A DNA stretch of 64,000 bases, taken from a virus. Its lineage: Duplodnaviria; Heunggongvirae; Uroviricota; Caudoviricetes. The position numbers and the translations under genes were made by a program. The first letter of the stretch is position 1. Every line of letters starts with the position of its first letter. Location: the IMG/VR virus record IMGVR_UViG_3300031344_000001; one strand, written 5' to 3'. Below are positions 1-64,000 of the stretch, piece by piece. The notes under the pieces were generated by a model that saw nothing but the letters and a program-made list of their open reading frames with translations, had not been told where the DNA came from and did not search any database.

Positions 1-179
1 ACGTAGGCGTCGAGGTCGTCGACGATCTTCTGCACGTCCTCAAGCGGGAGGAGGCCCGAGAGCCGGACTTCGATCACGGCTTCCTTGGCGAGGCGCGCGG
101 CGGCGTCGAGCTTGGTGCCGGCAGCGATAAGCGCGATGAGGCGCGCACGGTTGCCCGGGGGCATGGTGAAGGCGCTCAC
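1..179 (-). CDS. Hypothetical protein, 3' end runs off the window
   Basis: GTG at 179 overlapping the upstream stop; open to position 1 (MSAFTMPPGNRARL...). Confidence 0.5.
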   Translation of the reverse strand, partial: MSAFTMPPGNRARLIALIAAGTKLDAAARLAKEAVIEVRLSGLLPLEDVQKIVDDLDAY

Positions 180-466
180 GGCTTCTTCGCCTTGAGCCGT
201 CGGATCGTCTCCTTGGCGTCGCGTTCGTTGTCGATCGTCTTGAGCAGTGCGCTGCCGGTCGGCCGGATCGCGACTTCGATGTGGAAGCCGTAGTCGGTCT
301 TGGTGCGGAGTAGATCGAGCAGCTCGGTGAGCGTGCCCATCTGGATCTCGCCGCCCTTCTCGACGGCGCGCATGATGCTGTCCGCGCTGGTCCGCAGGGG
401 GTCGTCGACCTTGCCGCGCGTCGGCTTGTAATCCGCGGCCTTCTGATCTACGTGGCGCTTGGTCAC
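176..466 (-). CDS. Hypothetical protein (96 aa)
   Basis: C-terminal part of ORF 176..970; GTG at 466 coupled to the upstream stop. Confidence 0.6.
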   Translation of the reverse strand: MTKRHVDQKAADYKPTRGKVDDPLRTSADSIMRAVEKGGEIQMGTLTELLDLLRTKTDYGFHIEVAIRPTGSALLKTIDNERDAKETIRRLKAKKP

Positions 467-945
467 TTGAGTTGCTCCCTTCGGGCGTCGTCGACGTCGG
501 CCTCGTCGATGCGTCGCACGACGTGCTCGATGATCCGGCGCGGGTCGCTGTTGAGTGACGCGACGCGCACGATCGCGGCGGTCAGGTCGGCCAGGGCCCT
601 GGCGGCGACGCCCCCAGTGTCTTCGCCGGGTACGTCCTGGCCGAGTGCGATTTCGAGGGCGGTGTCCGCGAGCAGGTGGGGCTCCGCTGCGACGGTGTCC
701 TGGTGCCGTCGCCCTTGTTTGGTCAGCCATCCGTCGTCGATCGTGTCGAATAGGCTGACCACGGACTCGATCGCGAGCCGCGGCTTCGCGGAGAGCGCCG
801 CGACGTGGGCGATCGCGTTGGCGAGGTAGAGCAGGGCCTCGGCGCCGCCCGCGCTTTGTCGCGCGTACCCGACCTCCATGCACAGCGCGATGTGGAAGAG
901 CTGCTGTCCGCGGCGCGTGACCCGCGCGTGCTCGTCGGGTTTCAC
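463..945 (-). CDS. Hypothetical protein (160 aa)
   Basis: GTG at 945 overlaps the stop of 942..1145; protein-like composition. Confidence 0.6.
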   Translation of the reverse strand: MKPDEHARVTRRGQQLFHIALCMEVGYARQSAGGAEALLYLANAIAHVAALSAKPRLAIESVVSLFDTIDDGWLTKQGRRHQDTVAAEPHLLADTALEIALGQDVPGEDTGGVAARALADLTAAIVRVASLNSDPRRIIEHVVRRIDEADVDDARREQLK

Positions 946-1145
946 GGCACCTTCGTCGGCGCCGGAGCACCCTGGGTGAAAGCGTTCCGCCAGCCTTCTC
1001 CGAAGAGGTCGCGGAGGACCGTGGTGAGCACGACGCGCACCGATCCGCACTTGGTGCATCGACTCATGCTCGACTGCTCGTGGCCGCAGGCGGCGCACGC
1101 GCAGCCCGGCGTGAGGTCTTCTTCTTTTGGTCTCTTCGTCGTCAC
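942..1145 (-). CDS. Small zinc-ribbon protein
   Basis: CAAC..CTKC motifs; AAGGAGG RBS upstream. Confidence 0.65.
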   Translation of the reverse strand: MTTKRPKEEDLTPGCACAACGHEQSSMSRCTKCGSVRVVLTTVLRDLFGEGWRNAFTQGAPAPTKVP

Positions 1146-1226
1146 GTGCTTACCCCTCCTTCGTAGCGGTGTTCGCGTCCTCGCGTAATGGGTGCTGTCG
1201 TACTCCCCCGGGCTCCTGGGGCGATC

Positions 1227-1757
1227 TCAGCCCTTCTTGGGCTTCTTCTTCGGGGGCTTGAGCGGTGACGCCTTCGGCGCCCGCGGCAAGTCCGGTAGCT
1301 CTTGACCGCGCGCCGCGGCACGCACGCCGTTGATGAGCGCTTCGAGTACGGGGGCCCATTCCGGGTCGACGTTGAGCGTGCGTTTTCCGGCGCGCGAGCG
1401 TGTGAACCCGACGTCGTGGTGCAGGAGCACCGCGTCGACCCAGGCTTCGATCGCTGCGGTCTGGCCGGGGTCGTCGTCCTCGTCCCCGTCGCCGTCGTCC
1501 CCTGGGAGTCCCTGGGCGCGCGCGCGGGCGCTCGCCCGCGCGGCGTTCGCCTCGGCCTCGGCGAGGCCGGCGACCTTCCGTCGGTCCGCCGCCGCCTTGA
1601 GCTGCGCCGCCTCCAGCGTGTTCTGGGCTTTGATCTTGGCGTTGACGATGGACAGCTCACCCTGGAGGTGCACGCGCTCCGCGGGGGGTAGTTGCGCCGC
1701 GAGGCGCTCCACGAGCTCAGCGCGCGTTCGCGCGAGCGACACCTTGTCTTCGATCAT
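1227..1757 (-). CDS. Hypothetical protein with acidic patch and Lys-rich tail
   Basis: ORF track 176 aa; fits the minus-strand gene block. Confidence 0.65.
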   Translation of the reverse strand: MIEDKVSLARTRAELVERLAAQLPPAERVHLQGELSIVNAKIKAQNTLEAAQLKAAADRRKVAGLAEAEANAARASARARAQGLPGDDGDGDEDDDPGQTAAIEAWVDAVLLHHDVGFTRSRAGKRTLNVDPEWAPVLEALINGVRAAARGQELPDLPRAPKASPLKPPKKKPKKG

Positions 1758-1849
1758 TCCTTGCTCTCCAGCTTCTTGGTGAGGATCTGCCCGACGTGGG
1801 TGGTGATCGGCCCGTAGACGCGACGGACGTAGAACGCCGGCTTCGCCAC

Positions 1850-2059
1850 CTACGCGGCTCCTTCACGGAGGCCGGCCTTGCGGATCTTTTGCGCGAGCGC
1901 TGCGAATCGGTCGGCACGTGGACCGGAGTGGTGCATGTCCGCGGCGTCCATGAGGGCGTCGTAGATGTCGCGCCAGTCACGCACGGAGAAGTGTGTCGCG
2001 GCGCCGCGGTGCCGCGGCGCGCTTACCTTCTTGGGCGTCTTCATCGTCGTGGCCTTCAT
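1850..2059 (-). CDS. Hypothetical protein (69 aa)
   Basis: Start overlaps the upstream stop. Confidence 0.55.
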   Translation of the reverse strand: MKATTMKTPKKVSAPRHRGAATHFSVRDWRDIYDALMDAADMHHSGPRADRFAALAQKIRKAGLREGAA

Positions 2060-2754
2060 CGATCTTCTCTTCCTGCCAGGTCGACCAGGCGTCGGTGGGT
2101 GTTCTCAACGGCCAGCTCCGCCTCGAATCGCGCCTCGAAGGCGCGGTTCAGCTCCGCCTTGATCGTGGCTACCAGCACCTCGCACTCGTGCTGATGCCTC
2201 CGCGCGCGGGCGTACGCGATGCCCGCTTCCGCGAGCGGATCTTCGGCGGTCGGTGGCGAAGTGGTCGTGACTTCGACCTCGACCTCCGTGCGCGGGTCTT
2301 CGGTGACCGCGGCGATCGGATCTTCGGTGCTCGGCGCGGGCGCGGGCGCAGGCAGGGACGCTTGTCGTGGCGGCGGGGGAGCTGGCAGGATCTTCGGGCC
2401 GTTGGCCGTGATCAGCACGGGCGTCCACGCCTCGAAGTTGTTGCGGGCCATCGCCTCGTCGAGCACGGTGATCACCGTCTCGTCGCGCACGACCGCGTAG
2501 TACGTCGCGTGGTGGCACGCGACCGAGCGGAGCGTCGTGACGGCCTCGGGGGCGCGGTGGTCGAGCACCTGGTAGTTGAACTCGGCGTAGCCGAGGCGCT
2601 CGTCGAGCAGGTTGCCCAGGTCGTTGTCGTTGCGGTGGCGGAACTCCTCGTCGACGCGCTCGCGGAAGCGCTCGATCGCGTGCTCGCTGATCGTGAGGCG
2701 GCGCTTGTGCGCGCGGGTGGGGGCGCGGGCGGATCGGGAGGTGAAGGCGCTCAT
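2056..2754 (-). CDS. Hypothetical protein (232 aa), Pro-rich linker and coiled-coil C-terminus
   Basis: ORF track; GGAGG RBS; ISEHAIERFRERV segment. Confidence 0.65.
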   Translation of the reverse strand: MSAFTSRSARAPTRAHKRRLTISEHAIERFRERVDEEFRHRNDNDLGNLLDERLGYAEFNYQVLDHRAPEAVTTLRSVACHHATYYAVVRDETVITVLDEAMARNNFEAWTPVLITANGPKILPAPPPPRQASLPAPAPAPSTEDPIAAVTEDPRTEVEVEVTTTSPPTAEDPLAEAGIAYARARRHQHECEVLVATIKAELNRAFEARFEAELAVENTHRRLVDLAGREDR

Positions 2755-2803
2755 GGCTTGCGGCTATCGTCACCGGAGTTCAGGGACTCGTCGAAGGGTA
2801 CGG

Positions 2804-3061
2804 TCACTGCCAGTCCCCGTGCGGCCAGTCCCCGCGCTCGACGCGCTCGGCCGCCTTCAGCTGGATTCCCCGCGAGGTCCCGTCGCCGTCGCAGACGTGG
2901 CAGCAGGCCCGCCGCGCCAGCTCTTCGATCTCCCAGGGTGCCCCCAGCTGGATCGCGGCAGAGCGCAGGAACGTGCGCGCGCCCTCCTCGTAGAACTCCA
3001 GCGCCGCTGCGTGGCGCAGCAGCTCGACGACTCTCGCACGTTGGGCGGTTGGCAAGGGCAT
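2804..3061 (-). CDS. Hypothetical protein (85 aa)
   Basis: ORF track; CHVC motif. Confidence 0.55.
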   Translation of the reverse strand: MPLPTAQRARVVELLRHAAALEFYEEGARTFLRSAAIQLGAPWEIEELARRACCHVCDGDGTSRGIQLKAAERVERGDWPHGDWQ

Positions 3062-3070
3062 GGTGGGTTC

Positions 3071-3352
3071 CTAGTCGTAGGGGTCGTACGTGCGGACGAC
3101 CCGGGGTTCGTCACCGTCGAGGTAGATGACGGGGGAGAGCTTCGTGCGATCGCGCATGGCGCGTTTCATGTCGACGAGGAACTCGTCCGTGATCGCCGGC
3201 AGGTCTTTCGGTGCGACGACGATGACGATCTCGAGGTCGAAGCGCCCGTGGTGCCGCAGGAGGTTCGCGGTGTCCTTGTCCGCGCAGCGCTCCTCGACGC
3301 GCGCCATGAGCCATTGCATGTGTTCTCGATCGACCGGGACCTTGTGCACCAC
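3071..3352 (-). CDS. Hypothetical protein (93 aa)
   Basis: ORF track; GAGGTGG upstream. Confidence 0.55.
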   Translation of the reverse strand: MVHKVPVDREHMQWLMARVEERCADKDTANLLRHHGRFDLEIVIVVAPKDLPAITDEFLVDMKRAMRDRTKLSPVIYLDGDEPRVVRTYDPYD

Positions 3353-3701
3353 TCACCACCTCTCGATGTAACCGTGCCCGGGGCAGCCCTTGCGCGGGCA
3401 CTTCACGCGCTTGTAGCCGTCGGGGCCGCCGCCGATGTCCCTGCCGTGCTGGCTCTCGACCTCTTCGGGCAGGTACTCGATGACCGCCTTGCACGAGTCG
3501 CACGCGACACGTTTGCCCTTCGGTGGCAAGCGTGGAGTTCACGCGCCTCGGTGGCGGCCGACTTCAGCGGACGGCGGTCGTGCGTGTTCGACGGTGCTCC
3601 ACGGCACCAGGGACCATCGTGCCCGCACGAGCACTGGTAGCGCGCCTTGTCGCCGCACCACAGTACGCGCAGCAGGCGGTGATCGCTTTCGTTTGGTTTG
3701 T

Positions 3702-3920
3702 TCATGGGGCTGCCTTCGAGGCTCCGACCTCTTCCCAGCGGTCGACGCCCGGGATGAGCCCGAGCGTCGAGCCGTTGTCCCATTGGACGTGGACGGTCCC
3801 GAGGTCGTCGACCAGCGTGACCGTGCCTTCGAGGCCGGGCAGGTTGGACGAGTGCTCGTCCGCGTAGCCGTAGCGGACGAGGCGGACGCGCCGACCGACG
3901 GGCGCGGGGGCTGTCTTCAT
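3702..3920 (-). CDS. DUF4314-like SH3-fold protein
   Basis: GRRVRL..GTVTLVDDLGTVHVQWDNGSTLGLIPGVD matches the recalled DUF4314 consensus; ATG at 3920. Confidence 0.75.
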   Translation of the reverse strand: MKTAPAPVGRRVRLVRYGYADEHSSNLPGLEGTVTLVDDLGTVHVQWDNGSTLGLIPGVDRWEEVGASKAAP

Positions 3921-4474
3921 CGCGGCGGCCTCCGCACACCCAGGGCGGCGCCGGTGATCTTGACCTTGTCGCAGGCGTCGTCGTGCGCGCGCCGCCACCA
4001 CACGACGCCCTCGATGTCGTGCGTACGAAAGAACTCGACGAGGCCGGCCTTGTCGCGCGGCACGGCGTCGAGGATGTCGTAGCCGTGACGGATCAGGCGG
4101 TGCTCGCGCAGCCCTTCCGGGTTGCCGCCGATCTTCGGTCCGCACGCTTCGTACGTGCCGTCTGCGACCCAGGCGGCTCCGGCGGCTCGGATCCACTGGT
4201 CTTCGGGACGCTCCGCGGGTACCCAGCCCGGGTGGTGCCCCGTGTTCGGATCGGGGTCCTGCGCGGGCTCGAAGCCGGGGGGTGGCGCCTTGCCGCGCTT
4301 GGCGTCGTAGCGCGCGAACAGGCGCCCGTCGCGCACGAGGACCGCGGTGCCGTCCCACTTCCGTGTGGCGACGCCCTCGCCGGCGACGACCCACGCGGCG
4401 CCCGGGTGGAAATCGTCGGTGAGGACCCGCGGGTTGCTCGGGTCGCGGGCGAAGAGGGAGGAGATCTTCTTCAT
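3917..4474 (-). CDS. DUF5565 / RLIG1-like RNA ligase family protein
   Basis: GEGVATRKWDGT (ligase motif I KxDG), RYDAKRGK, GHHPGWVP, GTYEACGPKIGGNPE, IEGVVW; ATG at 4474. Confidence 0.7.
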   Translation of the reverse strand: MKKISSLFARDPSNPRVLTDDFHPGAAWVVAGEGVATRKWDGTAVLVRDGRLFARYDAKRGKAPPPGFEPAQDPDPNTGHHPGWVPAERPEDQWIRAAGAAWVADGTYEACGPKIGGNPEGLREHRLIRHGYDILDAVPRDKAGLVEFFRTHDIEGVVWWRRAHDDACDKVKITGAALGVRRPPR

Positions 4475-5988
4475 GGGACCCTCTTGAGGGGACGACAGAA
4501 CAGGTGGGGCAGCGTGAGCGCGAGCTGGGTCAGCCGCGCGCCGAGGCGGCACAGAGCCTCGTGGAACTCGGCGTCGAGGTGGTTGGAGGATTCGCTGTGC
4601 CCGAGTTCATGCAGCAGCAGCTGGTTGAGGTCCACGGTCGGCCGCATGACCTCGTCGCCCTCCTCCAGCGGGCCGTCCACACACGCCTCGAAGAAGGCGT
4701 GCCCCAGCCGACCGAGGTTGAGCACGAGCCCCTGGTCGCCGTAGCAGGCGGCCCAGCCCTCGGTGACGTCGGAGAGGATCGACACCTTGACGGGCGTCTG
4801 GACCAGCTCGCGACAGACGACCTCGGCGTACTCGACGACCGCGCGCATCTCTCGCGTCCACTTTTCGCGCGGCACCCAGGTGTCCTTGCCGTCGGGGGCG
4901 AACAGCGCCTTCTTGGTCGGCGCGATCTGGCCGGCGGGCCGCGTCTTGGCGCCGTCGTGCTTCTTGACGTTCGCCCACTGGTCGGCGGTGAGCTGGCCAC
5001 CCTTGATGAGCATGTACCCCTGCGCGACGAGGTTCATGTTCGCTTCGGGGTCGGAAGGGTCCCAGATCGCGCGCTTCTCTCCGTACTTGAGGTCGAGCGC
5101 CTTGGAGACGGCCTCGGGCGCCGCGTGCTCGTCGGCGAGCGCCTCGTTCACGAACGTGGCGTTGGCGTCTTCGGTCGAGAGCTCCGCGTGCATCGCATTG
5201 ACGACGACCGTGCGCACGTCTCGCAGGTAGCCGGGCGTGACGTTGTCGCGGTCCATGTTGAGGACGGTCTTCTGCTCGATCGACACGTCCCACTTGTCGC
5301 CGGTCTCGACCACGGGGATCCCCAGCTCGTAGAGCATCGGGACCTGACCTGGCAGCGGAGCGTAGATGCTCACGGTCGTCTTGCGTGACGACCGGCGGAG
5401 GACACCCTCCTCGTCGGCGACCTCGGTCGCGAGCGTCGCCTCGACCGTCTTGATCGGCGTGCGGGCCGGCAGGGGTTCGCCGTTGACGGTGATCGTGACG
5501 CCGGACGGGGCGATGAGCCGACGCAGACCGTCCTTGATCTCCGTCAGCTCGGCGCGGGTGATGCGCGCGATGCCCATGAACTCGGTGCCGCGTTCGCGGC
5601 GGGCACGCATGTTCGTTCGCCCGCGCCCGTCGAACATGACCGCGCCCTTGGTCGAGATGATCGACGCCTCAGTGCAGAGCGCGAGCACGAGCTTTTCGCC
5701 GAGATTAAAGCGCCCTCGCTTGGTCGGGTACGCCTTGCGGCTCGACTCGGCGAACAGTGTCCACGCGTGGGTCAGGTCGGTGAAGCCGTCCGGCGCGTCG
5801 TCTCGCACGACGATGGTGGCGTGCGGGACGCCTTCCTCGGGTTCCAGCACGACCTCGACGCGGGTGACCCCGTCGGCGTCGAGCGCGTTGCCGATCAGCT
5901 CGTGGACGAGCGCGATCTTGCCGCGGCGCTCGATCAGCTTGGCGAGCCCTCGACGATCGATCTCGAACCAGTTCTTGGCTTCGCTCAC
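4471..5988 (-). CDS. GHKL (Hsp90/MORC-like) ATPase fused to a C-terminal HExxH zincin-like domain
   Basis: ELIGNALDAD, VRDDAPDG, KRGRFNLGEK boxes; LLLHELGH..H near the C-terminus; 505 aa. Confidence 0.75.
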   Translation of the reverse strand: MSEAKNWFEIDRRGLAKLIERRGKIALVHELIGNALDADGVTRVEVVLEPEEGVPHATIVVRDDAPDGFTDLTHAWTLFAESSRKAYPTKRGRFNLGEKLVLALCTEASIISTKGAVMFDGRGRTNMRARRERGTEFMGIARITRAELTEIKDGLRRLIAPSGVTITVNGEPLPARTPIKTVEATLATEVADEEGVLRRSSRKTTVSIYAPLPGQVPMLYELGIPVVETGDKWDVSIEQKTVLNMDRDNVTPGYLRDVRTVVVNAMHAELSTEDANATFVNEALADEHAAPEAVSKALDLKYGEKRAIWDPSDPEANMNLVAQGYMLIKGGQLTADQWANVKKHDGAKTRPAGQIAPTKKALFAPDGKDTWVPREKWTREMRAVVEYAEVVCRELVQTPVKVSILSDVTEGWAACYGDQGLVLNLGRLGHAFFEACVDGPLEEGDEVMRPTVDLNQLLLHELGHSESSNHLDAEFHEALCRLGARLTQLALTLPHLFCRPLKRVP

Positions 5989-5997
5989 AGGTTCTCC

Positions 5998-6321
5998 TTA
6001 GAGCAGCTTGACGTGGGAGATGACGTTGCTGATGGGAGGCTCGGTGCGGACGTGGTCGACGTGGACGACGATGTTGCGGACGCGCAGGTCCTCGGCCTCG
6101 TCCTCGACCTCGAACTCCGGCGTGACGTCGCGGAACGTGCGGTAACCGAAGCCGGCCTCGCCGGACGACCAGACGTCACGTCCCACGAGCACGTGCTCCA
6201 GGGCCTCCTCGGGCGAGGAGCTGTCGGGCACGGCCCAGGTTAGCTCGCCCTTTTTGGGGGCGCGGAACTCGATCCAGACGCGGAGCGTGTCGCGGACCTC
6301 GACGAGGGCCTTGGCGCTCAC
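5998..6321 (-). CDS. Hypothetical protein (107 aa)
   Basis: GTG at 6321 coupled to the upstream stop. Confidence 0.55.
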   Translation of the reverse strand: MSAKALVEVRDTLRVWIEFRAPKKGELTWAVPDSSSPEEALEHVLVGRDVWSSGEAGFGYRTFRDVTPEFEVEDEAEDLRVRNIVVHVDHVRTEPPISNVISHVKLL

Positions 6322-6644
6322 GGTGTCGCGCCCTCGCGGCTGCCGAACGCGCGGTCGATCACGCCGTGCACGTCGACCACCAGTCTGATCGCGTCGCGCA
6401 GCGCTGCGTGGTTCATGAAGCTGCCGTCGTCGTCGCAGAGGTCGGCGGGGTCGGTCCACAGTAGCGCGTGACCATGCGCCGTCTTGGGCAGTGGCGCGAC
6501 GGCACGCTCGATGATCGCGTCGCAGCCGACCGGCAGGCTGACCTCGACGCTGCAAAGCTTGCCGGCGTGCTCGACCGTCCGCCCCGTGAGCAGGACGTTG
6601 AGGCCGATGCCGTTGCCGGACGGCGTGCTCGTGTACAACTTCAC
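6318..6644 (-). CDS. Hypothetical protein (108 aa)
   Basis: GTG at 6644 coupled to the upstream stop. Confidence 0.55.
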   Translation of the reverse strand: MKLYTSTPSGNGIGLNVLLTGRTVEHAGKLCSVEVSLPVGCDAIIERAVAPLPKTAHGHALLWTDPADLCDDDGSFMNHAALRDAIRLVVDVHGVIDRAFGSREGATP

Positions 6645-6844
6645 GGCGTCGCCTTGGGCGAGCGCGGGACGTCGGGGACGAAGTGTCCGACGTCGATGAA
6701 CTCGACCCCGTCGTCGCGCGTCTGCGCGCAGTAGAGGTAGAAGGTCCCGGCGACGCCGGGTTCGCGGTGCGTGACCGCGCACGTCTCGTGCGGGTCGCAG
6801 GCGAGCAGGACGAACTGGAAGATAGCGGTAACGATCGAGAGCAT
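6641..6844 (-). CDS. Small protein with hydrophobic N-terminus (possible lipoprotein)
   Basis: MLSIVTAIFQFVLLAC; ATG at 6844. Confidence 0.5.
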   Translation of the reverse strand: MLSIVTAIFQFVLLACDPHETCAVTHREPGVAGTFYLYCAQTRDDGVEFIDVGHFVPDVPRSPKATP

Positions 6845-6846
6845 GG

Positions 6847-7344
6847 TCAGGAGTCCTTCTGCGCGGCGAACGCGCGGGTGGGAGCTTCCGGGAGCGCGAG
6901 GTCGCGCAGGCGGAAGCGCAGGTAGACGCCGGGGGACGGCGTGGCACGAAACACGGCCTCGACCGAGTGTGTGCCCGGGCACTGGCTGACGTAGTGCATC
7001 GTCTCCGAGGTGATGAGCCTCTGCGGAGGCTCCAGCACGACCCAGGCGCCGTCGTGGAACCAGCGCCAGGGTTGGGCGAAGGGCTCCATGATCGACTGCA
7101 CCCGCGGCGTGGCGTCCGTGATCGACTGCACCTGCGGCGTGGCGTCCATCGGAGACGCCGTGACGTTGTTGAGGCGGGACGCCTCGGCGCGAGCGTCGGC
7201 GCGACGGTCGTGCTCGGACTGTTGCTGGCCGGTCTCGCGATCGCGCACGACCCACGTGCGGTCGCGTGGCGGTGGCGGGTTGAGCGAGCCGAGGTTGTCG
7301 CAGGGCTCGACGACGTAGCGAAGGTATCGAGTGGGCACCTTCAT
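6847..7344 (-). CDS. Hypothetical protein (165 aa) with an internal 10-aa duplication
   Basis: ATG at 7344; DATPQVQSIT/DATPRVQSIM from a 30-bp tandem repeat near 7088-7147. Confidence 0.6.
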   Translation of the reverse strand: MKVPTRYLRYVVEPCDNLGSLNPPPPRDRTWVVRDRETGQQQSEHDRRADARAEASRLNNVTASPMDATPQVQSITDATPRVQSIMEPFAQPWRWFHDGAWVVLEPPQRLITSETMHYVSQCPGTHSVEAVFRATPSPGVYLRFRLRDLALPEAPTRAFAAQKDS

Positions 7345-7937
7345 GACTGGTCCTCCTCGGTGCGGGGGCGCTCCCACGTCAGCTCGCCCGGGTGGCAGTC
7401 GCTGTAGGTGTCGCGACCGTCGGACACGTGGAGGCCGCACGCGGCGGCGAAGGCCGCGAGGTCGAACGCGGCGTCGCTGGCCGCGAACTCGACGGCGATC
7501 GCGTTCGCCGTCGCCGCGACTCCGAAGCGTAGCTCCAGCTCGCGCTCGCGCCACACGTCGTCGCCGTCGTTCAGGCGACGATCGGAGAACGCCTCGACGC
7601 GGCCCTTGATGGCGCGGGCCACCAGGTCGTAGGGGGCGACCGTCTTCGCGCCTTGCTGTGCCTTGACGGCTGCGATCGCGAGGTCGATCGCCTTGTCGAG
7701 TGAGCGGGAGCCCCCGTGCGCGATCATCTGGCGCGTGGGCCCCTCACCGCGGCACTCGTTGACGAAGCCCCCGCCGGTGAGGCCGATCAAGATTGTGACG
7801 CGCGTGTCGACGTCGTCACGGAAGATCTTGACCTGGTCATCTTGGGCGATTGGATCGGCGGCCTCGACGAGGTGCGCGGCGAGGCCGACCTCTGCGAGGC
7901 GCGTGATGATCCACCGCTTGTCTTCCGGGAGGATCAC
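7341..7937 (-). CDS. Hypothetical protein (198 aa); N-terminal domain paralogous to 8317..8628
   Basis: GTG at 7937; ILPED..DDQ.KIF..DVDTRVTI..VKAQQGAK shared with the paralogue. Confidence 0.65.
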   Translation of the reverse strand: MILPEDKRWIITRLAEVGLAAHLVEAADPIAQDDQVKIFRDDVDTRVTILIGLTGGGFVNECRGEGPTRQMIAHGGSRSLDKAIDLAIAAVKAQQGAKTVAPYDLVARAIKGRVEAFSDRRLNDGDDVWRERELELRFGVAATANAIAVEFAASDAAFDLAAFAAACGLHVSDGRDTYSDCHPGELTWERPRTEEDQS

Positions 7938-8320
7938 GTTGCCTTCTTCGTACCCTGCGAGGGCTTGATCTTGTCGATCTGGTTGATGCGCTCGTAGCGC
8001 GGGCCGGGGACTTCCTTGGCCAGCGACGGCAAGAGGAACAGGTAGCCGCCGGTCACCGTATCGGGCACGCACTCCGCGAGGCCGAACGTGACGAGCTTGA
8101 ACATCGCGGTGACGTTGAGCCCGTAGATCTTCTCGCGCACCGTGCCCACGACGTGGTTCACGTCGGTGTACGGCACCTCGCGGTACCAGGAGCCCCTGGC
8201 ATTGATGAGCTTGCCGCCGACCGTGCGCAGCACGTCGTACTGGTACTGCTGGGCGTCGGAGAGGAAGCGCCCGTTGGGGAGTGTGGTGCGAGGGAAGCGC
8301 TTCGGCATGAAGGGGGTCAC
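7934..8320 (-). CDS. Hypothetical protein (128 aa)
   Basis: ORF track; coupled stop/start. Confidence 0.6.
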   Translation of the reverse strand: MTPFMPKRFPRTTLPNGRFLSDAQQYQYDVLRTVGGKLINARGSWYREVPYTDVNHVVGTVREKIYGLNVTAMFKLVTFGLAECVPDTVTGGYLFLLPSLAKEVPGPRYERINQIDKIKPSQGTKKAT

Positions 8321-8628
8321 GACGAGGTCTCCTTTGCGCCCTGCTGGGCCTTGACGGTCTCGATTGCGCGGTCGATCGCCTTGCGGAGCGAGCGGAAGCT
8401 GCCGCGCAGGATCATCACGAGCGAGGCGTCCGCGCCGCGGTGCTCGTTGACGTGGTAGTCGCCGCCGATGCGCGCGACCTGGATCGTGACGCGGGTGTCG
8501 ACGTCGCCGCAGAAGATCTCGATCTGGTCATCCTCGACGTCCGGATCGGTAGACTCGACGAAGCGCGCCGTGAGGCCCGCCGCGGTGAACCTCGCCGCGA
8601 GGTGACGCATGTCCTCGGGCAGGATCAC
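8317..8628 (-). CDS. Hypothetical protein (103 aa), paralogue of the 7341..7937 N-terminus
   Basis: GTG at 8628; aligns by eye over ~100 aa. Confidence 0.65.
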   Translation of the reverse strand: MILPEDMRHLAARFTAAGLTARFVESTDPDVEDDQIEIFCGDVDTRVTIQVARIGGDYHVNEHRGADASLVMILRGSFRSLRKAIDRAIETVKAQQGAKETSS

Positions 8629-9101
8629 AGCACCACCAACTCGGCGACGACGGCCTTGCGCTTGGCCGCGATGGTGTCCGCGAGCGCCTTGGGGTCCGCG
8701 TCCGGTTTGAACGCGAACCACAGCCACGTGTCCCCGTGGCGCAGCCGCGCGGCGCGCAGGCCCTGCGCCTGGCTCCTGGCCTTCTCTTTCGCGTCGGCAT
8801 TGGCGATCTTCTTGGCGAACGCCTGGTCGGACTTCTTGGCAAGCTCGGCCTCGACGAGCTGGTCGACGACCCACTCGGCGCCGCTCGTGAAGTTCGCGTA
8901 CTTGATCGGCACGAGGGTCTTGCCGTGGGCCTCGACCTGGTCGCGCACCGACGGGTCGAGGTGCACCAGGGTGCAGCCGCCGTGGCCGTCGTTCTCGGCG
9001 TGGCCGACCTTCTTGCCGTCGACCCAGACGTCCGCCGCGAACGCGGTGGTCTCCTGGGAGAGGCGCGCGTTGGTCGTGAACCGCTTCAGCTCGATCTTCA
9101 C
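8625..9101 (-). CDS. Phage-type hypothetical protein (158 aa)
   Basis: KIELK..SQETTAF.A.VWVDGKKVG.AENDGHGG; first gene after an operator-containing intergenic region. Confidence 0.65.
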   Translation of the reverse strand: MKIELKRFTTNARLSQETTAFAADVWVDGKKVGHAENDGHGGCTLVHLDPSVRDQVEAHGKTLVPIKYANFTSGAEWVVDQLVEAELAKKSDQAFAKKIANADAKEKARSQAQGLRAARLRHGDTWLWFAFKPDADPKALADTIAAKRKAVVAELVVL

Positions 9102-9163
9102 GACCAGGACCTATTGCGCGCGGCGTGCCGTCCGATCGCAGGCGTAAGCCCGCGATCGCAAAA

Positions 9164-9248
9164 CCTGGGTAGCGTGTCACCCGGTGCCGAGCAGCCACGG
9201 CAGCCACGGGCACGTGACGCTCGAGAGACGGGTGCTGCGATACCCAGG
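9164..9248. promoter_or_regulatory. Paired GGGT-N8-ACCC operator-like sites
   Basis: GGGT at 9167 and 9230, each followed 8 nt later by ACCC; lies between divergent genes. Confidence 0.55.
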
Positions 9249-9327
9249 ATCATGCGGGGGCCGCCCTCGCGGCCATCGCGGATGCGTACGTCGCACACAC
9301 CACGCCGTCGAGTGGCATGATGGCGTG

Positions 9328-9627
9328 ATGACGAGGACGATCTTCCACGAGGGCTTGGCGCTCCATCCGCTCACGCCAGACTTCATCGCGACGCACCCGA
9401 CGTTCGACCCCTGGCGACGCGACGAGGCGATCCTGGCCCGTGGTGAGGCGGGCTGGGTCGACTTCGAGGGCAAGCGTCAGCCGCCGCGCCTCATCCGCCG
9501 TGTCTGTCGGCCTGGCGACGATCTCTACTACTGGGACGGCCCCTGGGGCGCGCTCTCGGGCAGCAGCGGGATCGCGGTCGTTCGCGACGGTCGCGTGGTG
9601 GAGACGTTCACGATCTGGGTCGCTTGA
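9328..9627 (+). CDS. Hypothetical protein (99 aa)
   Basis: C-terminal part of ORF 9184..9627; LYYWDGPWGALSGSSGIAVVRDGRVV. Confidence 0.6.
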   Translation: MTRTIFHEGLALHPLTPDFIATHPTFDPWRRDEAILARGEAGWVDFEGKRQPPRLIRRVCRPGDDLYYWDGPWGALSGSSGIAVVRDGRVVETFTIWVA

Positions 9628-9635
9628 TCCGACGG

Positions 9636-9890
9636 TCACGGGGCTGCCCCCACGAGCCCGCGCACGGCGTCGCGGACCCTCCGAAGCTCGCGACCTGGCG
9701 GCCCGTTGAACCACACGACGTCGTCACCGTCTCCGCGGCGGCCGTACTGCTTGGCGACGTACTGGGTGACGAGGTTCGCCTCCTGTGCGCGCCGCAGGAT
9801 CGCGTCGACGCGGGGTAGGTCGACGATCGTGCCCTCGTAGCGGTAGCCGACGATCCGCGAGGTCGCGGATGGCTTGCGCACGGGCCTCAT
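9636..9890 (-). CDS. Hypothetical protein (84 aa)
   Basis: ATG at 9890 coupled to the upstream stop. Confidence 0.55.
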   Translation of the reverse strand: MRPVRKPSATSRIVGYRYEGTIVDLPRVDAILRRAQEANLVTQYVAKQYGRRGDGDDVVWFNGPPGRELRRVRDAVRGLVGAAP

Positions 9891-10165
9891 CGCAGGGATC
9901 CCTTGAAGGTCTGGACCGGCGTGCGCCCGACGCTCAAACCGGGCGGGAAACCGAGCTCGTGGCGGTAGTAGTCGCTGATGTCCCCGTTGCGCGCGAGCGT
10001 GTCGGCGCAGCCATCGACCCAGCCGACGAGGCCGTTCTCGACGCCGCGCACGTCGTCGGACAGGTTGAGGCCGTGAATCGCGAGGCTCGCGAGCGGGAAC
10101 CGCCGCGCGGTGCCTTCGTCGAGTTCTGCGACCATCGAGCAGTTCATGCGGAGCGCGGTGCTCAC
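9887..10165 (-). CDS. Hypothetical protein (92 aa)
   Basis: ORF track; coupled. Confidence 0.55.
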   Translation of the reverse strand: MSTALRMNCSMVAELDEGTARRFPLASLAIHGLNLSDDVRGVENGLVGWVDGCADTLARNGDISDYYRHELGFPPGLSVGRTPVQTFKGSLR

Positions 10166-10554
10166 GGGGTCTCCAGCTCGTCCAGCTCGCGGACGAGCGC
10201 GGCGACGCGATCATCCATCGCGGTCGTCTTGCCGGGCACGTGGACGGCGTGACTCGCGATGGCCGCTAACTCTCTCGCGATCTCTCCGAGGCGCTCGCAA
10301 CGCGCCTCGCCGATCAGGACGGCGCGCGCGTGTGTGCTGGTGACGTTGGCGATCGGCTCGCTCCCCGCGTCGTGGTGGCCCTGCGACCAGAGCCCGTCCG
10401 CCGCCTGCGCGGCCATGACGTCGGCGAGGTGCTCGAGCGCGCGACGGCAGGGCTCGACGTCGGCCTGCTCGCCCACGACCTGGAGGCGGACGACGATGTC
10501 GACTGTCGTCGTGATTTCCTTGGGGGTGACGAAGTCGATGAGGCTCTTGCTCAT
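10162..10554 (-). CDS. Hypothetical protein (130 aa)
   Basis: ORF track; GGAAGGGAG RBS. Confidence 0.6.
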   Translation of the reverse strand: MSKSLIDFVTPKEITTTVDIVVRLQVVGEQADVEPCRRALEHLADVMAAQAADGLWSQGHHDAGSEPIANVTSTHARAVLIGEARCERLGEIARELAAIASHAVHVPGKTTAMDDRVAALVRELDELETP

Positions 10555-11252
10555 AGGGCTCCCTTCCAGTCGCGCTCTTTGAGCGCCTTGAGCGCGTCGA
10601 TCGTGGCGGAGGCGTCTCGGCTCGACAGCCGGTCGACGTCTCTTGCGTCCCGCAGGTGCGGGCGCGCGTTCTGCGCGCCTTCGTCGAGCAGTCGCCGGAT
10701 GTAGTCACGCTGTCGCGGGGTCGCGCTGCCGTGCTTCTCGGGCAGGTGCGACAGGTCGCGTGCGCCGTCGCCTTCGAGCCGTGCGCGGCACGCTGGGCAC
10801 ATCTCGTGCGCACGTCCGTTGACTAGCTCGCTTTTTGCCGCGATCGGGGCGTAGTCGGCGCCGGTGGCCCGCGCCCCGCACGCGGTGATCGCGCGTGGAC
10901 GCTCGATCATCGAGCCGAAGCGCCGGACGATCGTCTCCGTGCCGTCGTAGGCGCCCGTGCGGACGTGGCGGACGACCGGCGCGACCCAGCGGATCGCGTC
11001 GGCGATCGTCTCCTCGATCACGCTCTCGCCCGAGGCGAGCTTGGTGGCGTAGAGGCAGTTGGCCGGCGTGAAGCGCAGGCGCCCGACGGGCCGCTTGGTG
11101 AGCACGCTCCGCACGAGCCAGGTTTCGGGGCGGCGGGTGGCGCGTGGGTCGGTGGCCTCCTCGCGGTCGCGCGCGGTCTCGGCCTGGTGGACCAGGAACA
11201 GCCCCAGCTCGGCCGCGAGCGATCGGTCGGTGTCGGTGATCGTCAGTTGCAC
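10551..11252 (-). CDS. Hypothetical protein with a C-terminal DUF3072-like helical motif
   Basis: GTG at 11252; ATPRQRDYIRRLLDE..LSSRDASATIDAL. Confidence 0.55.
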   Translation of the reverse strand: MQLTITDTDRSLAAELGLFLVHQAETARDREEATDPRATRRPETWLVRSVLTKRPVGRLRFTPANCLYATKLASGESVIEETIADAIRWVAPVVRHVRTGAYDGTETIVRRFGSMIERPRAITACGARATGADYAPIAAKSELVNGRAHEMCPACRARLEGDGARDLSHLPEKHGSATPRQRDYIRRLLDEGAQNARPHLRDARDVDRLSSRDASATIDALKALKERDWKGAL

Positions 11253-11572
11253 GGGGCTCCCGTGTTCTCCGCGACCTTTCGCCGGACCCGGAGGCGCCCG
11301 GCTTCGTCGACCACGCGCTCGTAGTCGCGCTGGGCGCGCTTCCACTCCGCGCGGATGAAGGGTGTGACCGCGTACAGGGCGTCGTCGCACGCCAGCCCCT
11401 CGACGATCTGCGCGTACACGACGTAGGCGGACAGCATGACCTCTCCGCACATCCCGACCTTCATGCACAGGTAGCCCGCGTAGATGATCGCCTCGGGCGG
11501 TAGGTCACCGACGGGCACCCTCGTGAGGAGGTGGACGCCGCGGTCGACGGCGCTGAGGACGGGTGCCGTCAC
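11243..11572 (-). CDS. Hypothetical protein (109 aa)
   Basis: GTG at 11572 coupled to the upstream stop. Confidence 0.5.
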   Translation of the reverse strand: MTAPVLSAVDRGVHLLTRVPVGDLPPEAIIYAGYLCMKVGMCGEVMLSAYVVYAQIVEGLACDDALYAVTPFIRAEWKRAQRDYERVVDEAGRLRVRRKVAENTGAPCN

Positions 11573-11901
11573 CGCATGCCGTCTTGCTGTTCGGCCCATG
11601 CGATCGCACGGGCTGCGTGTGCCTTCTTGCGTTCGAGCGCCTCCAACTCGAGGCGGCGCGCGGCCAAGAAGGACTGGATCGCTTGCAGCGGAGTCTCGAA
11701 GAAGGAGCGCCCGAGCGCGCTCGGCTCGAACAGGATGTTCGCGAGACCGTCGAAGCGCTTTTGGAGCTTGACCTGCTTTTCGCTCGCCTTCTCCACGGCG
11801 ATGCAGGCGACCTCCCACGTGTGTGGCGAAGCATCGGGTGGGGGCGGGTCGATCTCGACCACGCGGTAGACGAGGTCGCCGGCCTTCAGCGCGGTGCTCA
11901 C
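11569..11901 (-). CDS. Hypothetical protein (110 aa)
   Basis: GTG at 11901 coupled. Confidence 0.6.
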   Translation of the reverse strand: MSTALKAGDLVYRVVEIDPPPPDASPHTWEVACIAVEKASEKQVKLQKRFDGLANILFEPSALGRSFFETPLQAIQSFLAARRLELEALERKKAHAARAIAWAEQQDGMR

Positions 11902-12170
11902 GCGGACTCCGCGGTGACGCCGTCGGGGTGCGTGCCGTCGACGACGCGTTCGACGTCGATCGCCGGGATGTAGAAGCGGACGTCGACGTAGTGCTCGCCC
12001 GTACGGCCGTCCCATCCCGGGCCCTGGAACGCGACGCGCTCGGGGCTCTCACGGTCGGGGTCCTCGTGGAACCCTGCCTTGCTGAGCCAGGCGCGCGCGA
12101 TCGCGAGGGCGGCGTCGCCCTCGGTGGGCTTCGGGCGTGAACGATCGTCGTCGCCGGTGTTCCGCCTCAC
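11898..12170 (-). CDS. Hypothetical protein (90 aa)
   Basis: GTG at 12170 coupled. Confidence 0.55.
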   Translation of the reverse strand: MRRNTGDDDRSRPKPTEGDAALAIARAWLSKAGFHEDPDRESPERVAFQGPGWDGRTGEHYVDVRFYIPAIDVERVVDGTHPDGVTAESA

Positions 12171-12430
12171 GGCACAGCTGCTTTCGCGAACAGGGGCCGG
12201 TACCAAGCCTGCGGCTGGTGCTCGTCGATGTACTTGAGCGCTATGGCGTTCAGGGGGACGCTGATCGTGACGATCATGGCGGGCGGGTACCCGGCGACGT
12301 CCTCGTCCCAACGGCCCTGCATCGGAGCCATCACGGGTGCGGCCATCAGCAGCGCCACGACCTCGGCGGCCTCTGAGGAAAACATGCCCCGGCTGTCCAG
12401 GAACTCGACACACCAATCCTTGAACGTCAT
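12167..12430 (-). CDS. Hypothetical protein (87 aa)
   Basis: ORF track. Confidence 0.6.
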   Translation of the reverse strand: MTFKDWCVEFLDSRGMFSSEAAEVVALLMAAPVMAPMQGRWDEDVAGYPPAMIVTISVPLNAIALKYIDEHQPQAWYRPLFAKAAVP

Positions 12431-12832
12431 CTACTCATCCCCCATCGTGGCGAGCGCCGCAGCGTCGAGCTTGGCCAGGCAGTCGTACTGGCGGGTCATC
12501 GCACAGGACGTGCGGCGCACGCGGTCGTCGACGCCGGGCGCGCACAGCGCGACGTCGCGCCAGCTGTGGCCGGACTGCTCCGCCTCCACGCGCTCGGCGG
12601 CCTGGTCCGGGTAGCTCGCCGATCCGCGTTGAAAGGTCAGTGCGTCGACGTCCTCGCGGATCGCCGCTCGAACGAACTGGCAGTAGTCGTCGAGGCTCCT
12701 GACCTTGGCTTCGGCCTTTGCTTCACCGCGCGTGCAGAGGAGCATGATCAGGCCGGGGGTCATCCCCAACGCCATCACGGTGACCACCACAGCGGTCACG
12801 GCGACCGCGGACGGTCGGCGTGGCGCGGTCAC
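12431..12832 (-). CDS. Single-TM membrane protein with Cys-containing C-terminal domain
   Basis: Hydrophobic AVAVTAVVVTVMALGMTPGLIMLL; GTG at 12832. Confidence 0.55.
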   Translation of the reverse strand: MTAPRRPSAVAVTAVVVTVMALGMTPGLIMLLCTRGEAKAEAKVRSLDDYCQFVRAAIREDVDALTFQRGSASYPDQAAERVEAEQSGHSWRDVALCAPGVDDRVRRTSCAMTRQYDCLAKLDAAALATMGDE

Positions 12833-12986
12833 GCCCACACCGAGGCCCACATCGCGGGCAGCTGCGTCAGGTCGCGCAGGGCATCGACCTGGCGTCGCGT
12901 GAGGCCGAAGCGCCCGGGCGGTTCACGCTCGGGGCGCGTCGAGATGGACGGGATGCGTGCGCTGAGCGGCTCGTGCTTCTTGTACT

Positions 12987-13220
12987 TCATGCCGTGCCCT
13001 CCTTTGCGCGCGCTGCGATCACGGCGTCGCAGGCGTCACAGACGTCCATGTTCTCCCACCACTTTGGCGTCGTCATCTGGACGTCGCCGCAGTACGTGCA
13101 CCAGTTGTCGTCGTACTTCTTACGTCCCGTGCAGAAGTCGCACGCGCACCCGTTGACCGTCGATGCCGGGAGCCCTGCGGCCTCGGCGTCCCTCAGCCTT
13201 TGGAGTAGGCCGTCGTCCAC
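12987..13220 (-). CDS. Small Cys-rich protein
   Basis: CDFC, CTYC and CDAC motifs. Confidence 0.55.
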   Translation of the reverse strand: MDDGLLQRLRDAEAAGLPASTVNGCACDFCTGRKKYDDNWCTYCGDVQMTTPKWWENMDVCDACDAVIAARAKEGTA

Positions 13221-13223
13221 CGA

Positions 13224-13586
13224 CTAGGACTCCTTCAGCGCGACGCCGTAGTGGGCCGCGATCTCGCCCGCGACGTGCCGGGTCACCCAACCGAGGTTGT
13301 AGAGGCCCTCGGGCGAGACCCCGTACGGGATCAGGTAGTGCGTCTCACCGCGCCTGTTGGTGTACGCGCTGCCGTGGACCTTGAGCCATGCCTCGTGGGG
13401 CGCGCTGTCGATCACGACGACGGGCCCCACGGCCATGCCGCCGACGGAGTCCTCGTGCTTGAACGATACGGTCACAGGGCCGGTGATCGCGGGAAGTGGC
13501 TTCGTCGTCGCCTTGGGCGACGAGAAGATTTGCTGGTTCCCGACGGTGGTGACCGCGGGGATCTTCTTGGCAGCCTTGGCGGTCAT
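13224..13586 (-). CDS. Hypothetical protein (120 aa)
   Basis: ORF track; coupled. Confidence 0.6.
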   Translation of the reverse strand: MTAKAAKKIPAVTTVGNQQIFSSPKATTKPLPAITGPVTVSFKHEDSVGGMAVGPVVVIDSAPHEAWLKVHGSAYTNRRGETHYLIPYGVSPEGLYNLGWVTRHVAGEIAAHYGVALKES

Positions 13587-13966
13587 TTGGACTTTCTTGC
13601 GGGCGTGGGCGTGATGACCTCGCTCGCGACGGGCACGCCGGGGTACGCGACGTCACTGTCGTCGTTCCCCTCGGCCTGCACCTCGACCTCGCTCGCAAGA
13701 GCGCCGACCTCGGACTTGGTGAGCCCGGTGACGTCGAACGTGATGACGAGGGACTGTTTCTTGCCGCGCTTGGTGATCTTCGAGATCTCGAGGACGCGCA
13801 CGTCGGGGTGACCCGCGGTCTCGCCCTTGTGGTAGCGCTTGCCGCCCGCTCCGTCGGAGGCTTCGCCCTGCACGACGGCGTCGCCGCTCAGCGCGTCGAC
13901 CTGCTCTTTCGAGAGGCCCGTGACGTCGAACGTGACGACGAGGTGCTTGGGATTCTTCTTGCTCAC
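13583..13966 (-). CDS. Two-repeat hypothetical protein (127 aa)
   Basis: LVVTFDVTGLSKEQVDAL and LVITFDVTGLTKSEVGAL internal repeats. Confidence 0.7.
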   Translation of the reverse strand: MSKKNPKHLVVTFDVTGLSKEQVDALSGDAVVQGEASDGAGGKRYHKGETAGHPDVRVLEISKITKRGKKQSLVITFDVTGLTKSEVGALASEVEVQAEGNDDSDVAYPGVPVASEVITPTPARKSK

Positions 13967-14175
13967 GCAGGTGTCTCCGTAGTGGTGGCAGGCGCTTCGG
14001 TCTTGAGGCCGCGCGCGATCACCTCGCCTGCGACGCTGGCCGCCGTGTGGGGGTAGCCGCGCTCCTCGGCGATCTTCGTGATCAACGCGCGGTCCTCCGG
14101 TCTCACGCGCACGTACATGACGACGGGCGCGCGAGGGCGCTTGGCCTTTGCCGCGCGTCGAGGGGTCTGAGGCAT
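13963..14175 (-). CDS. Ribbon-helix-helix-like DNA-binding protein
   Basis: VVMYVRVRPEDRALITKIAEERG beta-alpha-alpha pattern; TTGCAA-N17-CATAAC just upstream of ATG 14175. Confidence 0.55.
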   Translation of the reverse strand: MPQTPRRAAKAKRPRAPVVMYVRVRPEDRALITKIAEERGYPHTAASVAGEVIARGLKTEAPATTTETPA

Positions 14176-14242
14176 GCGCAAGTTATGCCCCGAGACTGCG
14201 TGATGTTGCAAGAACCTCTTGCACATGGATCGATGACGTTGG

Positions 14243-14536
14243 TTAGAGCCACTCCACGTCCGTCACGCGGACGCTGGTGTCGATCTGGTTGCGGCGCGAC
14301 CAGACGGTGACGAACCGCCCGCTGGACGGCAGCCCGGGCAGCTCGTCCTTCTTCTCGATCGCGATCGCGAACTCGCCGCGCGCGAACGCCAGGCCCATCT
14401 TCGTCTTGACGTCGCACTTGACGCGGACGAGGCGGTAGCTCGCGAAGCGTCCTTTGTATTGCGCGTGCTGGGAGACCTGCGCGCTGGCGGTCGCCTGGAG
14501 GCTCGTCAGGGTGGCGGAGAGGTCAGTGTTCGACAT
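14243..14536 (-). CDS. Hypothetical protein (97 aa)
   Basis: ATG at 14536; downstream of an operator pair. Confidence 0.6.
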   Translation of the reverse strand: MSNTDLSATLTSLQATASAQVSQHAQYKGRFASYRLVRVKCDVKTKMGLAFARGEFAIAIEKKDELPGLPSSGRFVTVWSRRNQIDTSVRVTDVEWL

Positions 14537-14620
14537 GACTCGGAGACCTTGCTCGCGGCGTGCCGTCTCGCGGGTCCGGAACACGGGGGGCTAAGTCCTT
14601 GGCTCGAGGTTCGATCGGGG

Positions 14621-14695
14621 CGGGGTACTGCGCGACCCAGTGTCCGCGGGGCCACGAGCTCGTGAAAGTCGCGCCCAGGTATTCCACTACCCGGG
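14621..14695. promoter_or_regulatory. Paired GGGT-N8-ACCC operator-like sites
   Basis: GGGT-ACTGCGCG-ACCC at 14623 and AGGT-ATTCCACT-ACCC at 14677; between divergent genes. Confidence 0.5.
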
Positions 14696-14757
14696 GCGTC
14701 AGATCCGAGCGTTAGGTGCTCGCAGTGTTGGCACTCCGCGTGGATTACAGGGACCTC

Positions 14758-15978
14758 ATGATCACGACGACGTCGTTCACGCTCGCGGGCCCGGTCGGCG
14801 TCGACGCGCACCCGGTCTCGATCCAGTGCTCTGTCGACGCGGTGAAGCCCAGTTGCTTCCTCGTGGAGGGCGTGACGCTGTCTCCGGCGCAGGGCAAGGA
14901 GATCTCCGTGCGCGTGCGCTCCGCGATCGCGTCGACGGCCCTGTGCGCGTGGCCCGCGGGGCGCGTGACGGTCAGCATCGACGCGGGGTGCGCCAAGCTC
15001 TACGCGCCAGCGCTCGACCTCCCGATCGCGCTGGCGATCGCGGGGGTCGACACGGCCGGCCTCCTCGTCGCTGGCGAGCTGGGTCTCGACGGCTCGGTGC
15101 GCTCGGTGCGCGGCGCGCTCCAGGCGGCGCTCCTCGCGCAGTCGCTGGGCTTGCGCGGCGTGCTGGTCCCCTCCCAGAGCGTCCGCGAGGTGCTGGAGGC
15201 GTCGGGTCCCGACCTGGCCGTCCACGCGGTCGGGCACCTCTCCGAGATCGGGCACGCGCTCTCCATGGAGGCGGCCCGGCCCGCGCGCGCGAAGCCTTCG
15301 GCGCCGACGCTCGACTTCGCCGAGGTGCGCGGGCTGGCCGACGCGCTCGCGGTGGTCGAGCGCGCGGTCGCGACGCACGCCGGGCTCCTCCTCGTCGGTC
15401 CGCCGGGCACCGGGAAGACGATGATCGCGCGTCGGATCCCCGGGGTGCTGCCCCGGATGCAGCGCGACGAGCAGGTGGAGGTGACCCGTGTCTACAGCGC
15501 GGCTGGGCTCTCCGATGGCTTGGTGACGCAGCGCCCGCTCCGCGCGCCTCACCACACGATCTCGGCCGCGGCGCTCGTGGGCGGCGGCACGTCGTCACGT
15601 CGCCCCGGTGAGGCGCAGCTGGCGACGCACGGCGTCTTGTTCCTGGACGAGGTCGCCGAGTTCGCGATCGGGGCGATCGAGGCGCTCGCCGCCACGCTCG
15701 CCCAGATGCCCGCGGCCTCGCGCCCGATCGTCGTGGCGAGCGTGAACCCGTGCCCGTGCGGCTGGCGCGGGTCGGAAGTCCGCTCGTGCACCTGCTCGGA
15801 GGCCAGCGTCTCGCGTCACGCCGCGCGCGTGAAGGGGGCGATCGCCAAGCTCGGCCTGACGATCACCGCGACGGTCCCCCCGGTGACGCTCTCCGATTTG
15901 CGCGGTGGCGCCGCGGGCGAGTCGAGCGCGGTCATCGCGGGGCGCATCGCCGCCGCGACGGCGGGGAGGGTGTGCTAG
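14758..15978 (+). CDS. comM: ComM/YifB-family (Mg-chelatase-like) AAA+ ATPase, C-terminally degenerate
   Basis: LDLPIALAI, GELGLDGSVRSVRG, GPPGTGKTM (Walker A), RAPHHTISAAALVGGG, PGE..LA.HGVLFLDE (Walker B), NPCPCG. Confidence 0.8.
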   Translation: MITTTSFTLAGPVGVDAHPVSIQCSVDAVKPSCFLVEGVTLSPAQGKEISVRVRSAIASTALCAWPAGRVTVSIDAGCAKLYAPALDLPIALAIAGVDTAGLLVAGELGLDGSVRSVRGALQAALLAQSLGLRGVLVPSQSVREVLEASGPDLAVHAVGHLSEIGHALSMEAARPARAKPSAPTLDFAEVRGLADALAVVERAVATHAGLLLVGPPGTGKTMIARRIPGVLPRMQRDEQVEVTRVYSAAGLSDGLVTQRPLRAPHHTISAAALVGGGTSSRRPGEAQLATHGVLFLDEVAEFAIGAIEALAATLAQMPAASRPIVVASVNPCPCGWRGSEVRSCTCSEASVSRHAARVKGAIAKLGLTITATVPPVTLSDLRGGAAGESSAVIAGRIAAATAGRVC

Positions 15979-16121
15979 CACTCAGTGTCCAGGGTGACAC
16001 GAGCGCGTGAAGCCGTGAACGGCGCGCCCGGGTGCGTGGGTACCCCGCGACGTCAGGTCGGCACGTTACGCTCGGTGGTACGGCCGACGAGTTGGCATCC
16101 GGCGTGGAGTAACAGCAGGGT

Positions 16122-17330
16122 ATGCAGATGATCGACAGCTCCCCGCTCGTGACACTCCGTGTCCGCCGGCCTGCGCCTGCACTGGTCGACCGCGGTGTCG
16201 AGGTCGACGCGACGATCGCCGATCTGATCGCGGCGGACGCCCCGGTGGCGATCGGCGTGTCCGGAGGCAAGGACTCGTGCGCCGCCGCGATCGCGACGGT
16301 CGAGCATCTGCGCGCGGTCGGGCACAAGGGCCCGGTGGTGCTCGTGCACGCGGACCTCGGGCGCGTCGAGTGGGACGACTCTCTGCCGACCTGCGAGCGG
16401 CTCGCGACCTTCCTCGGCGTCGAGCTTCTCGTCGTCCGTCGCAAGGCGGGCGACATGATGGACCGCTGGCTTCAGCGTTGGCGTGACAACGTGCGTCGCT
16501 ACGCGCAGCTCTCATGCGTCACGATCATCCTGCCGTGGTCGACGCCCAGCATGCGGTTCTGCACGAGCGAGTTGAAGTCGCAGCCGATGGCGGCGGCACT
16601 CGTGCGTCGCTTTCCGGGTAAGCGCATCATCAGCGCTTGTGGTGTTCGCCGCGACGAGTCCAAGGAGCGTAGTGGCGCGCTGACGTCCGAAGAGAACGAT
16701 CTGCTCGCTAAGAAGAAGCTCCGCACGAGCGGCGTCGATTGGAAACCCATCGCGGCGTGGACGGCGGACGATGTGTTCGCGTACTGCGCGGCACGGGGCT
16801 TCGAGATGCACGAGGGCTACGCGCGGTTCGGGATGTCGCGCATCTCGTGCGCGTTCTGCATCATGGCCAATGGCAGTGACCTGGCGTCCTCCGCATCGAA
16901 CCCGGCGCATGCCGCGCTCTACCGCGAGATGGTCGATCTGGAGATTGCGAGCGCGTTCGCGTTCCAGGGGTCCCGCTGGCTTGGTGACGTCGCGCCGCAC
17001 CTCTTGACGACCGACCAACTCACGGGGCTTCTCCGCGCGAAGGAGCGCGCGGTGCGGGTCAAGCTTGCGCAGAAGCGGATTCCCAAGCACCTGCTGTACA
17101 CCCGGGGTTGGCCCACCGTGATGCCGACACGCGAGGAAGCTGAGTTGCTCGCCGAGGTTCGCCGCGAGGTCGCGGACGCCGGCGGCTTCCAGATCGAGTG
17201 GGCCGACGCGCAGTTGATCCTTGACCGCTACGCCGACCTGATGGTGAAGAAGGCCGCGAAGGAAGCGGTCGCTGCGAAGAAGGCGGCTCGCAAGAGGTCG
17301 CCGAAGATGACGAAGCACGTGCAGCTGTAG
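16122..17330 (+). CDS. PAPS-reductase family (PP-loop) protein
   Basis: GVSGGKDS, RFCTSELKSQP, GVRRDESKERS, KPIAAWTADDVF, GMSRISCAFC. Confidence 0.8.
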   Translation: MQMIDSSPLVTLRVRRPAPALVDRGVEVDATIADLIAADAPVAIGVSGGKDSCAAAIATVEHLRAVGHKGPVVLVHADLGRVEWDDSLPTCERLATFLGVELLVVRRKAGDMMDRWLQRWRDNVRRYAQLSCVTIILPWSTPSMRFCTSELKSQPMAAALVRRFPGKRIISACGVRRDESKERSGALTSEENDLLAKKKLRTSGVDWKPIAAWTADDVFAYCAARGFEMHEGYARFGMSRISCAFCIMANGSDLASSASNPAHAALYREMVDLEIASAFAFQGSRWLGDVAPHLLTTDQLTGLLRAKERAVRVKLAQKRIPKHLLYTRGWPTVMPTREEAELLAEVRREVADAGGFQIEWADAQLILDRYADLMVKKAAKEAVAAKKAARKRSPKMTKHVQL

Positions 17331-17333
17331 GCC

Positions 17334-17429
17334 ATGGCCACCAAACGACAACCTAAGGTTCCTAAGCGAAAGAAAGCAGCGGGGTCTAAGAAGATGAAGA
17401 AGCAGCCGTTGAAGAAGGAAGCAGCCTGA
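17334..17429 (+). CDS. Very basic 31-aa peptide
   Basis: MATKRQPKVPKRKKAAGSKKMKKQPLKKEAA fills the gap between two genes; below the ORF-track cut-off. Confidence 0.4.
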   Translation: MATKRQPKVPKRKKAAGSKKMKKQPLKKEAA

Positions 17430-17430
17430 C

Positions 17431-17850
17431 ATGGGCCTCGATCTTCGACTCTTGCCCTGTGAGAGCTGGCACCAGGTGGACGGCCGGTTGTGGGGCTACT
17501 CCCACACGATCCTCGACCTGGGGCGCCTCGCCGAGGAGGCGTGGGAAGCCTTCCAGACACGGGTGAAGCCCCACCTCGTGGCGCTGCCCGCTGACCACAG
17601 CATCACGTCCTTCGTGGGGGCGCGCGTTCCGGACGGTCCTTACAAGGACGAGCACAGGTACGGGCAGATCCGCGATAAGGACGCCTACGGCGAGCCCTAC
17701 GAGGTCGTCACGGCGGAGCACCTCCTGCCGTGGCTGGAGATCCACTTTCGCTACGACGGCCATCACGGATACGGGCCGTACCAGACGGCGATCGTGGCGT
17801 ACGTCCGCGCGCTGCCGTCGGACACGAAGATCGTACTCGACTGGCACTGA
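17431..17850 (+). CDS. Hypothetical protein (139 aa)
   Basis: ORF track. Confidence 0.65.
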   Translation: MGLDLRLLPCESWHQVDGRLWGYSHTILDLGRLAEEAWEAFQTRVKPHLVALPADHSITSFVGARVPDGPYKDEHRYGQIRDKDAYGEPYEVVTAEHLLPWLEIHFRYDGHHGYGPYQTAIVAYVRALPSDTKIVLDWH

Positions 17851-17866
17851 AGAAGGGAGACGGCGC

Positions 17867-18214
17867 ATGAAGGACGAGGAGAAGCACAGAGCCCTCAGTG
17901 AGGCGCAGGTCCACACGCTCTACGCGCGTGGCGTCATCGATCAAGCGACGTGTAACAACGCGCTGCGATCGTTCCGCGGTGACCACGGACACGTCGGCCA
18001 GCACGCGATCCGTACGTGCGAGGTGGCCATCGAGGCGCTCGTCGAGCGCGCGGTCGACGCGGCGTGCGCGGTGATCCAGGACAGGCTCGGCGTCAAGACG
18101 GGCGACCGCGCCGCGTCGACGCTCTCGGACGGCGCGATCGAGCGCGAGCTGACGCGCTACGTGCACGCCGAGCTGTCCGGCGCGCTGCCCAGCGCGCCCG
18201 GGGAGGCGGCGTAG
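17867..18214 (+). CDS. Hypothetical protein (115 aa)
   Basis: ORF track; AAGGGAG RBS. Confidence 0.6.
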   Translation: MKDEEKHRALSEAQVHTLYARGVIDQATCNNALRSFRGDHGHVGQHAIRTCEVAIEALVERAVDAACAVIQDRLGVKTGDRAASTLSDGAIERELTRYVHAELSGALPSAPGEAA

Positions 18215-18448
18215 GTGGCGATCTGGGTCTGCACGTGCTGCCGGACCGAGGGCACCGCGCTGCACGCGCACGGTACGTATTGCACGGTGCACCCGGACGC
18301 GCCGGTCGTGCCGCGCCCGCCGCCGCTCGGTGACCCGGGCGGCGAGGACTGCACTGGGCCCACGGTCAAGGCGGCGGTCCTCGCGGCCTACCGCACGCGC
18401 GGAGGCGTCGTCTACGACCTCGCGCTCAAGCTCTACGGAGAGGCGTAG
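18215..18448 (+). CDS. Small Cys/His-rich protein
   Basis: CTCC..H.HGTYC..H. Confidence 0.5.
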   Translation: MAIWVCTCCRTEGTALHAHGTYCTVHPDAPVVPRPPPLGDPGGEDCTGPTVKAAVLAAYRTRGGVVYDLALKLYGEA

Positions 18449-18454
18449 TTCGTC

Positions 18455-18730
18455 GTGGGGCAGGACGCGCTCGTCGCGCTCGTCGCTGCCAAGGCGCGGC
18501 TGCGCACGCACGACATCGAAGGCGCCCCGTTCGCCATCGGGCTCCGAGTCACCGTCGTCGCGGCGTCCGACGAGACGGCCAAGCCCGAGTTCATGGGGCG
18601 GTCCGGCGTGATCGAGCACTACGAGTACGACTGCGGCTGCGAGCAGACCTTCCCAGAAGATCCGATGATCGGTGTCCGCTTCGATGACGGCCAGCTCGAA
18701 GAGTTCTGGCCCGAGGAACTTGCGGCCTGA
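18455..18730 (+). CDS. carS: CarS-like antirepressor (SH3 fold)
   Basis: HDIEGAPFAIGLRVTVV..FMGRSGVI..FPEDPMIGV..FWPEEL is colinear with recalled Myxococcus CarS (HDVDGAPVRIGAKVKVV..FLGQTGIV..YPDDPLIQV..FFPEEL). Confidence 0.75.
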   Translation: MGQDALVALVAAKARLRTHDIEGAPFAIGLRVTVVAASDETAKPEFMGRSGVIEHYEYDCGCEQTFPEDPMIGVRFDDGQLEEFWPEELAA

Positions 18731-18818
18731 TAGTCCAGAATTTTGCGGGCCTTCTGAGGAGTGCTGAGGAGCGCTGAGAAGGCCAAGATCAGACCTTCCG
18801 CCCCGGCGGCGTCTTGGG

Positions 18819-19152
18819 CATGCTTATCCGGTTAACACCCCTACTGCGAGGACAATGCCATGAGTGATCCACAGGGAACGTTTGCTTGGCTCGTTGTGGT
18901 GCGTGATGGGACCGGCACGGTTTCCGATTCGGAGGACTGGCCGGCCGGCTCACCGCTTTATCAGTGCGCAGGTGGTTGGACTCACGACGTTCTCAAGGCG
19001 CTGCGATACGCGCGATCTGAGGACGCCTTAGCCGTTGCCATCAACCGCAACAACGGCTGGCCGTGGGGCGCCCGAGCAATCATCGAGGAGCACGGTTTCG
19101 CTCCGCTAACAACTCCGGTCATCCTGTGAGGGGTGAAAACCGGATAGGCATG
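18819..19152. mobile_element. Mini gene cassette 1 (MITE/MIC-like): 23-bp TIRs, 8-bp TSD
   Basis: CATGCTTATCCGGTTAACACCCC (18819-18841) and inverted GGGGTGAAAACCGGATAGGCATG (19130-19152); GTCTTGGG direct repeat at 18811-18818 and 19153-19160. Confidence 0.85.
18860..19129 (+). CDS. Cargo ORF of cassette 1 (89 aa)
   Basis: GAGGA RBS; stop abuts the right TIR. Confidence 0.65.
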   Translation: MSDPQGTFAWLVVVRDGTGTVSDSEDWPAGSPLYQCAGGWTHDVLKALRYARSEDALAVAINRNNGWPWGARAIIEEHGFAPLTTPVIL

Positions 19153-19181
19153 GTCTTGGGTGAGACTCGCGAGAGGAGAAC

Positions 19182-19694
19182 GTGATGGCCAACGGCAAGA
19201 AGAGCGGCGCGCAACTCGACCGTGAGGTCAATGACATCTTGGCGGCGCGCCAGAAGCGCGAGGCTCGCGGACAAGCGCCCAAGGCCAAGCCGCAGTCGTC
19301 CGGCATCCCTAGCCAGGCGGACTACGAGCGCCGCGAGCTGGACGAGGCCAACCGGAAGCTCCGCGAGGTCGAGAAGGCACCGCTCGCCGACCGCAAGGAG
19401 GCCGCCGACGAGTTCTTCGAGGCGATGCGCGACGACCCGGCGTTGGTCGCAGAGCGCCTCCGGTGGCTCCTGGACGGCAACTACGGCTACGGGTCGATGC
19501 TGATGGCCAAGCGCATCCTGAAGAGTCCGCGCATGAACCGCAGCGCGGCGCTCACGCACATGATCGCAGCCTTCGAGTGGTCTGCGCCGGGACCGCTGGT
19601 GATGGCGGCCTGGAAGAAGCTGACGAAGGGGCAGCAGGCCGCGCTGGAGAAGGTGGTGCAGGCCGAGATCCGCAGCGCGGAGCGCGAGGAATAG
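19182..19694 (+). CDS. Hypothetical protein with N-terminal KKSGAQLDREV motif
   Basis: ORF track; GAGAGGAG RBS; ATG 19185 is an alternative start. Confidence 0.7.
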   Translation: MMANGKKSGAQLDREVNDILAARQKREARGQAPKAKPQSSGIPSQADYERRELDEANRKLREVEKAPLADRKEAADEFFEAMRDDPALVAERLRWLLDGNYGYGSMLMAKRILKSPRMNRSAALTHMIAAFEWSAPGPLVMAAWKKLTKGQQAALEKVVQAEIRSAEREE

Positions 19695-19698
19695 AGAC

Positions 19699-20199
19699 GT
19701 GGCGCGCTCGGGGCCGAAGAAGAAGACGGCCAAGCAGCTCGACCGCGAGGTCGCGGCTGTGCTGGCGAAGGGCAACGGCAACGGCGGCGGCATGGAGCGC
19801 GCGACGCGCGATCGGGTCCACGAGCCGCTCGTCGGCGAGCGCGTCGCACGTCGCACTCCGGTCGAGGTCACGCTGCTCGCCGATGTCGGTCCCGAGCCCT
19901 GGGAGTTGGTCTTCACCGCGGGCAAGAACTTCGGCGGGGCTCGAGCGGGCCGGATCCTGATCGTGCTTCCTGGTAGTGGACCGACCGATCCGTTGGCAGG
20001 ACTCGCCTACGCCGTCGAGCACGGGCGCGCCTACGTCCACCACGTGTGGGTCGACCCCGAGGCGCGCGGGCGCGGGCTGTCTCAGGTCTTGTTCGACGCT
20101 TACCGATCGGAGGTCACGCCCGAGCTGGTCGTGGTCGGTCCGTTCACGAAGGCTGGACGGGCGGCGGCGGAGCGCGCGGGCGCGATGATCGAGGAGTAG
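19699..20199 (+). CDS. GNAT-like acetyltransferase with KKTAKQLDREV leader
   Basis: AYVHHVWVDPEARGRGLSQVLFDAY resembles GNAT motif A. Confidence 0.6.
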   Translation: MARSGPKKKTAKQLDREVAAVLAKGNGNGGGMERATRDRVHEPLVGERVARRTPVEVTLLADVGPEPWELVFTAGKNFGGARAGRILIVLPGSGPTDPLAGLAYAVEHGRAYVHHVWVDPEARGRGLSQVLFDAYRSEVTPELVVVGPFTKAGRAAAERAGAMIEE

Positions 20200-20200
20200 C

Positions 20201-20944
20201 TCAGGCGCTATTCAGCGCGGGGCTATCGCTGACGTCGTTGTCGTCGTCGGCATCATCGACGTCAGCGTTGATCGCGTCCTCGTCGAGCTCCTGGGGGTCC
20301 GGTGGAGCGCTGGTCTTGGCGTCCTTGCGCGCGAGCTGCTCCTGGGCCTGGGCCTGAACCTGCGCCTTTTTGGTCGCGATCGCCTTCTGCACGACGCCGG
20401 GCTTGGGCGCGATCAGCATCGTCATGCGCCGCCCGTCGAGGTTCGGCGCGGCCTCCACCGCGGAGAGGTCCTTGCAGCGTTCCACCACGCGGTCGAGGAC
20501 GCTCTTGCCCACTTGGGGGTGCGCCATCTCGCGACCGCGGAACACGACGACGAGCCGGACCTTGTTGCCCTCTTCGAGGAAGCGCCGGACGTGCTTGACC
20601 TTGAAGTCCATGTCGTGGCCCTCGGTCTTCGGCCGGAACTTGATCTCCTTCGTCTCGAAGGTCGTCGTGTTCTTGCGCTGCTGCTGCTTCTTCTTCGCCT
20701 CCTCGAACTTGAACTTGCCGTGGTCCATGATCCGGCACACTGGGGGCAGCGCGGTCGGCGAGATCTCGACGAGGTCGAGGCCCTTGTCTTCGGCGAGGCG
20801 CAGCGCCTGGTGCGTCGGCATGACGCCGAGCTGCTCACCCTCGTGGATGACGCGCACTTCGGTGGCGCGGATGCGGTGGTTGACGCGGTGCCCGGTCTGG
20901 GGGCGGCGGCGGTCGAAGCGGCCGGAGTTGGGGCGGCCGTTCAT
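20201..20944 (-). CDS. infC: Translation initiation factor IF-3 with C-terminal extension
   Basis: RVNHRIRATEVRVI, LDLVEISP..PPVCRIMDHGKFKFE, KEIKFRPK..HD..FK.KH.RRFLEEGNKVR. Confidence 0.95.
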   Translation of the reverse strand: MNGRPNSGRFDRRRPQTGHRVNHRIRATEVRVIHEGEQLGVMPTHQALRLAEDKGLDLVEISPTALPPVCRIMDHGKFKFEEAKKKQQQRKNTTTFETKEIKFRPKTEGHDMDFKVKHVRRFLEEGNKVRLVVVFRGREMAHPQVGKSVLDRVVERCKDLSAVEAAPNLDGRRMTMLIAPKPGVVQKAIATKKAQVQAQAQEQLARKDAKTSAPPDPQELDEDAINADVDDADDDNDVSDSPALNSA

Positions 20945-21031
20945 GAGTGCTTCATGCGCTGTGTGGTCCTCAAGCCGCGTTTGTACTTCAGGTCGCAGCC
21001 GTCAGCAATTCTGACGGTAGACTCGACGGGC

Positions 21032-21361
21032 ATGTTGAAGTCGAAGTCCGCCGTCCAGTTGAACCGTGAGATCGCTGAAGCACTATCTCGCGAGAAAGCC
21101 CACCGCGTGACCGGTATTGACACGACGACGACGGTGGACCGTGAGTTCCGCGCTCGTCCACGCGACGCGCTGACGTTGGCAGAGAAGGCGCGTCAGGCAC
21201 GCGGGGCCGCAGCGCGCTGGACCAAACGATCGGGGGCCTACGCACGCGAGGGCCAGTTCAGGGAGGCCGACGACGCTCAGACCGAGGCGATCGCGCTCGG
21301 GCAGATGGCCGCAGACCTTGAGGAAGAGGTCGCGCAGATCAGGGCGCGCGCGCGGCGTTGA
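21032..21361 (+). CDS. Hypothetical protein with KSKSAVQLNREIAEAL leader (109 aa)
   Basis: ATG at 21032 within frame 20513..21361. Confidence 0.65.
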   Translation: MLKSKSAVQLNREIAEALSREKAHRVTGIDTTTTVDREFRARPRDALTLAEKARQARGAAARWTKRSGAYAREGQFREADDAQTEAIALGQMAADLEEEVAQIRARARR

Positions 21362-21398
21362 TGTTGCCCGTAGGTACACGACGTGTACGATCCGCTGG

Positions 21399-21659
21399 AT
21401 GTTGGAGCCTCTGGAGCCGCGCTGGTACTACGTGCACGTCGACTTCGGCCCGGGGATCGCGCCGTGGCTCGTCGCCATCGAGGCGACCTCCCCCGAGGAA
21501 GCACGATCGCACCTCGCGCGTGACCTCGCCGCCAAGGGCGCCGCTGCCACGATCGTAGAGGTCGGGCTCCTCGCGGATCTGCCCGGCTCCGACGACGGCT
21601 CCGACGATGAAGCCAATGCGGATGCGGACGCCGTCGACCAAGGGACCGTGCACCCGTGA
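21399..21659 (+). CDS. Hypothetical protein (86 aa), acidic tail
   Basis: ATG 21399; stop overlaps the next start. Confidence 0.5.
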   Translation: MLEPLEPRWYYVHVDFGPGIAPWLVAIEATSPEEARSHLARDLAAKGAAATIVEVGLLADLPGSDDGSDDEANADADAVDQGTVHP

Positions 21660-22084
21660 AGACGGCACGCCAACTCGATCATGAGGTGGCCGACCACCAG
21701 GCGCGCGATCGGTTGAGGCTCCGGGTGCAGAGGATCGTCGACAAGTGGCAGCCGATCCTGGGCGTGCGCTTGAACGAGTTCCGCGTGAAGAAGATGCGTG
21801 CGTTCGCGTCGCTCAATGTGCGCGACGGCAGGCTGTGGGTCAGCCAGTCGTGCGTGGGTATGCCCCGGGCGGACCTCGAGTACGTGGTCGTGCACGAGCT
21901 CGTGCACTTGTACGTGGGTGACCGCGCGAGGGCCGCGGGCTGTGACCCGGAGGCCGGATCTGGGCACGACGCGCGCTTCTACGCGACGTTGGACCACTAC
22001 CTGCCGACCTGGCGTCGTCGTCACGCGCAGTTGCGCAGTGGCGACGGCGTGGTCGCCCGCGGGCTGCCTGGCATGGGACACTGA
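21656..22084 (+). CDS. YgjP/DUF45-like (M48-related) zinc metallopeptidase domain protein
   Basis: LEYVVVHELVHL..HDARFY..LD.YLPTWR; starts with KTARQLDHEV. Confidence 0.75.
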   Translation: MKTARQLDHEVADHQARDRLRLRVQRIVDKWQPILGVRLNEFRVKKMRAFASLNVRDGRLWVSQSCVGMPRADLEYVVVHELVHLYVGDRARAAGCDPEAGSGHDARFYATLDHYLPTWRRRHAQLRSGDGVVARGLPGMGH

Positions 22085-22115
22085 TCGTGCCTTAGCGCGA
22101 AGGACGCGGTGAACG

Positions 22116-22574
22116 ATGACGGCGCGCACCAAGATCCCGCTACAGGTTGTCGTGAGGGCCCTCTGTGAGGTGCTCACCGATCTTCCGCCCGACGATCAGG
22201 AGCGTGCTCTCGAAGCTGTGCGTGTCACCCTTGGGTTAGACGCTCCCGTCGTGACCGTGTGGGATTCAGAGGCTGCGTCTCTCGCGTCGCGATCGCGGGC
22301 TTCTGAACCGGATCCTGTGCCGCGTGTGCTGTGGGAGACTTCTCTCTTTCAGGAGCCAGCAGCGCGGAGGGCGCTGCCGACCGTGGTGGTGCAGATGATG
22401 GGTGATCGTCCGAGGGTGGTGGGTCAGCAGGTGGGTCGACCTTGCACGATCGTCCTGGTCGGCATGCAGCACGACCAACGTCGGCGACTGTCGGCGCCGC
22501 GTGCTTCTGCCGCTGCACCCCCAGCACAGTCACCAGGATCCCGGCGCGGCGGTTACGTGCGATCGATCCGCTAG
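22116..22574 (+). CDS. Hypothetical protein (152 aa)
   Basis: ORF track. Confidence 0.5.
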   Translation: MTARTKIPLQVVVRALCEVLTDLPPDDQERALEAVRVTLGLDAPVVTVWDSEAASLASRSRASEPDPVPRVLWETSLFQEPAARRALPTVVVQMMGDRPRVVGQQVGRPCTIVLVGMQHDQRRRLSAPRASAAAPPAQSPGSRRGGYVRSIR

Positions 22575-22634
22575 TGGATGCCCCCGTGGGTCAGAAACTC
22601 GCGTGGGCACCGTCGGTGATCTTACGATCGGGGG

Positions 22635-23336
22635 ATGCGCTTCTTCGTCTTCATGACCTGCGCGCTCCTCCTCGCGCTCGAGACGCCGGCGGCCGCGCAG
22701 GCCGTCCCGCTGCCGCGGTTGGACGGCATCGACTTCTTTGGATCTGTGGGGGACCTCGAGAGTCGCGCGATCGCCCCGGCTCACCGCGTCGGGCCCTTCA
22801 GCACGTTCGGCTGGGGCTTCGAGACGACGTTCACCGTGGTGGCCAAGGACGATTACCTCGTCGAGATCGGCGTCAGCTACGCGCAGGTGTTCGAGCGCGG
22901 CACGCTGGGGGGCTACGTGTTCACCGGCGAGTTGCGCGACCTGCCCGGCAGCACCGTCTACGTCACCTTCCACGACGGGCTGTACCTCGGGATCGGCACG
23001 GGGATGACGTCCCTGGCGCACGCTTCGGTCGACAACGGGACGTCCCGGTACGCGGTCAGCGGGGACACCATCGACCTGTCCGGGGTCGTCGGCTTCGCGA
23101 CCACCCTCCTCGGGCGAGACGCGGCGGACCGGCGGGTCAACGGCTTCGTCGAGGTCGCCTACCACGCGCGGTACTTCGGCGGCCTCGACTGGGGCATGGG
23201 GGCGCCGGCGACGTTGCCGACCAGCGCGTACCTGGGAGGGGGGACGGTGAGCATCGGCGTGCAGCTCGCGATCGGTGCGAAGGCTGCGATCGCGGCGGAC
23301 CCGGTGGCAGCAGCCGCCTCCGCGGCGGCGAAGTAG
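22635..23336 (+). CDS. Secreted, probable outer-membrane beta-barrel protein
   Basis: Signal peptide ending AAA-QA; alternating aromatic/Gly beta-strands (FGWGFETTF, YLVEIGVSYAQ, FVEVAYHARYF, SIGVQLAIG). Confidence 0.55.
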   Translation: MRFFVFMTCALLLALETPAAAQAVPLPRLDGIDFFGSVGDLESRAIAPAHRVGPFSTFGWGFETTFTVVAKDDYLVEIGVSYAQVFERGTLGGYVFTGELRDLPGSTVYVTFHDGLYLGIGTGMTSLAHASVDNGTSRYAVSGDTIDLSGVVGFATTLLGRDAADRRVNGFVEVAYHARYFGGLDWGMGAPATLPTSAYLGGGTVSIGVQLAIGAKAAIAADPVAAAASAAAK

Positions 23337-23337
23337 C

Positions 23338-23526
23338 TCACGGCTTGACGTTGCCGACGTGCACGCACTGCTTGAACGCGCACGTCCAGTCGCCGTAGGC
23401 GCATTGGTGGTACGCGAGGCCGGTGCTGATGACCGTGACGGCCATGGCCAGCGAGAGCAGGAGGTCGCGGCGGAGGCTCTTCTTCATTTGCGCAGGGGTA
23501 CCACGCACGGCACGCATTGAAGACAT
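23338..23526 (-). CDS. Small single-TM protein
   Basis: LLLSLAMAVTVISTGLAY hydrophobic stretch; start may be ATG 23487. Confidence 0.5.
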   Translation of the reverse strand: MSSMRAVRGTPAQMKKSLRRDLLLSLAMAVTVISTGLAYHQCAYGDWTCAFKQCVHVGNVKP

Positions 23527-23637
23527 CTAGGACGGCGTCGCTGCTATGATGGGGGAAGCTCGTCTGCCAAGCGTAGAAGGAGTTCCGGAGCCGTCGTGCT
23601 GGCGGCTCCAGCTATTTTCGGCCCCTATCCGCAGGGC

Positions 23638-24399
23638 TTATCGTCGAGGAAGTGGAGCACCCGCCTCGCGGGCATCACGTGTGATCGCACGGCCGACAGC
23701 GTTCGCGATCTTGACGTCATAGCTGAAGCCGCGAGGCGGATCGATCTTCACACCCTCGTCGAACCAGCCCACGCCTTCACCTTGCGCTTGCATTGCGCCC
23801 TTGTAGCCAGCTTTCTCTGCGGAGAACGTCGCGAAGATCTCCGCCAACTGATCGTCGGTGAGGGAATCACGGACCTGCTTCGTGAACTTCTTCGCGACAG
23901 CGCGAACGGCCGGCGGCGGATCACCCAGCACACGATCCCAGTGACCCCCGGGTCCCGGAGACAGCGCGCGGTACGCAGCCATGAAGGCGGCTTCCTTGCG
24001 TGCATCTCCAGCTTCTCGCGCGTCCTCGGCGAGATTCTCGACCTCGGAGATGTACGGGCTCGCCCAGAAAGCGAACGCGGCCCCTTTGGTGAAAGCTTCC
24101 CAGTCGTAGTCTTTTTTCGTCGCGTGTTCGTGACGCGGTGTTGCGTGCACACGTTTCGGAGCACTCCTCGCCGAGGAGGACTTGGGTTGCACCGTGTCGA
24201 TCGTGACCCACGCTCCGGACGGGAAGCGCTCCTGGATCTCCATCGGACTGCTCACGGCACTGGTCCAGTATGCGGCGGAGGCACGGGCGTCTTTGAGCGT
24301 CTCGTCGTGAGAAGCCACGCGGCGCGTGCTCGGCTGGAGAACGCGAAAGCTGCCGGTCGGCTTGGCCCTGCTGAATCGCGCGCCGCTGCTGTAGCTCAT
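23638..24399 (-). CDS. Hypothetical protein (253 aa) containing HATP/HATKK motif
   Basis: ORF track. Confidence 0.65.
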   Translation of the reverse strand: MSYSSGARFSRAKPTGSFRVLQPSTRRVASHDETLKDARASAAYWTSAVSSPMEIQERFPSGAWVTIDTVQPKSSSARSAPKRVHATPRHEHATKKDYDWEAFTKGAAFAFWASPYISEVENLAEDAREAGDARKEAAFMAAYRALSPGPGGHWDRVLGDPPPAVRAVAKKFTKQVRDSLTDDQLAEIFATFSAEKAGYKGAMQAQGEGVGWFDEGVKIDPPRGFSYDVKIANAVGRAITRDAREAGAPLPRR

Positions 24400-24451
24400 G
24401 GACCGACAGTAGCAAAACAGCGTCGACTCCGCCTGTTTGTTGCCTTGGGGA

Positions 24452-24748
24452 TCAGGCTCTGCGCTCTCCCCACACCGTGCGGAAGCCCTCGAAGCGACCT
24501 GGTGCTCCGCCGCTGTGGATCGGCTTGGCGAGGCGCCGCAGGAAGCGCTCGTCGTCCTTGCTCTGCCTGTCGGCGCGCACGAACACCTCGCGGTCGTCTT
24601 GCAGGCGGACGATGAATTGAACGCAGGAGCTGCCCCAGCAGTAGAGCTTGCCGAGCTGGGCGACGTCGGCCTGCTCGAACGTGACTGCGGCGCCGCCGGG
24701 CCAGGGGCAGCCGGTGTTCGAGAGGGCCTTCTCGACGCCGCTCATCAT
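24452..24748 (-). CDS. Hypothetical protein (98 aa)
   Basis: ATG 24748 coupled to the upstream stop. Confidence 0.5.
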   Translation of the reverse strand: MMSGVEKALSNTGCPWPGGAAVTFEQADVAQLGKLYCWGSSCVQFIVRLQDDREVFVRADRQSKDDERFLRRLAKPIHSGGAPGRFEGFRTVWGERRA

Positions 24749-25164
24749 CGGCGCACCGAGGTGTGGGCCGGTCGACCCGACGCTTCCCAGAAGAGGACGT
24801 CCTCCTTCTCTCTCTCGGCCTCTTCCGCGCCCCACGAGTCCATCAGCTCGCGGAGCGTGTCGCGGTCGGGCACCTCGTCCCACAGGGCCAGGTTGATCGA
24901 CCCGCGCGCTTCGACGCGCTGAGCGAAGCGCTCTGCCTGCCCGCGCGCCTGGTGGTTCGGGCAGAAGAACCCCTCGTCGCAGCGGACGGCTCCCTCGATG
25001 CGGTGGCCGCGCAGCACGTAGCGCTTGCCGTCAGTGCCGCGTACCTCGAACGACCAGTCGTAGCAGTAGCCGACGGAGTCCTCGAACTGCACCGCGTAGA
25101 GCGGCCCCTCGACGGCCGAGCAGGACTGGATGGCGATCCGCGGCGCTTTGTTGTTCGTCGTCAT
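24745..25164 (-). CDS. Hypothetical protein (139 aa)
   Basis: ATG 25164. Confidence 0.6.
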   Translation of the reverse strand: MTTNNKAPRIAIQSCSAVEGPLYAVQFEDSVGYCYDWSFEVRGTDGKRYVLRGHRIEGAVRCDEGFFCPNHQARGQAERFAQRVEARGSINLALWDEVPDRDTLRELMDSWGAEEAEREKEDVLFWEASGRPAHTSVRR

Positions 25165-25262
25165 GCCACGTCGTAAGTGCAGCGGCTGTTCCACGACCTG
25201 ACACGTCCTACGAGGAGACGACCTAGGTCTCTCGCGATGCGTCAAGCTTGCGGAGGGTCGTC

Positions 25263-25346
25263 CCTGGGTGACGGGGCACCCGTGTCTCGAGAACGCCGCA
25301 GCGCTGCGAACCGTGAACGGCGGGCACGGGTAGGTGATCACCCGAG
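25263..25346. promoter_or_regulatory. Paired GGGT-N8-ACCC operator-like sites
   Basis: GGGT at 25266 and 25328; divergent intergenic region. Confidence 0.55.
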
Positions 25347-25428
25347 CTCTCGCGTACCGCTGTTCTGGGACTTTGCCTGCACTCACTTTGCTGTCAGGAT
25401 GGCGCGGCGGTTGCTCTTGGAACGAGTC

Positions 25429-25938
25429 ATGGCGCAGACGAAGAAGCAGCGACACTCGAAGGAGCAGAAGCTGCTCGACGCGGTGACCCACGCGGCCTCG
25501 TGTCTCAAGGAGGCGGGAGAGCCTCTCCACGGTCTGGGCCCGAGCGCCCGCTACGCCTCAGCGTTCGACCTCTACGGGCATGCGCTGAGGGACCTCCTCG
25601 CCCATGAGTGCCCGCTTCACGTCGCCGACTGGAGTTGGGATGGCTACGAGGGCAACTTCCACTTCTACTGGGAGTTCGGGACGCAACTCGCGCAGCCCGG
25701 CGCGGCGTACGAGCACGACACACGCTTCACGGCGATGCGCAGCGCAGCGCGCCTCGACCCTGCGAAGCCCCTGCTCGAAGAGCTGGCGCGCCTGCGCGCC
25801 GAGGCGTCCCACTACGAGGAGCTGCGCAACGCGGTGGTGCGCTGGGCCAGCGACGCGCGTGTGACCGCGCGGGTCGCGGCGCGCGCAAGGCAGTCCCTCG
25901 CGACGACGCCGGCCCCGGCCGAGGAGTGCGCGTCGTGA
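25429..25938 (+). CDS. Hypothetical protein (169 aa)
   Basis: ATG 25429. Confidence 0.6.
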   Translation: MAQTKKQRHSKEQKLLDAVTHAASCLKEAGEPLHGLGPSARYASAFDLYGHALRDLLAHECPLHVADWSWDGYEGNFHFYWEFGTQLAQPGAAYEHDTRFTAMRSAARLDPAKPLLEELARLRAEASHYEELRNAVVRWASDARVTARVAARARQSLATTPAPAEECAS

Positions 25939-26123
25939 GTCGCCGGGTCATCCTGGAATGGTGCGAGGTCGGTCAGCGCTTCGGGTGCCAAGGGCTCGTG
26001 CTGGATGCACGCACGCGCCGGGTGCTTCATCGGACGCGGGTCCGTCCGTACGGGATGCCGTCGACCGTGCTCGGTGACGCGGGGGCGCACGCGGCGGCAA
26101 AGGACTGGGCGGTGCTCCCATGA
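25935..26123 (+). CDS. Hypothetical protein (62 aa)
   Basis: GTG 25935; coupled at both ends. Confidence 0.5.
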   Translation: MSRRVILEWCEVGQRFGCQGLVLDARTRRVLHRTRVRPYGMPSTVLGDAGAHAAAKDWAVLP

Positions 26124-26455
26124 GGGACCTTCCCAAGCCCAAGCTCAAGAAGCTCGCGAAGACGCTCGACGACATGCTGGGCGCGTTCGACGAGGAGATC
26201 CACAAGCTCGCCGAGCAGGCGCGCTCCGAGATTCTGCCGTACTTTAAGGCGCACGACTACGACTACGCGGCGGGTAACGGCCAGTGGTTCATCTCCAAGC
26301 CGTCCTCCGTCGGCGCTCCCTACTACAGGGAGGACGACTACGTCGCGCACGACGACCTGCCCGCGAACATCCGCGAGTTGCTCATGCTCGATGTCGGGCT
26401 GACGAACGCCTGCCTCGGGTACTACATCCGGGACATCAAGCGGGGAGAGTGGTAG
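26120..26455 (+). CDS. Hypothetical protein (111 aa)
   Basis: ORF track. Confidence 0.65.
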   Translation: MRDLPKPKLKKLAKTLDDMLGAFDEEIHKLAEQARSEILPYFKAHDYDYAAGNGQWFISKPSSVGAPYYREDDYVAHDDLPANIRELLMLDVGLTNACLGYYIRDIKRGEW

Positions 26456-26552
26456 TGGCCCTCGCTCCGCTGGCAGCGCCCTGCACGACGCGCGAGGATG
26501 AAGGCACCCTCGGCGGCGAAGGACCCCAGTGCCTCGACAGCGAGACGATGCC

Positions 26553-27734
26553 GTGAGTCGCACCCTCAAGCGTGTTCCGTTGGACTTCTCGTGGCCCGAG
26601 CAGAAGGTCTGGAAGGGCTACGTCAACCCGTACGCGAAGCTCTCGAAGCACTGCCCGGACTGCGCGTACGGCGAGCACGGCCCCCGGGGCTACTCCCCGC
26701 GAGCGTACCGCTTCTACCAGGAGTGGTACGGCTACGTCGCGTTCGATCCGGTCGCCTACGGCGCCAAGCCGATCACGGTCGACCACCCGCGCATCCGCGC
26801 GCACGCGACGGCGCAGGTCAACCGCAGTCCCGAGTTCTACATGACCCCCGAGGAGCGCCGTCGCGAGCGCCAGAACCTCCAGAAGGCGGGTATCGACCTC
26901 ATCGAGCTGATGAAGACGACCGAGGAGCTGAAGGCCGAACTTGACGCACCGCCCGGTGACCTCGAAGACCTCCAGCAGCCGGGGCTCGTCAGGATCGGCG
27001 GTCACCGTGGTGCCGCCATCGAGCGCGAGGTCCGGCGCCTCTACGAGCAGTGCATCAAGGGGCACTGGTGCCACCACCTCACCCAGGACGACGTCGACGC
27101 GCTCGTCGCCGCCAGTCGCCTGCCCGAATTCACGCATCGGCCCGTCAACCAGGAGCAGGTCGAGAAGCTCAAGGCCCAGGGGGTGGCAGGGGGCTCCGGC
27201 TATTGGCTCGACGAGCCGAACGGCTACTGCCCGACCGCCGACGAGGTGAACGCTTGGGCACTATTCGGGATGGGGCACGACGCGATCAACCAGGGGGTCT
27301 GCCTCGCTGCACGCTGCGCGCGCGAGGGGGTCCAGGTCGAGTGCCCGACGTGCGTCGGCAAGGGCAGCTACTGGCCCGACGTGGAGTACGACGACCTGCC
27401 GCGGCTGGTCGAGGGGCTGCTCAAGCCGGAGCAGATCCTCGCGATCAAGCCCGTCGGCAAGCTCGTGCCGTCCGACGTCGTCGGCAAGCTCTACGAGGAG
27501 TGGGAGGACTACGAGCCGCCCGCGGGTCCCGGCTACCAGCTCTGGGAGAAGGTCTCCGAAGGCAGTCCGGTGTCCCCGGTGTTTGGCACGTTCGACGATC
27601 TGTGCGCGTGGGCGGAGGGGCACTCGGTCGCCGGCCGTCTCCTCTCGAAGGAGCAGTGGAAGAGCATGCTCGAAGCCGACTTCGTCTACACCGTGCACGA
27701 GACCCGCGGTGGGGTCACCCTCATCTCCGTGTGA
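26553..27734 (+). CDS. Phage-type hypothetical protein with CxxC/CxxCxGxG motifs (393 aa)
   Basis: RTLKRVPLDFSWP..VWKGYVNP, HCPDC, CPTCVGKG, YEPPAGPGYQLWE.VSEGSPVSPVF. Confidence 0.75.
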   Translation: MSRTLKRVPLDFSWPEQKVWKGYVNPYAKLSKHCPDCAYGEHGPRGYSPRAYRFYQEWYGYVAFDPVAYGAKPITVDHPRIRAHATAQVNRSPEFYMTPEERRRERQNLQKAGIDLIELMKTTEELKAELDAPPGDLEDLQQPGLVRIGGHRGAAIEREVRRLYEQCIKGHWCHHLTQDDVDALVAASRLPEFTHRPVNQEQVEKLKAQGVAGGSGYWLDEPNGYCPTADEVNAWALFGMGHDAINQGVCLAARCAREGVQVECPTCVGKGSYWPDVEYDDLPRLVEGLLKPEQILAIKPVGKLVPSDVVGKLYEEWEDYEPPAGPGYQLWEKVSEGSPVSPVFGTFDDLCAWAEGHSVAGRLLSKEQWKSMLEADFVYTVHETRGGVTLISV

Positions 27735-27739
27735 ACTCC

Positions 27740-27943
27740 ATGCCTGACCCCAACCCCAACGTCGGTGAGATGCCCGCTGCGCGGGCGCAGTGCCCCTGGG
27801 AGCCCGCGGCGATCGTGCGACTCCGCATCGAGCGCGCTGCGTACGAGCGCGCGGGTCGCCCGCGGGGCTACTTCTTCCGGCAACGCGCGGATGTCGAGGC
27901 CGAGCTGGCCGAGGTCGCGCGGCGTCTCGGGAGGCCGCGGTGA
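27740..27943 (+). CDS. Hypothetical protein (67 aa)
   Basis: ATG 27740; stop overlaps the next start. Confidence 0.45.
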   Translation: MPDPNPNVGEMPAARAQCPWEPAAIVRLRIERAAYERAGRPRGYFFRQRADVEAELAEVARRLGRPR

Positions 27944-28923
27944 GGCGCCCGAAGGTCCTTTCGCTCGGCGGTGGCCTCGACTCGTGGGCGATGTTGCTCG
28001 ACGCCGAGGTCCGCGGGGAGCTGCCCGACGTCGTCGCGTTCGTGGACGTTGGTGATCCCGAGGACCGCGCCACGCACCCTGGCGAGTGGGACGGCACGTA
28101 CCGTCACGTCGAGGAGGTCGTCCGGCCGTGGTGCGCGGCGCGCGGGATCGAGTTCGTCGAGGTCAGCGCGCGCACGGGCTACCTGATCCGTCCCGAGAAC
28201 CAGGCGTCGCGATCGCTGTTCGGCTGGCTCTGGACGATGGGTCAGATCCCAGTCGCGGGCCCCAACCGGATCTGCACGCGGATCGCCAAGGTCGAGCGTT
28301 TCGAGCGGTGGCTCGACGACCGCTTCGCCGGTCGCGAGGTCGAGGTCTGGATCGGCTTCGACGCTGCCGAGCAGGCCCGCGTCGACAACGACCCGAACGC
28401 CGGCAAGCCGCGCGGTGCGACGGGGCTCAAGGCGCGCGCGGGAGACTCCCTCGGCGCGCAGCTCCACAACGCCTTCCGCTGGACGAAGGTGCTCGCGTTC
28501 GCCATGACGCACGCGGGGCGCGTGAACCGCTTCCCGCTCATGGAGCGCGGGCTGTGCCGCTGTCGCTGCGAGGCGCTGGCTCGCGCGAGCGGCTACCCGG
28601 TGCCGCGGAAGTCGGCGTGTATGGCGTGCCCGTACGGGTCGCGCGGCGACTGGAAGACGCTCGCCGCCGAGCGCCCGGCGGTGTTCGCGTACGCGGTCGA
28701 GCTGGAGGCGAAGAAGCCTCCCACGACCAAGAACGGGATCAAGCTGTCGATCATGGACTTCGACAGCCGGACCAAGACCGGCAGACCGCTGCCCGTGTTC
28801 GTGAGCCGGCCGTACCGCGCGAAGGTCGTGCCGTGCACCGTGTGCGGCGCCGCGCAGCGCGCGACGAAGGCGGCGGGCTGCGGCTACCTCGAAGAGGGCC
28901 GCGCGGTGACGGAGGCCGCGTGA
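27940..28923 (+). CDS. PAPS-reductase-like / PP-loop protein
   Basis: VLSLGGGLDS, RICTRIAKV, WIGFDAAE, RFPL, PRKSACMACPY; GTG 27940. Confidence 0.75.
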   Translation: MRRPKVLSLGGGLDSWAMLLDAEVRGELPDVVAFVDVGDPEDRATHPGEWDGTYRHVEEVVRPWCAARGIEFVEVSARTGYLIRPENQASRSLFGWLWTMGQIPVAGPNRICTRIAKVERFERWLDDRFAGREVEVWIGFDAAEQARVDNDPNAGKPRGATGLKARAGDSLGAQLHNAFRWTKVLAFAMTHAGRVNRFPLMERGLCRCRCEALARASGYPVPRKSACMACPYGSRGDWKTLAAERPAVFAYAVELEAKKPPTTKNGIKLSIMDFDSRTKTGRPLPVFVSRPYRAKVVPCTVCGAAQRATKAAGCGYLEEGRAVTEAA

Positions 28924-28957
28924 GCGCCGTGCCGCGAGGCGTGTCCTGCACGGCACG

Positions 28958-29581
28958 GTGGCGACGTCGATCGTCGCGGGTCGAACACGGGTGGGCCGCT
29001 ACCCAGGCTGCGTCATCGCGTGGTTGCACGGGCGTCGGATCGGCACGGGCGATGCTTTGGAAGAGGGCATGACGACCACGGCGCTCTTCGGTCCCGACTG
29101 CCCGATCACCAAGGCGCTCGCGGGGCAGCCCCAGCTCGCGGTCGCCGATCGCGCGACCTATGATCGGATCTGGGCCCGGCTCGCGCGTGCCGACAGCGAT
29201 AAGCGTCGCGCAGAGAAGCGGGGCGACGCGGCGAAGCTCGCCGCCGCCAAGCGCGCGATCGCCCGCGCGACAGGCGCACGGGACGCGCTCCTGGCTCCCG
29301 TGATCGGGCACCTGTGGGCGCCCGCCCGCATCATCGCCACGTTCGAGGCGGACTGGCACGGGAAGGCCGGTGCTGGAGTCCACCGCCACGCCTGCGAGAT
29401 GGTCCTCGACCACAAGGACCTGTCCGGTCCGCAGTACCGGACCGTGCGTGTGCTCAAGGACGAGGGTGGACCGCCCACGAACGCACGCTCCGCGCCCGAC
29501 GCGATGGGCGTCGCGTGGTTCGCGATCGAGGCGCAGATCCGCTGCGGGCAGATCGTCGTGCTCGACGAGGAGCCGTCGTGA
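28958..29581 (+). CDS. Hypothetical protein (207 aa)
   Basis: ORF track. Confidence 0.55.
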   Translation: MATSIVAGRTRVGRYPGCVIAWLHGRRIGTGDALEEGMTTTALFGPDCPITKALAGQPQLAVADRATYDRIWARLARADSDKRRAEKRGDAAKLAAAKRAIARATGARDALLAPVIGHLWAPARIIATFEADWHGKAGAGVHRHACEMVLDHKDLSGPQYRTVRVLKDEGGPPTNARSAPDAMGVAWFAIEAQIRCGQIVVLDEEPS

Positions 29582-29997
29582 GCGCGCGCTCCGTGACGCT
29601 GAAGGACGTGCGGGACGCTGCGCTGATCGGGCAGATTGTCGGCGAGGCGTCGATGGCGGACGCCCCGACCATCTGCCTCGGTGAGGGGTGCGGGCACCCG
29701 CTTGAAGAAGACTGCGTTGCGTCCGCGCTTGGCGCCTCGGGTGGCGCGTACGACCTCTGGCTCTGCGCCAGCAACGCGATCGCGACGACGCGCAACGAGC
29801 GCGCAGCGGAGATTGCCGACGCCGAAACGTCGGACGCGAAGCTGCGGCTCAAGAAGCTCTACGCTTGGGTCGACGGCGTCTGCGGGTCGATCGAAGACCT
29901 CGCCACGGCCGAGTTGCATGCAGCGTCGTTGCTCCGCGACGGGGACATCCCGCCCGGCTGGAGTATCGAGTTCTCGCCCGCCGTGGAGGACCAGTGA
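29578..29997 (+). CDS. Hypothetical protein (139 aa)
   Basis: GTG 29578 coupled. Confidence 0.55.
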   Translation: MSARSVTLKDVRDAALIGQIVGEASMADAPTICLGEGCGHPLEEDCVASALGASGGAYDLWLCASNAIATTRNERAAEIADAETSDAKLRLKKLYAWVDGVCGSIEDLATAELHAASLLRDGDIPPGWSIEFSPAVEDQ

Positions 29998-30170
29998 GCA
30001 ACCGCAAGGCGCACCGTCGCGAGCGCAGCTTCCGTCGGGCCGAGCGCTTCACCGCGCATCGGCACCGCCGTCCCGGACGCAGTGAGCGAACGGCGCGGCA
30101 GGTCGAGGAGCGCCACGAGCGGCGCAGCGCCCGGAGGCTTGTCCGCGAGTGCTTCACGGAGGAAGTGTGA
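29994..30170 (+). CDS. Arg-rich small protein (58 aa)
   Basis: GTG 29994 coupled. Confidence 0.45.
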   Translation: MSNRKAHRRERSFRRAERFTAHRHRRPGRSERTARQVEERHERRSARRLVRECFTEEV

Positions 30171-30172
30171 AG

Positions 30173-30397
30173 ATGAAGACGCGCCACGAGCGCTTGGGGC
30201 TCCGCACCATCGAGTTGGAAGGGCGCTACCTCTACGAGGTGACCGCGAAGACCGGCGATGGTCAGACGGCGACCGCCGTTGTCGCGGCCGACACCGAGGG
30301 GAAGGCACGCACATGCTTGATGGCGGTGCAGACGACGATGCACCTGCGCGGGCAGCTCGTGACATTCGAGGTCCGCCAGGTCGGAGGCGCGGCGTGA
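30173..30397 (+). CDS. Hypothetical protein (74 aa)
   Basis: ATG 30173. Confidence 0.55.
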   Translation: MKTRHERLGLRTIELEGRYLYEVTAKTGDGQTATAVVAADTEGKARTCLMAVQTTMHLRGQLVTFEVRQVGGAA

Positions 30398-30551
30398 CCA
30401 TCGAGCAGTGGCTGGCGGTGTTCGCCGCGGGGCATCGTGACGCGCGCGGCGTTTGCAAGGAACCTTGCGCTCGCGCCGAGGACGCGCTGGACGTGTGCGG
30501 TGTGGTCATGCTCGTGGTGCTGGGCGTGTTCCTGGTGCTCAGGAGCGTGGC

Positions 30552-30752
30552 GTGACGACCGGCCAGTGGTTCGCGTGGGTGGTGCTCGGCGCGTGGCGGT
30601 ACGACGCGCGTGGGTGCTACATCGAGTCGCGCACGCGCGCCGAGGACGAGTTGGAGACGCGGCTCTGGTGCTTCGCGAGCGGTCTCGACCCCGAGGGTTG
30701 GCGCGGGTGGTGCTCCTCCGACTACGAGGCGCTTCCCGAGGAGCTGGCATGA
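30552..30752 (+). CDS. Hypothetical protein (66 aa), Trp-rich
   Basis: GTG 30552 coupled. Confidence 0.45.
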   Translation: MTTGQWFAWVVLGAWRYDARGCYIESRTRAEDELETRLWCFASGLDPEGWRGWCSSDYEALPEELA

Positions 30753-31231
30753 TCTACGTTGTGACGATCCAGGACAAGACGCTCTACGGCGAGCCCGACA
30801 TCGCGCTCGCGGTCGTCGACGCGCCCGACGAGCAGGCCGCGGCCCGTGCCGCGTACCCGACGATCGAGCAGCTCGCCGACGCGGGACGCGGGCGATGCGT
30901 GCCGCATGTACGCGCGATCGAGCCCGGGAAGTTCTACCGGCTCGGGGCGCTCGTCAGGCTGGCGTTTGACCCGAACGCGGAGACGCAGATCGATCCTGCG
31001 CACAAGGCGCAGATCGAGGGGGTGCTCGGCCGAACGCTGCACGCGGACGAGCTGGTGAGGGTGGATGCCCTGAGCCGCATCTCGCCTGTGGAGCGTCTTG
31101 TCGCCGAGGAGTTGGCGCGCAAGCAGATCGTGCTCTGCGCGCTCTATCTGCGGGCCGTCGCGCCAGTCGGCATGGGTGAAGCGATGCGCTTCATCGACGC
31201 GCTGCTCAACCCGAGGAGCACGGAAGCGTGA
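30749..31231 (+). CDS. Hypothetical protein (160 aa)
   Basis: ATG 30749 coupled. Confidence 0.6.
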   Translation: MIYVVTIQDKTLYGEPDIALAVVDAPDEQAAARAAYPTIEQLADAGRGRCVPHVRAIEPGKFYRLGALVRLAFDPNAETQIDPAHKAQIEGVLGRTLHADELVRVDALSRISPVERLVAEELARKQIVLCALYLRAVAPVGMGEAMRFIDALLNPRSTEA

Positions 31232-31464
31232 TGGACCTCATGGAAGGGCTGGAGGAGCGCCGCGGCGTCAACGTCGGCTTCTTCTACCTCCGGGCGAAGG
31301 GCGCGGAGGCGACGTGCAAGGTCCAGGTGTTCGTCGAGGCAGACGGCGACGTCCGGCACGTGTGGGATGGCGAGCGCTGGCGCGCCTACGAAGCGTTCGA
31401 GCCCGCGGACGTCCTGGAGGACGCGATCGAGCAGTGCAGGGCGTTCAACGGGGCGCTTCAGTGA
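31228..31464 (+). CDS. Hypothetical protein (78 aa)
   Basis: ORF track; coupled. Confidence 0.55.
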   Translation: MMDLMEGLEERRGVNVGFFYLRAKGAEATCKVQVFVEADGDVRHVWDGERWRAYEAFEPADVLEDAIEQCRAFNGALQ

Positions 31465-31742
31465 AGCGCGACGACATCGTCGTCATGCTCAAGCATGGCC
31501 ACGAGCGCGAGCTTTGGTGCGTGCTCGCATGCGGACCGAAGACCTTCGACCTGGTCGCGTACAGCGGCTACGTCGAGCGCCACAAACATGGCAACGTCGC
31601 GACGCGACCGGCGACCGCCGCGGACTTCCACGGCGACGAGGAACACCAGACGACACACCTCCGCAAAGAAGCCGCAGCCGCACGCGAGGAGCGCCGAACC
31701 GGCGCACGCGTCAAGAGAGGGCAGGTATGGCCAAGCCACTGA
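31461..31742 (+). CDS. Hypothetical protein (93 aa)
   Basis: GTG 31461 coupled. Confidence 0.5.
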   Translation: MKRDDIVVMLKHGHERELWCVLACGPKTFDLVAYSGYVERHKHGNVATRPATAADFHGDEEHQTTHLRKEAAAAREERRTGARVKRGQVWPSH

Positions 31743-32239
31743 GTCCCTCGACAGGAGCAGACCTCGGCGCGTTCGTCTGTCCCATGACGCATGAACACCG
31801 CAACCACCCGCTCGGTGGCGGCGCCTCTACCCCTTCTTCTCACCGAAGATCCTGCGCGACATCGAGTTGGCGTACATCCTCGCGAAAGCCGCGCACCGAT
31901 CGCAGACGCGCAAGGAGCTCAACGATCTCGGCGAGCCCGTGCGGTACTTCGAGCATGTGCGCCGCGCCACCCTCATCGGGATCGACCTCGCGCAGATCGT
32001 CCGGCCCGACACCGTGATCGCCAGCATCCTGCACGACGCACGACGGCATCGAGGACACGCGCGACCTGCGCCCCGAGATGATCGAGCACGTCTTCGGCGC
32101 CGACGTCTGCGGGGTCGTGAAGGTGCTCTCGAAAGATCCGAAGGAGGGCTACCTGGAACGCTTCTACGTCTGCACGGCGTTGCCTAGGAATCGATAACGA
32201 GGCAAGTGTTCAAGGGCAGCACGTCTGATTGATGGGCAG

Positions 32240-32455
32240 CTAGCATGGTCGCCAGATTGGCTGATCCAACAAGTTGCGTCTCGCTAGAGCGGCCTCGGCA
32301 TGTTGCCGACACAGCCACTTCGAGTGACCAGGCGTTGACGTAGCTACGACGCACATCGTCGCAGCGCGCGAACACTGGCGCTTTTCGCGGCCGAGTTTGT
32401 GTGGAAACGGAGACCGATCGACAACGGTCTCCTCGCAGCGCAGCGTGTCCGTCAT
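32240..32455 (-). CDS. Small Cys-containing protein inside the insertion
   Basis: ORF track 71 aa; coupled to 32452..32994. Confidence 0.5.
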   Translation of the reverse strand: MTDTLRCEETVVDRSPFPHKLGREKRQCSRAATMCVVATSTPGHSKWLCRQHAEAALARRNLLDQPIWRPC

Positions 32456-32994
32456 CGCTTCCGCGCTCGCTTCAGGAACGCCTCGACCGCCGACAGAGCA
32501 AGCATCACCGCGATCTCCTCGTTCACCTTCGCGTTGGACATCCCCAACGCCCTTGCCTTGTCCGCAGTTTCTTCGAGGTACTTGCGGGCGGCCTTCTCGA
32601 AGGTCCCGCGCTCATCCGCCAATAGCCAGTACCGCGTGCTTGGGTCTTTGACCTGTTCAGCCGCGAGCCGCACGATCTCTCGCGCTCTCACGCCACGCGC
32701 GTGCCCGACGGGATCATCCTCGTGTGACGCTTTCCTCGTCGCGTGATGCGTCGATGTCTCTGTACGCTCAACGTCGAACACTTTGGAAGCAAGGTAGGAA
32801 CGTCGCACCATCCCTCCAGCTTCCTTCGCGCTACGGGCCACGATCTTGACCCTGGCGCCTTCAAGGATCGGCGCTTCTTCAATACGGAGGCTGTCCGATG
32901 CCATGCGGATGATGTCACCACGCCGCAGATCGGTCGCCGGAATGGAAACCACGGTCACCGGATCTCCGTACGAGTCGCGCGCGGTCTTGACCAT
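32452..32994 (-). CDS. Hypothetical protein (180 aa) with HHATRK motif, inside the insertion
   Basis: ORF track. Confidence 0.65.
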   Translation of the reverse strand: MVKTARDSYGDPVTVVSIPATDLRRGDIIRMASDSLRIEEAPILEGARVKIVARSAKEAGGMVRRSYLASKVFDVERTETSTHHATRKASHEDDPVGHARGVRAREIVRLAAEQVKDPSTRYWLLADERGTFEKAARKYLEETADKARALGMSNAKVNEEIAVMLALSAVEAFLKRARKR

Positions 32995-33053
32995 GACGCC
33001 AGTCTACCGGCGCTGGGGACAGAATGCGACTTCTGTGCGCATTCTGTCCCCGG

Positions 33054-33460
33054 CTACTTGACGAGCTTCAGGACGGCCTCGCGAGGCTGATCCTCGACGA
33101 CGGTCTCCTCGTCGGTGAAGTCACTCGGCGGTCTCCCGCAGTGCGGGCACGTCCGTGGCGACAGGAGCGCGCCCGCGAGCAGGTCGTCGATCCCCACGTC
33201 GGTCAGCCGCGCGACGCTGTACGCGAGCCTCGCGGTCACGTCGCGTCCGCGCGCGTTCGTGACCTTCACGAGCGAGTCGACCGCGCCGACCTTGTCGATC
33301 GCTTCGAGGTTCTTCTTGCTGAGGTATGCCTTGTCGGCACTCACTTCCTTGACCGCGAACCGCTGCGCCGTCGCGACGAGTAGCTCGGGCAGGAGCGGAC
33401 AGTCCGCTTCCGGCGACACCTTCGCGCTCGTGACGACGTTCGTCACGGTGCCGTCTGCAC
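33054..33460 (-). pseudogene. DDE transposase fragment (IS4/IS5-like) apparently fused to an HTH/zinc-ribbon C-terminal fragment
   Basis: TNVVTS..DCPLLPELL..TAQRFAVKEVSADKAYLSKKNLEAI (DDE second-Asp region ADKAY), then AYSVARL..VGIDDLLAG..TCPHCG. Confidence 0.55.
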
Positions 33461-33702
33461 CGACTGGCGCCCGTACTTCGTGAAGGCGTGCGACCGACTC
33501 GACAACCTTCGCTCCATGGAGGGGTCCACCGTCGAGTTCCGTCGGAAGCAGGTGGCCGAGACCCGCGACAAATACTACCGGCTGTTCGACCGCATGGTCA
33601 CGCTGACTCCGGAGGAGTACCGCGACGGTGTCCGGCGCCTTCGCGAGCATGTCAGTCAAGCGGTCGCCGCAATCCCACTCGACTGAGAACTTGGAGCACG
33701 CT

Positions 33703-33999
33703 ATGACCCGCATCTTCACGCTCGAGTACGAGCACACGTGGCCGACAACGTGCTGGCCAGACGACCTCCCCCTCGCGCCCGGTGTCTTACGGGAGGTCTG
33801 GGGCGATTCCGCCGGGAAACCTACGGGTCAGAGGTTCCTGCGGGATGTGCCGGGTGTGCGGGACCAAGAGCACGCCTGGGAGATCGTACGCGCTGACGCG
33901 CGGCCGGGCTTCGGGACCATCCTGCACGCGGTGACGCCGAGACCGGCCACGTACGTCAGCCAAGGGTTCCGCCGGGCCGATCGTAGTCGTGCCCTCTGA
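33703..33999 (+). CDS. Hypothetical protein (98 aa)
   Basis: GGAG RBS; ATG 33703. Confidence 0.55.
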   Translation: MTRIFTLEYEHTWPTTCWPDDLPLAPGVLREVWGDSAGKPTGQRFLRDVPGVRDQEHAWEIVRADARPGFGTILHAVTPRPATYVSQGFRRADRSRAL

Positions 34000-34171
34000 A
34001 CGCTGCGAGTTCTGTGGCAAGTTCGGCGCGCGACGCAACGTGTTCGATCGCGGGCCGAACGGTCACGGAGGACGTGACCTCCTCACATTCTACGAATGTG
34101 CGCGATGTGAAGCTAAGCGTCGATCGTCGACGCCCCCGGGTCCCCCGGGTCACCGAACACCCGACTCCTGA
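33989..34171 (+). CDS. Small zinc-ribbon protein
   Basis: CEFC..CARC. Confidence 0.45.
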   Translation: MPSERCEFCGKFGARRNVFDRGPNGHGGRDLLTFYECARCEAKRRSSTPPGPPGHRTPDS

Positions 34172-34333
34172 GCGCCACGGCGTGCCGGCGACGCCACGGC
34201 TAGGTGGCCCTGGCCCTGGCGCCGTCGTCTCTTGGAGGACTTACCGGGGGCATGGGACCGGTACGCGGGTTGCTACTCTTAGATTGCAGGCGACGCTGAG
34301 TCGCCACTGACCCTCGCTGAAAGGACCAACGTC

Positions 34334-34951
34334 ATGACCGTCACTGATACCGACACCACCACGAATCTCGAGGCTTCCCTCACCAAGTTGTCCGACACGA
34401 TCGCGCCGCTCGTCGCCGCGCACGCCGCTTCTGAGGAGGCCAAGACTGACGAGCTGGCCGCGCAGGTCGCGCTCGTGGCGCGGATCCTGGAGATCGCGCG
34501 CCCCGCCGTGCGCGCTCTCGGCTCGCGCCCCAAGACGTCCAACGACTACATCGCCGGGGAGGGCGACGTAGGATCGACGCGCGCGAGCTGGCGCGGGTTG
34601 ATCCTCACGTGCACGACGAAGGAGCTGGGGCCGTCGCGCGACAAGCTGCGCCGCGACGACAACGACGGCACCTACGAGGGCAGGGACGTGTTCCTGCGCG
34701 ATGACGGCCAGCTCGTCGAGTTGGCCTACTCCGGGTCGTGGAGTAACTGGCAGGGATCGCGCTGCGGCTGGACGACCGAGGAGCGGACGATCACCGTCGA
34801 GGCGTTCTGCCGGAATTGGGCAACGTCCGCGCCTGATCGTCTGGTCGTGCAGCTGCAAGCGCTCGCTGACGCGGCGGGAGATCGCGACAAGGTGACGAAG
34901 GTTTCGCGCGCGCGTGCCAGCAAGTACCGCGCGATCCTGGCGCTGCTGTAG
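34334..34951 (+). CDS. Hypothetical protein (205 aa)
   Basis: AAGGA RBS; follows an intergenic region with a GGGT-N8-ACCC site at 34147. Confidence 0.7.
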   Translation: MTVTDTDTTTNLEASLTKLSDTIAPLVAAHAASEEAKTDELAAQVALVARILEIARPAVRALGSRPKTSNDYIAGEGDVGSTRASWRGLILTCTTKELGPSRDKLRRDDNDGTYEGRDVFLRDDGQLVELAYSGSWSNWQGSRCGWTTEERTITVEAFCRNWATSAPDRLVVQLQALADAAGDRDKVTKVSRARASKYRAILALL

Positions 34952-34960
34952 GGGGGCGTC

Positions 34961-35134
34961 GTGACCGAGAAGCGCCAAGGACTCCCCGACCTGCCGTGCC
35001 CGCACTGCGGGCACGCCGACACGATCCCGTTGCGGAACTACGGCAGACCGATCGTTGGTGAGTCGCCGGGCACGTCGCGCTGGCAGTGCCTGGAGTGCAA
35101 GCACCAGTTCGACGGGCCCCTGGTGCGGCGATGA
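34961..35134 (+). CDS. Small zinc-ribbon protein (57 aa)
   Basis: CPHC..WQCLEC; translated manually. Confidence 0.5.
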   Translation: MTEKRQGLPDLPCPHCGHADTIPLRNYGRPIVGESPGTSRWQCLECKHQFDGPLVRR

Positions 35135-35349
35135 GGCGCCGTGAAGCCGTGTGGATCGAGGTGCGTGCCGCGGAGATCGCTGCGCAGATGGTCCACGAGC
35201 TTTGTCACGACATGACCATCGAGGAGGTCGTCGGCTGGATGCGCCGCGGAGACAACCGCGAGCGCGGGAGCTACCCGAAGTCGCCTGCGTGGCAGGCCGG
35301 TTGGCTGGCCGCGATCATCTGGGGCCACGAGCGTCGAGGTGAGCCGTGA
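35131..35349 (+). CDS. Hypothetical protein (72 aa)
   Basis: ATG 35131 coupled. Confidence 0.5.
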   Translation: MRRREAVWIEVRAAEIAAQMVHELCHDMTIEEVVGWMRRGDNRERGSYPKSPAWQAGWLAAIIWGHERRGEP

Positions 35350-35582
35350 AGCGCTGGGTGCGCGCGCAGCGTCACGGCTTCTGGCCGTTTGTCCGTTGTC
35401 CGTTCTGTCCGTCGCGTGGAGAGCAGGCGCTCAACGAGCTGATGCCGTGGTGCTCGACGTGCGGCTGCGAGTACCGGATCACGCCGCGCGGCGCCACGTT
35501 CGACCAGGCGCTCAAGACGCCGCGCTACGCCTGGGGTAAGGCGATCAACCTCGCGGGCGGCGTGAAGATCGGCAAGCCGTGA
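35346..35582 (+). CDS. Small zinc-ribbon protein
   Basis: CPFC..CSTC. Confidence 0.55.
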   Translation: MKRWVRAQRHGFWPFVRCPFCPSRGEQALNELMPWCSTCGCEYRITPRGATFDQALKTPRYAWGKAINLAGGVKIGKP

Positions 35583-35589
35583 CGCGTCG

Positions 35590-35662
35590 CCCGGGTAGTG
35601 GGGCACCCGTGTCTCGTGAGCCCCGACCGTCGCCGTGCGGAGCCGGGTGCGGGATCACTCGG
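35590..35662. promoter_or_regulatory. Paired GGGT-N8-ACCC operator-like sites
   Basis: GGGT at 35593 (..ACCC) and 35645 (..ACTC); GGGCACCCGTGTCTCG identical to the 25263 region. Confidence 0.55.
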
Positions 35663-35725
35663 GCTAACCGTCCGCGTACTTGCGGCGCTACCGACCTGGG
35701 CACGCGATCTGCTTTACTGCATCCC

Positions 35726-36001
35726 ATGGCGATCAAGTTCGAGAAGATCGAGCCCGGCATGACCCTGCTCGACATCCACGCCGAGAAGATGGGTAACACC
35801 ACCATGAGCGAGCTGGGTTGCTGGCAGGTCAAGGTGATCTCCGTTGACGCGGCGAAGCGCACTGCCGTTGTCTCGTGGAACAGCAACCGCCCGGAGGTCT
35901 ACTACGAGCGTCAGCTGACCACGCTCTACCGCGAGGGCAAGGAGCCGAAGCGCTATCGTGACCAGCAAGAGTGTCGCCGCAAGAATGGAACGCGGTTCTG
36001 A
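35726..36001 (+). CDS. Hypothetical SH3-like protein (91 aa)
   Basis: ATG 35726; IKFEKIEPGMTL..WQVKVISVD. Confidence 0.6.
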   Translation: MAIKFEKIEPGMTLLDIHAEKMGNTTMSELGCWQVKVISVDAAKRTAVVSWNSNRPEVYYERQLTTLYREGKEPKRYRDQQECRRKNGTRF

Positions 36002-36117
36002 TGTCGGCGCCCTTGTCCAATCGTACGTGGCAGAGCTGCGTCCCGTCGTGCGGCACGGTTCACGCGCGTGACCGTTACCGTTGGTACAGCGCTTCACGCG
36101 CCGCGCGCGGTCACACG

Positions 36118-36330
36118 GTGCGTGACATCGCACGGAAGTGCTTCGCGATCCTGGTCGCGATCGTCGCCGCCGTGGTCGCTCTCGTGGGCGCCTACTACTT
36201 CCTGTACTTCCTGTGTCTCGCGATCTTCACCGCCGTGGGCGTGGGCCTCGTCTCGCACATCGTCAGCGTGGGGGGGGACTGGCTCGCGCCTTCGCGCCGT
36301 GACCGCGACCCGCAGGCGAGGCGTCTCTGA
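36118..36330 (+). CDS. Small membrane protein
   Basis: Long hydrophobic segment; DIARKCFAILVAIVAA resembles 36605..36784. Confidence 0.55.
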   Translation: MRDIARKCFAILVAIVAAVVALVGAYYFLYFLCLAIFTAVGVGLVSHIVSVGGDWLAPSRRDRDPQARRL

Positions 36331-36608
36331 TGTCGGCGCCCATGACCGAGAGCGAGTGGCAGAACTTCTACGAGATCACGTCCGTCAAGGGCCGGATCTG
36401 GAAGCGGAGCGAGGTCGCCAAGCGCGCCGTCGAGATGCTGAAGGTGCTGTCGCCGGGGATTCTGGCGCCCGTGGGCCGCGTCGCCGTCTTGTTCGTGCTG
36501 GACGACCCGGCGTTCATGCGCCCGCGCCGTGGCATGGTGCCCGCGCGTGTGGCCGAGGACGCGGCGATCGAGGCCATGCTGCTCGTGCAGCGTGGGGTGA
36601 CGTCGTGA
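36330..36608 (+). CDS. Hypothetical protein (92 aa)
   Basis: ORF track. Confidence 0.55.
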   Translation: MSAPMTESEWQNFYEITSVKGRIWKRSEVAKRAVEMLKVLSPGILAPVGRVAVLFVLDDPAFMRPRRGMVPARVAEDAAIEAMLLVQRGVTS

Positions 36609-36784
36609 GCGACACCGCGCGGCGCTGCCTCGCGATCGTGGTCGCGATCGTGTCCGCCTACTTCCTCTTGCATGTCCTGCGGTTCGTGGCCCTCACCGGC
36701 GAGGAGCGTGGCGTCTGCGCGGGCATCGTCGGCTACGTGGTGGGCGACTGCCTCGCGGCCCCTCGCCGTCGGAGGAAGCGGTGA
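36605..36784 (+). CDS. Small membrane protein, paralogue of 36118..36330
   Basis: DTARRCLAIVVAIVSAYFLL. Confidence 0.5.
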   Translation: MSDTARRCLAIVVAIVSAYFLLHVLRFVALTGEERGVCAGIVGYVVGDCLAAPRRRRKR

Positions 36785-36956
36785 GTGACCCGGCCGAGAA
36801 GCCGTTCACTGTCGCGGAGTGGTTGCTGCTCGCGCAGATCGCGGTTGCTGCTGGCGCGCGGGCTGACGCGCGTGGTGAGTCGGCCGCGCCGTACGACGCG
36901 CTGAGCGAGAAGTGCGACGCGCGTGCGATCGCGCTCGCCCAGGGTCGGGTGATGCC

Positions 36957-37151
36957 GTGACGCGCGCCGGAGAGCGTGGTCCTTGCGCACGCTGCGGTCG
37001 AAAAACGGCCATCCGGGACGGGGCTGCCGCGGACGGTCGGCCCCAGTACCGTTGTCTCAACGGTGCCTGTGCGGACACGTGGACCAGGGGTCTTTTCGGT
37101 GAGGCGTGGGACACGCAACCGGCGTCGACTCGGACGCGGAGGGTCCCCTAA
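36957..37151 (+). CDS. Small zinc-ribbon protein
   Basis: CARC..YRCLNGAC. Confidence 0.5.
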   Translation: MTRAGERGPCARCGRKTAIRDGAAADGRPQYRCLNGACADTWTRGLFGEAWDTQPASTRTRRVP

Positions 37152-37337
37152 CGTGTTCACGCTCGAAGAGGTCGAACTGGGAGGTGCGGCCCTGGAGGCC
37201 GCCCGCGCGACCGACGCCGTCCATACGCGCGCCGTCGCGATGCGGATGCTGCGCGACGAGTGCGGCTGGACGCTGCGTCGCGCCGACCAGGTCTTGTCGT
37301 ACTTGCTGACGCTGCCGCTGCTGGCGGAGAGGACTCC

Positions 37338-37682
37338 GTGATGCTGGCCGACCGAGCGCTCAAGAAGGCTGCACGTCGCGCGATCCGGCTCATCGAGGAG
37401 CGGGGCTTCCGCCGGGGCAAGCGCGGGCCGGGGCTCTGCGTGGGTGACGCGATCGCCGAGGCCGACCCCGCGAAGAAGTACCGCTGGACGCTGTGGGTGT
37501 GGGCGGAGTCCGTCATCTGCGCGACCACGCGCATGCGGCACGGCGGAGGCAAGGGCCTGATCCCGCGCTGGAACGACGCGCCCGGTCGCACGAAGGAGGA
37601 GGCGGTCGAGTTGCTCCGCCGCGTCGCTCGGCACGACGTGCCCTTCACGTACCGCGACGCGCGCGGGTTGGTGCGGTCGTGA
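37338..37682 (+). CDS. DUF6197-like protein
   Basis: LCVGDAI..IPRWNDAPGRTKEEAVELLRR. Confidence 0.6.
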   Translation: MMLADRALKKAARRAIRLIEERGFRRGKRGPGLCVGDAIAEADPAKKYRWTLWVWAESVICATTRMRHGGGKGLIPRWNDAPGRTKEEAVELLRRVARHDVPFTYRDARGLVRS

Positions 37683-37954
37683 TCGACGTGAGGGTCGACG
37701 GGGCGCTCGCCCGCGCGCTGTGGGAGGGCGACCTCGCCAAGCTGAACGAGCTGGCCGGCTGCCGTTGCTGCTGCGACGAGCACTTCTTCGAGGACTGTCC
37801 CGCGCGCGTCTGGGGCGGCTGTCGCGGGCAGGCGTCGCTCACGCGGGACGACTACGCGGCGTGGGAGGCCCACTACCGCAAGCACCACGGGCTCTCCCGT
37901 GACCAGTTCTACGGCGCGGAGGCTGTGCCCGTGGGGCAGCAGGGAGACGCTTGA
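37679..37954 (+). CDS. Cys-rich hypothetical protein (91 aa)
   Basis: CRCCCDEHFFEDCPARVWGGC. Confidence 0.55.
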   Translation: MIDVRVDGALARALWEGDLAKLNELAGCRCCCDEHFFEDCPARVWGGCRGQASLTRDDYAAWEAHYRKHHGLSRDQFYGAEAVPVGQQGDA

Positions 37955-38784
37955 TGCACTGGATCATCCAGAACAACATCTACGAGGAGGAGGGCTTCGC
38001 CACGCTCTTAGAGACGCTCGACCGCTTCGACCTCACGCGCACGCTGGTCAAGGTCGTCCCGTTCGTCGGCGAGATCATCGGGACAGACGGGCCACCCCTG
38101 CCATCGTCCGGCGGCGACGCGATCGTGATGGGTTCGTACTCGCTCGCTCGCCAGGCGAAAAAGATGGGTTGGGTGCCGGGGGCGTTCCTACACAACCTGG
38201 ACTTCGAGGTCCAGCACCGCGCGTGGGGTGAGTGGATGCTCAACGCCGACGCGCACGTCTGCGCGTTCGACGCGGTGCCCTTCCAACCCGAGCCCTTCTT
38301 CATCCGCCCGGTGCACGACACCAAGGCGTTCACGGGGTACGTCGAGGACTGGGACGGGTACTCGAAGTGGCTCGCGTCGCTTCGGCGCCTGCCTGAGTCA
38401 CCAGATCCGGAGAACGACCCGCTGGGCGTCAACCTGATGACCCTCAGCACACCGGTCATGGTTTGCGCGAAGAAGGAGATCTACTCCGAGACGCGCACGT
38501 GGGTCGTCGACGGTCGCGTCGTCACGAGCTCGGGGTTCAAGCTCGGGACCCTCAAGCGATACACGACGCCCGACCAGGTCGACTCGCGCGTCATCGACTT
38601 CGCGAACAGCGTGGCCGGTCACTGGTCACCGAACGAAGCCTACGTGCTCGACGTCGCCGACACGGCTGACGGCCTCAAGGTCGGGGAGGTCAACAACCTG
38701 AACTCCGCGGGCTGGTACCGCGCGGACCTCCAACGGCTCGTCACAGCGCTTGAGGATCAGAGCGCTAGATCGAGGCGTCTGTGA
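37951..38784 (+). CDS. ATP-grasp domain protein (DUF4343/R2K-like)
   Basis: FFIRPVHDTKAFTG, ETRTWVVDGRVV, YVLDVA..GLKVGEVNNLNSAGWY. Confidence 0.8.
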   Translation: MMHWIIQNNIYEEEGFATLLETLDRFDLTRTLVKVVPFVGEIIGTDGPPLPSSGGDAIVMGSYSLARQAKKMGWVPGAFLHNLDFEVQHRAWGEWMLNADAHVCAFDAVPFQPEPFFIRPVHDTKAFTGYVEDWDGYSKWLASLRRLPESPDPENDPLGVNLMTLSTPVMVCAKKEIYSETRTWVVDGRVVTSSGFKLGTLKRYTTPDQVDSRVIDFANSVAGHWSPNEAYVLDVADTADGLKVGEVNNLNSAGWYRADLQRLVTALEDQSARSRRL

Positions 38785-38981
38785 GCCGCGCGTCCTCGAT
38801 CCGCGCGTTTCGCCAGGCGGTGGAGCTGCTGCGTTCGATCGACCCCAAGCTCTCGCTCTACGTCGCCAACGGCACGCTGTGCCTGATGAAGGGGCCGTCG
38901 CACGACGACCGCGGGCGCGCGCAGCAAGGCAACGTCATCGACAGTGCGGGCCGTCTGCGCCTCGATGGAGGTGACTGGTGA
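38781..38981 (+). CDS. Hypothetical protein (66 aa)
   Basis: Coupled; ends DGGDW. Confidence 0.55.
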   Translation: MSRASSIRAFRQAVELLRSIDPKLSLYVANGTLCLMKGPSHDDRGRAQQGNVIDSAGRLRLDGGDW

Positions 38982-39307
38982 CTGTCTCGGCGACGCACAG
39001 GACGCTCAACGAGGAAGGAGCCCGGAAGATGAAGTGGAAGGACACCAGCTCGTACGCGCAAGGGGACGTTAAGCGCGTGCCTCATGAATTCGTGCTCGGA
39101 CTCGGGCGCCTGCACCAGGACGCGATCACCGTCCACCACTACATGGGCAGCGGGGACGCCTGGTTCGTCACCTGCCGCGGCGTCAACATCGAGCGCCAGA
39201 AGCTCGTTGCGATCGGCATCGAGGACGCGAAGGCCGAGGCGATCACAGTCGTCCAGGCGCGCGTTGACGCCTTCGTTGCCGCGATCAGGAAGGCCACCGA
39301 AGCGTGA
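38978..39307 (+). CDS. Hypothetical protein (109 aa)
   Basis: ORF track; coupled. Confidence 0.6.
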   Translation: MTVSATHRTLNEEGARKMKWKDTSSYAQGDVKRVPHEFVLGLGRLHQDAITVHHYMGSGDAWFVTCRGVNIERQKLVAIGIEDAKAEAITVVQARVDAFVAAIRKATEA

Positions 39308-39609
39308 GCGCGTCCTGGGACAGCAACCACCAGCGCCCGGGCGTCGGCTGGGATCGACGCAAGGGGCAGCGGAATCAGGAGACCCTGCTTGGCTGGACGA
39401 AGCGCGGACGCGAAGTGATGTACTGGGTGGACTACGGTGTCGTGTGCCCCGACGAGGCGACGACCAACGGCAGCGCGTACGCCTTGATCTACTACGGCGC
39501 GGCACCCGTGCGCCTGACACCGCCGGGCGTGGCCTTCTTCGTCGGCTTCGCGTTCAGCACGCTCAAGCGTCGGTACGGCGATTCCACTGCAACGAAGGAG
39601 GCATCGTGA
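39304..39609 (+). CDS. Hypothetical protein (101 aa)
   Basis: ORF track; coupled. Confidence 0.45.
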   Translation: MSASWDSNHQRPGVGWDRRKGQRNQETLLGWTKRGREVMYWVDYGVVCPDEATTNGSAYALIYYGAAPVRLTPPGVAFFVGFAFSTLKRRYGDSTATKEAS

Positions 39610-39815
39610 CACGCGAAGAGAAACTGCGGGAGATCAAGGCTCACCCCGAGAGGCACCGGCACACGTTCGAGGAGCTGCAACGCTGCTGCATGCACGCCGG
39701 CGCGCTGGACACGCAGCTCTTGGACGCGCACGAGGCGCACGCGGCCGTCGGCGTCAACGGTGGACGGCGCTGTGACGTCACTCGCGGCCCCTGCGCGTGC
39801 GGGGCTTGGCACTGA
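39606..39815 (+). CDS. Small Cys/His-rich protein (69 aa)
   Basis: GGAGG RBS; CDV..GPCACGAWH. Confidence 0.55.
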   Translation: MTREEKLREIKAHPERHRHTFEELQRCCMHAGALDTQLLDAHEAHAAVGVNGGRRCDVTRGPCACGAWH

Positions 39816-39945
39816 TGATGAATGCGCGGGCAGCCGTTTTTCATGAACGGCGCTTCATCGACAAGGCGAAGTGCTACCTGACGCGCGAGCAGTGCCTGAC
39901 CATCTGGGCGGAAGTGAACGCTGAAGAACCACCGGAGGTATCGTC

Positions 39946-40320
39946 GTGACCAAGTCGAAGAAGTTGCGCGTGCTGCACGAGATCTACGCCACGATCCCGA
40001 GCGCAGGCTGCAAGGGGTTGTGCACGGAGGCGTGCGCGTCGATCCCGGTGCTGCCGTTCGAGCTGGAGCAGCTTGAGGCCGTGGCCGGCCGGCGGCTGCC
40101 GACGATCTCCGCCGGGGACACCCTGATCCTGGGCGTTGCCGTCGGCGACGCCTGCCCGCTGCTCGTGATGGGGCGCTGTAGCGTCTACGACCAGCGACCG
40201 CTGATCTGCCGCGCGTTTGGCTCGGCGGAGGGGCTGCGCTGCCCGCACGGCTGCCGGCCTGACGAGTTGGTCCCCCGGGCGGAGGTCTTCGGAGCCTTCG
40301 AGAAAGTGGCGGAGCTGTAG
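39946..40320 (+). CDS. YkgJ-family CxxCxxCC cysteine-cluster protein
   Basis: CKGLCTEAC..CPLL..GRCSVYDQRPLICR. Confidence 0.8.
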   Translation: MTKSKKLRVLHEIYATIPSAGCKGLCTEACASIPVLPFELEQLEAVAGRRLPTISAGDTLILGVAVGDACPLLVMGRCSVYDQRPLICRAFGSAEGLRCPHGCRPDELVPRAEVFGAFEKVAEL

Positions 40321-40788
40321 ATGGAGCGGATCGTCTTGATCACCAACCTGCTCGACGTCTCTATCGACACGGGCTTCGGGAGCGTGCGCACGCCCACGAA
40401 CGCGCTCGTGCTCTCTGACCGTGGGCCCAAGGACGGAACGGGGGCGCGCTACCGCATGCACGGCTTTCACAACGAGGCCGGTAATCCGACGTTCGACCTG
40501 ACGCTGCCCTCGTTCGACTGGACGATCGAGGCGCAAACCTACCGGAGGTCCTTCGCGCTCTGCTTCGTCGGAAAGGTCCCGAAGATCATGCTCTCGACCG
40601 ACTTCGCGAACGATCTGCCGCTCGACATCGAGCGCATGGATCGCACGGACGTCGGATGGGCCGACGTCCTCCTGCGCAAGGTGCTTCGCTACTATCACGC
40701 GCCCTACATCGTGCTCGGGCAGCAGCTCGACGCGGATCGAGCGCGCGAGGTCCTCGGTGTCGAGAGCGTCGACGGGGCATCCCGATGA
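40321..40788 (+). CDS. Hypothetical protein (155 aa)
   Basis: ORF track. Confidence 0.6.
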   Translation: MERIVLITNLLDVSIDTGFGSVRTPTNALVLSDRGPKDGTGARYRMHGFHNEAGNPTFDLTLPSFDWTIEAQTYRRSFALCFVGKVPKIMLSTDFANDLPLDIERMDRTDVGWADVLLRKVLRYYHAPYIVLGQQLDADRAREVLGVESVDGASR

Positions 40789-41594
40789 GGGACCCCCTCG
40801 CGCTCTCCTACGGCATGGGCGTCGACTCGACCGCCGTGCTCGTCGGCTGGTGGCGGCGCGGCATCCGGCCGCACTGGATCGGCCACGCGCAGGTCGGCAA
40901 CGAGTGGCCCGAGACCTACGCGTACCGCCCCGTCATCGACGCTTGGCTCATCCAGGTTGGCTTCCCGACGATCACCGACGTGCAGTACGTCGTGAAGCGC
41001 CCCAAGCACGGGCACTACGCGACGCTCGAGGAGAACTGCCTGGTCAACCAGACGCTGCCGTCGCTCGCGTTCGGCTACAAGAAGTGCAGCCTCAAGTGGA
41101 AGGGTGAGCCGCTCGACGCCGCGTGCGCCGACTACTTCGCCGGCCATATCAAGGCGGGCGGCAAGGTCGTCCGCGCGATCGGCTACGACGCGGGCCCGTG
41201 CGACTCGCGACGCGGTGGCGTCGAGACCCAGGGCCCGTGGACGTGGGCCTACCCCCTGCGCGAGTGGGGCTGGGACCGCGACCGCTGCGTGGAGGAGATC
41301 GCCAGGGCGGGGCTGCCGGTGCCGCCGAAGTCGGCGTGCTGGTTCTGCCCCTCCACGAAACCCGCCGAGCTGATCCAGCTCGCGCGGCGGCACCCGGACC
41401 TCGCGCGCCGCGCCGTCGAGATGGAGGACCGGGCGCGCCCGGGGCTGACGAAGATCGAGGGCCTGTGGGGCACGGGCGTCAAGGGCACGCGCGGCGGTGA
41501 GAAGAAGCCCGGGTCGTGGCGCGTGTTCCTGACGGAGCACGCGCCGGAGGTGCTGCCGGAGCTGCCGCCGCCCGCGAAGAAGGACGCCGCGTGA
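40785..41594 (+). CDS. PAPS-reductase-like / PP-loop protein
   Basis: LSYGMGVDS, GNEWPETY, KKCSLKWK, AIGYDAG, YPLREWGWDRDRC, PPKSACWFCP; ATG 40785. Confidence 0.8.
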   Translation: MRDPLALSYGMGVDSTAVLVGWWRRGIRPHWIGHAQVGNEWPETYAYRPVIDAWLIQVGFPTITDVQYVVKRPKHGHYATLEENCLVNQTLPSLAFGYKKCSLKWKGEPLDAACADYFAGHIKAGGKVVRAIGYDAGPCDSRRGGVETQGPWTWAYPLREWGWDRDRCVEEIARAGLPVPPKSACWFCPSTKPAELIQLARRHPDLARRAVEMEDRARPGLTKIEGLWGTGVKGTRGGEKKPGSWRVFLTEHAPEVLPELPPPAKKDAA

Positions 41595-41995
41595 AGCGCT
41601 TCATCGTCGTGCAGGCGTCCACTAGTGGGGCGTGGCGTCACTACCTGGCGGCGTGGGAGAGAGGCGTTTCGCGTGTCCAGTCGCAAACGACCCAGCCCAA
41701 CGACGCGATCCAAGAAGCGAAGCGTCGCGCGCGTGCTGAGCTGAACAAAATGCACGCTAGTAAACAGGGCCAGAGCTTCCTCGAAAGACACAGCACTTCG
41801 AGTGACATTCCTCGTCAGGCAAACACAATGGCCCAGGACGTGGCGAAGGATCCGCGGGCACGCCCTGTTTGGCACGCAGACTGTGGGCACGCGCTGCGGC
41901 TCGACGAGCAGTCCGCTCGTTTGCTCGTCGACCAACTCGACACGCTCTATCGTCAGGCCGAAGCTGTGCACCACATGATCGAGGAATTGCTGTGA
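41591..41995 (+). CDS. Hypothetical protein (134 aa)
   Basis: GTG 41591 coupled. Confidence 0.5.
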   Translation: MKRFIVVQASTSGAWRHYLAAWERGVSRVQSQTTQPNDAIQEAKRRARAELNKMHASKQGQSFLERHSTSSDIPRQANTMAQDVAKDPRARPVWHADCGHALRLDEQSARLLVDQLDTLYRQAEAVHHMIEELL

Positions 41996-42306
41996 CGAGA
42001 TCGTTCAACGGACACGAGGTGGCGTTCTTGATGGGCTGGGCCGAGGGGCACGATCGGGACTTCGTGCTGCACCGCGAGGTGCTCGGCCGACGTTCGGACG
42101 GGTACGAGCACGCGCAGGTCGTCGTCGAGCACCCCGACGGTAAGCTCTACCAGTTCGAGGTGCGCTACGACGACGAGCACGGCATCATCCCGTGCCTCAG
42201 TCGGCCAAACGAGCTGACCGAGGCGGTCGAGGTCGAGGCGGTCGAGGTCGTGACGACCGTCTATCGTCCGAAGGGCACGGATGGCACGACGGGGGCATCT
42301 CCGTGA
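41992..42306 (+). CDS. Hypothetical protein (104 aa)
   Basis: GTG 41992; RRSDGYEH..VV.H.DGKLY..EAVEVEAVEVVTTVY. Confidence 0.6.
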   Translation: MTRSFNGHEVAFLMGWAEGHDRDFVLHREVLGRRSDGYEHAQVVVEHPDGKLYQFEVRYDDEHGIIPCLSRPNELTEAVEVEAVEVVTTVYRPKGTDGTTGASP

Positions 42307-42536
42307 TCGGCGGTGTCCTGCGCGCGTTCGTCTTGCCGCTCGCGCTCGGTGCCTTGATCGTGCTGGCCGTGACCTGTACCTATTGGGTGATGGAGCCGCT
42401 GCTCGCGAGCCGCACGGACTACGTCCGAGGTCTGTGGGAGGGGGCCGTCGTCGTGACGGTCGTCAACGCGGGGAACGCGATCGCGAGGCGCGTGATCAGG
42501 CATGTCGACGCACAGAAGGAGGACTCACGTGACTGA
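42303..42536 (+). CDS. Two-TM membrane protein
   Basis: Two hydrophobic segments. Confidence 0.55.
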   Translation: MIGGVLRAFVLPLALGALIVLAVTCTYWVMEPLLASRTDYVRGLWEGAVVVTVVNAGNAIARRVIRHVDAQKEDSRD

Positions 42537-43134
42537 AGAATCGCGGCCCCAGTGGTCTGACGAGGTCGTCGCCGAGAGCTTCCGTGCCGAGGTCCGCGCG
42601 CGCTTCGAGGCGCACAACGTCGCGTACCGCGCGCGTGAGGCGGCCGAGCTGGAGGCGGTGTTGCTCGAGCATCCCGACAAGCGCGGGCAGCCCGGCTACG
42701 AGGTCCGCGACAGCCTTGCTTGGTACGTGTACCAAGCGTCCGAGGTCCGGATCGACCGGAACTCGGTGTCGATCGTCCTGCCGCGCGGGATCCACATCGG
42801 GGTCGACCTCATCTACATGTTCGACCACACCACCGTGGCTGGGGGGAGTCTTTCGATCGGCGCGACGATCGTCGATGGCGAGGCGCGGGCCACGATCGAG
42901 ATCATGCTCGTCGCCACCTGGGACGATGCGATGGACGTCGCGTGGCGCAAGGAGGGCCACGATCGCAAGCACGTTTTCGTCGAGCTCTTCGAGGACGACG
43001 TTCACACCCTCTGCGGTTTGATTGACGCGCGCGCCGACGCGGACGCCGAGGCTCTGAAGGTCCGCTCCGACGCGGACACCGAGGTGCTGAAGATTCGCGC
43101 CCGGTTGAAACTGGCATTGGAGGTCCTGTCATGA
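42529..43134 (+). CDS. Hypothetical protein (201 aa)
   Basis: GGAGGA RBS; GTG 42529. Confidence 0.65.
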   Translation: MTEESRPQWSDEVVAESFRAEVRARFEAHNVAYRAREAAELEAVLLEHPDKRGQPGYEVRDSLAWYVYQASEVRIDRNSVSIVLPRGIHIGVDLIYMFDHTTVAGGSLSIGATIVDGEARATIEIMLVATWDDAMDVAWRKEGHDRKHVFVELFEDDVHTLCGLIDARADADAEALKVRSDADTEVLKIRARLKLALEVLS

Positions 43135-43388
43135 ACGACGCGCTGCCGCTGCCCCCACCTCCCGGCGTCCGTGTCGACTCCTACGGAGACCACTACCCGG
43201 TCGCCGTCACCGCGCAGATCGTCGACGTCGGGGACCCGGACCGTTGGCGCCTCTTCATTGACACGTGGACCTACGACGCTGTTCGAGGGCTGTGGTCGCG
43301 CTCGTCGTTTGGTGACGGGCTCACGTCGACTGAGGTGCGAAGGCTCTTCGAGCACGTGACCAAGCACGCACCTGGGGTCCTGCCGTGA
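43131..43388 (+). CDS. Hypothetical protein (85 aa)
   Basis: GGAGG RBS; coupled. Confidence 0.55.
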   Translation: MNDALPLPPPPGVRVDSYGDHYPVAVTAQIVDVGDPDRWRLFIDTWTYDAVRGLWSRSSFGDGLTSTEVRRLFEHVTKHAPGVLP

Positions 43389-43723
43389 GCCGCCGCGTGT
43401 TCACGCAGGCTGAGCGCTGGAGCCGCGCGATCGACGGCGGAGCGGACGTCTACGGCGAGGACTCGTGCGCCTACTGTGGGCGTCCCGTGCGCCCGGAAGC
43501 TGTTCGCCTGTACACGGCGCGCACGAACGACGGCGAGTGGTGGCTCGTGTCCGCGGACGAGGACCTCGCGGGCGCTGAGTGGAAGGACTTCCAGACCCAG
43601 CTCAACGGTAGCCGCGCGCCGACGCTCTTGCCGGTCGGTCCCGACTGTCTGCGCGATCACCCGGAGTTCGCCTTCGCGGTGGCCGAGTACGCGGGGAGCG
43701 GCCGGAGCCGGAGGACCTCGTGA
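43385..43723 (+). CDS. Hypothetical protein (112 aa)
   Basis: CAYCGRP..PVGPDC. Confidence 0.6.
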   Translation: MSRRVFTQAERWSRAIDGGADVYGEDSCAYCGRPVRPEAVRLYTARTNDGEWWLVSADEDLAGAEWKDFQTQLNGSRAPTLLPVGPDCLRDHPEFAFAVAEYAGSGRSRRTS

Positions 43724-43929
43724 CGCGCGGATCGGGGGTCCACGACGACGTCTCGAGGCACTTCGGAGTGTGCTCGCAGTGCGCGAGCGTCCAGCCGGAG
43801 AGCGTCCGTGTCGCGCAGCCTGAGGCGCTTCGGCGGACCGTCCCCGACGACGTGCTCGTCAAGCTGTGCCTCGCCGGCCGGTCGATCTATCGGGCGTACC
43901 TGCGCTGGCTCGCGGAGCCCGACGAGTGA
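43720..43929 (+). CDS. Hypothetical protein (69 aa)
   Basis: Coupled; CSQC. Confidence 0.5.
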   Translation: MTRGSGVHDDVSRHFGVCSQCASVQPESVRVAQPEALRRTVPDDVLVKLCLAGRSIYRAYLRWLAEPDE

Positions 43930-44083
43930 GCGCCTCCAGCCGCGACTACGACCGGGACCGGGCCCTCTACGACTACGCGGTCCGGCGGGCGCTGTCCGTG
44001 TTGGTCGGCTATGCCGCGTGCCGCGGTCGGGGCTGGCACCATCTCGCCGACGGTGAGGTGATCGTCGCCGCGGAGATGGAGCT

Positions 44084-44277
44084 GTGACGGCCGACGAGGT
44101 GACAAGGGCCCCTGTGCGCGTGCTGCCGTGTCCCTTCTGCGGCGGGGCTGGCCATCGGTCCGCGCACGAGCACGAGCGCGGCATCGCTGTAGTCTTGGTG
44201 CTGGGACGAAGTCGGGCCGTGGCCGTGGCCGTGGCGCAGCGATCAGCGAGGATCGTCAGCTGATCAGATCAGGTGAT
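44084..44277 (+). pseudogene. Possible Lar-like (LPCPFCGG) gene remnant
   Basis: VLPCPFCGG followed by sequence broken up by short tandem duplications (GCACGA x2, GTGGCC x3) next to the array trailer. Confidence 0.35.
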
Positions 44278-44280
44278 GCT

Positions 44281-44985
44281 GTCGAGACCACGACGAGGTC
44301 TCGCATCGATTGCGCCGTTCTAGCTTTCTAGCTTGTTATGCAGGTACTTCTGTCGAGACCACAGCGCGGTTTCGCATCGATCGCGCCGGGCGCCGGGCGC
44401 CGAGCGCACCGGTCCCCACTCCGAGGTCGAGACCATCGCGAGGTCTCGCATCGAGCACGCCCGCTTCCGTGTCTCCTCTACGTCGAGACGTCGAGACCAT
44501 CGCGAGGTCTCGCATCTCTCGCAGCGCTTGCGCTGATCTGTGCGTCCGTGCGTCCATCCCTCTACGTCGAGACCACAGCGAGGTCGCGCATTTATCGTTA
44601 CGTGCTTGTGCTTGAGCGAGAAGCGAGAACGGTCCGGGGTCCGGGGTCCCGTGTCCTGTGTCCCGTTATCCGACGCCGACGCCGACGCCCGACGCCTTGT
44701 GGACTTTGTCGAGTGTCGAGACCCGAGACCCCAGTGAGGTCTCGCAGCGGTGATCTTCGTGCGCACGTCGTCTTCGAGACCACCGCGAGGTCTCGCATTG
44801 ATCATTGATCGCGCCAGGCACCAGGTAGCGGCTCTTCGCTCTCCGCTCTCCGTCTCCGTCGACTCAGCGATGATCCAGTCGAGACCACAGCGAGGTCTCG
44901 CATCGAGATCGCGTTGGCGAATCCACCGATTCACCTCAAGAACGTAAGCGTTGTCGAGACCACAGCAAGGTCTCGCATCGTTCGG
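44281..44985 (-). CRISPR. Degenerate type-A repeats (distal remnant of array A), about 9 copies
   Basis: GTCGAGACCAC(A/C)GCGAGGTCTCGCATCG variants at 44281, 44352, 44426, 44489, 44566, 44714, 44772, 44878, 44953. Confidence 0.85.
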
Positions 44986-45009
44986 CACTACACACTACAC
45001 GGTCAAGAA

Positions 45010-47922
45010 GTCTCGGTTGTTAACCAACCGAGCGGGTACGATCATAGGGTGTCCCTTAGAGCCTTAGACAGTGCAGTAGCTTCCTGTCTCAGCCGTCAAC
45101 CGGCTGAGCAAGTGCGACCAAGGGCCTCGGGCCTCGGGCTTGTGCCCCTCGGGCCTCGGGCCTCGGGGGTCGGGGAGAATGCACGGACTCCCACTCGTCT
45201 CGGGCGTCGACCGACCGAGCAAGTCTTGCGGTTTGCGGTGTGCCGGTGTGCCGGTGTGCCGGTGTGCCGTGTGCCGTTGCTCAAGTCCCGGTCGTCAACC
45301 GGCCGAGTGACCGAGTCTCATGGCACTGCGCTGTAATCCCCTTGCTGTCTCGGTCGTCAACCGACCAAGCAGGTACTCTCGCTACATGCACATGCGCGCA
45401 CTGGCACTCACTGACGTCAACCGTCCGTCTGAGCGTCTGAGCTGCAACAAGCTCAAGGCTGGTCTCGGACGTCAACCGTCCGAGCAGGCGCGATCACTCC
45501 GAAGCTCCGTAGGCATAGCTGTCTCGGACGTCGGACGTCAACCGTTCGAGCAGGTGTCGATCATCCGCACGAGTGTCGAGTGTCGAGTGTCGAGCGCAAA
45601 CTCGGGATTCTCTGTCTCGGACGTCAACCGTCCGAGCAGGTGCGATCACCTACCAGGGTGAGAGATGGAAACAATCTCCGTCTCGGGCGTCAACCGTCCG
45701 AGCAGGTGCGATCACTCTCATAGATCACGTGCTCCAGCCTCCAGCCTCCAGCCTCCAGCCTCCAGCCTCCAGACGTCGGATCAGGCTCGTCTCGGACGTC
45801 AACCGTCCGAGCAGGTGCGATCACCTGCCCCCCTGCCCCCCGCAGAGGCCGCAGAGGCGCAAGAACTCTCTCGCCAGTCTCGGACGTCAACCGTCCGAGC
45901 AGGTGCGATCACAGGCAGGTTCTCGCCTGGCTCCCGGCTCCCGGCTCCCGGCTCCACCTAACCAAGGTGTCTCGGACGTTAACCGTCCGAGCAGGTGCGA
46001 TCACCCGCTCGCTGAGCGTGAGCGTGAGCGGCCGATCGTAGCGGGTGTCTCGGACGTCAACCGTCCGAGCAGGTGCGATCACACGCGAGCATCGGGTGGC
46101 GCTGGCCCTCTCTAAACAATGCGTCTCGGACGTCAATCGTCCGAGCAGGTGCGATCATCTTCTGGACGCACGACGACAGATTCGGGATTCGGGTTGGCCC
46201 AGTCTCGGACGTTAACCGTCCGAGCCGCATCCCATGCGGCAGCGGCCCGATCCCTTGTCTCGGACGTCAACCGTCCGAGCAGGTGCGATCACCTCGCACG
46301 GGCGCGCGAGCCGTGAGGCCGTGAGCCGTCGATCGAGCTCAAGTCTCGGACGTCAACCGTCCGAGCAGGTGCGATCACTTGTGCGCGCGCATGCCGCGGG
46401 CGGCGGGCGGCGCGTGGTCTCGAACGTCAACCGTCCGAGCAGGTGCGATCACACGACGACGAATCAGCAGGCAAGGATAACTGCTGGTCTCGGACGTCAA
46501 CCGTCCGAGCAGGTGCGATCACAGGGGACGGACATCTTCGTGTTCGATCTTGGCACGCCTCGACCTCGAGCCACCTATAGTCTCGGACGTCAACCGTCCG
46601 AGCAGGTGCGATCACAAGCCACCCGCGACGCCTACGCGATGGAGCGTCGAGTCTCGGACGTCAACCGTCCGAGCGTCCGAGCAGGTGCGATCACACGCGC
46701 TGTACATCGGCCCCGGCGAGAAGTTCCGGTCTCGGACGTCAACCGTCCGAGCAGGTGCGATCACACGCGACCCGTGACCCGTTGCGCGAACGCGCGAACG
46801 GAACGGCCGGCTCCTCGTCTCGGACGTCAACCGTCCGAGCAGGTGCGATCACGCTCGGCGGCCAGCTGATCAGCACGCGCGATCGCTTGTCTCGGACGTC
46901 AACCGTCCGAGCAGGTGCGATCACAATTGGCGATCAGTTGCGCGCGGCTGCGCGCTCGTCTCGGACGTCAACCATCCGAGCAGGTGCGATCACCCGCAGT
47001 TCGGGCAGGGAGCGTCCTCAAAGATCTGTCTGTCTCGGACGTCAACCGTCCGAGCAGATGCGATCACCTTCGACCGGTAGCGCGAGCGCTCGGGTACTTG
47101 TGGTCTCGGACGTCAACCGTCCGAGCAGGTGCGATCACGCGTCTCGACGGGGTAGCGCACCGAAATGGTCCGGGTCTCGGACGTCAACCGTCCGAGCAGG
47201 TGCGATCACGAGGTCAGCCGGTGTCCCAAATGCGGCGCCTTCGGGTCTCGGACGTCAACCGTCCGAGCAGGTGCGATCACTTGTGACGCATGTGCTCGCG
47301 GCTGGCAGCACTCAGTCTCGGACGTCAACCGTCCGAGCAGGTGCGATCACAGGATCACGCGCGTCGCCTCGTTAATCAGTCCGTCGTCTCGGACGTCAAC
47401 CGTCCGAGCAGGTGCGATCATGCGAGAGCCGTGCCCGTCTGAATCACGATCTCCCAGCGTCTCGGACGTCAACCGTCCGAGCAGGTGCGATCACCGGCCG
47501 GGCGAAGCTTACCCGTTCAACTATCGAGTGTGGTCTCGGACGTCAACCGTCCGAGCAGGTGCGATCACAGGTGCCGCCTTTTGCTGCGTGTACAGGCGTT
47601 GGCTGTCTCGGACGTCAACCGTCCGAGCAGGTGCGATCACTCACCCATCGGACTGGCCAGTCCCTGGAGATCGGGTCTCGGACGTCAACCGTCCGAGCAG
47701 GTGCGATCACACGTCGTGACCGATCTAGCGATGACTAATCGGTTCGTCTCGGACGTCAACCGTCCGAGCAGGTGCGATCACCCTCGGCGCTGCGCGTAGC
47801 TGGTCTGCCCGTCTAGTCTCGGACGTCAACCGTCCGAGCAGGTGCGATCACTCGCAGCAGGCGATCCTCAAGCTGGCGCGGCCGATGTCTCGGACGTCAA
47901 CCGTCCGAGCAGGTGCGATCAC
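45010..47922 (-). CRISPR. CRISPR array B, about 39 x 36-nt repeats
   Basis: + strand GTCTCGGACGTCAACCGTCCGAGCAGGTGCGATCAC; minus strand GTGATCGCACCTG-CTCGGACG-GTTGA-CGTCCGAG-AC; ~34-37 nt spacers near 47.9 kb, degenerate toward 45.0 kb, so the leader is on the right. Confidence 0.97.
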
Positions 47923-48071
47923 CGGAGTTTCTTATTCAGTTGTCAAAGAAGGCACTTGCATCCTTCGATGCAGGCACCGGTAGCTTTACTCCACGCTCGT
48001 GCGTGTCGCGAGGGAGGACCCCTCTGAATGCTGCTGTACGGCCTGAGGTTTCGGGGGCGCATGAACCTCTT

Positions 48072-50009
48072 CTACGCGGCACGCCGCACCTGCGGCACCG
48101 GACCGCTCGACAAGCCGTGCCTGTGGAGGAGGTTGCGCGCGGCGTTCGCGTCCTGGTCCCAGGTCCGAATGCACGACGAGCAGGTGTGCTCGATCGAGGC
48201 TGCCGCGTCGAACGCCTCGACCGAGCCGCACCACGCGCACGCCTTGGTCGAGTCCGCGGCCTGCTCGGCCTCGACGCGGGCGCCGCGTTTGGGGGCGGCC
48301 TTGAGGATCTCGGCGCGAAGCTCGCCGGGAGCTGCAAGGCGGCTCATGCGGCGCTGCTCGCGCCCGTCGGACGGGTCGCCGTCCTCCGGCGCGGGCTGCT
48401 CCCAGCCGTCGACCTCGGTGAGCTTCATCGAGGTGTCGTGGTTCGACCCGCTCTCGATCAGGATCGTCGCGTAGCGGGCGGTGAGCTCGGCGGCGATCAC
48501 GCGCCACACCTCACGGCGGTGGGCGATCAAGCGATCGCGCTGGTGCTCCTCCCAGTTCTGGAGGTGTCGATCTTGGCGCGCCCACGCCTGGAGCACGGCG
48601 AGGATCGGACCGTCGCCGTCGATGCGGTTGGCCGTCGAGCCGAAGTCCGAAGGGTTGCACTTCTTGCCCTCGGCGCGAGCGACGCGCCAGGCGTCCCAGT
48701 CGATCCCAGTCCAAGCGTCGACGAGGGAGGCGAGCTTGCGGGGGGCGCGCCACTGCGCCAGGCTGCCGACGCGCTCGGCCATCCACGCGGGGGTCTCCCG
48801 GTCGAGCAGCCAGGCCGCGAGGCGGTCGCGCGCGGTCTCGAACTCCTTGTCGCGGATCGACGCCAGGTCGTGGACCTTGGCCATTCCCGTCAGCAGATCG
48901 TCGGGCACACGGATCTCGCGCTCGTGCCCGTGCTCGTCGACGAGGTAACCAACGCGCAGACCGACCTGCACGCCCTGGGCGTCGAACAGCCGCCGCCAGC
49001 CCAGGTCGATCGCGCAGGTCCCCTCGCCGATCGCCACCGGGCAGGCACGAAAGCGCTCGCTCTCGAGCGTGAGCTGGAACCTCCACTCGTAGTGACGGCC
49101 GACGCGCTTGCGCACGACGTACGCCCACTTGATCACCGCGTCCTTCGGGATGGGTCGGTGGAGGGTGAGGGGGAAGCGCGCGAAGATCGGCTTCCGGTCA
49201 GGGTGGCTGCCGACGCGCAGGTCGACGTACGTCCGTGCCGCGTGACGGCGCAGGTTGCGCGGGAGGCACGCGGCCTCCTCCCACGTGGCGCACGCTCCGA
49301 CCTCGGCGCGCGGGTGCTTGTCGGCGAGACCAGGGGTCCCCAGCCGGAGCCGGGAGTCCTGCTGCGACAGCAGCTCGCTGACGGTCATGCCGTAGATTCC
49401 CGGGGCGCCGTCGCGCGCGATGAGCTGCGTGCCGATCGATCCGGTCCCGTCGTAGCGCTCGAAGTGGAGCGGGCGCTTCGCCGTCTTGACGGCCTGCTTG
49501 ACCGAGTTCTCGACGCGGTCGTAGGTGCCGGTGCGCAGTCCTCGCTCGATGAAGGCGCGGCGGGCCTCCTTGCGGCGCAGCGCCGTGAGCGCGCGCGCGG
49601 CCTCGTAGCCCGGCTGGAGCTGCGCCGCGCGAGACGCCTTGGCCTCGCGCAGCTCCGCGCCGCACAGGGCGCGGAGGTCCTTGGCGCGGGCGAGCACCTC
49701 GCGCTCCGCCGTCAGGTCCGGGGCAGCGACGCCGGACTTCGCGGCCCGCAGGTCGTCGTAGGCGTCGTCGACGGCACCCGCCGCGTCCTCGTAGTCGCGG
49801 AGGGCCGCACCGACGATCGGATCCGCGAGCTGGACGCCGCGGAGGTCGTCCCAGAGCTTGTGCTCGATCTCGACGAGCGTGTTGCGGTACTGGTGCGCGA
49901 GGCGGAACTGCTCTTCGACGCGGTTCACCTCGGTGATCGGAGGCAGGCAGCGGTACGAGTAGATCCGGGTCGGGACGTCGGAAGTCTTCTTCCTGGGCTG
50001 TCGCGGCAT
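48072..50009 (-). CDS. cas12m: Cas12m-like (type V-U1/V-M) effector 1 with intact RuvC D-E-D triad (645 aa)
   Basis: RYDGTGSIGTQL, HRPIPKDAVIKWA.VVRKRVG, RuvC-I AIDLGWR, QWRAPRKLASL, RuvC-II ILIES, LAAPGELR, CAWC..CSSC zinc finger, RuvC-III WDQDANAARNLL; directly upstream of array B; ATG 50009 preferred over 50081. Confidence 0.85.
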   Translation of the reverse strand: MPRQPRKKTSDVPTRIYSYRCLPPITEVNRVEEQFRLAHQYRNTLVEIEHKLWDDLRGVQLADPIVGAALRDYEDAAGAVDDAYDDLRAAKSGVAAPDLTAEREVLARAKDLRALCGAELREAKASRAAQLQPGYEAARALTALRRKEARRAFIERGLRTGTYDRVENSVKQAVKTAKRPLHFERYDGTGSIGTQLIARDGAPGIYGMTVSELLSQQDSRLRLGTPGLADKHPRAEVGACATWEEAACLPRNLRRHAARTYVDLRVGSHPDRKPIFARFPLTLHRPIPKDAVIKWAYVVRKRVGRHYEWRFQLTLESERFRACPVAIGEGTCAIDLGWRRLFDAQGVQVGLRVGYLVDEHGHEREIRVPDDLLTGMAKVHDLASIRDKEFETARDRLAAWLLDRETPAWMAERVGSLAQWRAPRKLASLVDAWTGIDWDAWRVARAEGKKCNPSDFGSTANRIDGDGPILAVLQAWARQDRHLQNWEEHQRDRLIAHRREVWRVIAAELTARYATILIESGSNHDTSMKLTEVDGWEQPAPEDGDPSDGREQRRMSRLAAPGELRAEILKAAPKRGARVEAEQAADSTKACAWCGSVEAFDAAASIEHTCSSCIRTWDQDANAARNLLHRHGLSSGPVPQVRRAA

Positions 50010-50018
50010 CCGTGAATG

Positions 50019-50046
50019 GCTAACAGGATGATAGACGTTTTGCAAG
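50019..50046 (-). promoter_or_regulatory. 28-bp upstream element of effector 1 (putative promoter/operator)
   Basis: Minus strand CTTGCAAAACGTCTATCATCCTGTTAGC, identical at 60316-60343; TTGCAA-N17-TAGCCA would place +1 at about the ATG 50009. Confidence 0.7.
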
Positions 50047-50112
50047 GCTTCGTGACGGCGGTCCCCCTGGGACAGAGTCACTACCCCGGAGCGTACACGG
50101 CGTCCGATTCAC

Positions 50113-53100
50113 GTCGAGACCACTGCGAGGTCTCGCATCGATCGCGTGATCGCCTGTTGGTCGAGGTTTCACATCGATCGTGCCGCCTTGCCGTGCCAGG
50201 TGAGCAAGCGCTTGCACACGTCGAGACCACAGCGAGGTCTCGCATCGATCGCACCAACCTGAAATCGTCGGCGCCTTCATCCGGACGATTCGTCGGTCGG
50301 TTGAGACCACAGCGAGGTCTCGCGTCTCGCATCGATTGTGCCGAGAGTCGGCGCGGAGTTCTACGTTGACTTCTTCGGGTCGAGACCACCGCGAGGTCTC
50401 GCATCGATCAGGCCCGGCAATTTCATTGGCCGGAACTCCCAGTACCGGCTGGTCGAGACCACCGCAAGGTCTCGCATCGATCCCAGCCCAAATGTGAATC
50501 CGTCGAGACCACCGCGAGGTCTTGCATCGATCATCGATTGGGCCTCCCGCCCGCTCGCCAGCTCGCCGGGTTAGCAGTGGTCTCGACGAGCGGATCTACC
50601 GCGAGGTCTCGCATTGATCGTACCCCTTTTCCCTCGCCGTTTTCGCGGTCGTTGAGACCACTGCGCGCTGCGAGGTCTCGCAGCGATCGGGCCGAGCGGC
50701 CGAGCGGCCGAACGGAGCTGCCCCCAGCTCACGCGCTCGTAGGCTGATCGACCGGCTCGTCGAGACCGCCGCGAGGTCTCGCATCGATCGTGGCACTTCT
50801 TCGGGACCATACCCGTCACCTTGAGGAGAACTCGTCGAACCTCGTCGAGACCACCGTGGTCTCGCATCGATCGTGCCAATCGATTCGCGCAACGTCGATC
50901 GTGTCTGATTCGACGAGCTCGGGGCGAAGCGGTCGAGACCACAGCGAGGTCTCGCATCGATCATGCCTGTGGTGACGAAAAGGGCTGACAACGGTGACCT
51001 GTGGGTCGAGACCACAGCGAGGTCTCGCATCGATCGTGCGTCGGTGACTTGCTTCGATCGTGTCTTTGTCGGGGGCTTGCGCGAAACTTGGACCATGGGC
51101 AGTCGAGACCACAGCAAGGTCTCGCATCGATCACACCTGCGAACGGCGAGCTTCACAGTCAAGACGGCGCGCATTGATCTTGGCAGGCTTCAAGTTTCAA
51201 GTCCCTCGTGCGCCTTATCGTCCGTATCGTCGCGTTCTGGTCGAGACCATCGCGAGGTCTCGCATCGATTGCACCAGGGCTGCTCTGTGCCCTGGGGGCA
51301 TGCTCGGTGCTCGGCTGCTCGTCGAGACCCCTGCAAGGTCTCGCACTGACCGGAACTGATTCGCAACCACCTGTCGAGACCACCGCAAGGTCTCGCATCG
51401 ATTGTGCCGTTTGTACGTGAGGTTGATGAGGGGACGTCGAGAGTCGAGACCACCGCTCCTCATGGCAGCGTCGGGGTGGACCAACGACCAACGGTCGAGA
51501 CCACCGTGAGGTCTCGCATTGATCGTGCCCCCTTCTTGGGCCAGCAGGCGTCCTCCGTCAAGTGGTCGAGACCACAGCACAGCGAGGTCTCGCATCGATC
51601 GCGCCTCGATATCGCGCGGGCGCGCGGTGGTGGCTCAATGCTCAATGTTGTCGAGACCGTAGATGACCTGCGGCATTGCGGCACATTGAGCGTGGTCGAG
51701 ACCACAGCGAGGTCTCGCATCGATTGTGTCACTCGGCGATCTCGTTGTCCGTACCCCGTCGCCGCAGTCGAGACCACAGCGAGGTCTCGCATCGATTGTG
51801 CCCGACCTCGTGATTCGTGATTCGACGTGAGGATGGAGATCCCGGTGTCGAGATCTCGCGTCGATTGTGCCGTGGACGCCAAGTGGAGCGAGAGCCTTGG
51901 TAAAGCTGTCGAGACCACCGCGAGGTCTCGCATCGATCGTGCCAAGTAGGCTGCACATGAGTCGATGGCCGTTCGGCGTGTCGAGACCACCGCGAGGTCT
52001 CGCATCGATCGAGCTTGCGCACAGGTTTTCGAGACCACCGCGAGGTCTCGCATCGATCGTGCCGTGAAGACGTAGTCCCCGCGCGGCGGACTCGCATTGT
52101 CGAGACCACCGCGAGGTCTCGCATCGATTGTGCCCGTCAGCCCAAGCACCCTGTCGCGCTGGGAGTCGAGACCACCGCGAGGTCTCGCATCGATTGTGCC
52201 GCCTAGGCGCAGGCGTCTCACCTACGCAATCGCTAAGTCGAGACCACCGAGGTCTCGCATCGATCGTGCCGGGGGGCCGGGGATCGTCGACCGTCGGCCC
52301 AACTGCGGACAGTCTAGGCGAGACCACAGCGAGGTCTCGCATCGATCGTGCCCAGCGCTTGCTCGCTTCCTCTTCGCGCGCCGATGACGACGTGTTGCGG
52401 CGGTAACAGGTAACAGGTGCGCACCGGGTGTTTGGGTCGAGACCACAGCGAGGTCTCACATCGATTGTGCCCCGGCTAAGCTGAAGAACCGTGACCCCAA
52501 ACTACGGCGAGTCGAGACCACAGCGAGGTCTCGCATTGATTGTGCCCCGTGACCAGGCTCGAGTACGTCAGCTTCAGCACCGTAGGGTCGAGACCACAGC
52601 AAGGTCTCGCATCGATTGTGCCAGCCTCAGGCTCCGCGTCCTGCTATTCCCGTTCGTCCAAGTCGAGACCAGCGCGGTCTCGCATCGATTGTGCCACGTG
52701 CCACGCGAGCCGCATCCCAGCCGTCAGGGTGTCGAGACCACCGCGAGGTCTCGCATCGATTGATTGTGACGCCGTGCAGCGCGCCAAGAATCGGGGCGAT
52801 GCCAGTGTCGAGACCACCGAGGTCTCGCATCGATTGTGCCGTACCGCCGCGAGCGCGCCTTGACCGACGTAGAGCGTGTCGAGACCACCGCGAGGTCTCG
52901 CGTCTCGCATCGATTGTGCCGCGACACTCGCCGAAGTCGACCTCCGATCCCGACCCTGTCGAGACCACCGCGAGGTCTCGCATCGATTGTGCCTCCGCAC
53001 CGTGCGCTGCGCGCTTCGGTGTCGTCTGGTCGAGACCACCGCGAGGTCTCGCATCGATTGTGCCTGCCGGCCTGCCGGCCTGCCGGCATCGCGCCGACGT

Positions 53101-56100
53101 CGTGGACGTGGGCACACCCGTCGTCGAGACCCCCGCGAGCACAGCACCGATCGTCAACTGGTCGAGACCACCGCGAGGTCTCGCATTGATTGTGACCGCT
53201 CGGGTCACCCACCATCTGCCGTGACACGATCTTGTCGAGACCACCGCGAGGTCTCGCATCGATTGTGCCGACGGACGCGGACGTCGTCGAGAAATGTCGG
53301 CCCTTGTCGAGACCACCGCGAGGTCTCGCATCGATCATCGATCGTGCCTTGCCACGACTACGCATGTGGCTCGGCGGGTCTGCGCGTGGGGCCACACCTC
53401 GGACTGGTCGAGACCACCGCGAGGTCTCGCATCGATCATGCCGTTACCTGCTAAGACGGTAAGCAGGGAGGTCGTCGAGACCACTGCGAGGTCTCGCAGC
53501 GATCGTGCCCGTGAGGTCTCGCCCCTGCGACGTTGGGATCGGTCGTTGGTCGAGACTACCGCAAGGTCTCGCATCGATCGTGCCGCAACAGAATTCGTGA
53601 CGGCGCCGATACTCGGAGCGGTCGAGACCACCGCGAGGTCTCGCAGCGATCGTGCCCAGGCATCTATCAAGGCTACGCTTGCACGGGCGCTCGTCGAGAC
53701 CACCGCAAGGTCTCGCATCGATCGTGCCCTTTGCTGTCATGTGTCCTCTTCTTCCTTCTTCCTTGCAGGTTGTCGAGACCATCGCGAGGTCTCGCATCGA
53801 TCGTGCCGCGCGGTCGCGCCGTCGCGCGGGACGCGATGCTGTAGTCGAGACCACCGCGAGGTCTCGCATCGATCGTGCCGCTCGCGTAGCGAGGTGCCAA
53901 CGGCGTTCTTACGAGGTCGAGACCACCGCGAGGTCTCGCATCGATCGTGCCGCCCAGGAGCGTCAGAGTGTCGACCATTTCGCCGTGTCGAGACCACCGC
54001 GAGGTCTCGCATCGATCGTGCCGTTCAACCCGCACTCGGGCAAGCACAAGACGCTCGGTCGAGACCACCGCCGTGACGGATGAGCCTGTTGCTGTTGGGC
54101 AGGCCTACGTCGTATTGGTCGAGACCACCGCGAGGTCTCGCATCGATCGTGCCCTGGCTGTCCTTAAGACGAGGCCCCTATGGACCGAGAGTCGAGACCA
54201 CCGCGAGGTCTCGACCACATGGCTCCGGCTCTGGTCGAGACCACCGCGAGGTCTCGCATCGATCGTGCCGTCTCCACGTTCACGCCGCCCTCCCACGCGA
54301 GCCAGTCGAGACCACCGCGCGGTCTCGCATCGATCGTGCCGTGCCACGTGCCACGTGCCACAGCAGCAGCGAGCCCAGACTAGACAGTTCGTCGAGACCA
54401 CCGGGAGGTCTCGCATCGATCGTGCCAGTCGGTCGCTTGACCATGGCTAACCTCAAAAATGTGTCGAGACCACCGCGAGGTCTCGCATCGGTCGTGCCCT
54501 CGATACGGACCCGAGAAACGGAAACTGGTTTTTCAGTCGAGACCACCGCGAGGTCTCTCATCGATCGTGCCGGCCAAGTCTTCCTCGGTCGTCGAGCGCC
54601 CGCCGGCCTTGTCGAGACCGCCGCGAGGTCTCGCATCGATCGTCGATCGTGCCCTCTTGTAGACCCAGCCGTGTAGCCGATAGAGCTGCTTGTCGAGACC
54701 ACCGCGAGGTCTCGCATCGATCGTGCCGTCTCGTCGCTCGCCATGCTCGCCGGCACACCGAACCCGTCGAGACCACCGCGAGGTCTCGCATCGATCGTGC
54801 TCCCAGGCGAGCGAGTCGAGGTAGTCGCGGACCGGGTGGGTCGAGACCACCGCGAGGTCTCGCATCGATCGTGCCGCACGCGGGCGCGCGCTCGGTGTCG
54901 TTGACCGTTGACCGAGGAGGTCGAGACCACCGCGAGGTCTCGCATCGATCGTGCCGCCGTGCAATTGCGGACGGCCGATCTACTTCCGGTGGTCGAGACC
55001 ACCGCGAGGTCTCGCAATCGATCGTGCCGGTCGAGAGTGCGTGACCGAAAACACGGAACCGGAGGCTGGTCGAGACCACCACGAGGTCTCGCATCGATCG
55101 TGCCGTACAGGTTCGCCGTGGTGCCCTTGGGCGCACCGTAGTCGAGACTACCACGTCATAGCGGCCGTCGAGACCACCGCGAGGTCTCGCATTGATCGTG
55201 CCGCGACCTCGTCGAGGTGCCGCTCGTCGTTCATTCTTGTCGAGACCACCGCGAGGTCTCGCATCGATCGTGCCTTGCCTAGCCGCCGAGGCGTTCGGCG
55301 ACAAGACAGCGGGTCGAGACCACCGCGAGGTCTCGCATCGATCGTGCCGCGGCCGGGCAGGAGGGCAGGAAGTTGAACGTCGAGTCAACTTTGTCGAGAC
55401 CACCGCGAGGTCTCGCATCGATCGTGCCGAACGCCGAACACTGCTGAGCGGCAGGCGATACTCCTAGGGCAGTCGAGACCACCGCGAGGTCTCGCATCGT
55501 CGCATCGCTCGTGCCTGCAACGCGCGGTTCGCTCAGCGGGGGTTGGAGGTGGTCGAGACCACTGCGAGGTCTCGCATCGATCGTGCCCGCGACTCGTTCG
55601 TCGTTCGCCGCGTCGGCCGTAGTGCGCCGGGTCGAGACCACTGCGAGGTCTCGCATCGATCGTGCCACGCGCGCCAAGTCGGTCCAACTAAGAGCCCCAA
55701 TCGTTGTCGAGACCACCGCGAGGTCTCGCATCGATCGTGCCCAGCCGACCGAATTCGCCACTGCATTTACGACGCTGTGTCGAGACCACCGAGAGGTCTC
55801 GCATCGATCGTGCCGAACGCGGGCGCGTCGGGCTCGAGTTCGTTCCATTGGTCGAGACCACCGCGAGGTCTCGCATCGATCGTGCCGCGCGCATCGTGCG
55901 GCAAGCGTGCGGCAAGCGTGCGGCATGAGCTTGTCGAGACCGCCGCGAGGTCTCGCATCGATCGTGCCTTATCGTCGGACTTGCCGATCCCGAGCTGCCC
56001 TTTTGTCGAGATCACTAGGTCTCACATCGATCGTGCCGGTTATGGCGCCCTCGTTGTCGCAGTGCCCGTTCTCGTCGAGACCACCGCGAGGTCTCGCATC

Positions 56101-58007
56101 GATCGTGCCGATCGTCGACGTGGAACGTGGAGGCGCGTTGGCGCAACCGGAAGTCGAGACCACCGCGAGGTCTCGCATCGATTGTGCCCGTCGCGCGCTC
56201 GCCCGATATCGATGAGCCCAACGTGTCGAGACCACCGCGAGGTCTCGCATCGATCGTGCCGGGAAGTAGGCTGCACATGAGTCGATGGCCGTTCTGCGTG
56301 TCGAGACCACCGCGAGGTCTCGCATCGATCGTGCCGTCTAACGTGGCTGCTCACCGGAGCCGTGGTTCGCTGTCGAGACCACAGCGAGGTCTCGCATCGA
56401 TCGTGCCTCGGGAATTCCAAGACCTCCGTCAGCGGTTCCTCTCGTCGAGACCACAGCGAGGTCTCGCATCGATCGTGCCGGTGTCAAACGTGCGATGGAA
56501 CAGGCGGAGGTTTAGGTCGAGACCACCGCGAGGTCTCGCATCGATCGTGCCTGAACACGTTCTTGCCGTTGGCGCCTTCGCCATAATGGTCGAGACCACC
56601 GCGAGGTCTCGCATCGATCGTGCCGTTGTGCAGACACTTTGCCGTAACGACGCCGGTGTCGTCGAGACCACCGCGAGGTCTCGCATCGATCGTGCCGAAC
56701 GACTCGAAGGTCGCGACATCGACGCATCTGTCGTCGAGACCACCGCGAGGTCTCGCATCGATCGTGCCCGCGTGCGAAGCAGAGATGCCCTCGAGCAGTC
56801 GCTCGTCGAGACCACCGCGAGGTCTCGCATCGATCGTGCCGCTGCGCGACCGCGACGAAGCTCGTCGTCCTCATAGATGCTCACGTCACGTCGAGACCAC
56901 CGCGAGGTCTCGCATCGATCGTGCCACAGGAGTAGACACGGATCCACGGAGGAACCAATGGGTCGAGACCACAGCGAGGTCTCGCATCGACGACGTGATC
57001 GCCCGTTGGTCGAGACCACCGCGAGGTCTCGCATCGATCGTGCCAGGTCGGGCTGGACCTTGGCAGTCGAGACCGCTGCGAGGTCTCGCATCGATCGTGC
57101 CGAAAGCGGCCGGGTCGGGCGCGGGCGCGATCTGCGCGTCGAGACCCCCGTGAGGTCTCGCGTCTCGCATCGATCGTGCTGTTCAGGATCTCAGCCGCAG
57201 CGAGCGAGGTGTCTATGTCGAGATGTCGAGACCACCGCGAGGTCTCGCATCGATCGTGCCCAGCAACGAACCCGGGCTAGAGAGTTCGAACCCATGTCGA
57301 GAGTCGAGACCACCGCGAGGTCTCGCATCGATCGTGCCGATCGCCGCCGCGATTGAAGCAGCGCTCGTCTCTGGCGTCGAGACCACCGCGAGGTCTCGCA
57401 TCGATCGTGCCTGATCTGAGCGGCCTTGTCGATCGGCTCAAGGTCGAGACCACCGCGAGGTCTCGCATCGATCGTGCCGGCTCGGACGCATGACCAAGAG
57501 CGTTACGTTCGATGTGTCGAGACCACCGCGAGGTGCCATGACCTCACCATAGCGCGCCCGCGATCGTGCCGACGAACCCGAATTCCTCCGCCGAGGACAA
57601 TCCGTAGGTGTCGAGACCACCGCGAGGTCTCGCATCGATCGTGCCGGGGCTTGGGCTCGATCCGCGCTACACGATCTCGTCGTCGAGACCACCGCGAGGT
57701 CTCGCATCGATTGTGCCCGCCTGACGGTACGCCGCCGGGGCGGAGGGCTGCGTGTCGAGACCACCGCGAGGTCTCGCATCGATTGTGCCCTCGACCGTCT
57801 CGTGCCAGCCCTTCGGGATTCGCACGTCGAGACCACCGCGAGGTCTCGCATCGATTGTGCCCACTCTCGTGGTCTCGTGGCAATACCCACTCGACGTGCG
57901 TCGAGACCACCGCGAGGTCTCGCATCGATTGTGCCGCGCCGCTTGTCCGGTGGCGACCAGGACTTCAGGATGTCGAGACCACCGCGAGGTCTCGCATCGA
58001 TTGTGCC
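50113..58007 (-). CRISPR. CRISPR array A, about 105 x 36-nt repeats including partial copies
   Basis: + strand GTCGAGACCACCGCGAGGTCTCGCATCGAT(C/T)GTGCC; minus strand GGCACGATCGATG-CGAGACC-TCGCGGT-GGTCTCG-AC; variation mostly in the 7-nt loop; most regular near 58 kb, degenerate near 50-52 kb. Confidence 0.98.
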
Positions 58008-58028
58008 TTCGATTGTCAGAGAACGAAC

Positions 58029-58300
58029 CATGCTTATCCGGTTGTCACCCCTCGCGGGCGCGACGGATCTCCTTGATCTTTCGCTCGGCGCGCTTCGCAG
58101 AGGCTCGCCATTCAGCGAGAGCTTCCGTTGGGGTGAATTCTTGAATCGTTCCGCCGACGTTGATCACGGACGGTCGCTTGCCCAGAGAGGCGGAAAGAAG
58201 CTCGCCCATTTCGGAGCGGATGATTTTAAGTTCACGTTCGAGTCGCGATGCCATTTGATGTCTCCCTGATCACGTTTGGGGTGTTAACCGGATAAGCATG
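58029..58300. mobile_element. Mini gene cassette 2 (MITE/MIC-like) inserted in the CRISPR leader
   Basis: CATGCTTATCCGGTTGTCACCCC (58029-58051) and inverted GGGGTGTTAACCGGATAAGCATG (58278-58300); GAACGAAC direct repeat at 58021-58028 and 58301-58308. Confidence 0.85.
58045..58254 (-). CDS. Cargo ORF of cassette 2 (69 aa, helical)
   Basis: GGGAG RBS; TGA stop lies inside the TIR. Confidence 0.65.
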   Translation of the reverse strand: MASRLERELKIIRSEMGELLSASLGKRPSVINVGGTIQEFTPTEALAEWRASAKRAERKIKEIRRAREG

Positions 58301-58312
58301 GAACGAACGATC

Positions 58313-60268
58313 CTACGGCGTTGCGGGGCTCGGCGCGAGCGGCTGCTGGTCCTTCCGCCGGTTCCGCCGCGCCGGGGCCTTCTTCTTCGTCGAAGGTGCC
58401 GGAACCTTGGGGTCGAGCGGCCACCCGCTCTCGCCGCGCGCGACGGCGCTCGCGGCGGCGAGCAGGTTTCGGCTCATCGTGATGTCCTGGTCCTCGGCGT
58501 GGCCGCAGTTCTCGCAGCGGATCACCCGCTGCACCCGGTCTTCCCGCGAGACGTCGCGGTGGTGACCGCAGGCCGCGCAGTCGAGCGTCCCACCGGCAGC
58601 GTCGACCTCCAGGTCGACGCTGCCGTACTTCTTCGCGAAGTAGCCGACGCGGGCGCGGGCGCGCCCGGGCCCCAGGATGTTCACGCGGCGCGCCGTCTTC
58701 TTGCGCAGCTTCTGCTCGTCCTCGTCGTGCTGGTCGTCCTTCTCGACGAGGCCGGTCACGTCGAAGTCGTCGCGGGCGACGACCCCGTAGCGCTTGGCCA
58801 GCTGGACCGCGACCGCGGTGACGCGGCCCTCGACCTGGCGCTGCATGCGCTCGAGGCTCGGCACCTCGCGGTGGAGCAGGTGGACGTCCTGCTTGCTCCA
58901 CGCCTCCAGCGCCGCGAAGGCCGGCTGGTCGCCGTGGATGCGCTGGTCTCGCCACTGCCGGTGCAGGCGGACGTACTTGCTGGGGGCCCGCCAGTTGTGC
59001 ATGTGGCGGCTCTCTTCGCGGAGCCACGACGTCGCCGGCAGCGACCGGGCGTAGGCGAGGATCATGTCGCGGAGCACGTCCTGGTTCTGGTCGCGGATCG
59101 AATGGATCGAGTCGGCCCAGGGTTTCACACCGAGCACGTCCTCGGGGATCACGAGTTGCCCCCAGAGCGGGCTCGCGGGGTCGTTGGGGTCGAGTGGCGC
59201 GGTGGCGCTCCACGTGAGCAGGCGGATGCCCGCCTTCTTGCCCTCCTCGTCGAAGAGCTGACGCCAGCCGATGTGGACGGCGACCGCGTCGTGCGGGTGC
59301 GGGTGCGGGGTGGTCACGGCCACGGAGCCCTCGACCTCAAGCGTGAGGTACCAGCGGTAGCGGAGCCCGGTGCGCTCGCGCCGGACCACGGCCCACTTGA
59401 CGACGTCGTGCCCGAGCTGGAGGCGGTTCTTCGTGCGCGGGGACTGGTGCAGGAGCAGGTGCATCTGGGCCCAAATCGGGCGGATGGTGCCCGGCACAGT
59501 CCCGACGCGGATCGCGAGCGCGTGGAAGCGCTTGCCCTTCGTGGCGGCCTCTCCCGCGCGCGGCCCGATCTTGATGACGTCTCCCGGGTTCCCGGCGACG
59601 TCGATCGCGCGCCCCTCGGCGTCGACCGCGGCGGGTCGGAAGTGGTCGACCGGGGCACCCAGCGAGTACGCGACCGATCCGATGCGCAGCCAAGACCCTT
59701 CGCCGCCGATGAGATCGTCGGCGTAGACGGACTTCTTGGCGGGAAGTGTCTTGCCGGTCCGCGCGTCGATGCGCGCGTTCTGCCGCTGGAACTGGACGGC
59801 GATGCGGCCCACGTCCGGGGGGAAGTCCGTCCCCACGAACGTGGTCCGGCCGTTTTCGTCGATGAGCCCTGCCTTGTCGATCGTGCGCCGCGCGAAGTCG
59901 GCCGCGTCGTCCGCCTTGCCGAGCGTCCCCCACATGGCTCCCGCCTCGATCGTCGCGTCGCGCACGGCCTTGAGCGCGCGCTTCTTCCCCGCGAACACGC
60001 GCTCGCGGAGGGCCTTGAACTCGTCAGAGGCGTGCCACGCATCGCGGGCAGCTTTCCCAGCCTCCGACTTCCACCACGCGCCACGCGCTTCGACGGGTAC
60101 GTCCCTGGCCGGGTAGTCGATGAGCGCGCGCCGGAGGAAGCGCTCGCGGTTCTCGATGAGCGCGATCTGTCGGCGGTAGCGCGCGCCGAGGCGCACCTGC
60201 TCGCGCAAGCAATGGTCGTCGGCGGCCGTCGCCGGGAGACAGAGGAACTTGTACACGCGCATCGTCAT
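58313..60268 (-). CDS. cas12m: Cas12m-like (type V-U1/V-M) effector 2 with inactive-type RuvC H-D-D (651 aa)
   Basis: GRIAVQFQRQ, RuvC-I VAVHIGWR, NWRAPSKYVRL, WSKQDVHL, RuvC-II VVARDD, CAAC..CENC zinc finger, RuvC-III EDQDITMSRNLL; same H/D/D pattern recalled for MmCas12m; upstream of array A. Confidence 0.85.
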   Translation of the reverse strand: MTMRVYKFLCLPATAADDHCLREQVRLGARYRRQIALIENRERFLRRALIDYPARDVPVEARGAWWKSEAGKAARDAWHASDEFKALRERVFAGKKRALKAVRDATIEAGAMWGTLGKADDAADFARRTIDKAGLIDENGRTTFVGTDFPPDVGRIAVQFQRQNARIDARTGKTLPAKKSVYADDLIGGEGSWLRIGSVAYSLGAPVDHFRPAAVDAEGRAIDVAGNPGDVIKIGPRAGEAATKGKRFHALAIRVGTVPGTIRPIWAQMHLLLHQSPRTKNRLQLGHDVVKWAVVRRERTGLRYRWYLTLEVEGSVAVTTPHPHPHDAVAVHIGWRQLFDEEGKKAGIRLLTWSATAPLDPNDPASPLWGQLVIPEDVLGVKPWADSIHSIRDQNQDVLRDMILAYARSLPATSWLREESRHMHNWRAPSKYVRLHRQWRDQRIHGDQPAFAALEAWSKQDVHLLHREVPSLERMQRQVEGRVTAVAVQLAKRYGVVARDDFDVTGLVEKDDQHDEDEQKLRKKTARRVNILGPGRARARVGYFAKKYGSVDLEVDAAGGTLDCAACGHHRDVSREDRVQRVIRCENCGHAEDQDITMSRNLLAAASAVARGESGWPLDPKVPAPSTKKKAPARRNRRKDQQPLAPSPATP

Positions 60269-60315
60269 TGTTGGGCGCCCCGCTGTCGCACGTGCTGTTG
60301 TTGCATTGACGAACA

Positions 60316-60343
60316 GCTAACAGGATGATAGACGTTTTGCAAG
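60316..60343 (-). promoter_or_regulatory. 28-bp upstream element of effector 2, identical to 50019-50046
   Basis: GCTAACAGGATGATAGACGTTTTGCAAG on the + strand; also lies just upstream of the divergent RHH gene. Confidence 0.7.
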
Positions 60344-60348
60344 ACGCA

Positions 60349-60522
60349 ATGTTCGAGCCGAAGCAACAAGCCGCGGAGAAACTCAGCCACTACATCGGTG
60401 CGCGCGTCACCGACACCGAAGAGTCGTGGCTCCGCGCCGAGATGAAGCGCAGAAAGATCACGATGAGTGACTTGATGCGCCTCGCGCTCGGCAAGCTCTT
60501 CGTTTCCAAGAAGACGGGGTGA
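60349..60522 (+). CDS. Ribbon-helix-helix-like regulator, divergent from effector 2
   Basis: YIGARVTDTEESWLRAEMKRRKITMSDLMRLAL resembles the CopG/Arc pattern; ATG 60349. Confidence 0.6.
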   Translation: MFEPKQQAAEKLSHYIGARVTDTEESWLRAEMKRRKITMSDLMRLALGKLFVSKKTG

Positions 60523-60887
60523 CCTTGGCGATCGAGTGCAAGGAGATGCACGAGTGGGCGTCGTGGCGTGACGAGTACACCCTCGCCGACGTCGAGAAGG
60601 CGCTCGCGTTCGCCGGCCTCAAGGGGTGGAAGTTCGACCACTGGTCCGACGGGGACGCGCAGTTCATGCACCCCGGGCCGGTGACGTTCGACGACCTCGC
60701 CAAGCTGCGGGTCACGTTCACGCCCCGGAGCATGGTCGTCGAGGCGGTCGTCGACCAGGACGCGGAGGACGAGCGGTTGGTCGCGTGGGAGCGCGCGGGG
60801 GCTAACCCGCTCGACCGTGGCGCCACGGCCTTGATGGTGCTGGTGACGATGAGCTGGAACGAAGTCTCCGACGCGGGGGCCGCCTGA
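60519..60887 (+). CDS. Hypothetical protein (122 aa)
   Basis: ORF track; coupled. Confidence 0.6.
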   Translation: MTLAIECKEMHEWASWRDEYTLADVEKALAFAGLKGWKFDHWSDGDAQFMHPGPVTFDDLAKLRVTFTPRSMVVEAVVDQDAEDERLVAWERAGANPLDRGATALMVLVTMSWNEVSDAGAA

Positions 60888-61489
60888 TGGCCGACGCGTG
60901 CGATCACAAGCGTCGGATCGGGAACCACCGAAGCTCGGCCCTCACGGTCTGCCACGTGTGCCGCGACTTCCTGTGCTCGACCTGCGGCGCCACGATCGAC
61001 TGGTACGAGGGGCTCTGCTGCGCCAACCCCGGCGCGCAGTGGCGCTACTGCACGAAGCCCGCGTGCGTTGAGGTGGAGGCCGCGTACCACGGGTTGGACC
61101 TCGACGAGATGGTCCGCTGTCGGGAGGCGCTGCGGGAGAAGCGCGTGCTCAGGCACCTCCAGGATCGAGGGGGCCACGCGGCGTTTGACGCTTTTGGTCC
61201 GCGCAGTCGTGTGGTCGAGGGGTCGTCTTCCGCGACGTCCGTGACGGGCCAGGGCACCGCGACGAGTCGTCCGCCGAACCAACGCTTCATCGAGCCCGTC
61301 GCCTTCGTGCTCGACCCCGGCGAGGCGTGCTGGTGCAACCTCGGTAAGGATTGCGACGGCAGTCACCAGGTCTGGATCGAGGAGCCCACGAACATCTGCG
61401 GTTTCTGCGGCGAGGAGTTCCAGATCTCCGCGACGGACCCCCACTTCTTGAGTGGCCGCGGACCCCGCTGCCCGACGAGGGCGGCATGA
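60887..61489 (+). CDS. Cys-rich multi-zinc-finger-like protein (200 aa)
   Basis: CHVC, CSTC, CC..C..C, C.C..C and CGFC..CP clusters. Confidence 0.6.
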   Translation: MADACDHKRRIGNHRSSALTVCHVCRDFLCSTCGATIDWYEGLCCANPGAQWRYCTKPACVEVEAAYHGLDLDEMVRCREALREKRVLRHLQDRGGHAAFDAFGPRSRVVEGSSSATSVTGQGTATSRPPNQRFIEPVAFVLDPGEACWCNLGKDCDGSHQVWIEEPTNICGFCGEEFQISATDPHFLSGRGPRCPTRAA

Positions 61490-61725
61490 CGGCTGATCCG
61501 GAATACCGGATCGCCTACGACGTCGAGCGTCACAAGGTCGGCTGCGGCTTGGTCCAGGCCGCGCTCGGCGGTGACGTTCCGAAGGTGCTGTTCCACGATT
61601 ACTTCGGCGACGGGCGTGCTTGGACGGTGGCGGCGGGTGATTGTCAGGTCTACACGATCCGGCGGAGCCAGCTGCCGGCGCTCGCCGCGCGCACGCTTCT
61701 CGGACGCGAGGAGACGAGGGAATGA
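61486..61725 (+). CDS. Hypothetical protein (79 aa)
   Basis: GAGGG RBS; ATG 61486. Confidence 0.55.
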   Translation: MTADPEYRIAYDVERHKVGCGLVQAALGGDVPKVLFHDYFGDGRAWTVAAGDCQVYTIRRSQLPALAARTLLGREETRE

Positions 61726-61879
61726 CCGACGAGGCGCAGCTCGAAGGTGAGCGGCTGAAGGAGCAGATTCTCCGACTGTTCCCAGTTTCCGGGAGGCTGC
61801 GCAGGATCTGTGACTGTGTCGGGAGGTGCGCTAGCGAGGGCGCCGCGCTGGTGTCCCGAGAGGCGGGGGCAGCGCAGCG

Positions 61880-63283
61880 GTGACGGTGACGATGCGGCTC
61901 GAGGAGCGTCCGTACGAGGCGAAGGCCGTCCGAGACCTCCGCGTCGAGCTGCCGGCGTACAAGCGGGTGCTCGCCGTCGCGCCCACCGGCGCGGGCAAGA
62001 CGGTGATCGCGACGCTCTTGCTCGCGGTCGAGAAGCGCTGGCGTCGGGTGCTGTGGCTCGCGCACCGCGCCGAGCTGGTCGGACAGGCGCGGGAGAGCCT
62101 CTTTTCCCTCGGCGTCCCGTGCGGCGTGCGGTGTGCGTCGTACGAGGCGCTGCATCCCGACCACGTCGATCGCGAGGCCCGTGTGCAGGTCGGCAGCGTC
62201 CAGACCGTGTCGCGGCAGGAGGTCTTCGACGTCGACTTGATCGTGGTTGACGAGGCCCATCGCGCGATGGCCGACTCGTACCAGGCGATCGCGCGACTCC
62301 GGCCCCGCGCGGAGGTCCTCGGTCTCACCGCGACGCCGCTTCGGATGGACGGGCGCGAGCTGGGAGACTTCTTCCAGTCGCTGCTCGTCCTCGCCAAACC
62401 GAGTGAGCTCTACGCGGAGGGTTACCTCGCGGAGCCGGTCACCTACGCGGCCGGCCCGGAGACGCGGGCGTTGCTTGCGCAGCGTCTTCGATCGGTCCGC
62501 GTCAAGGGTGGTGACTTTCAGTTGGACGCGCTCGGTCGTGCCGTGAACACGACAGACCTCGTGGGCGACGTGGTCAGCGAGACTCGTCGCCTGGCGCCTG
62601 GTGTGCCCAAGGTCGTGTTCGCGGCGACGGTCGCGCACTCGAGAGAGATTGCGGAGCGCTTCTCGGGAGTCGGGGTCCGCGCCGCGCACATCGACGCGGA
62701 CACGCCTACGGACGATCGGTCGCGCGCCTTGGCGATGCTCGCGTCCGGGGAGCTGGAGGTCGTCTGCAACGTCGAGATCTTGACCGAGGGTTGGGACCTC
62801 CCCGTCCTCGGTGCCGTCGTGGTGGCCAGGCCCACGTGGAGCCTCGGGCGCTTCATGCAGATGGTCGGTCGTGTGCAGCGGCCCGGCAGCGGCCCTCCGA
62901 AGTTGGTCCTCGACCATGGCGGAAACGCCGACCGGCTCCAACACTTCCCTGGCGAGGACGTTGACTGGAAGCTCGCACGAGGCTCTCGAAAGTTGAAGAG
63001 GAGAGCACCCCCGAGCGTGCGTCTCTGCGTCGCGTGCTGCGCCGTCCTACGGGAGACTTGCGAGGTGTGCCTCCACTGCGGCACGGCGCAGCCCCGGAGC
63101 ACGAAGCGCCTCGTCGAGGAGCACGAGGCCGAGCTGGTCGAACTCGATCGTGCACGCATCGAAGCGCTGCGGAGGGGCGTGCGTCAGCGTGCAGAGGAGG
63201 TGGCGCGGAGAGTCGGAGCACCTGCGAGCTGGGTGGACACCGTGGTTGAAGCTGTGGTCCTGCGCGGTGGGAGAGGGCGCTGA
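61880..63283 (+). CDS. SF2 DEAH-box helicase (RadD/UvsW-like) with C-terminal zinc finger
   Basis: APTGAGKT, LAHRAELVGQ, IVVDEAHR, GLTATP.R.DG, ILTEGWDLP, QMVGRVQRP, CVAC..CLHC. Confidence 0.9.
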   Translation: MTVTMRLEERPYEAKAVRDLRVELPAYKRVLAVAPTGAGKTVIATLLLAVEKRWRRVLWLAHRAELVGQARESLFSLGVPCGVRCASYEALHPDHVDREARVQVGSVQTVSRQEVFDVDLIVVDEAHRAMADSYQAIARLRPRAEVLGLTATPLRMDGRELGDFFQSLLVLAKPSELYAEGYLAEPVTYAAGPETRALLAQRLRSVRVKGGDFQLDALGRAVNTTDLVGDVVSETRRLAPGVPKVVFAATVAHSREIAERFSGVGVRAAHIDADTPTDDRSRALAMLASGELEVVCNVEILTEGWDLPVLGAVVVARPTWSLGRFMQMVGRVQRPGSGPPKLVLDHGGNADRLQHFPGEDVDWKLARGSRKLKRRAPPSVRLCVACCAVLRETCEVCLHCGTAQPRSTKRLVEEHEAELVELDRARIEALRRGVRQRAEEVARRVGAPASWVDTVVEAVVLRGGRGR

Positions 63284-63288
63284 CGTTG

Positions 63289-64000
63289 ATGGGGAGCCTG
63301 AAGTTTGAGTTGCCGACTAAGCAGTGTCAAAACTGCGAGCGCCTATTCGAGCGGCGTGTTGATGAAGCAGCTACCAACTACAGGCGCAGAAAGACGTGCA
63401 GCTGGGAGTGTCGGAATGCATTGTTAGCTTCGTTGAGGGAAGTGCCTGGCGTCCCAGTCCCCGCCTTCCGAAGATGCGCTGAGTGTGGCGAAGACTTCGC
63501 GCGTGGTCCTGACGAGAAGGCGTCAGAATTCTTGCGGCGGGCGACGTGTAGTCGTGTTTGTGGGAGACGTCAGGCGGCCAAGACGAACTCGAAGCATAGC
63601 AGGGAGTTGTCGAAGGCGTGCCGTAACTGTGGGGACGTCTTCTTCCGGCAGCCCGGGATTTCGCCGGCAGCCTTCGCGCGACGTCGTGTCTGTAGTCCCG
63701 CGTGCCATCAAGCGAGCTTTCGGCTAGCGACAACGGCTGATGATCTTGAGCGTACTTGCGTCGTGTGTGCGGCGGTGCTCGTGCAGCGTCCCAAAGAGAG
63801 CACCCGCGAATTCTTGGAGCGACTGACCTGCGGAGTCCGTTGTGGCAGCGGTTTGCGCAAGGCACGCCTTCCCAAGAAGCTTGTCGACTATTATGGCGTG
63901 ACGTTGGCCTTCACAGAGGTTGTTGAGATAGAAGGGAAGAGCAAGTGGGCTGTAGAGCGCGCGATCGATCGCGGCAGGATCCCAGGCGTCGGCTGGATTG
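63289..64000 (+). CDS. Protein with four tandem CxxC-x~20-C(S/G)xxC zinc-finger repeats, truncated by the window end
   Basis: Manual translation from ATG 63289 is open to the end: CQNC..CSWEC, CAEC..CSRVC, CRNC..CSPAC, CVVC..CGVRC; absent from the ORF track because no stop is in the window. Confidence 0.7.
   Translation, partial: MGSLKFELPTKQCQNCERLFERRVDEAATNYRRRKTCSWECRNALLASLREVPGVPVPAFRRCAECGEDFARGPDEKASEFLRRATCSRVCGRRQAAKTNSKHSRELSKACRNCGDVFFRQPGISPAAFARRRVCSPACHQASFRLATTADDLERTCVVCAAVLVQRPKESTREFLERLTCGVRCGSGLRKARLPKKLVDYYGVTLAFTEVVEIEGKSKWAVERAIDRGRIPGVGWI

Follow-up and report, generated by a model that had tools for sequence, protein, structure and literature searches.

Organization of two single-gene cassettes

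The window analysed here is a 64-kb stretch of DNA from an uncultivated huge phage of soil, whose phage-like genome measures at least 461 kb, the length of the longest contig recorded with the protein of cargo gene 1. Two short elements lie within it, each bounded by 23-bp terminal inverted repeats (TIRs), flanked by an 8-bp target-site duplication and containing one small open reading frame (ORF). The features of the two loci are as follows.

18811..18818: target-site duplication of cassette 1, left copy, GTCTTGGG
18819..19152: cassette 1, 334 bp, with GTCTTGGG on both flanks
18819..18841, plus strand: inverted end of cassette 1 on the cargo-upstream side, CATGCTTATCCGGTTAACACCCC
18860..19129, plus strand: cargo gene 1, encoding 89 aa; GAGGA lies 7 nt upstream, and the TGA stop abuts the inverted end
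19130..19152, minus strand: inverted end of cassette 1 on the cargo-downstream side, CATGCCTATCCGGTTTTCACCCC on the minus strand
19153..19160: target-site duplication of cassette 1, right copy, GTCTTGGG
57972..58007, minus strand: CRISPR repeat nearest to cassette 2, the first of the array; 13 nt lie between it and the duplicated 8-mer
58021..58028: target-site duplication of cassette 2, CRISPR-array side, GAACGAAC
58029..58300: cassette 2, 272 bp, with GAACGAAC on both flanks
58029..58051, plus strand: inverted end of cassette 2 on the cargo-downstream side, holding the cargo stop codon
58045..58254, minus strand: cargo gene 2, encoding 69 aa; GGGAGA lies upstream, and the TGA stop falls inside the GGGGTGA of the inverted end
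58278..58300, minus strand: inverted end of cassette 2 on the cargo-upstream side
58301..58308: target-site duplication of cassette 2, cas12 side, GAACGAAC
58313..60268, minus strand: Cas12-like effector gene, 651 aa, PF07282, whose stop codon (58313-58315) is 4 nt from the duplicated 8-mer

The first-pass annotation had described two elements of 334 and 272 bp with 23-bp TIRs and one end identical between them, each with its own perfect 8-bp duplication and each filled by an ORF that is led by a ribosome-binding site (RBS) and stops at or in the TIR. This description was reproduced to the base: both duplications were read at their sites, and the ORFs at 18860-19129 and 58045-58254 account for 81% of cassette 1 and 77% of cassette 2, respectively. 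The end common to both cassettes is the cargo-upstream one, the reverse complement of 58278-58300 being identical to 18819-18841. A search of the 64-kb window with the 23-nt pattern CATGCYTATCCGGTTNNCACCCC, allowing up to 3 mismatches, returned 4 matches, which are exactly the four cassette ends (chance expectation: 0 matches in 100 shuffles). The same annotation had seen no cognate transposase, and in agreement with this, tblastn of the 64-kb window with a cognate transposase, which belongs to the IS1595 family, detected no IS1595 transposase (best E 1.9).

Cassette 1 lies within a plus-strand operon and cassette 2 between the minus-strand Cas12-like gene and the minus-strand CRISPR array, both being co-directional with their neighbours. 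Once cassette 2 is subtracted, the cas12 stop codon and the first CRISPR repeat are 25 nt apart. An identical effector is encoded by 14 contigs, and the 69-aa gene is found just downstream of it in 5/5 places shown; hence the insertion of cassette 2 is tolerated inside the effector-array unit. Cassette 2 is probably transcribed inside this unit.

Several other features of these loci were recorded. The CRISPR array (55500-58007), directly downstream of the 651-aa Cas12-like gene, is large, with a 36-nt repeat that starts GTCGAGACCACCGCGAGG and has a stem-loop at its 3' end on the minus strand. Downstream of cassette 1, the proteins encoded at 19182-19694 and 19699-20199 (plus strand) both start with a K-x-x-A-(Q/K)-L-D-R-E-V peptide, and the gene at 20201-20944 (minus strand) encodes a phage homologue of translation initiation factor IF3 (PF05198, PF00707; gene table of the identical contigs L126-L128).

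Transposases encoded between the same ends

IMG/VR viral contigs were scanned with the 23-mer and then with its 15-nt tip, returning more than 120 loci. An element was called where inward-facing tips could be paired and the flanking 8-mers matched, which gave 77 elements in the first pass. After later scans the catalogue comprises 123 non-redundant elements, ranging from 101 to 3978 bp, with perfect 8-bp duplications in 123/123. The 23-mer CATGCTTATCCGGTTAACACCCC of the window also terminates cassettes in four of the other loci (L001, L007, L138 and L144).

Where elements with these tips reach 1.0-2.0 kb, they contain a gene for a ~300-350-aa protein that matches IS1595 transposase profiles: the ISXO2-like DDE domain PF12762 (DDE_Tnp_IS1595, E 8e-35), the zinc ribbon PF12760 (Zn_ribbon_IS1595, E 2e-13) and NCBIfam NF033547 'IS1595 family transposase' (E 7e-56). 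The two Pfam domains were matched by the transposases of L114, L113 and L080, and NF033547 by those of L114, L228 and L169. In the nearest autonomous elements (L030, L023 and L080), 20-21 of the 23 end positions are the same as in the window cassettes, and the autonomous relatives L030 and L113 also carry passenger genes. The closest named element in PLSDB is ISAcr1 from Acidiphilium (61% protein identity); its copy on pACMV6 has the tips CTTGCCTATCCGGTT, which are identical to the cassette tips at 13/15 positions, and the 8-bp duplication GAATCAGC. Among deposited phage genomes, the TIR search gave chance-level matches only, and the transposase gave 2 distant matches.

The ISSod11 subgroup of IS1595 has the end consensus nnnGCnTATC and a length of 1.0-1.1 kb in ISfinder. 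The tips CATGCTTATC fit this consensus, and the minimal autonomous copies are 1005-1093 bp long, so that, judged by ends and length, the cassettes may belong to this subgroup.

In the literature, what defines the IS1595 family is the combination of 8-bp duplications with a zinc finger and a DDE domain (PMC8101967). The window elements have the 8-bp duplication and TIRs in common with transposase-encoding elements; what they lack is a transposase gene of their own, for which there is no room in 272-334 bp, and they are therefore referred to here as IS1595 derivatives and not as ISs proper. Since their ends and 8-bp duplications are those of elements encoding IS1595 transposases, they are assigned to IS1595 and not to IS4/IS231. 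We conclude, with a probability of about 0.85, that both elements are non-autonomous IS1595-family derivatives with ISAcr1-like ends, in which a single small passenger gene replaces the transposase gene. They are mobile insertion cassettes (MICs) in the broad sense, as they have IS ends around a passenger gene, no transposase, and evidence of transposition.

The proposal of the first-pass annotation, non-autonomous single-gene mobile cassettes likened to the IS231-derived MICs of the IS4 family, thus survives in its first part, for which a partner, several sites and an empty site are now available, and has to be corrected in its second, the transposases being of the IS1595 family. It had named two absences as refuting, and neither was borne out: a transposase sharing the ends is provided by the IS1595 transposases lying between the same ends with 8-bp duplications, and an empty allele with a single 8-mer is described below.

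Additional insertion sites and an empty site

Insertions of the 272-bp cassette occupy different sites in different genomes. It is also present at 3955-4226 of L138, a 321-kb contig, where it occupies a different site with the duplication GAGACAAC. The same cassette also lies in an NCBI MAG contig (L142) and at 3010-3280 of an ENA contig (L144), and there are decayed one-ended copies (L139-L141 and L143) and a homologue of cargo gene 2 without ends (L145).

For cassette 1, Logan contigs of four bog-metagenome runs were placed on positions 18300-19700. A single low-depth contig from run X15 (212 nt, depth 2.6) joins 18810 directly to 19153, skipping 342 bp (334 + 8) with 8 letters that fit both sides and no mismatches, and hence represents the exact empty site of cassette 1. 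The filled allele is represented by another X15 contig, lying inside cassette 1, and by a contig from run X17 that spans the right end of cassette 1.

Both cassettes are present in every contig of this phage that was recovered by protein look-ups, and look-ups of identical neighbours returned filled sites only. The identical cargo-1 protein is encoded on at least 23 metagenome contigs, always in cassette 1 at the same site, and the element was seen in many rhizosphere and bog metagenomes. Among the fetched loci, blastn of the joined flanks gave no empty sites, and no relatives of the cassette neighbours (the Cas12-like gene and a 170-aa neighbour) were found in viral contigs.

The two cargo proteins

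The homologues of cargo gene 2 are 80-96% identical. Across five copies, pairwise dN/dS is 0.05-0.19 with dS of 0.2-0.8, a signature of purifying selection on cargo gene 2, and over the same divergence the 23-bp ends are nearly unchanged. The low ratios and the near-constant ends together argue that selection maintains both the cargo-2 protein and the ends. The AlphaFold model of this protein consists of a helix, a beta-hairpin and a second helix (pLDDT 94.8). The protein has no Pfam, PHROG or significant PDB match, and in a fold search it resembled prefoldin beta subunits and lambda gpW only weakly (best E 0.16).

Homologues of cargo gene 1 with 66-67% identity occur in L136 and L137 as ordinary operon genes without inverted ends; for this reason, cargo 1 looks like a phage gene that was captured into a cassette. 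Its AlphaFold model is a small alpha/beta domain (pLDDT 76.6). This protein, too, is without a Pfam, PHROG or significant PDB match; a fold search (Atlas, Foldseek) gave weak DUF2849-like matches only, and a profile-free search of 1.84 billion representatives returned 8 relatives, 0/8 of which are annotated.

Architecture, cargo and expression of related cassettes

Among the cassettes of 200-1000 bp, 74/87 are filled to 60% or more of their length by one ORF. In these 74, the median interval is 43 nt from tip to start codon and 22 nt from stop codon to the other tip; in 52/74 the stop codon falls in the terminal 30 nt, where the end has its fixed TGA/TAA positions. The RBS directly follows the inverted end, leaving no obvious room for a promoter.

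The cargo is extremely diverse, forming ~160 sequence clusters when the two longest ORFs of each element are considered. A Pfam scan of 88 cargo ORFs identified N6/N4, D12 and C5 DNA methylases and other methyltransferases, as well as Mom, the restriction-alleviation protein Lar, PAPS-reductase-like enzymes, a HAD hydrolase and TnpB; ~80% of the cargo is without a Pfam family. These matches support a bias of the cassette family towards anti-restriction cargo and say nothing direct about the two window proteins. By association with the cargo of the sister cassettes, the window cargo proteins are most likely small accessory factors in phage-host conflict.

In one cassette of 1156 bp (L060:1253-2408), which has IS1595-type ends and is flanked by an 8-bp duplication, the sole cargo is a TnpB (OrfB_IS605 with a Cas12f1-like TNB domain). 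Here the gene for an RNA-guided nuclease is carried in the shell of another transposon.

A sigma-70 promoter scan around both cassettes revealed no promoter-like site; the promoters of the host may differ from the sigma-70 model. A terminator scan of the same regions gave one weak hairpin, inside cargo 2 on the minus strand and within chance expectation. As no promoter was recognised, the leader is ~40 nt long and the cassettes are co-directional with their neighbours, we infer that the cargo genes are expressed by read-through.

The same tips were also found in bacterial and archaeal genomes, where they bound minimal ISs of ~1.0 kb and non-coding MITEs of 101-184 bp. The genome contigs were scanned with the 15-mer (596 Gb), and as ~1,000 chance matches were expected, a locus was accepted only if it had both paired ends and duplications. 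Non-coding MITEs of 101-171 bp with perfect 8-bp duplications include L198, L205, L253, L262 and L285, from Terriglobia, Nitrospira and Burkholderiales MAGs. Given these MITEs and minimal ISs, the cassette family looks ordinary in cellular genomes.

Target preference and tandem arrays

Alignment of 87 solo sites gave a weak palindromic target profile, RT-N-[RWWYRWWY]-N-AY, in which R and T occupy positions -3 and -2, the duplication itself reads RWWYRWWY, and A and Y follow at +2 and +3. The duplication of cassette 2, GAACGAAC, fits RWWYRWWY at 8/8 positions, and that of cassette 1, GTCTTGGG, at 3/8.

Some cassettes are stacked in tandem. At L144:2063-3753, at least four complete cassettes (215, 412, 296 and 271 bp) lie head to tail, with a fifth reaching the contig end, and the same 8-mer, GATCGTTT, separates all units. 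One of these units is a sister of cassette 2, and another carries a DUF7448/phrog_2650 protein. A second array, at L009:723-7213 of a 255-kb viral contig, has larger units of 2474 and 3978 bp separated by GAATGGAC; its cargo includes a 512-aa protein without annotation and two paralogous proteins of ~540 aa that are rich in CxxC motifs and weakly match the DUF4379 treble clef. A metagenome scan with a degenerate pattern, two abutted ends 8 bp apart, yielded 31 more array loci, and the exact back-to-back junction pattern gave 0 matches in viral contigs.

Of the array members with both flanks visible, 32/46 have an identical 8-mer on both sides, which they thus have in common with the adjoining cassette, and 13/46 have different ones (L150, L161, L147 and others). 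Different flanking 8-mers are not explained by simple successive insertion, which suggests recombination between cassettes or intramolecular transposition. A resident cassette may favour renewed insertion at its own duplicated 8-mer, because the ...ATG / CAT... tips recreate the -3/-2 and +2/+3 flanks of the target. Cargo orientation within arrays was the same in 5 pairs, opposite in 2 and ambiguous in 8, numbers too small to claim co-orientation.

Proposed mechanism and alternative explanations

We hypothesize that the cassettes are recognised at their ends of ~23-30 bp by an IS1595 DDE transposase supplied from outside the window, which could come from the host chromosome, a co-infecting phage, or the remaining part of the genome of at least 461 kb. 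The cassette would then be inserted at an 8-bp staggered cut with the weak palindromic preference given above. With ~40 nt including the RBS between the end and the start codon, and no recognisable promoter, the cargo would probably be expressed by read-through from the phage operon. We know of no demonstration of trans-mobilisation, or of a cut-and-paste mode, for any IS1595 cassette.

In one alternative reading, the elements are IS4-family (IS231-type) MICs that depend on an IS4/IS231-like transposase for their movement. Three points would suit this origin: cassettes that lack a transposase and carry passenger genes are known above all, as the textbook case, from IS231-derived MICs; the tips of IS231 partly resemble those of the cassettes; and the cassette tips begin with CATGC. 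However, every transposase found between CATGCTTATCCGGTT ends belongs to the IS1595 family, the 8-bp duplication in 123/123 elements is a hallmark of IS1595 (PMC8101967), and the tips of the named IS1595 element ISAcr1 are nearly identical to those of the cassettes, so that an IS4/IS231 origin appears very improbable. In the strict sense of an IS231/IS4-derived element, the term MIC is ruled out for the window cassettes, all cognate transposases being IS1595-family.

Somewhat less remote, but still unlikely, is the view that the two elements are dead relics, that is, decayed MITE-like remnants with fortuitous ORFs, fixed and no longer mobile or functional. The dN/dS of 0.05-0.19 for cargo 2 across copies at different sites and the conservation of cargo 1 homologues as ordinary phage genes are hard to reconcile with fortuitous ORFs, even though chance ORFs are frequent in high G+C DNA. 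Decayed one-ended copies do exist elsewhere, but all four 23-bp ends are intact although dS between copies reaches 0.2-0.8. The lack of a transposase in the window and the presence of both insertions in every contig of this phage that protein look-ups recovered speak for this view; the coexistence of empty and filled alleles in bog metagenomes speaks against it. In a weaker form of this view, the cassettes may be currently immobile in this phage for lack of a transposase. The window elements are also not MITEs, their interiors being ORFs with the cargo 2 ratios and the conserved cargo 1 homologues just mentioned.

The stacking of single-ORF, apparently promoterless units head to tail (L144, L009 and the 31 metagenome loci) is reminiscent of integrons, and the inverted ends might in principle be site-specific recombination sites. 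This we regard as the least credible of the alternatives: TIRs with a duplicated 8-mer that varies from site to site are the mark that DDE transposition leaves and attC x attI recombination does not; the enzyme encoded by the autonomous versions is a DDE transposase rather than an integrase; and solo insertions are scattered over unrelated intergenic sites. The designation integron gene cassette was rejected for the same elements, which have TIRs and 8-bp duplications and a DDE transposase as the partner enzyme. Transposition of non-autonomous IS1595 derivatives, each carrying one passenger gene, is thus the reading that we retain.

Beyond the two window elements, we tentatively suggest, at rather less than even odds, that phages may carry a transposase-driven counterpart of the integron, in which promoterless single-ORF IS1595 cassettes, their start and stop codons fitted to the inverted ends, would insert preferentially into the 8-bp duplication beside a resident cassette, where the tips recreate the preferred target flanks. 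The resulting arrays would be read through from a phage promoter and would serve the exchange of anti-defence and other accessory genes among unrelated phages.

Significance and comparison with known systems

Passenger-gene IS1595 elements, MICs, MITEs, and restriction-modification (RM) genes between inverted repeats with target duplications are already known. In our literature search, neither transposase-less single-gene cassettes derived from IS1595 in phages nor their tandem arrays turned up, and the window cassettes belong to a large and apparently undescribed population of single-gene cassettes of the IS1595 type, by which accessory genes pass from phage to phage.

The swapping of small accessory genes among phages, such as those for anti-restriction and anti-defence functions, is today largely explained by inter-phage recombination, and tiny transposable single-gene cassettes would be a second route for this exchange. 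They mark a pool of uncharacterised proteins kept moving by selection, and the ends would serve as a bioinformatic flag, since any small ORF between them is a candidate for a portable function of benefit to phages. For IS1595 transposases, the mechanism of which has been little studied, the tandem arrays together with the palindromic target point to a testable targeting rule. Lying between a Cas12-like gene and a CRISPR array, cassette 2 also offers a natural test of how insertions are tolerated or exploited in a highly transcribed locus.

Passenger genes are carried by some ISs of the IS1595 family (Siguier, Gagnevin and Chandler 2009, cited in PMC2853133 and PMC8101967). The window elements resemble IS1595 ISs in their 8-bp duplication, in their nnnGCnTATCCGGTT tips and in having autonomous relatives with a zinc-ribbon and DDE_Tnp_IS1595 transposase, and differ from them in being phage-borne and transposase-less, with a length of 272-334 bp and an interior that consists of one small passenger ORF. 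RM units between inverted repeats with target duplication have also been reported, and a 'non-autonomous transposon' moved in trans was considered for them (Furuta, Abe and Kobayashi 2010, PMC2853133). These units share with the cassettes the placement of defence or modification genes between inverted repeats and a target duplication; unlike the cassettes, they are, in the available part of that paper, located on bacterial chromosomes and not tied to IS1595 ends, with no tiny single-ORF cassettes and no phage context.

Bacterial MITEs are of similar size and likewise lack a transposase, whereas the window elements are protein-coding. Among phages, the mycobacteriophage elements MPME1/2, said to have been described by Sampson et al. 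in 2009, are reportedly ~440 bp long, with 11-bp repeats and a single ORF thought to be a transposase. They are similar to the cassettes as very small, TIR-bounded mobile elements in phage genomes but are not known to form a family with interchangeable cargo.

Integron cassettes are comparable in being small, mostly promoterless single-gene units with diverse cargo and stacked arrays; in contrast, the window elements have no attC and no integrase, and their insertion is that of a DDE transposase, with an 8-bp duplication. The MIC231 elements, which are IS231-derived MICs of the Bacillus cereus group, are like the window cassettes in lacking a transposase, in having IS ends around passenger genes and in their presumed mobilisation in trans. 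The window cassettes differ from them in belonging to IS1595 rather than IS4, in their 8-bp duplication, in being much smaller and phage-borne, in having a single ORF with its start and stop tight against the ends, and in belonging to a cassette family that forms tandem arrays.

What the first reader, a model, noticed from the sequence alone, without database searches (positions are those of the whole stretch)
44281..58007. CRISPR nested in CRISPR: effector 1 plus array B sits inside the old end of array A
Seen: minus-strand order is effector 2, array A (58007-50113), effector 1, array B (47922-45010), then ~9 more degenerate type-A repeats (44985-44281). The loop variants ACAGCGA and ATCGCGA, most frequent at the 50.2-52.6 kb end of array A, also dominate the 44 kb remnant. 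Inference: a ~5 kb effector-plus-array module was inserted into the trailer of a pre-existing array A. A single long transcript could carry both guide types.
Basis: partly seen in the sequence, partly recalled or inferred. Interest (0 to 1): 0.8.

Follow-up and report, generated by a model that had tools for sequence, protein, structure and literature searches.

The report
Two interleaved phage Cas12m CRISPR loci
A roughly half-megabase uncultivated soil phage-like element carries two different Cas12m (type V-M) CRISPR modules fused head to tail, each flanked by pieces of the other, which records how recombination shuffles CRISPR modules, although the system type itself is already known.

Summary
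On the minus strand lie effector 2, array A (about 101 repeats, 58006-50113), effector 1, array B (about 39 repeats, 47922-45010), then 9 degenerate A-type repeats (44987-44281) with no leader. Independent assemblies reproduce the junctions.

Both effectors are Cas12m, 25% identical. Effector 1 has a D-E-D RuvC triad and effector 2 has H-D-D.

In a 332-kb relative the two modules are separate loci 31 kb apart, each with an uninterrupted array. The remnant repeats match the old end of array A and differ from its young end (p about 1e-5). However, the shared variants are ancestral states.

A new result complicates the one-way insertion story. A perfect 28-bp copy of the effector-1-type promoter lies on both sides of effector 2 plus array A. 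Effector 2 has also lost its native upstream gene and now sits behind the effector-1-type regulator gene, promoter and start codon.

The locus is therefore interleaved and needs at least two recombination events, and which module entered which is unresolved. I found no targets, no RNA data and no adaptation genes.

The scan already noted this nested layout on another assembly (e1-1857690). I rate it a new variant of a known kind, of moderate interest.

The parts
60349..60522 (+). Small RHH-like regulator gene (57 aa, MFEPK...), divergent from effector 2. It overlaps the start of the next gene (60519-60887) by 4 nt.
   Evidence: 66-75% identical to the gene that sits divergently upstream of effector-1-type Cas12m in L002, L017, L018, L020 and L024. 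The Pfam hit to NikA-like (an RHH fold) is weak and below threshold, E 0.0025, and its homologs give the same weak hit.
60316..60343 (-). P1, copy 1 of the effector-1-type promoter-like element (CTTGCAAAACGTCTATCATCCTGTTAGC).
   Evidence: Exact 28-nt repeat of 50019-50046. It aligns with the RHH-to-effector-1 intergenic region of five relatives.
60265..60306 (-). 13-codon upstream ORF (MQQQHVRQRGAQQ*). It starts at the ancestral effector-1 start codon, and its TGA overlaps the effector 2 ATG (ATGA).
   Evidence: The 5'UTR plus ATGC is identical to L020; homology to effector-1 genes stops after ATGC.
58313..60268 (-). Effector 2: Cas12m-like protein, 651 aa, RuvC triad H-D-D.
   Evidence: Pfam PF07282. 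PDB 23vw Cas12m, E 1.3e-25. Triad from the alignment. Homologs at 51-83% identity.
58029..58300 (.). 272-bp MITE-like insertion with terminal inverted repeats and an 8-bp target duplication (GTTCGTTC), between the effector 2 stop codon and the leader of array A.
Evidence: terminal repeats match 18819-18842.
58007..58021 (-). Leader motif of array A (CTCTGACAATCGAAG). It is related to the conserved TTTGACAAC box found before the first repeat in relatives.
50113..58006 (-). Array A, main part: about 101 repeats. Perfect at the 58-kb end and increasingly degenerate toward 50 kb.
50047..50112 (-). J: 66 nt between the last repeat of array A and P2. Origin unknown.
   Evidence: No homology to any held sequence, and no sign of a split repeat.
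50019..50046 (-). P2, copy 2 of the effector-1-type promoter-like element, 9 nt upstream of the effector 1 ATG.
48072..50009 (-). Effector 1: Cas12m, 645 aa from the ATG at 50009, RuvC triad D-E-D.
   Evidence: Pfam PF07282. PDB 23vw E 1.2e-64 and Cas12m2 8hhl E 9e-26. Triad. 109 homologs.
47923..48071 (-). Leader of array B: a conserved hairpin (47978-47951) followed by the TTTGACAACTGAATA box (47947-47931).
   Evidence: Conserved in L002, L017, L018, L020 and L024.
45010..47922 (-). Array B: about 39 repeats. Perfect at 47.9 kb and heavily degenerate below 45.5 kb.
44988..45009 (-). 22-nt junction between the last B repeat and the first remnant A repeat. Contains a 7-nt tandem duplication.
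44281..44987 (-). Remnant of 9 degenerate A-type repeats, with no leader.

Best explanation
This is a composite type V-M CRISPR locus on a huge soil phage-like element. It was built by recombination from two Cas12m modules that occur as separate loci in relatives. My favoured history has two steps. First, a unit made of promoter P2, effector 1 (D-E-D Cas12m) and array B was inserted into the old, decaying part of a long array A. This cut off array A's last 9 repeats, which now lie as a dead, leaderless remnant behind array B. Second, in a separate event, effector 2 (H-D-D Cas12m) lost its native co-directional upstream RHH-like gene. It was placed behind an effector-1-type cassette consisting of a divergent RHH-like regulator gene, the promoter, the 5'UTR and the start codon, to which it is now translationally coupled through a 13-codon upstream ORF. 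Both effector genes therefore sit behind identical 28-bp promoter cores next to a single regulator gene. Shown here: the anatomy, the family assignments, the module independence in relatives and the promoter duplication. Inferred: the order and direction of the events. Also inferred, by analogy with characterised Cas12m, is the function: each effector processes its own pre-crRNA and silences targets by PAM-dependent DNA binding without cleavage, probably against competing mobile elements. Each array also keeps its own conserved leader box, so separate array transcripts are likely. Read-through is the only route by which the remnant could be expressed.
For: Effector identity. Published work shows D-E-D, H-D-D and N-D-D Cas12m proteins bind but do not cut dsDNA, use no tracrRNA, process their own pre-crRNA, and that such systems typically lack adaptation genes (PMC11013384, PMC10442227). 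Module independence: one 332-kb contig holds both modules 31 kb apart on opposite strands, with uninterrupted arrays. L002, L017 and L024 show complete B-type arrays with no A-type repeats after them. Remnant belongs to the array A lineage: it shares GC at repeat positions 1-2, where three outgroups have TA. Decay continues smoothly, with core errors of 1.7 at the array A trailer and 2.4 in the remnant, and 5' mismatches of 2.0 and 3.5. The remnant has no leader and only a 22-nt gap. Regulatory swap: 5 of 5 effector-1-type relatives have a divergent RHH gene, then P, then the effector. 4 of 4 effector-2-type relatives instead have a co-directional RHH-like gene ending 3-33 nt before the effector. 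In the window, effector 2 has the effector-1-type arrangement. The reverse model would need a donor that already carried P2 behind array A, which makes it less parsimonious. Junctions are reproduced in independent assemblies.
Against: The structure is symmetric. P flanks effector 2 plus array A, just as A-type repeats flank effector 1 plus array B. P1 keeps the left-flank homology and P2 the right-flank homology, which is the classic signature of an insertion into the effector-1 locus. The variants shared by the remnant and the trailer are ancestral, so they do not prove contiguity. The junction flanks do not reconstitute a split repeat or spacer. The 28/28 identity of the P core next to a diverged 9-nt UTR is not explained by any simple model. 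Flank synteny rests on one distant relative (the 119-aa gene). No relative close enough to share spacers was found. Function, expression and targets are untested.
Confidence: 0.45

Rival explanations
1. Reverse or reciprocal nesting. The resident locus was effector-1-type: RHH gene, P, effector 1, array B. It had itself earlier replaced most of an older A-type module, leaving the 9-repeat relic. Effector 2 plus the present array A then entered at the promoter and start codon of effector 1. This could have happened by unequal crossover between two allelic hybrid loci of co-infecting phages, or by Campbell-type integration at P, either of which would duplicate P.
For: P1 retains homology to relatives on its left (the RHH start) up to the effector-1 ATGC. 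P2 retains homology on its right (the effector-1 coding sequence). This is the pattern expected when an insert is bounded by a duplicated target or crossover site. RHH plus P is exclusive to effector-1-type loci in relatives, 5 of 5 against 0 of 4. One unequal crossover between two loci that each run from P to an A-type array would give exactly the observed order P, A, P, A. The remnant is more decayed than the array A trailer, as expected for an older relic.
Against: It needs either a donor that already had P behind array A, or three events. No relative shows A-type repeats behind a B array. The 119-aa gene next to RHH is the effector-2 flank in the 332-kb relative. The remnant shares lineage-specific repeat states with the main array. 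The UTRs of P1 and P2 differ at 5-7 of 9 positions, which does not fit a fresh target duplication.
Confidence: 0.33
2. The 44-kb A-type repeats are a separate, independently decayed array. Either it is a second A-type array that lost its effector and leader, or it was carried in with the array B module. In this reading it is not the severed end of array A.
For: The shared variants are ancestral states (the TCGCTGT loop in L019; G at position 3 in all outgroups). No spacer is shared between the remnant and the main array. The remnant is more degenerate than the array A trailer.
Against: There is no leader box and only 22 nt between the last B repeat and the first remnant repeat. Orientation is the same, and decay follows a continuous gradient. 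GC at repeat positions 1-2 is shared with the main array against all outgroups. No such appendage occurs in any relative.
Confidence: 0.12
3. The layout is an assembly chimera created by repeat-induced misjoins in short-read metagenome assembly.
For: Two Logan contigs (L010, L011) jump across array B from its first repeat to the repeat at 45462-45497. This shows that repeat collapse does occur in some assemblies.
Against: Contigs assembled from other samples by three pipelines (ENA, JGI and Logan) match the window at 99.97-100% identity across the junctions they cover. The ENA contig names (k141) suggest a k-mer of 141, longer than the 35-36-nt repeats. The junctions lie in unique sequence (J, P2 and the 22-nt linker).
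Confidence: 0.02

Closest known systems
Type V-M CRISPR-Cas12m (MmCas12m2, PDB 8HHL/8HHM/8HIO; GoCas12m; the entry titled 'CRISPR-associated DNA-binding protein Cas12m', 23vw)
   Same: A single compact TnpB-derived effector of about 600-650 aa, followed by an array of about 36-nt repeats with a 3' hairpin. No adaptation genes are in view. RuvC triads are of the D-E-D and H-D-D types described for the family (PMC11013384, PMC10442227).
   Different: Two effectors only 25% identical sit head to tail in one locus. The arrays have about 110 and 39 repeats. The locus is carried by a huge phage-like element. Small RHH-like genes are attached, and the promoter is duplicated. No biochemistry was done here.
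MvCas12m locus of myxophage MV-1 (bioRxiv 10.64898/2026.09.14.751636)
   Same: A phage-encoded type V-M system with one Cas12m next to an array, no cas1/cas2/cas4, no tracrRNA and no protospacers found.
   Different: MV-1 has one effector (610 aa, D-E-D) and 8 spacers. The locus here has two effectors of different triad types and more than 140 spacers in an interleaved layout. I did not test any sequence relationship to MvCas12m.
CRISPR-Cas systems of huge phages (Al-Shayeb et al. 2020, PMC7162821; Cas12j/CasPhi)
   Same: Huge-phage loci that lack the acquisition machinery and are thought to target competing phages.
   Different: That survey reports compact arrays, with a median of six repeats. 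Here and in relatives the arrays hold 40-110 repeats. The effector family is different.
cas gene clusters flanked by two arrays of the same repeat type (for example some type I-A and I-F loci; from my own knowledge, not tested here)
   Same: Arrays of one repeat type lie on both sides of effector genes.
   Different: In those loci each array has its own leader and serves the enclosed cas genes. Here the enclosed effector uses a different repeat type, and the downstream A-type block has no leader and is decayed.

Membership tests
Type V-M (Cas12m) CRISPR-Cas | Single effector with a TnpB/Cas12-type RuvC domain plus a zinc-finger (TNB) domain | tested here: met
   Pfam PF07282 is above its cutoff for both effectors. 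NCBIfam guided_TnpB gives a partial match.
Type V-M (Cas12m) CRISPR-Cas | Sequence similarity to experimentally characterised Cas12m proteins | tested here: met
   Effector 1: 23vw E 1.2e-64 and Cas12m2 8hhl E 9e-26. Effector 2: 23vw E 1.3e-25 over residues 288-606 only, and a weak match to UnCas12m4a. Effector 2 is therefore the more divergent member.
Type V-M (Cas12m) CRISPR-Cas | RuvC triad of one of the family's known types (D-E-D, N-E-D, H-D-D, N-D-D and others) | tested here: met
   The effector 1 family is D-E-D, with some N-E-D members. Effector 2 and six of its seven homologs are H-D-D, and the most distant homolog (51% identity) is D-E-D. The types are listed in PMC10442227 and PMC11013384.
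Type V-M (Cas12m) CRISPR-Cas | Adjacent CRISPR array, downstream of and co-oriented with the effector, whose repeats form a 3' stem-loop | tested here: met
   Arrays begin 35 nt (ignoring the MITE) and 149 nt after the stop codons. The predicted hairpins have energies of -12.2 and -16.1 kcal/mol at the repeat 3' ends.
Type V-M (Cas12m) CRISPR-Cas | No adaptation module (cas1/cas2/cas4) | tested here: inconclusive
   I found none among the largest ORFs of the window. The small ORFs and the rest of the roughly 461-kb element were not searched, because no genome is held.
Type V-M (Cas12m) CRISPR-Cas | No tracrRNA; self-processing of pre-crRNA; PAM-dependent DNA binding without cleavage | not testable with these tools
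   This needs small-RNA sequencing and biochemistry. It is inferred only by analogy (PMC11013384).
Ribbon-helix-helix (RHH) transcriptional regulators (for the 57-aa gene at 60349-60522) | Significant match to an RHH family profile | tested here: inconclusive
   NikA-like PF21983 gives E 0.0025, 18 bits against a cutoff of 27. The homologs and the co-directional gene of effector-2-type loci give the same weak hit. No fold was predicted.

The most novel reading that the evidence does not exclude
In huge phages, long CRISPR arrays and shared promoter cassettes may act as landing pads that let whole effector-plus-array modules be stacked by recombination between co-infecting relatives. This locus would be a caught-in-the-act example. 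It would yield a dual-effector unit (an H-D-D and a D-E-D Cas12m) co-regulated by one small RHH protein through two identical promoter copies, with two guide types that could be expressed together.
Probability: 0.3. Interest if true: 0.65.

Novelty: new variant of a known kind. Interest (0 to 1): 0.5.

Why it matters
Type V-M systems and phage-borne CRISPR loci are already known, so the parts are not new. Three things are unusual:
- Two Cas12m modules are physically interleaved, with breakpoints legible at nucleotide level.
- One effector has captured the other's regulator, promoter and start codon.
- The arrays are about ten times longer than usual for phages, with no acquisition genes in view.

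If the recombination reading holds, the locus documents a concrete route by which single-effector CRISPR modules are exchanged and stacked among huge phages. It also offers a natural pair of orthogonal, compact DNA-binding Cas12m proteins with distinct repeats under a common regulator. The decayed, leaderless remnant together with the gradient of repeat decay gives a rare internal time axis for array evolution.

Tried and rejected
- **Viral contig collection (IMG/VR).** Protein-pattern searches with both effectors and repeat-pattern searches with both repeat types found nothing.
- **BLAST of effector 1 against plasmids and of both arrays against phage genomes.** No match.
- **Spacers against the window and all held loci.** Only 13-19-nt chance matches, so no protospacer and no PAM. 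No spacer is shared with relatives or between the remnant and the main array. One spacer occurs twice within array A.
- **RNA runs.** No RNA holder was listed.
- **Laying contigs of four DNA runs on 43800-60700.** Population variants lacking one module therefore could not be sought.
- **Whole-genome search.** No genome is held.
- **tblastx synteny.** It was swamped by high-GC noise and I replaced it with tblastn of called genes. The flank downstream of the remnant matched neither relative locus, so that synteny test is inconclusive.
- **Split repeat at the insertion site.** I tested whether the end of J and the 22-nt linker reconstitute a split A repeat. The match was no better than shuffles (2076 of 5000).
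- **Intrinsic terminators between the modules.** The number found was no higher than in shuffled sequence, which says little either way.
- **A real short-array-B strain.** The L010/L011 contigs that skip most of array B are best read as graph collapse at identical repeats.
- **VIPR system.** Rejected, because VIPR uses a RAMP protein and GGY/NN repeats.


Full report
**What is there.** The window has 67% G+C. Earlier notes of this scan place it in an uncultivated element of at least 461 kb, most likely a huge soil phage, and the runs that hold it are rhizosphere metagenomes. Reading the minus strand between 60.5 and 44.2 kb, the features are as follows.
- A 651-aa ORF, effector 2, at 60268-58313.
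- A 272-bp MITE-like insertion at 58300-58029.
- About 101 repeats of type A from 58006 to 50113.
- 103 nt of unique sequence.
- A 645-aa ORF, effector 1, from the ATG at 50009 to 48072.
- A 149-nt leader.
- About 39 repeats of type B from 47922 to 45010.
- A 22-nt linker.
- Nine degenerate type A repeats from 44987 to 44281.

A-type cores occur nowhere else in the window.

**The layout is not an assembly artefact.** Eleven contigs from other samples, made by three pipelines (ENA, JGI and Logan), match the window at 99.97-100% identity. L003 runs collinearly across 55537-38066 and covers both junctions flanking effector 1 plus array B. L013 covers the region upstream of effector 2. Two Logan contigs skip most of array B between two near-identical repeats, which I read as graph collapse.

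**What the genes are.** Both ORFs carry the Cas12f1-like TNB domain and match solved Cas12m structures. Effector 1 matches 23vw at E 1.2e-64 and Cas12m2 8HHL at 9e-26. Effector 2 matches 23vw at 1.3e-25. The two are only 25% identical to each other. In family alignments effector 1 and its homologs have a D-E-D (sometimes N-E-D) RuvC triad. Effector 2 and six of its seven homologs have H-D-D. Both triad types are described for Cas12m, and in published assays proteins of both types bound but did not cut dsDNA, used no tracrRNA and processed their own pre-crRNA (PMC11013384, PMC10442227).

Both repeats fold into a 3' hairpin followed by (G)AC on the minus strand, which fits minus-strand transcription. 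I found no cas1, cas2 or cas4 among the large ORFs of the window. The rest of the element could not be searched.

**Relatives show two independent modules.** The effector 1 family is large, with 109 clusters. The effector 2 family is small, with 8. One 332,853-bp JGI contig encodes both. It has an effector 2 homolog (70% identity) followed by an uninterrupted A-type array of 52 repeats. It also has an effector 1 homolog (62%) followed by 46 B-type repeats. The two lie about 31 kb apart on opposite strands. Other effector-1-type loci (L017, L018, L020, L024) and effector-2-type loci (L014, L019, L025) are also stand-alone. None carries the other repeat type.

Each array type has a conserved box (TTTGACAAC...) a few bases before its first repeat. 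The B leader also has a hairpin that keeps pairing through compensatory changes. The 44-kb remnant has neither feature.

**Is the remnant the old end of array A?** Repeat decay rises steadily along array A. Core errors go from 0.4 to 1.7 per repeat and 5'-part mismatches rise to 2.0. The remnant continues the trend at 2.4 and 3.5, and spacers there carry more tandem micro-duplications.

Loop variants other than the young TCGCGGT form occur in 8/9 remnant repeats, 14/25 old-end repeats and 8/65 young-end repeats. G at position 3 occurs in 5/9, 6/25 and 1/65. The remnant differs from the young end at p of about 1e-5 and does not differ from the old end.

These states are ancestral, however. The closest effector-2 relative (83% identity, L019) uses the TCGCTGT loop at its leader end, and all three outgroups have G at position 3. 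They therefore show that the remnant is old, but they do not show that it was once joined to the present array. A better marker is GC at positions 1-2, which the remnant and the main array share against TA in all outgroups. No spacers are shared with relatives or between the remnant and the main array. The junction flanks do not reconstitute a split repeat.

**The new finding is that the nesting is reciprocal.** In five of five effector-1-type relatives, a small RHH-like gene (MFEPKR...) lies divergently about 40 nt upstream of the effector. Between the two is a conserved promoter-like element. In four of four effector-2-type relatives, a different RHH-like gene lies co-directionally and ends 3-33 nt before the effector.

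In the window, effector 2 lacks that native gene. Instead it is preceded by the effector-1-type RHH gene (60349-60522), the promoter element (60343-60316), the ancestral effector-1 5'UTR and its ATGC. Homology to effector-1 genes stops there. A 13-codon ORF follows, and its TGA overlaps the effector 2 ATG.

A second, 28/28-identical copy of the promoter element sits at 50046-50019, directly before effector 1. Copy 1 keeps homology to relatives on its left, and copy 2 keeps it on its right. From the viewpoint of the effector-1 locus, then, effector 2 plus array A is the insert. From the viewpoint of array A, effector 1 plus array B is the insert.

**History.** The order is RHH-P1 | effector 2, array A | J, P2, effector 1, array B | remnant. 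It needs at least four novel junctions and so at least two events.

The alternative, at about 0.33, is that effector 2 plus array A entered an effector-1-type locus at its promoter, or that two hybrid alleles underwent an unequal crossover. The remnant would then be a relic of an earlier A-type array. This reading fits the flank-homology pattern of P1 and P2 best. It requires either a donor that already had P behind array A, or a third event.

The identical 28-bp cores next to 9-nt UTRs that differ at 5-7 positions are not explained by either model. Gene conversion or selection on an operator is possible. Flank synteny is thin. The 119-aa gene beside RHH is the effector-2 neighbour in the 332-kb relative, and nothing downstream of the remnant matched.

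**Function and expression.** By analogy, each Cas12m should process and use only its own repeat type and silence targets by binding. No protospacer was found in the phage or plasmid collections or in the held loci, so the targets are unknown. Each array has its own leader box and each effector has a copy of P. Separate transcription units are therefore at least as likely as one long transcript. The terminator scan found no more hits than in shuffled sequence, which says little either way, so read-through remains possible. The remnant could only be expressed by read-through. No RNA data were available.

**Comparison and novelty.** Type V-M systems are known, and a phage-borne Cas12m with 8 spacers was reported in 2026 as the first in a phage (10.64898/2026.09.14.751636). 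Huge-phage arrays have a median of six repeats (PMC7162821), so arrays of 40-110 repeats in this phage group are unusual. A limited literature search found no description of interleaved modules. The scan had already flagged the nested layout on another assembly of essentially the same element (e1-1857690). I add three things: the evidence from relatives, the ancestral-state caveat, and the promoter and regulator duplication that makes the nesting reciprocal. I rate it a new variant of a known kind, with interest 0.5.

Noticed in passing
window 58029-58300 (twin at 18819-19152): A 272-bp MITE-like element with terminal inverted repeats and an 8-bp target duplication (GTTCGTTC). It is inserted exactly between the effector 2 stop codon and the leader box of array A, and it carries a small ORF of about 69 aa. 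It may uncouple the effector and the array transcriptionally.
   Followed up: partly
window 44281-52000 and 45010-46700: Exact 5-12-nt tandem duplications in spacers become more frequent toward the old ends of the arrays. They occur in up to 62% of spacers there, 25-34% overall, and 10-19% in relatives' arrays. Spacer lengths spread from 15 to 135 nt around modes of 37 and 35.
   Followed up: partly
window 45010-45400 vs L002 12366-15838: The oldest B repeats have the stem variant CTCGGTTGG...CCGAG that is the standard repeat in relatives. The young B repeats carry compensatory stem changes (CTCGGACG/CGTCCGAG). The array therefore records the evolution of its own repeat.
   Followed up: partly
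window 47951-47978; L017, L018, L020, L024 leaders: A hairpin between the effector 1 stop codon and the array B leader box is conserved, with compensatory base changes across relatives. It may be a terminator or a processing or regulatory element.
   Followed up: no
L001 about 9750-9997, L014, L019, L025 1824-2072: Effector-2-type loci in relatives carry a small co-directional RHH-like gene (...AWRAAAKRxDxTLSEWVRQL...) that ends 3-33 nt before the Cas12m gene. It could be an undescribed accessory or regulator of this Cas12m clade. It is missing in the window.
   Followed up: partly
window 44123-44182 (+): A short plus-strand fragment encodes LPCPFCGG..., resembling the N-terminus of Lar-like (restriction alleviation) zinc-ribbon proteins of L002 and L017. 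It reads toward the remnant and appears truncated. In L017 a Lar-like gene also converges on the end of the B array. The evidence is weak (E 0.03; 20-22-nt DNA matches).
   Followed up: partly
window 51943-51979 and 56263-56299 (approx.): One 36-nt spacer occurs twice in array A (97% identical), once in the old part and once in the young half. This could be re-acquisition or an internal duplication.
   Followed up: no
window 20201-20944 (-), 14716-15978 (+), 16122-17330 (+), 61880-63283 (+): The element encodes a full-length translation initiation factor IF-3, a Mg-chelatase/ComM-like AAA+ protein, a PAPS-reductase-like protein and a ResIII/DEAD helicase.
   Followed up: no
L017 13958-14641: The 227-aa 'Lar' gene call in this relative runs into the degenerate end of the B array. 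Its C-terminal half is translated CRISPR repeats, so it is a likely annotation artefact in public gene calls.
   Followed up: no

Follow-up and report, generated by a model that had tools for sequence, protein, structure and literature searches.

Two Cas12m effectors, each with its own CRISPR array, on a large uncultivated element, both probably silencing DNA by binding

Cas12m effectors (type V-M, formerly V-U1) are compact natural DNA binders that are in use for base editing, CRISPR interference and epigenome editing. Their RuvC triads, in the ranges taken from PMC10442227 and PMC11013384, include D-E-D, N-E-D, H-D-D, N-D-D and others. Cas12m2 and GoCas12m, which silence by binding DNA, have H-D-D as their published triad; in Cas12m2 it is a working single-Mg site that binds the non-target strand, and its conversion to D-E-D did not restore cutting (PMC10442227). 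D-E-D clades were suggested as possible DNA cutters by Omura et al. 2023 (PMC10442227). Bigelyte et al. 2024 (PMC11013384) saw no dsDNA cleavage by any of eight Cas12m proteins, whether of D-E-D (four of the eight), H-D-D or N-D-D type, and purified MsCas12m (D-E-D) and the Go protein showed neither cis nor trans cleavage (PMC11013384).

The 64-kb window (the whole stretch of DNA analysed here) carries two Cas12m effectors and their own arrays side by side, an unusual dual arrangement. Both genes are on the minus strand. The cas12m-2 gene (58313..60268) encodes the 651 amino acid P0002, with a CCCC zinc finger. The open frame of cas12m-1 (48072..50009, 645 amino acids) reaches a GTG at 50081, giving the 669 amino acid P0001 (48072-50081), but its start is most likely the ATG at 50009 because the public gene call (P0003) begins there, the N-terminus MPRxxRKKTSDVPTRIY is kept in relatives, and a 28-nt upstream element falls within the longer ORF. 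The two proteins are 25% identical and share, in the same order, the motifs GWR(R/Q)LFD, WRAP and a CxxC...CxxC zinc finger. The triads read off the ORFs are D-E-D for effector 1 (D359 in AIDLG, E543 in ILIES and D644 in DQDANAA, in P0001 numbering) and H-D-D for effector 2 (H in AVHIG, D in ARDD and D in DQD); both fall within the family range. The earlier note had described two proteins of ~650 amino acids with these colinear motifs and triads, and every motif was present in both proteins.

Both effectors are Cas12m proteins. In phmmer searches of the PDB, P0001 matched Cas12m 23vw (E 1e-64, residues 41-652) and Cas12m2 (9e-26), and it matched the PADLOC Cas12u1 model over its full length (1e-88, model positions 3-529 of 533). 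P0002 matched 23vw (1e-25), and Cas12u1 was its best PADLOC match (1.5e-38); the sequence search did not link it to 8HHL (Cas12m2), which was the top Foldseek match of its AF2 model (pLDDT 86; E 5e-27, TM 0.62/0.68), followed by GoCas12m 8pm4. The Cas12m fold (WED domain, coiled-coil REC, and RuvC with an inserted zinc-finger TNB) was compared through the P0002 model, which gave TM scores of 0.61-0.75 against Cas12m2 and GoCas12m and of about 0.37/0.53 against Cas12f or TnpB. Membership of P0002 in Cas12f (best match E 6e-11, TM 0.37/0.53) or in Cas12j (CasPhi; 7m5o and 7odf, E ~1e-7, TM ~0.29 versus 0.62 for Cas12m2) was rejected on these scores, and phmmer against the PDB gave no Cas12j match to P0001 or P0002. 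The window proteins do match Pfam PF07282 (RuvC with an inserted TNB zinc finger), but membership in TnpB was also rejected: NF040570 matches only the C-terminal part, at 31 and 41 bits where the cut-off is 100, the proteins are 645-651 rather than ~400 amino acids long, and CRISPR arrays stand in place of IS ends. The earlier note's suggestion that effector 1 is a TnpB-to-Cas12m intermediate does not hold, given the 31 bits for TnpB, the full-length Cas12u1 match, and a position in the tree deep inside Cas12m.

By sequence, the two effectors are on different deep branches of the family. Effector 1 falls in a separate clade whose known members come almost exclusively from metagenomes. D-E-D is retained in 69 close relatives of P0001, which is itself ~29% identical to MsCas12m, but the first Asp is lost in sub-clades of its family (N-E-D, ~20 proteins). 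The P0002 clade is nested in a 17-row group (support 100) that is otherwise almost all D-E-D, its H-D-D members having the D-E-D protein P0107 as sister, and a Cas12m2-like protein is placed elsewhere in the tree. A single origin of H-D-D, with P0002 and the Cas12m2-like protein in one clade, was rejected (AU p = 4e-52; the group was named after the tree had been seen). H-D-D in the P0002 clade therefore arose independently of Cas12m2.

Each array is directly downstream of its own effector gene and on the same strand. Array A (45010..47922) has 37 copies of a 36-nt repeat, GTGATCGCACCTGCTCGGACGGTTGACGTCCGAGAC (minus strand), its distal copies being degenerate with compensatory stem changes. 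Array B (50113..58007, also minus strand) has ~107 copies of a different 36-nt repeat, GGCACGATCGATGCGAGACCTCGCGGTGGTCTCGAC; these are near-perfect by cas12m-2 and degenerate towards 50113, and most of its spacers are 35-39 nt. The 24 exact A repeats and the ~58 B repeats within one mismatch of consensus are all nearest the genes. Both repeats are predicted to fold with a 13-nt 5' arm, a stem of 8 or 7 bp, and a 3' AC. Adjacent 36-nt repeats with a 3' hairpin and AC end and no tracrRNA are the arrangement of Cas12m arrays, and the layout matches the Cas12m2 crRNA; the repeat family claimed for each effector was located as described. No reverse-complement copy of either repeat (an anti-repeat, tracrRNA-like) was present in the 64-kb window, no intrinsic terminator was found between gene and array, and searches in and around the locus gave no Rfam family, tRNA, sigma-70-type promoter or intrinsic terminator. 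Beyond array A are eight degenerate B-type repeats (44281..44988, minus strand), whose loop variants ACAGCG and ATCGCG also occur in distal B repeats; the cas12m-1 and array A cassette therefore lies within what was the tail of array B. Parts of the arrays may be inert, since their ends are degenerate with some repeats truncated, spacer lengths are irregular (28-65 nt), and no cas1, cas2 or cas4 was found among the scanned ORFs of the window.

A 28-nt element on the minus strand is repeated exactly upstream of the two genes, where 0 matches would arise by chance. The copy at cas12m-2 (60316..60343) takes in the start codon and the first six codons of a divergent 65 amino acid gene (60325-60522, plus strand), and the copy at 50019..50046, located 9 nt before the likely start of cas12m-1, is a truncated remnant of this small gene. 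A related element precedes the D-E-D-type gene of one relative (L002). The presence of the same element before both cas12m genes suggests common regulation. A 272-bp miniature element (58029..58300, minus strand) has inserted downstream of the cas12m-2 stop, ahead of the first B repeat. It is bounded by terminal inverted repeats, shows an 8-bp target duplication and contains a 69 amino acid ORF; its inverted repeats also occur in an element at ~18819-19152, and it is unchanged in contigs from four metagenome runs. The locus is identical across the contigs of these four runs, with no spacer variation among them. Both genes look functional, given this identity, their GC3 (0.91 and 0.93), and the conservation of each triad in its clade.

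The host element, an uncultivated entity of at least 461 kb from rhizosphere soil, is most likely a huge phage. The window encodes IF3 (phrog_9787), three PAPS-reductase-like proteins (phrog_424) and a helicase (phrog_16), and is otherwise dense with small ORFs of unassigned function; the relatives lie in similar contexts. The element may instead be a megaplasmid, as the 64-kb window has no virion gene. Neither protein nor repeat was found in IMG/VR, a plasmid collection contained no near-identical DNA, the P0001 and P0002 families were absent from GTDB (185,579 species genomes) except for relatives at ≤33% identity, and the RNA runs contained no copy of the locus. A scan of JGI contigs for repeat B gave a single match, a 333-kb contig. 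No protospacer was found for the ~136 spacers in any search run. Neither array matched any of 50,697 phage records by megablast. When the 136 spacers were compared by blastn-short with the remainder of the window and with the loci of the relatives, all matches were ≤22 nt long and at chance level. A 4.2-kb part of array B, searched by BLAST in 401 genomes from a single phylum (that of a Polyangiaceae MAG), had 30-40-nt matches at 80-93% identity, but these mostly involved GC-rich low-complexity spacers or repeat overlap and were judged to be chance. None of the metagenome contigs searched contained an exact 22-mer of the newest B spacers, and none of the viral contigs one of the newest A spacers.

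The earlier note had read the locus as two channels, one that cuts and one that silences. The two-channel half of this proposal is supported by the 333-kb relative (Ga0214473_10000008), in which a D-E-D-type gene 62% identical to P0001 accompanies an A-like repeat with compensatory stem changes, and an H-D-D-type gene 70% identical to P0002 accompanies a B-like repeat; this conserved pairing fits two separate guide channels. The P0107 repeat also has the same layout and ends in CTCGAC, as B repeats do. The other half is probably wrong. We think it unlikely, though the least so of the alternatives, that Cas12m-1 cuts or nicks DNA under RNA guidance and that Cas12m-2 does no more than bind it. 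D359, E543 and D644 are intact, and the suggestion by Omura et al. that D-E-D clades may hydrolyse DNA favors cutting. However, D-E-D is the commonest Cas12m triad (119 of 174 representatives), and the D-E-D proteins so far assayed, MsCas12m among them, do not cut; an intact triad is therefore no predictor of cutting, and the main claim of the earlier note should not be carried on. The failure of an engineered D-E-D in Cas12m2, the N-E-D sub-clades, which imply that the triad is dispensable in the P0001 lineage, and the D-E-D protein 23vw, which is the nearest homologue of effector 1 with a solved structure and was deposited under the name "DNA-binding protein", all argue the same way. Nor is effector 2 aptly called catalytically dead, as H-D-D is a working Mg-dependent site for binding the non-target strand in Cas12m2. 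The activity of the effector 1 clade is nevertheless extrapolated from tested relatives such as MsCas12m, only ~29% identical to P0001, and with D-E-D kept in the 69 relatives some RuvC-dependent chemistry may remain. A fuller version, in which a lineage of huge soil phages carries two non-interchangeable Cas12m proteins under a shared control element with very large guide libraries (~35 and ~105 spacers), the D-E-D effector being RuvC-active (nicking or cutting) and the H-D-D effector not, strikes us as improbable; if true, a phage could both destroy and reversibly silence different targets.

The arrays could also belong to a decaying relic, in which they, and perhaps one effector, are out of use and represent rearrangement debris with no spacer acquisition. 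The lack of adaptation genes among the ORFs scanned, the degenerate distal repeats, irregular spacer lengths and truncated repeats, the nested arrangement, and the mobile element inserted between cas12m-2 and array B all point in this direction, but we give this account little credence: both ORFs are intact with a strong coding signal and conserved catalytic-site and zinc-finger residues, the well-preserved repeats are those nearest the genes, the locus is identical in several samples, and no spacer is common to the locus and its relative, indicating that array content has turned over. Least plausible of all, to the point of being very improbable, is that there is only one channel, the effectors sharing guides and the duplication adding dosage or PAM range. 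Both repeats do have the same length and arm, stem and AC layout, with the same G...AC features around the stem, and both proteins retain the WED histidine that in Cas12m2 reads C(-1); against this, most positions differ in the handle, stem and loop, protein identity is just 25%, and each effector has kept its own repeat family, with compensatory stem changes, in a relative at 62-70% protein identity.

We therefore consider it probable, though well short of certain, that the element of at least 461 kb carries two independent type V-M Cas12m modules, both binding DNA without cutting and likely using separate guides. Silencing by binding is the most likely activity of both effectors, by analogy with the Cas12m proteins already assayed. 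Each protein would process its own array transcript and load crRNAs in which a guide is joined to a hairpin handle that derives from the repeat and ends in AC. Both would then bind PAM-flanked target DNA and so keep competing mobile elements, or the host, from being transcribed or replicated. Guides are probably not shared, given the 25% identity, the different deep branches, and the differences in repeat handle, stem and loop, and the two proteins may read different PAMs. The element would thus gain two parallel silencing channels with ~140 guides, and the shared 28-nt element could place both genes under common regulation. If orthogonality holds, two effectors that naturally occur together and have different crRNA handles could serve for two-channel regulation in a single cell. 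A second independent origin of H-D-D from D-E-D suggests a favored route to tight binding.

Like the window proteins, TnpB (IS200/IS605) and the TldR nuclease-dead repressors combine RuvC and an inserted TNB zinc finger with RNA-guided DNA recognition, but the window proteins have 645-651 amino acids, a REC lobe, and CRISPR arrays instead of transposon ends or omega-RNA, and the fold matches of P0002 to TnpB are much weaker than those to Cas12m. Cas12m-2 resembles the clade 2 proteins Cas12m2/MmCas12m (Mycolicibacterium mucogenicum; PDB 8HHL, 8HHM, 8HIO) and GoCas12m (8PM4) in its fold, H-D-D triad, 36-nt repeat with a hairpin flanked by G and A then C(-1), single crRNA, and absence of adjacent adaptation genes, so that PAM-dependent DNA binding and silencing would be expected of it. 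Unlike clade 2, its H-D-D group is nested among D-E-D proteins, with D-E-D P0107 as sister, and whereas the known Cas12m2 and GoCas12m are on Actinomycetota plasmids or chromosomes, Cas12m-2 is on a huge phage-like element. Cas12m-1 has D-E-D, domain order and zinc finger in common with 23vw and with MsCas12m (Allomeiothermus silvanus plasmid pMESIL02) but is in a separate clade from the latter; tested D-E-D members bind DNA and do not cut it. Among phages, Cas12j (CasPhi), the V-U variants of huge phages (PMC7162821) and MvCas12m, the D-E-D Cas12m also encoded by myxophage MV-1 (bioRxiv 10.64898/2026.09.14.751636), likewise pair an effector and array without Cas1, Cas2 or Cas4 on large phages, and a role against competitors or the host is presumed for them. 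Arrays on phages tend to be very small, with a median of six repeats (Al-Shayeb 2020, PMC7162821) and eight spacers in MV-1 (bioRxiv 10.64898/2026.09.14.751636), whereas this locus has ~150 repeats and two divergent effectors side by side; for an element that resembles a phage and shows no adaptation genes in the window, this is far more than usual, and it raises the question of how such arrays grow.

Sequence comparisons, profile searches and an alignment with 105 relatives confirmed that the locus encodes two Cas12m-like effectors, one with a D-E-D and one with an H-D-D RuvC triad, each with its own repeat, as the earlier note had described. P0001, the cas12m-1 product, matched a solved Cas12m structure (PDB 23vw) across residues 41-652 (E 1e-64) and Cas12m2 (8HHL) at 9e-26, and P0002, the cas12m-2 product, which is 25% identical to P0001, matched 23vw at 1e-25. 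The PADLOC Cas12u1 (V-U1) model covered the full length of P0001 (1e-88) and was the best match of P0002 (1.5e-38), but a model labelled 'Cas12f' scored nearly as well, and the PADLOC names alone therefore cannot tell the families apart. Unlike those names, the predicted fold of P0002 separates Cas12m from Cas12f, TnpB and Cas12j: its AlphaFold2 model (pLDDT 86) aligned to Cas12m2 and GoCas12m with TM scores of 0.61-0.75 (E down to 5e-27), and to Cas12f, TnpB, Fanzor and Cas12j with no more than 0.2-0.4 (normalized by query). TnpB identity was considered for both proteins and rejected, as their scores with the NCBIfam TnpB models (31-41 bits) fall far short of the cut-off, which is 100; with Cas12m matches reaching 1e-88, the proposal that effector 1 is a TnpB intermediate was not borne out. 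Both proteins are Cas12m-family effectors, new members of a known family and not TnpB.

Close relatives of the two proteins came almost entirely from metagenome assemblies, plus two NCBI records; none was found in IMG/VR, nor in 185,579 species genomes except at 33% identity or less. Seven relatives of P0001 of about 810 amino acids (P0062, P0068, P0069, P0074, P0075, P0077 and P0080) carry a precomputed Pfam match to PF03050 (IS66-family transposase) beside the TNB domain; either an insertion or a coiled coil matched spuriously might explain it. The 199-kb Candidatus Manganitrophus plasmid CP114559.1 (L019, L020) has two Cas12m-like genes ~18 kb apart (15162-16844 and about 33690-35550), with Asp at the RuvC-I position in one and His in the other, and no obvious array within 700 nt downstream of either.

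All parts of the locus lie on the minus strand of the window, which is 67% GC. Reading along that strand, a 28-nt element (60343-60316) precedes cas12m-2 (60268-58313; 651 amino acids), followed by array B with about 107 repeats (58007-50113), an exact second copy of the 28-nt element (50046-50019), cas12m-1 (50009-48072), array A with 37 repeats (47922-45010), and a remnant of eight degenerate B-type repeats (44988-44281). Exactly between cas12m-2 and array B, a 272-bp miniature element (58300-58029) is inserted, which has terminal inverted repeats, a 69-amino acid ORF and an 8-bp target duplication; discounting it, only about 25 nt separate the cas12m-2 stop codon from the first repeat, and gene and array were thus probably co-transcribed. 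No intrinsic terminator or sigma-70-type promoter was detected in the locus. A second miniature element, at about 18819-19152, shares the ~23-bp terminal inverted repeats (CATGCTTATCCGGTT...) and likewise has an 8-bp target duplication, with a different small ORF.

In both arrays, repeats are near-perfect close to the gene and decay with distance; 29 copies in array B are exact and another 29 have one mismatch, and 24 copies in array A are exact. The loop variants ACAGCG and ATCGCG are common to the eight-repeat remnant and the distal end of array B; the cassette of cas12m-1 and array A thus sits within array B's old tail. Most spacers are 34-39 nt (full range 28 to 65 nt), and one in array B is present twice. 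Many repeats across 44281-58007 have short internal tandem duplications or truncations (e.g., at 50300, 51565, 52878 and 57138), and repeat and spacer irregularity in this region rises farther from the effector genes.

Repeats A and B are both 36 nt long. In each, a 13-nt 5' arm whose last base is G leads into a hairpin, and the repeat closes with AC; the stem has 8 bp in A and 7 bp in B, and the loops measure 5 and 7 nt, respectively. The two repeats differ in arm, stem and loop sequence. Their common layout matches that of the Cas12m2 crRNA, in which the helix is closed by a G:A pair and a WED histidine reads C(-1); that histidine is kept in the families of both P0001 and P0002. Effector and repeat types are matched in the same way in the 332,853-bp contig Ga0214473_10000008, where P0022, of the D-E-D type and with 62% identity to P0001, has about 45 A-type repeats, GTGATCGTACTTGCTCGGTTGGTTGACGACCGAGAC, with compensatory stem changes, and the gene for P0104, of the H-D-D type and with 70% identity to P0002, ~31 kb away on the opposite strand, has about 50 B-type repeats, GTAGCAATCGATGCGAGACCTCGCACTGGTCTCGAC. 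Each effector type thus retains its own repeat, the pair having been kept through considerable divergence. This comparison is the best evidence for separate guide channels, and the two sets of guides are probably not interchangeable. Window and contig had no spacer in common, indicating that array content has turned over.

The 28-nt element stands in identical copies before both cas12m genes (0 matches expected by chance). At cas12m-2, it reaches into a divergent 65-amino acid gene (60325-60522, plus strand), taking in the start codon and the six codons with which that gene begins. The product of this gene and its homologue in the D-E-D-type locus of Ga0214473_10000008 (L002 9795-9959, minus strand) gave weak, sub-threshold NikA-like (ribbon-helix-helix) matches, and the protein may regulate the cas12m genes. 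At cas12m-1, the small gene is reduced to the 28-nt stub, 9 nt from the ATG. The relative has element and small gene before its D-E-D-type gene only, and the window gene beside the small gene (60519-60887) is homologous to the upstream neighbor of the relative's H-D-D-type gene. These mixed neighbors show that a rearrangement fused both loci, through which cas12m-2 acquired the D-E-D-type gene's upstream region.

The alignment confirmed the P0001 triad as D359, E543 and D644. D-E-D occurs in 69 close relatives of P0001, with N-E-D in one sub-clade, and H-D-D throughout the P0002 group, which has eight members; when the wider family was sampled by 174 representatives, 119 were D-E-D and 12 were H-D-D. 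In a 48-row IQ-TREE phylogeny, the P0002 group is nested in a clade of 17 rows with support 100, whose other members are nearly all D-E-D; sister to the P0002 group is the D-E-D protein P0107, whose repeat has the layout found here and the CTCGAC end of B repeats. A Mycobacterium plasmid protein (6e-193 to Cas12m2) falls elsewhere, among D-E-D proteins. Forcing both H-D-D sets into one clade, a group defined after seeing the tree, cost 112 log-likelihood units (AU p = 4e-52). H-D-D thus has at least two origins.

The earlier note had also read the intact triad as a sign that effector 1 may cut, and proposed that the catalytically dead effector 2 may silence. Bigelyte et al. (2024) assayed eight members of the Cas12m family, of which four were D-E-D, two H-D-D and two N-D-D, finding PAM-dependent binding and in no case detectable dsDNA cleavage; purified MsCas12m (D-E-D) and GoCas12m (H-D-D) left target DNA, target RNA and collateral substrates uncut, and a D274A RuvC mutant still processed pre-crRNA (PMC11013384). 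Nor is H-D-D simply dead, as in Cas12m2 it holds a single Mg ion, by which the non-target strand is clamped (PMC10442227). Omura et al. (2023) did propose that D-E-D clades might cut (PMC10442227), and P0001 and its clade are only about 29% identical to the tested MsCas12m; however, dsDNA cleavage was seen in 0/4 D-E-D proteins (PMC11013384), changing H-D-D to D-E-D did not restore cutting to Cas12m2 (PMC10442227), and 23vw, the nearest solved homologue of P0001, is also D-E-D (AIDLG, LEEF and DQD in the alignment) yet was deposited as a DNA-binding protein. We therefore regard cutting or nicking by P0001 as improbable. The dual-effector observation itself is confirmed; the headline of a cutter beside a silencer is not supported, nor is the view of effector 1 as a TnpB intermediate.

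No spacer target was found in phage records, the rest of the window, the relatives' loci, 401 genomes of one phylum, or metagenome and viral contigs; mean spacer GC (64%, vs 67% for the element) points to high-GC targets. The window, part of a 461,400-bp contig, encodes a phage-type helicase, an ATP-grasp protein, a ComM-like ATPase and a full-length IF3 (20201-20944, minus strand; Pfam IF3_N and IF3_C, phrog_9787), among dense small ORFs without known function. It also has three PAPS-reductase-like genes (phrog_424, DndC-like) within 25 kb (16122-17330, 27790-28923 and 40656-41594, plus strand); such proteins are typical of phage DNA-modification modules, and their number suggests that the element modifies DNA in an elaborate way. 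No tRNA or virion genes were seen in the window, nor Cas1, Cas2 or Cas4 among its scanned ORFs. The relatives' loci have a similar setting, and the element carrying the locus is, from its gene content, probably a huge phage. At least 14 metagenome runs from the rhizosphere contained this DNA, with the cas12m-2 region identical in four.

The locus is of interest for its conserved dual arrangement with cognate repeats, for the common upstream element and convergent H-D-D triad, and for the very large arrays carried by a phage-like element. Its total of about 150 repeats is unusual, because the median for huge-phage arrays is six repeats (PMC7162821), and MvCas12m of myxophage MV-1, a phage Cas12m described in 2026, comes with eight spacers (bioRxiv 10.64898/2026.09.14.751636).
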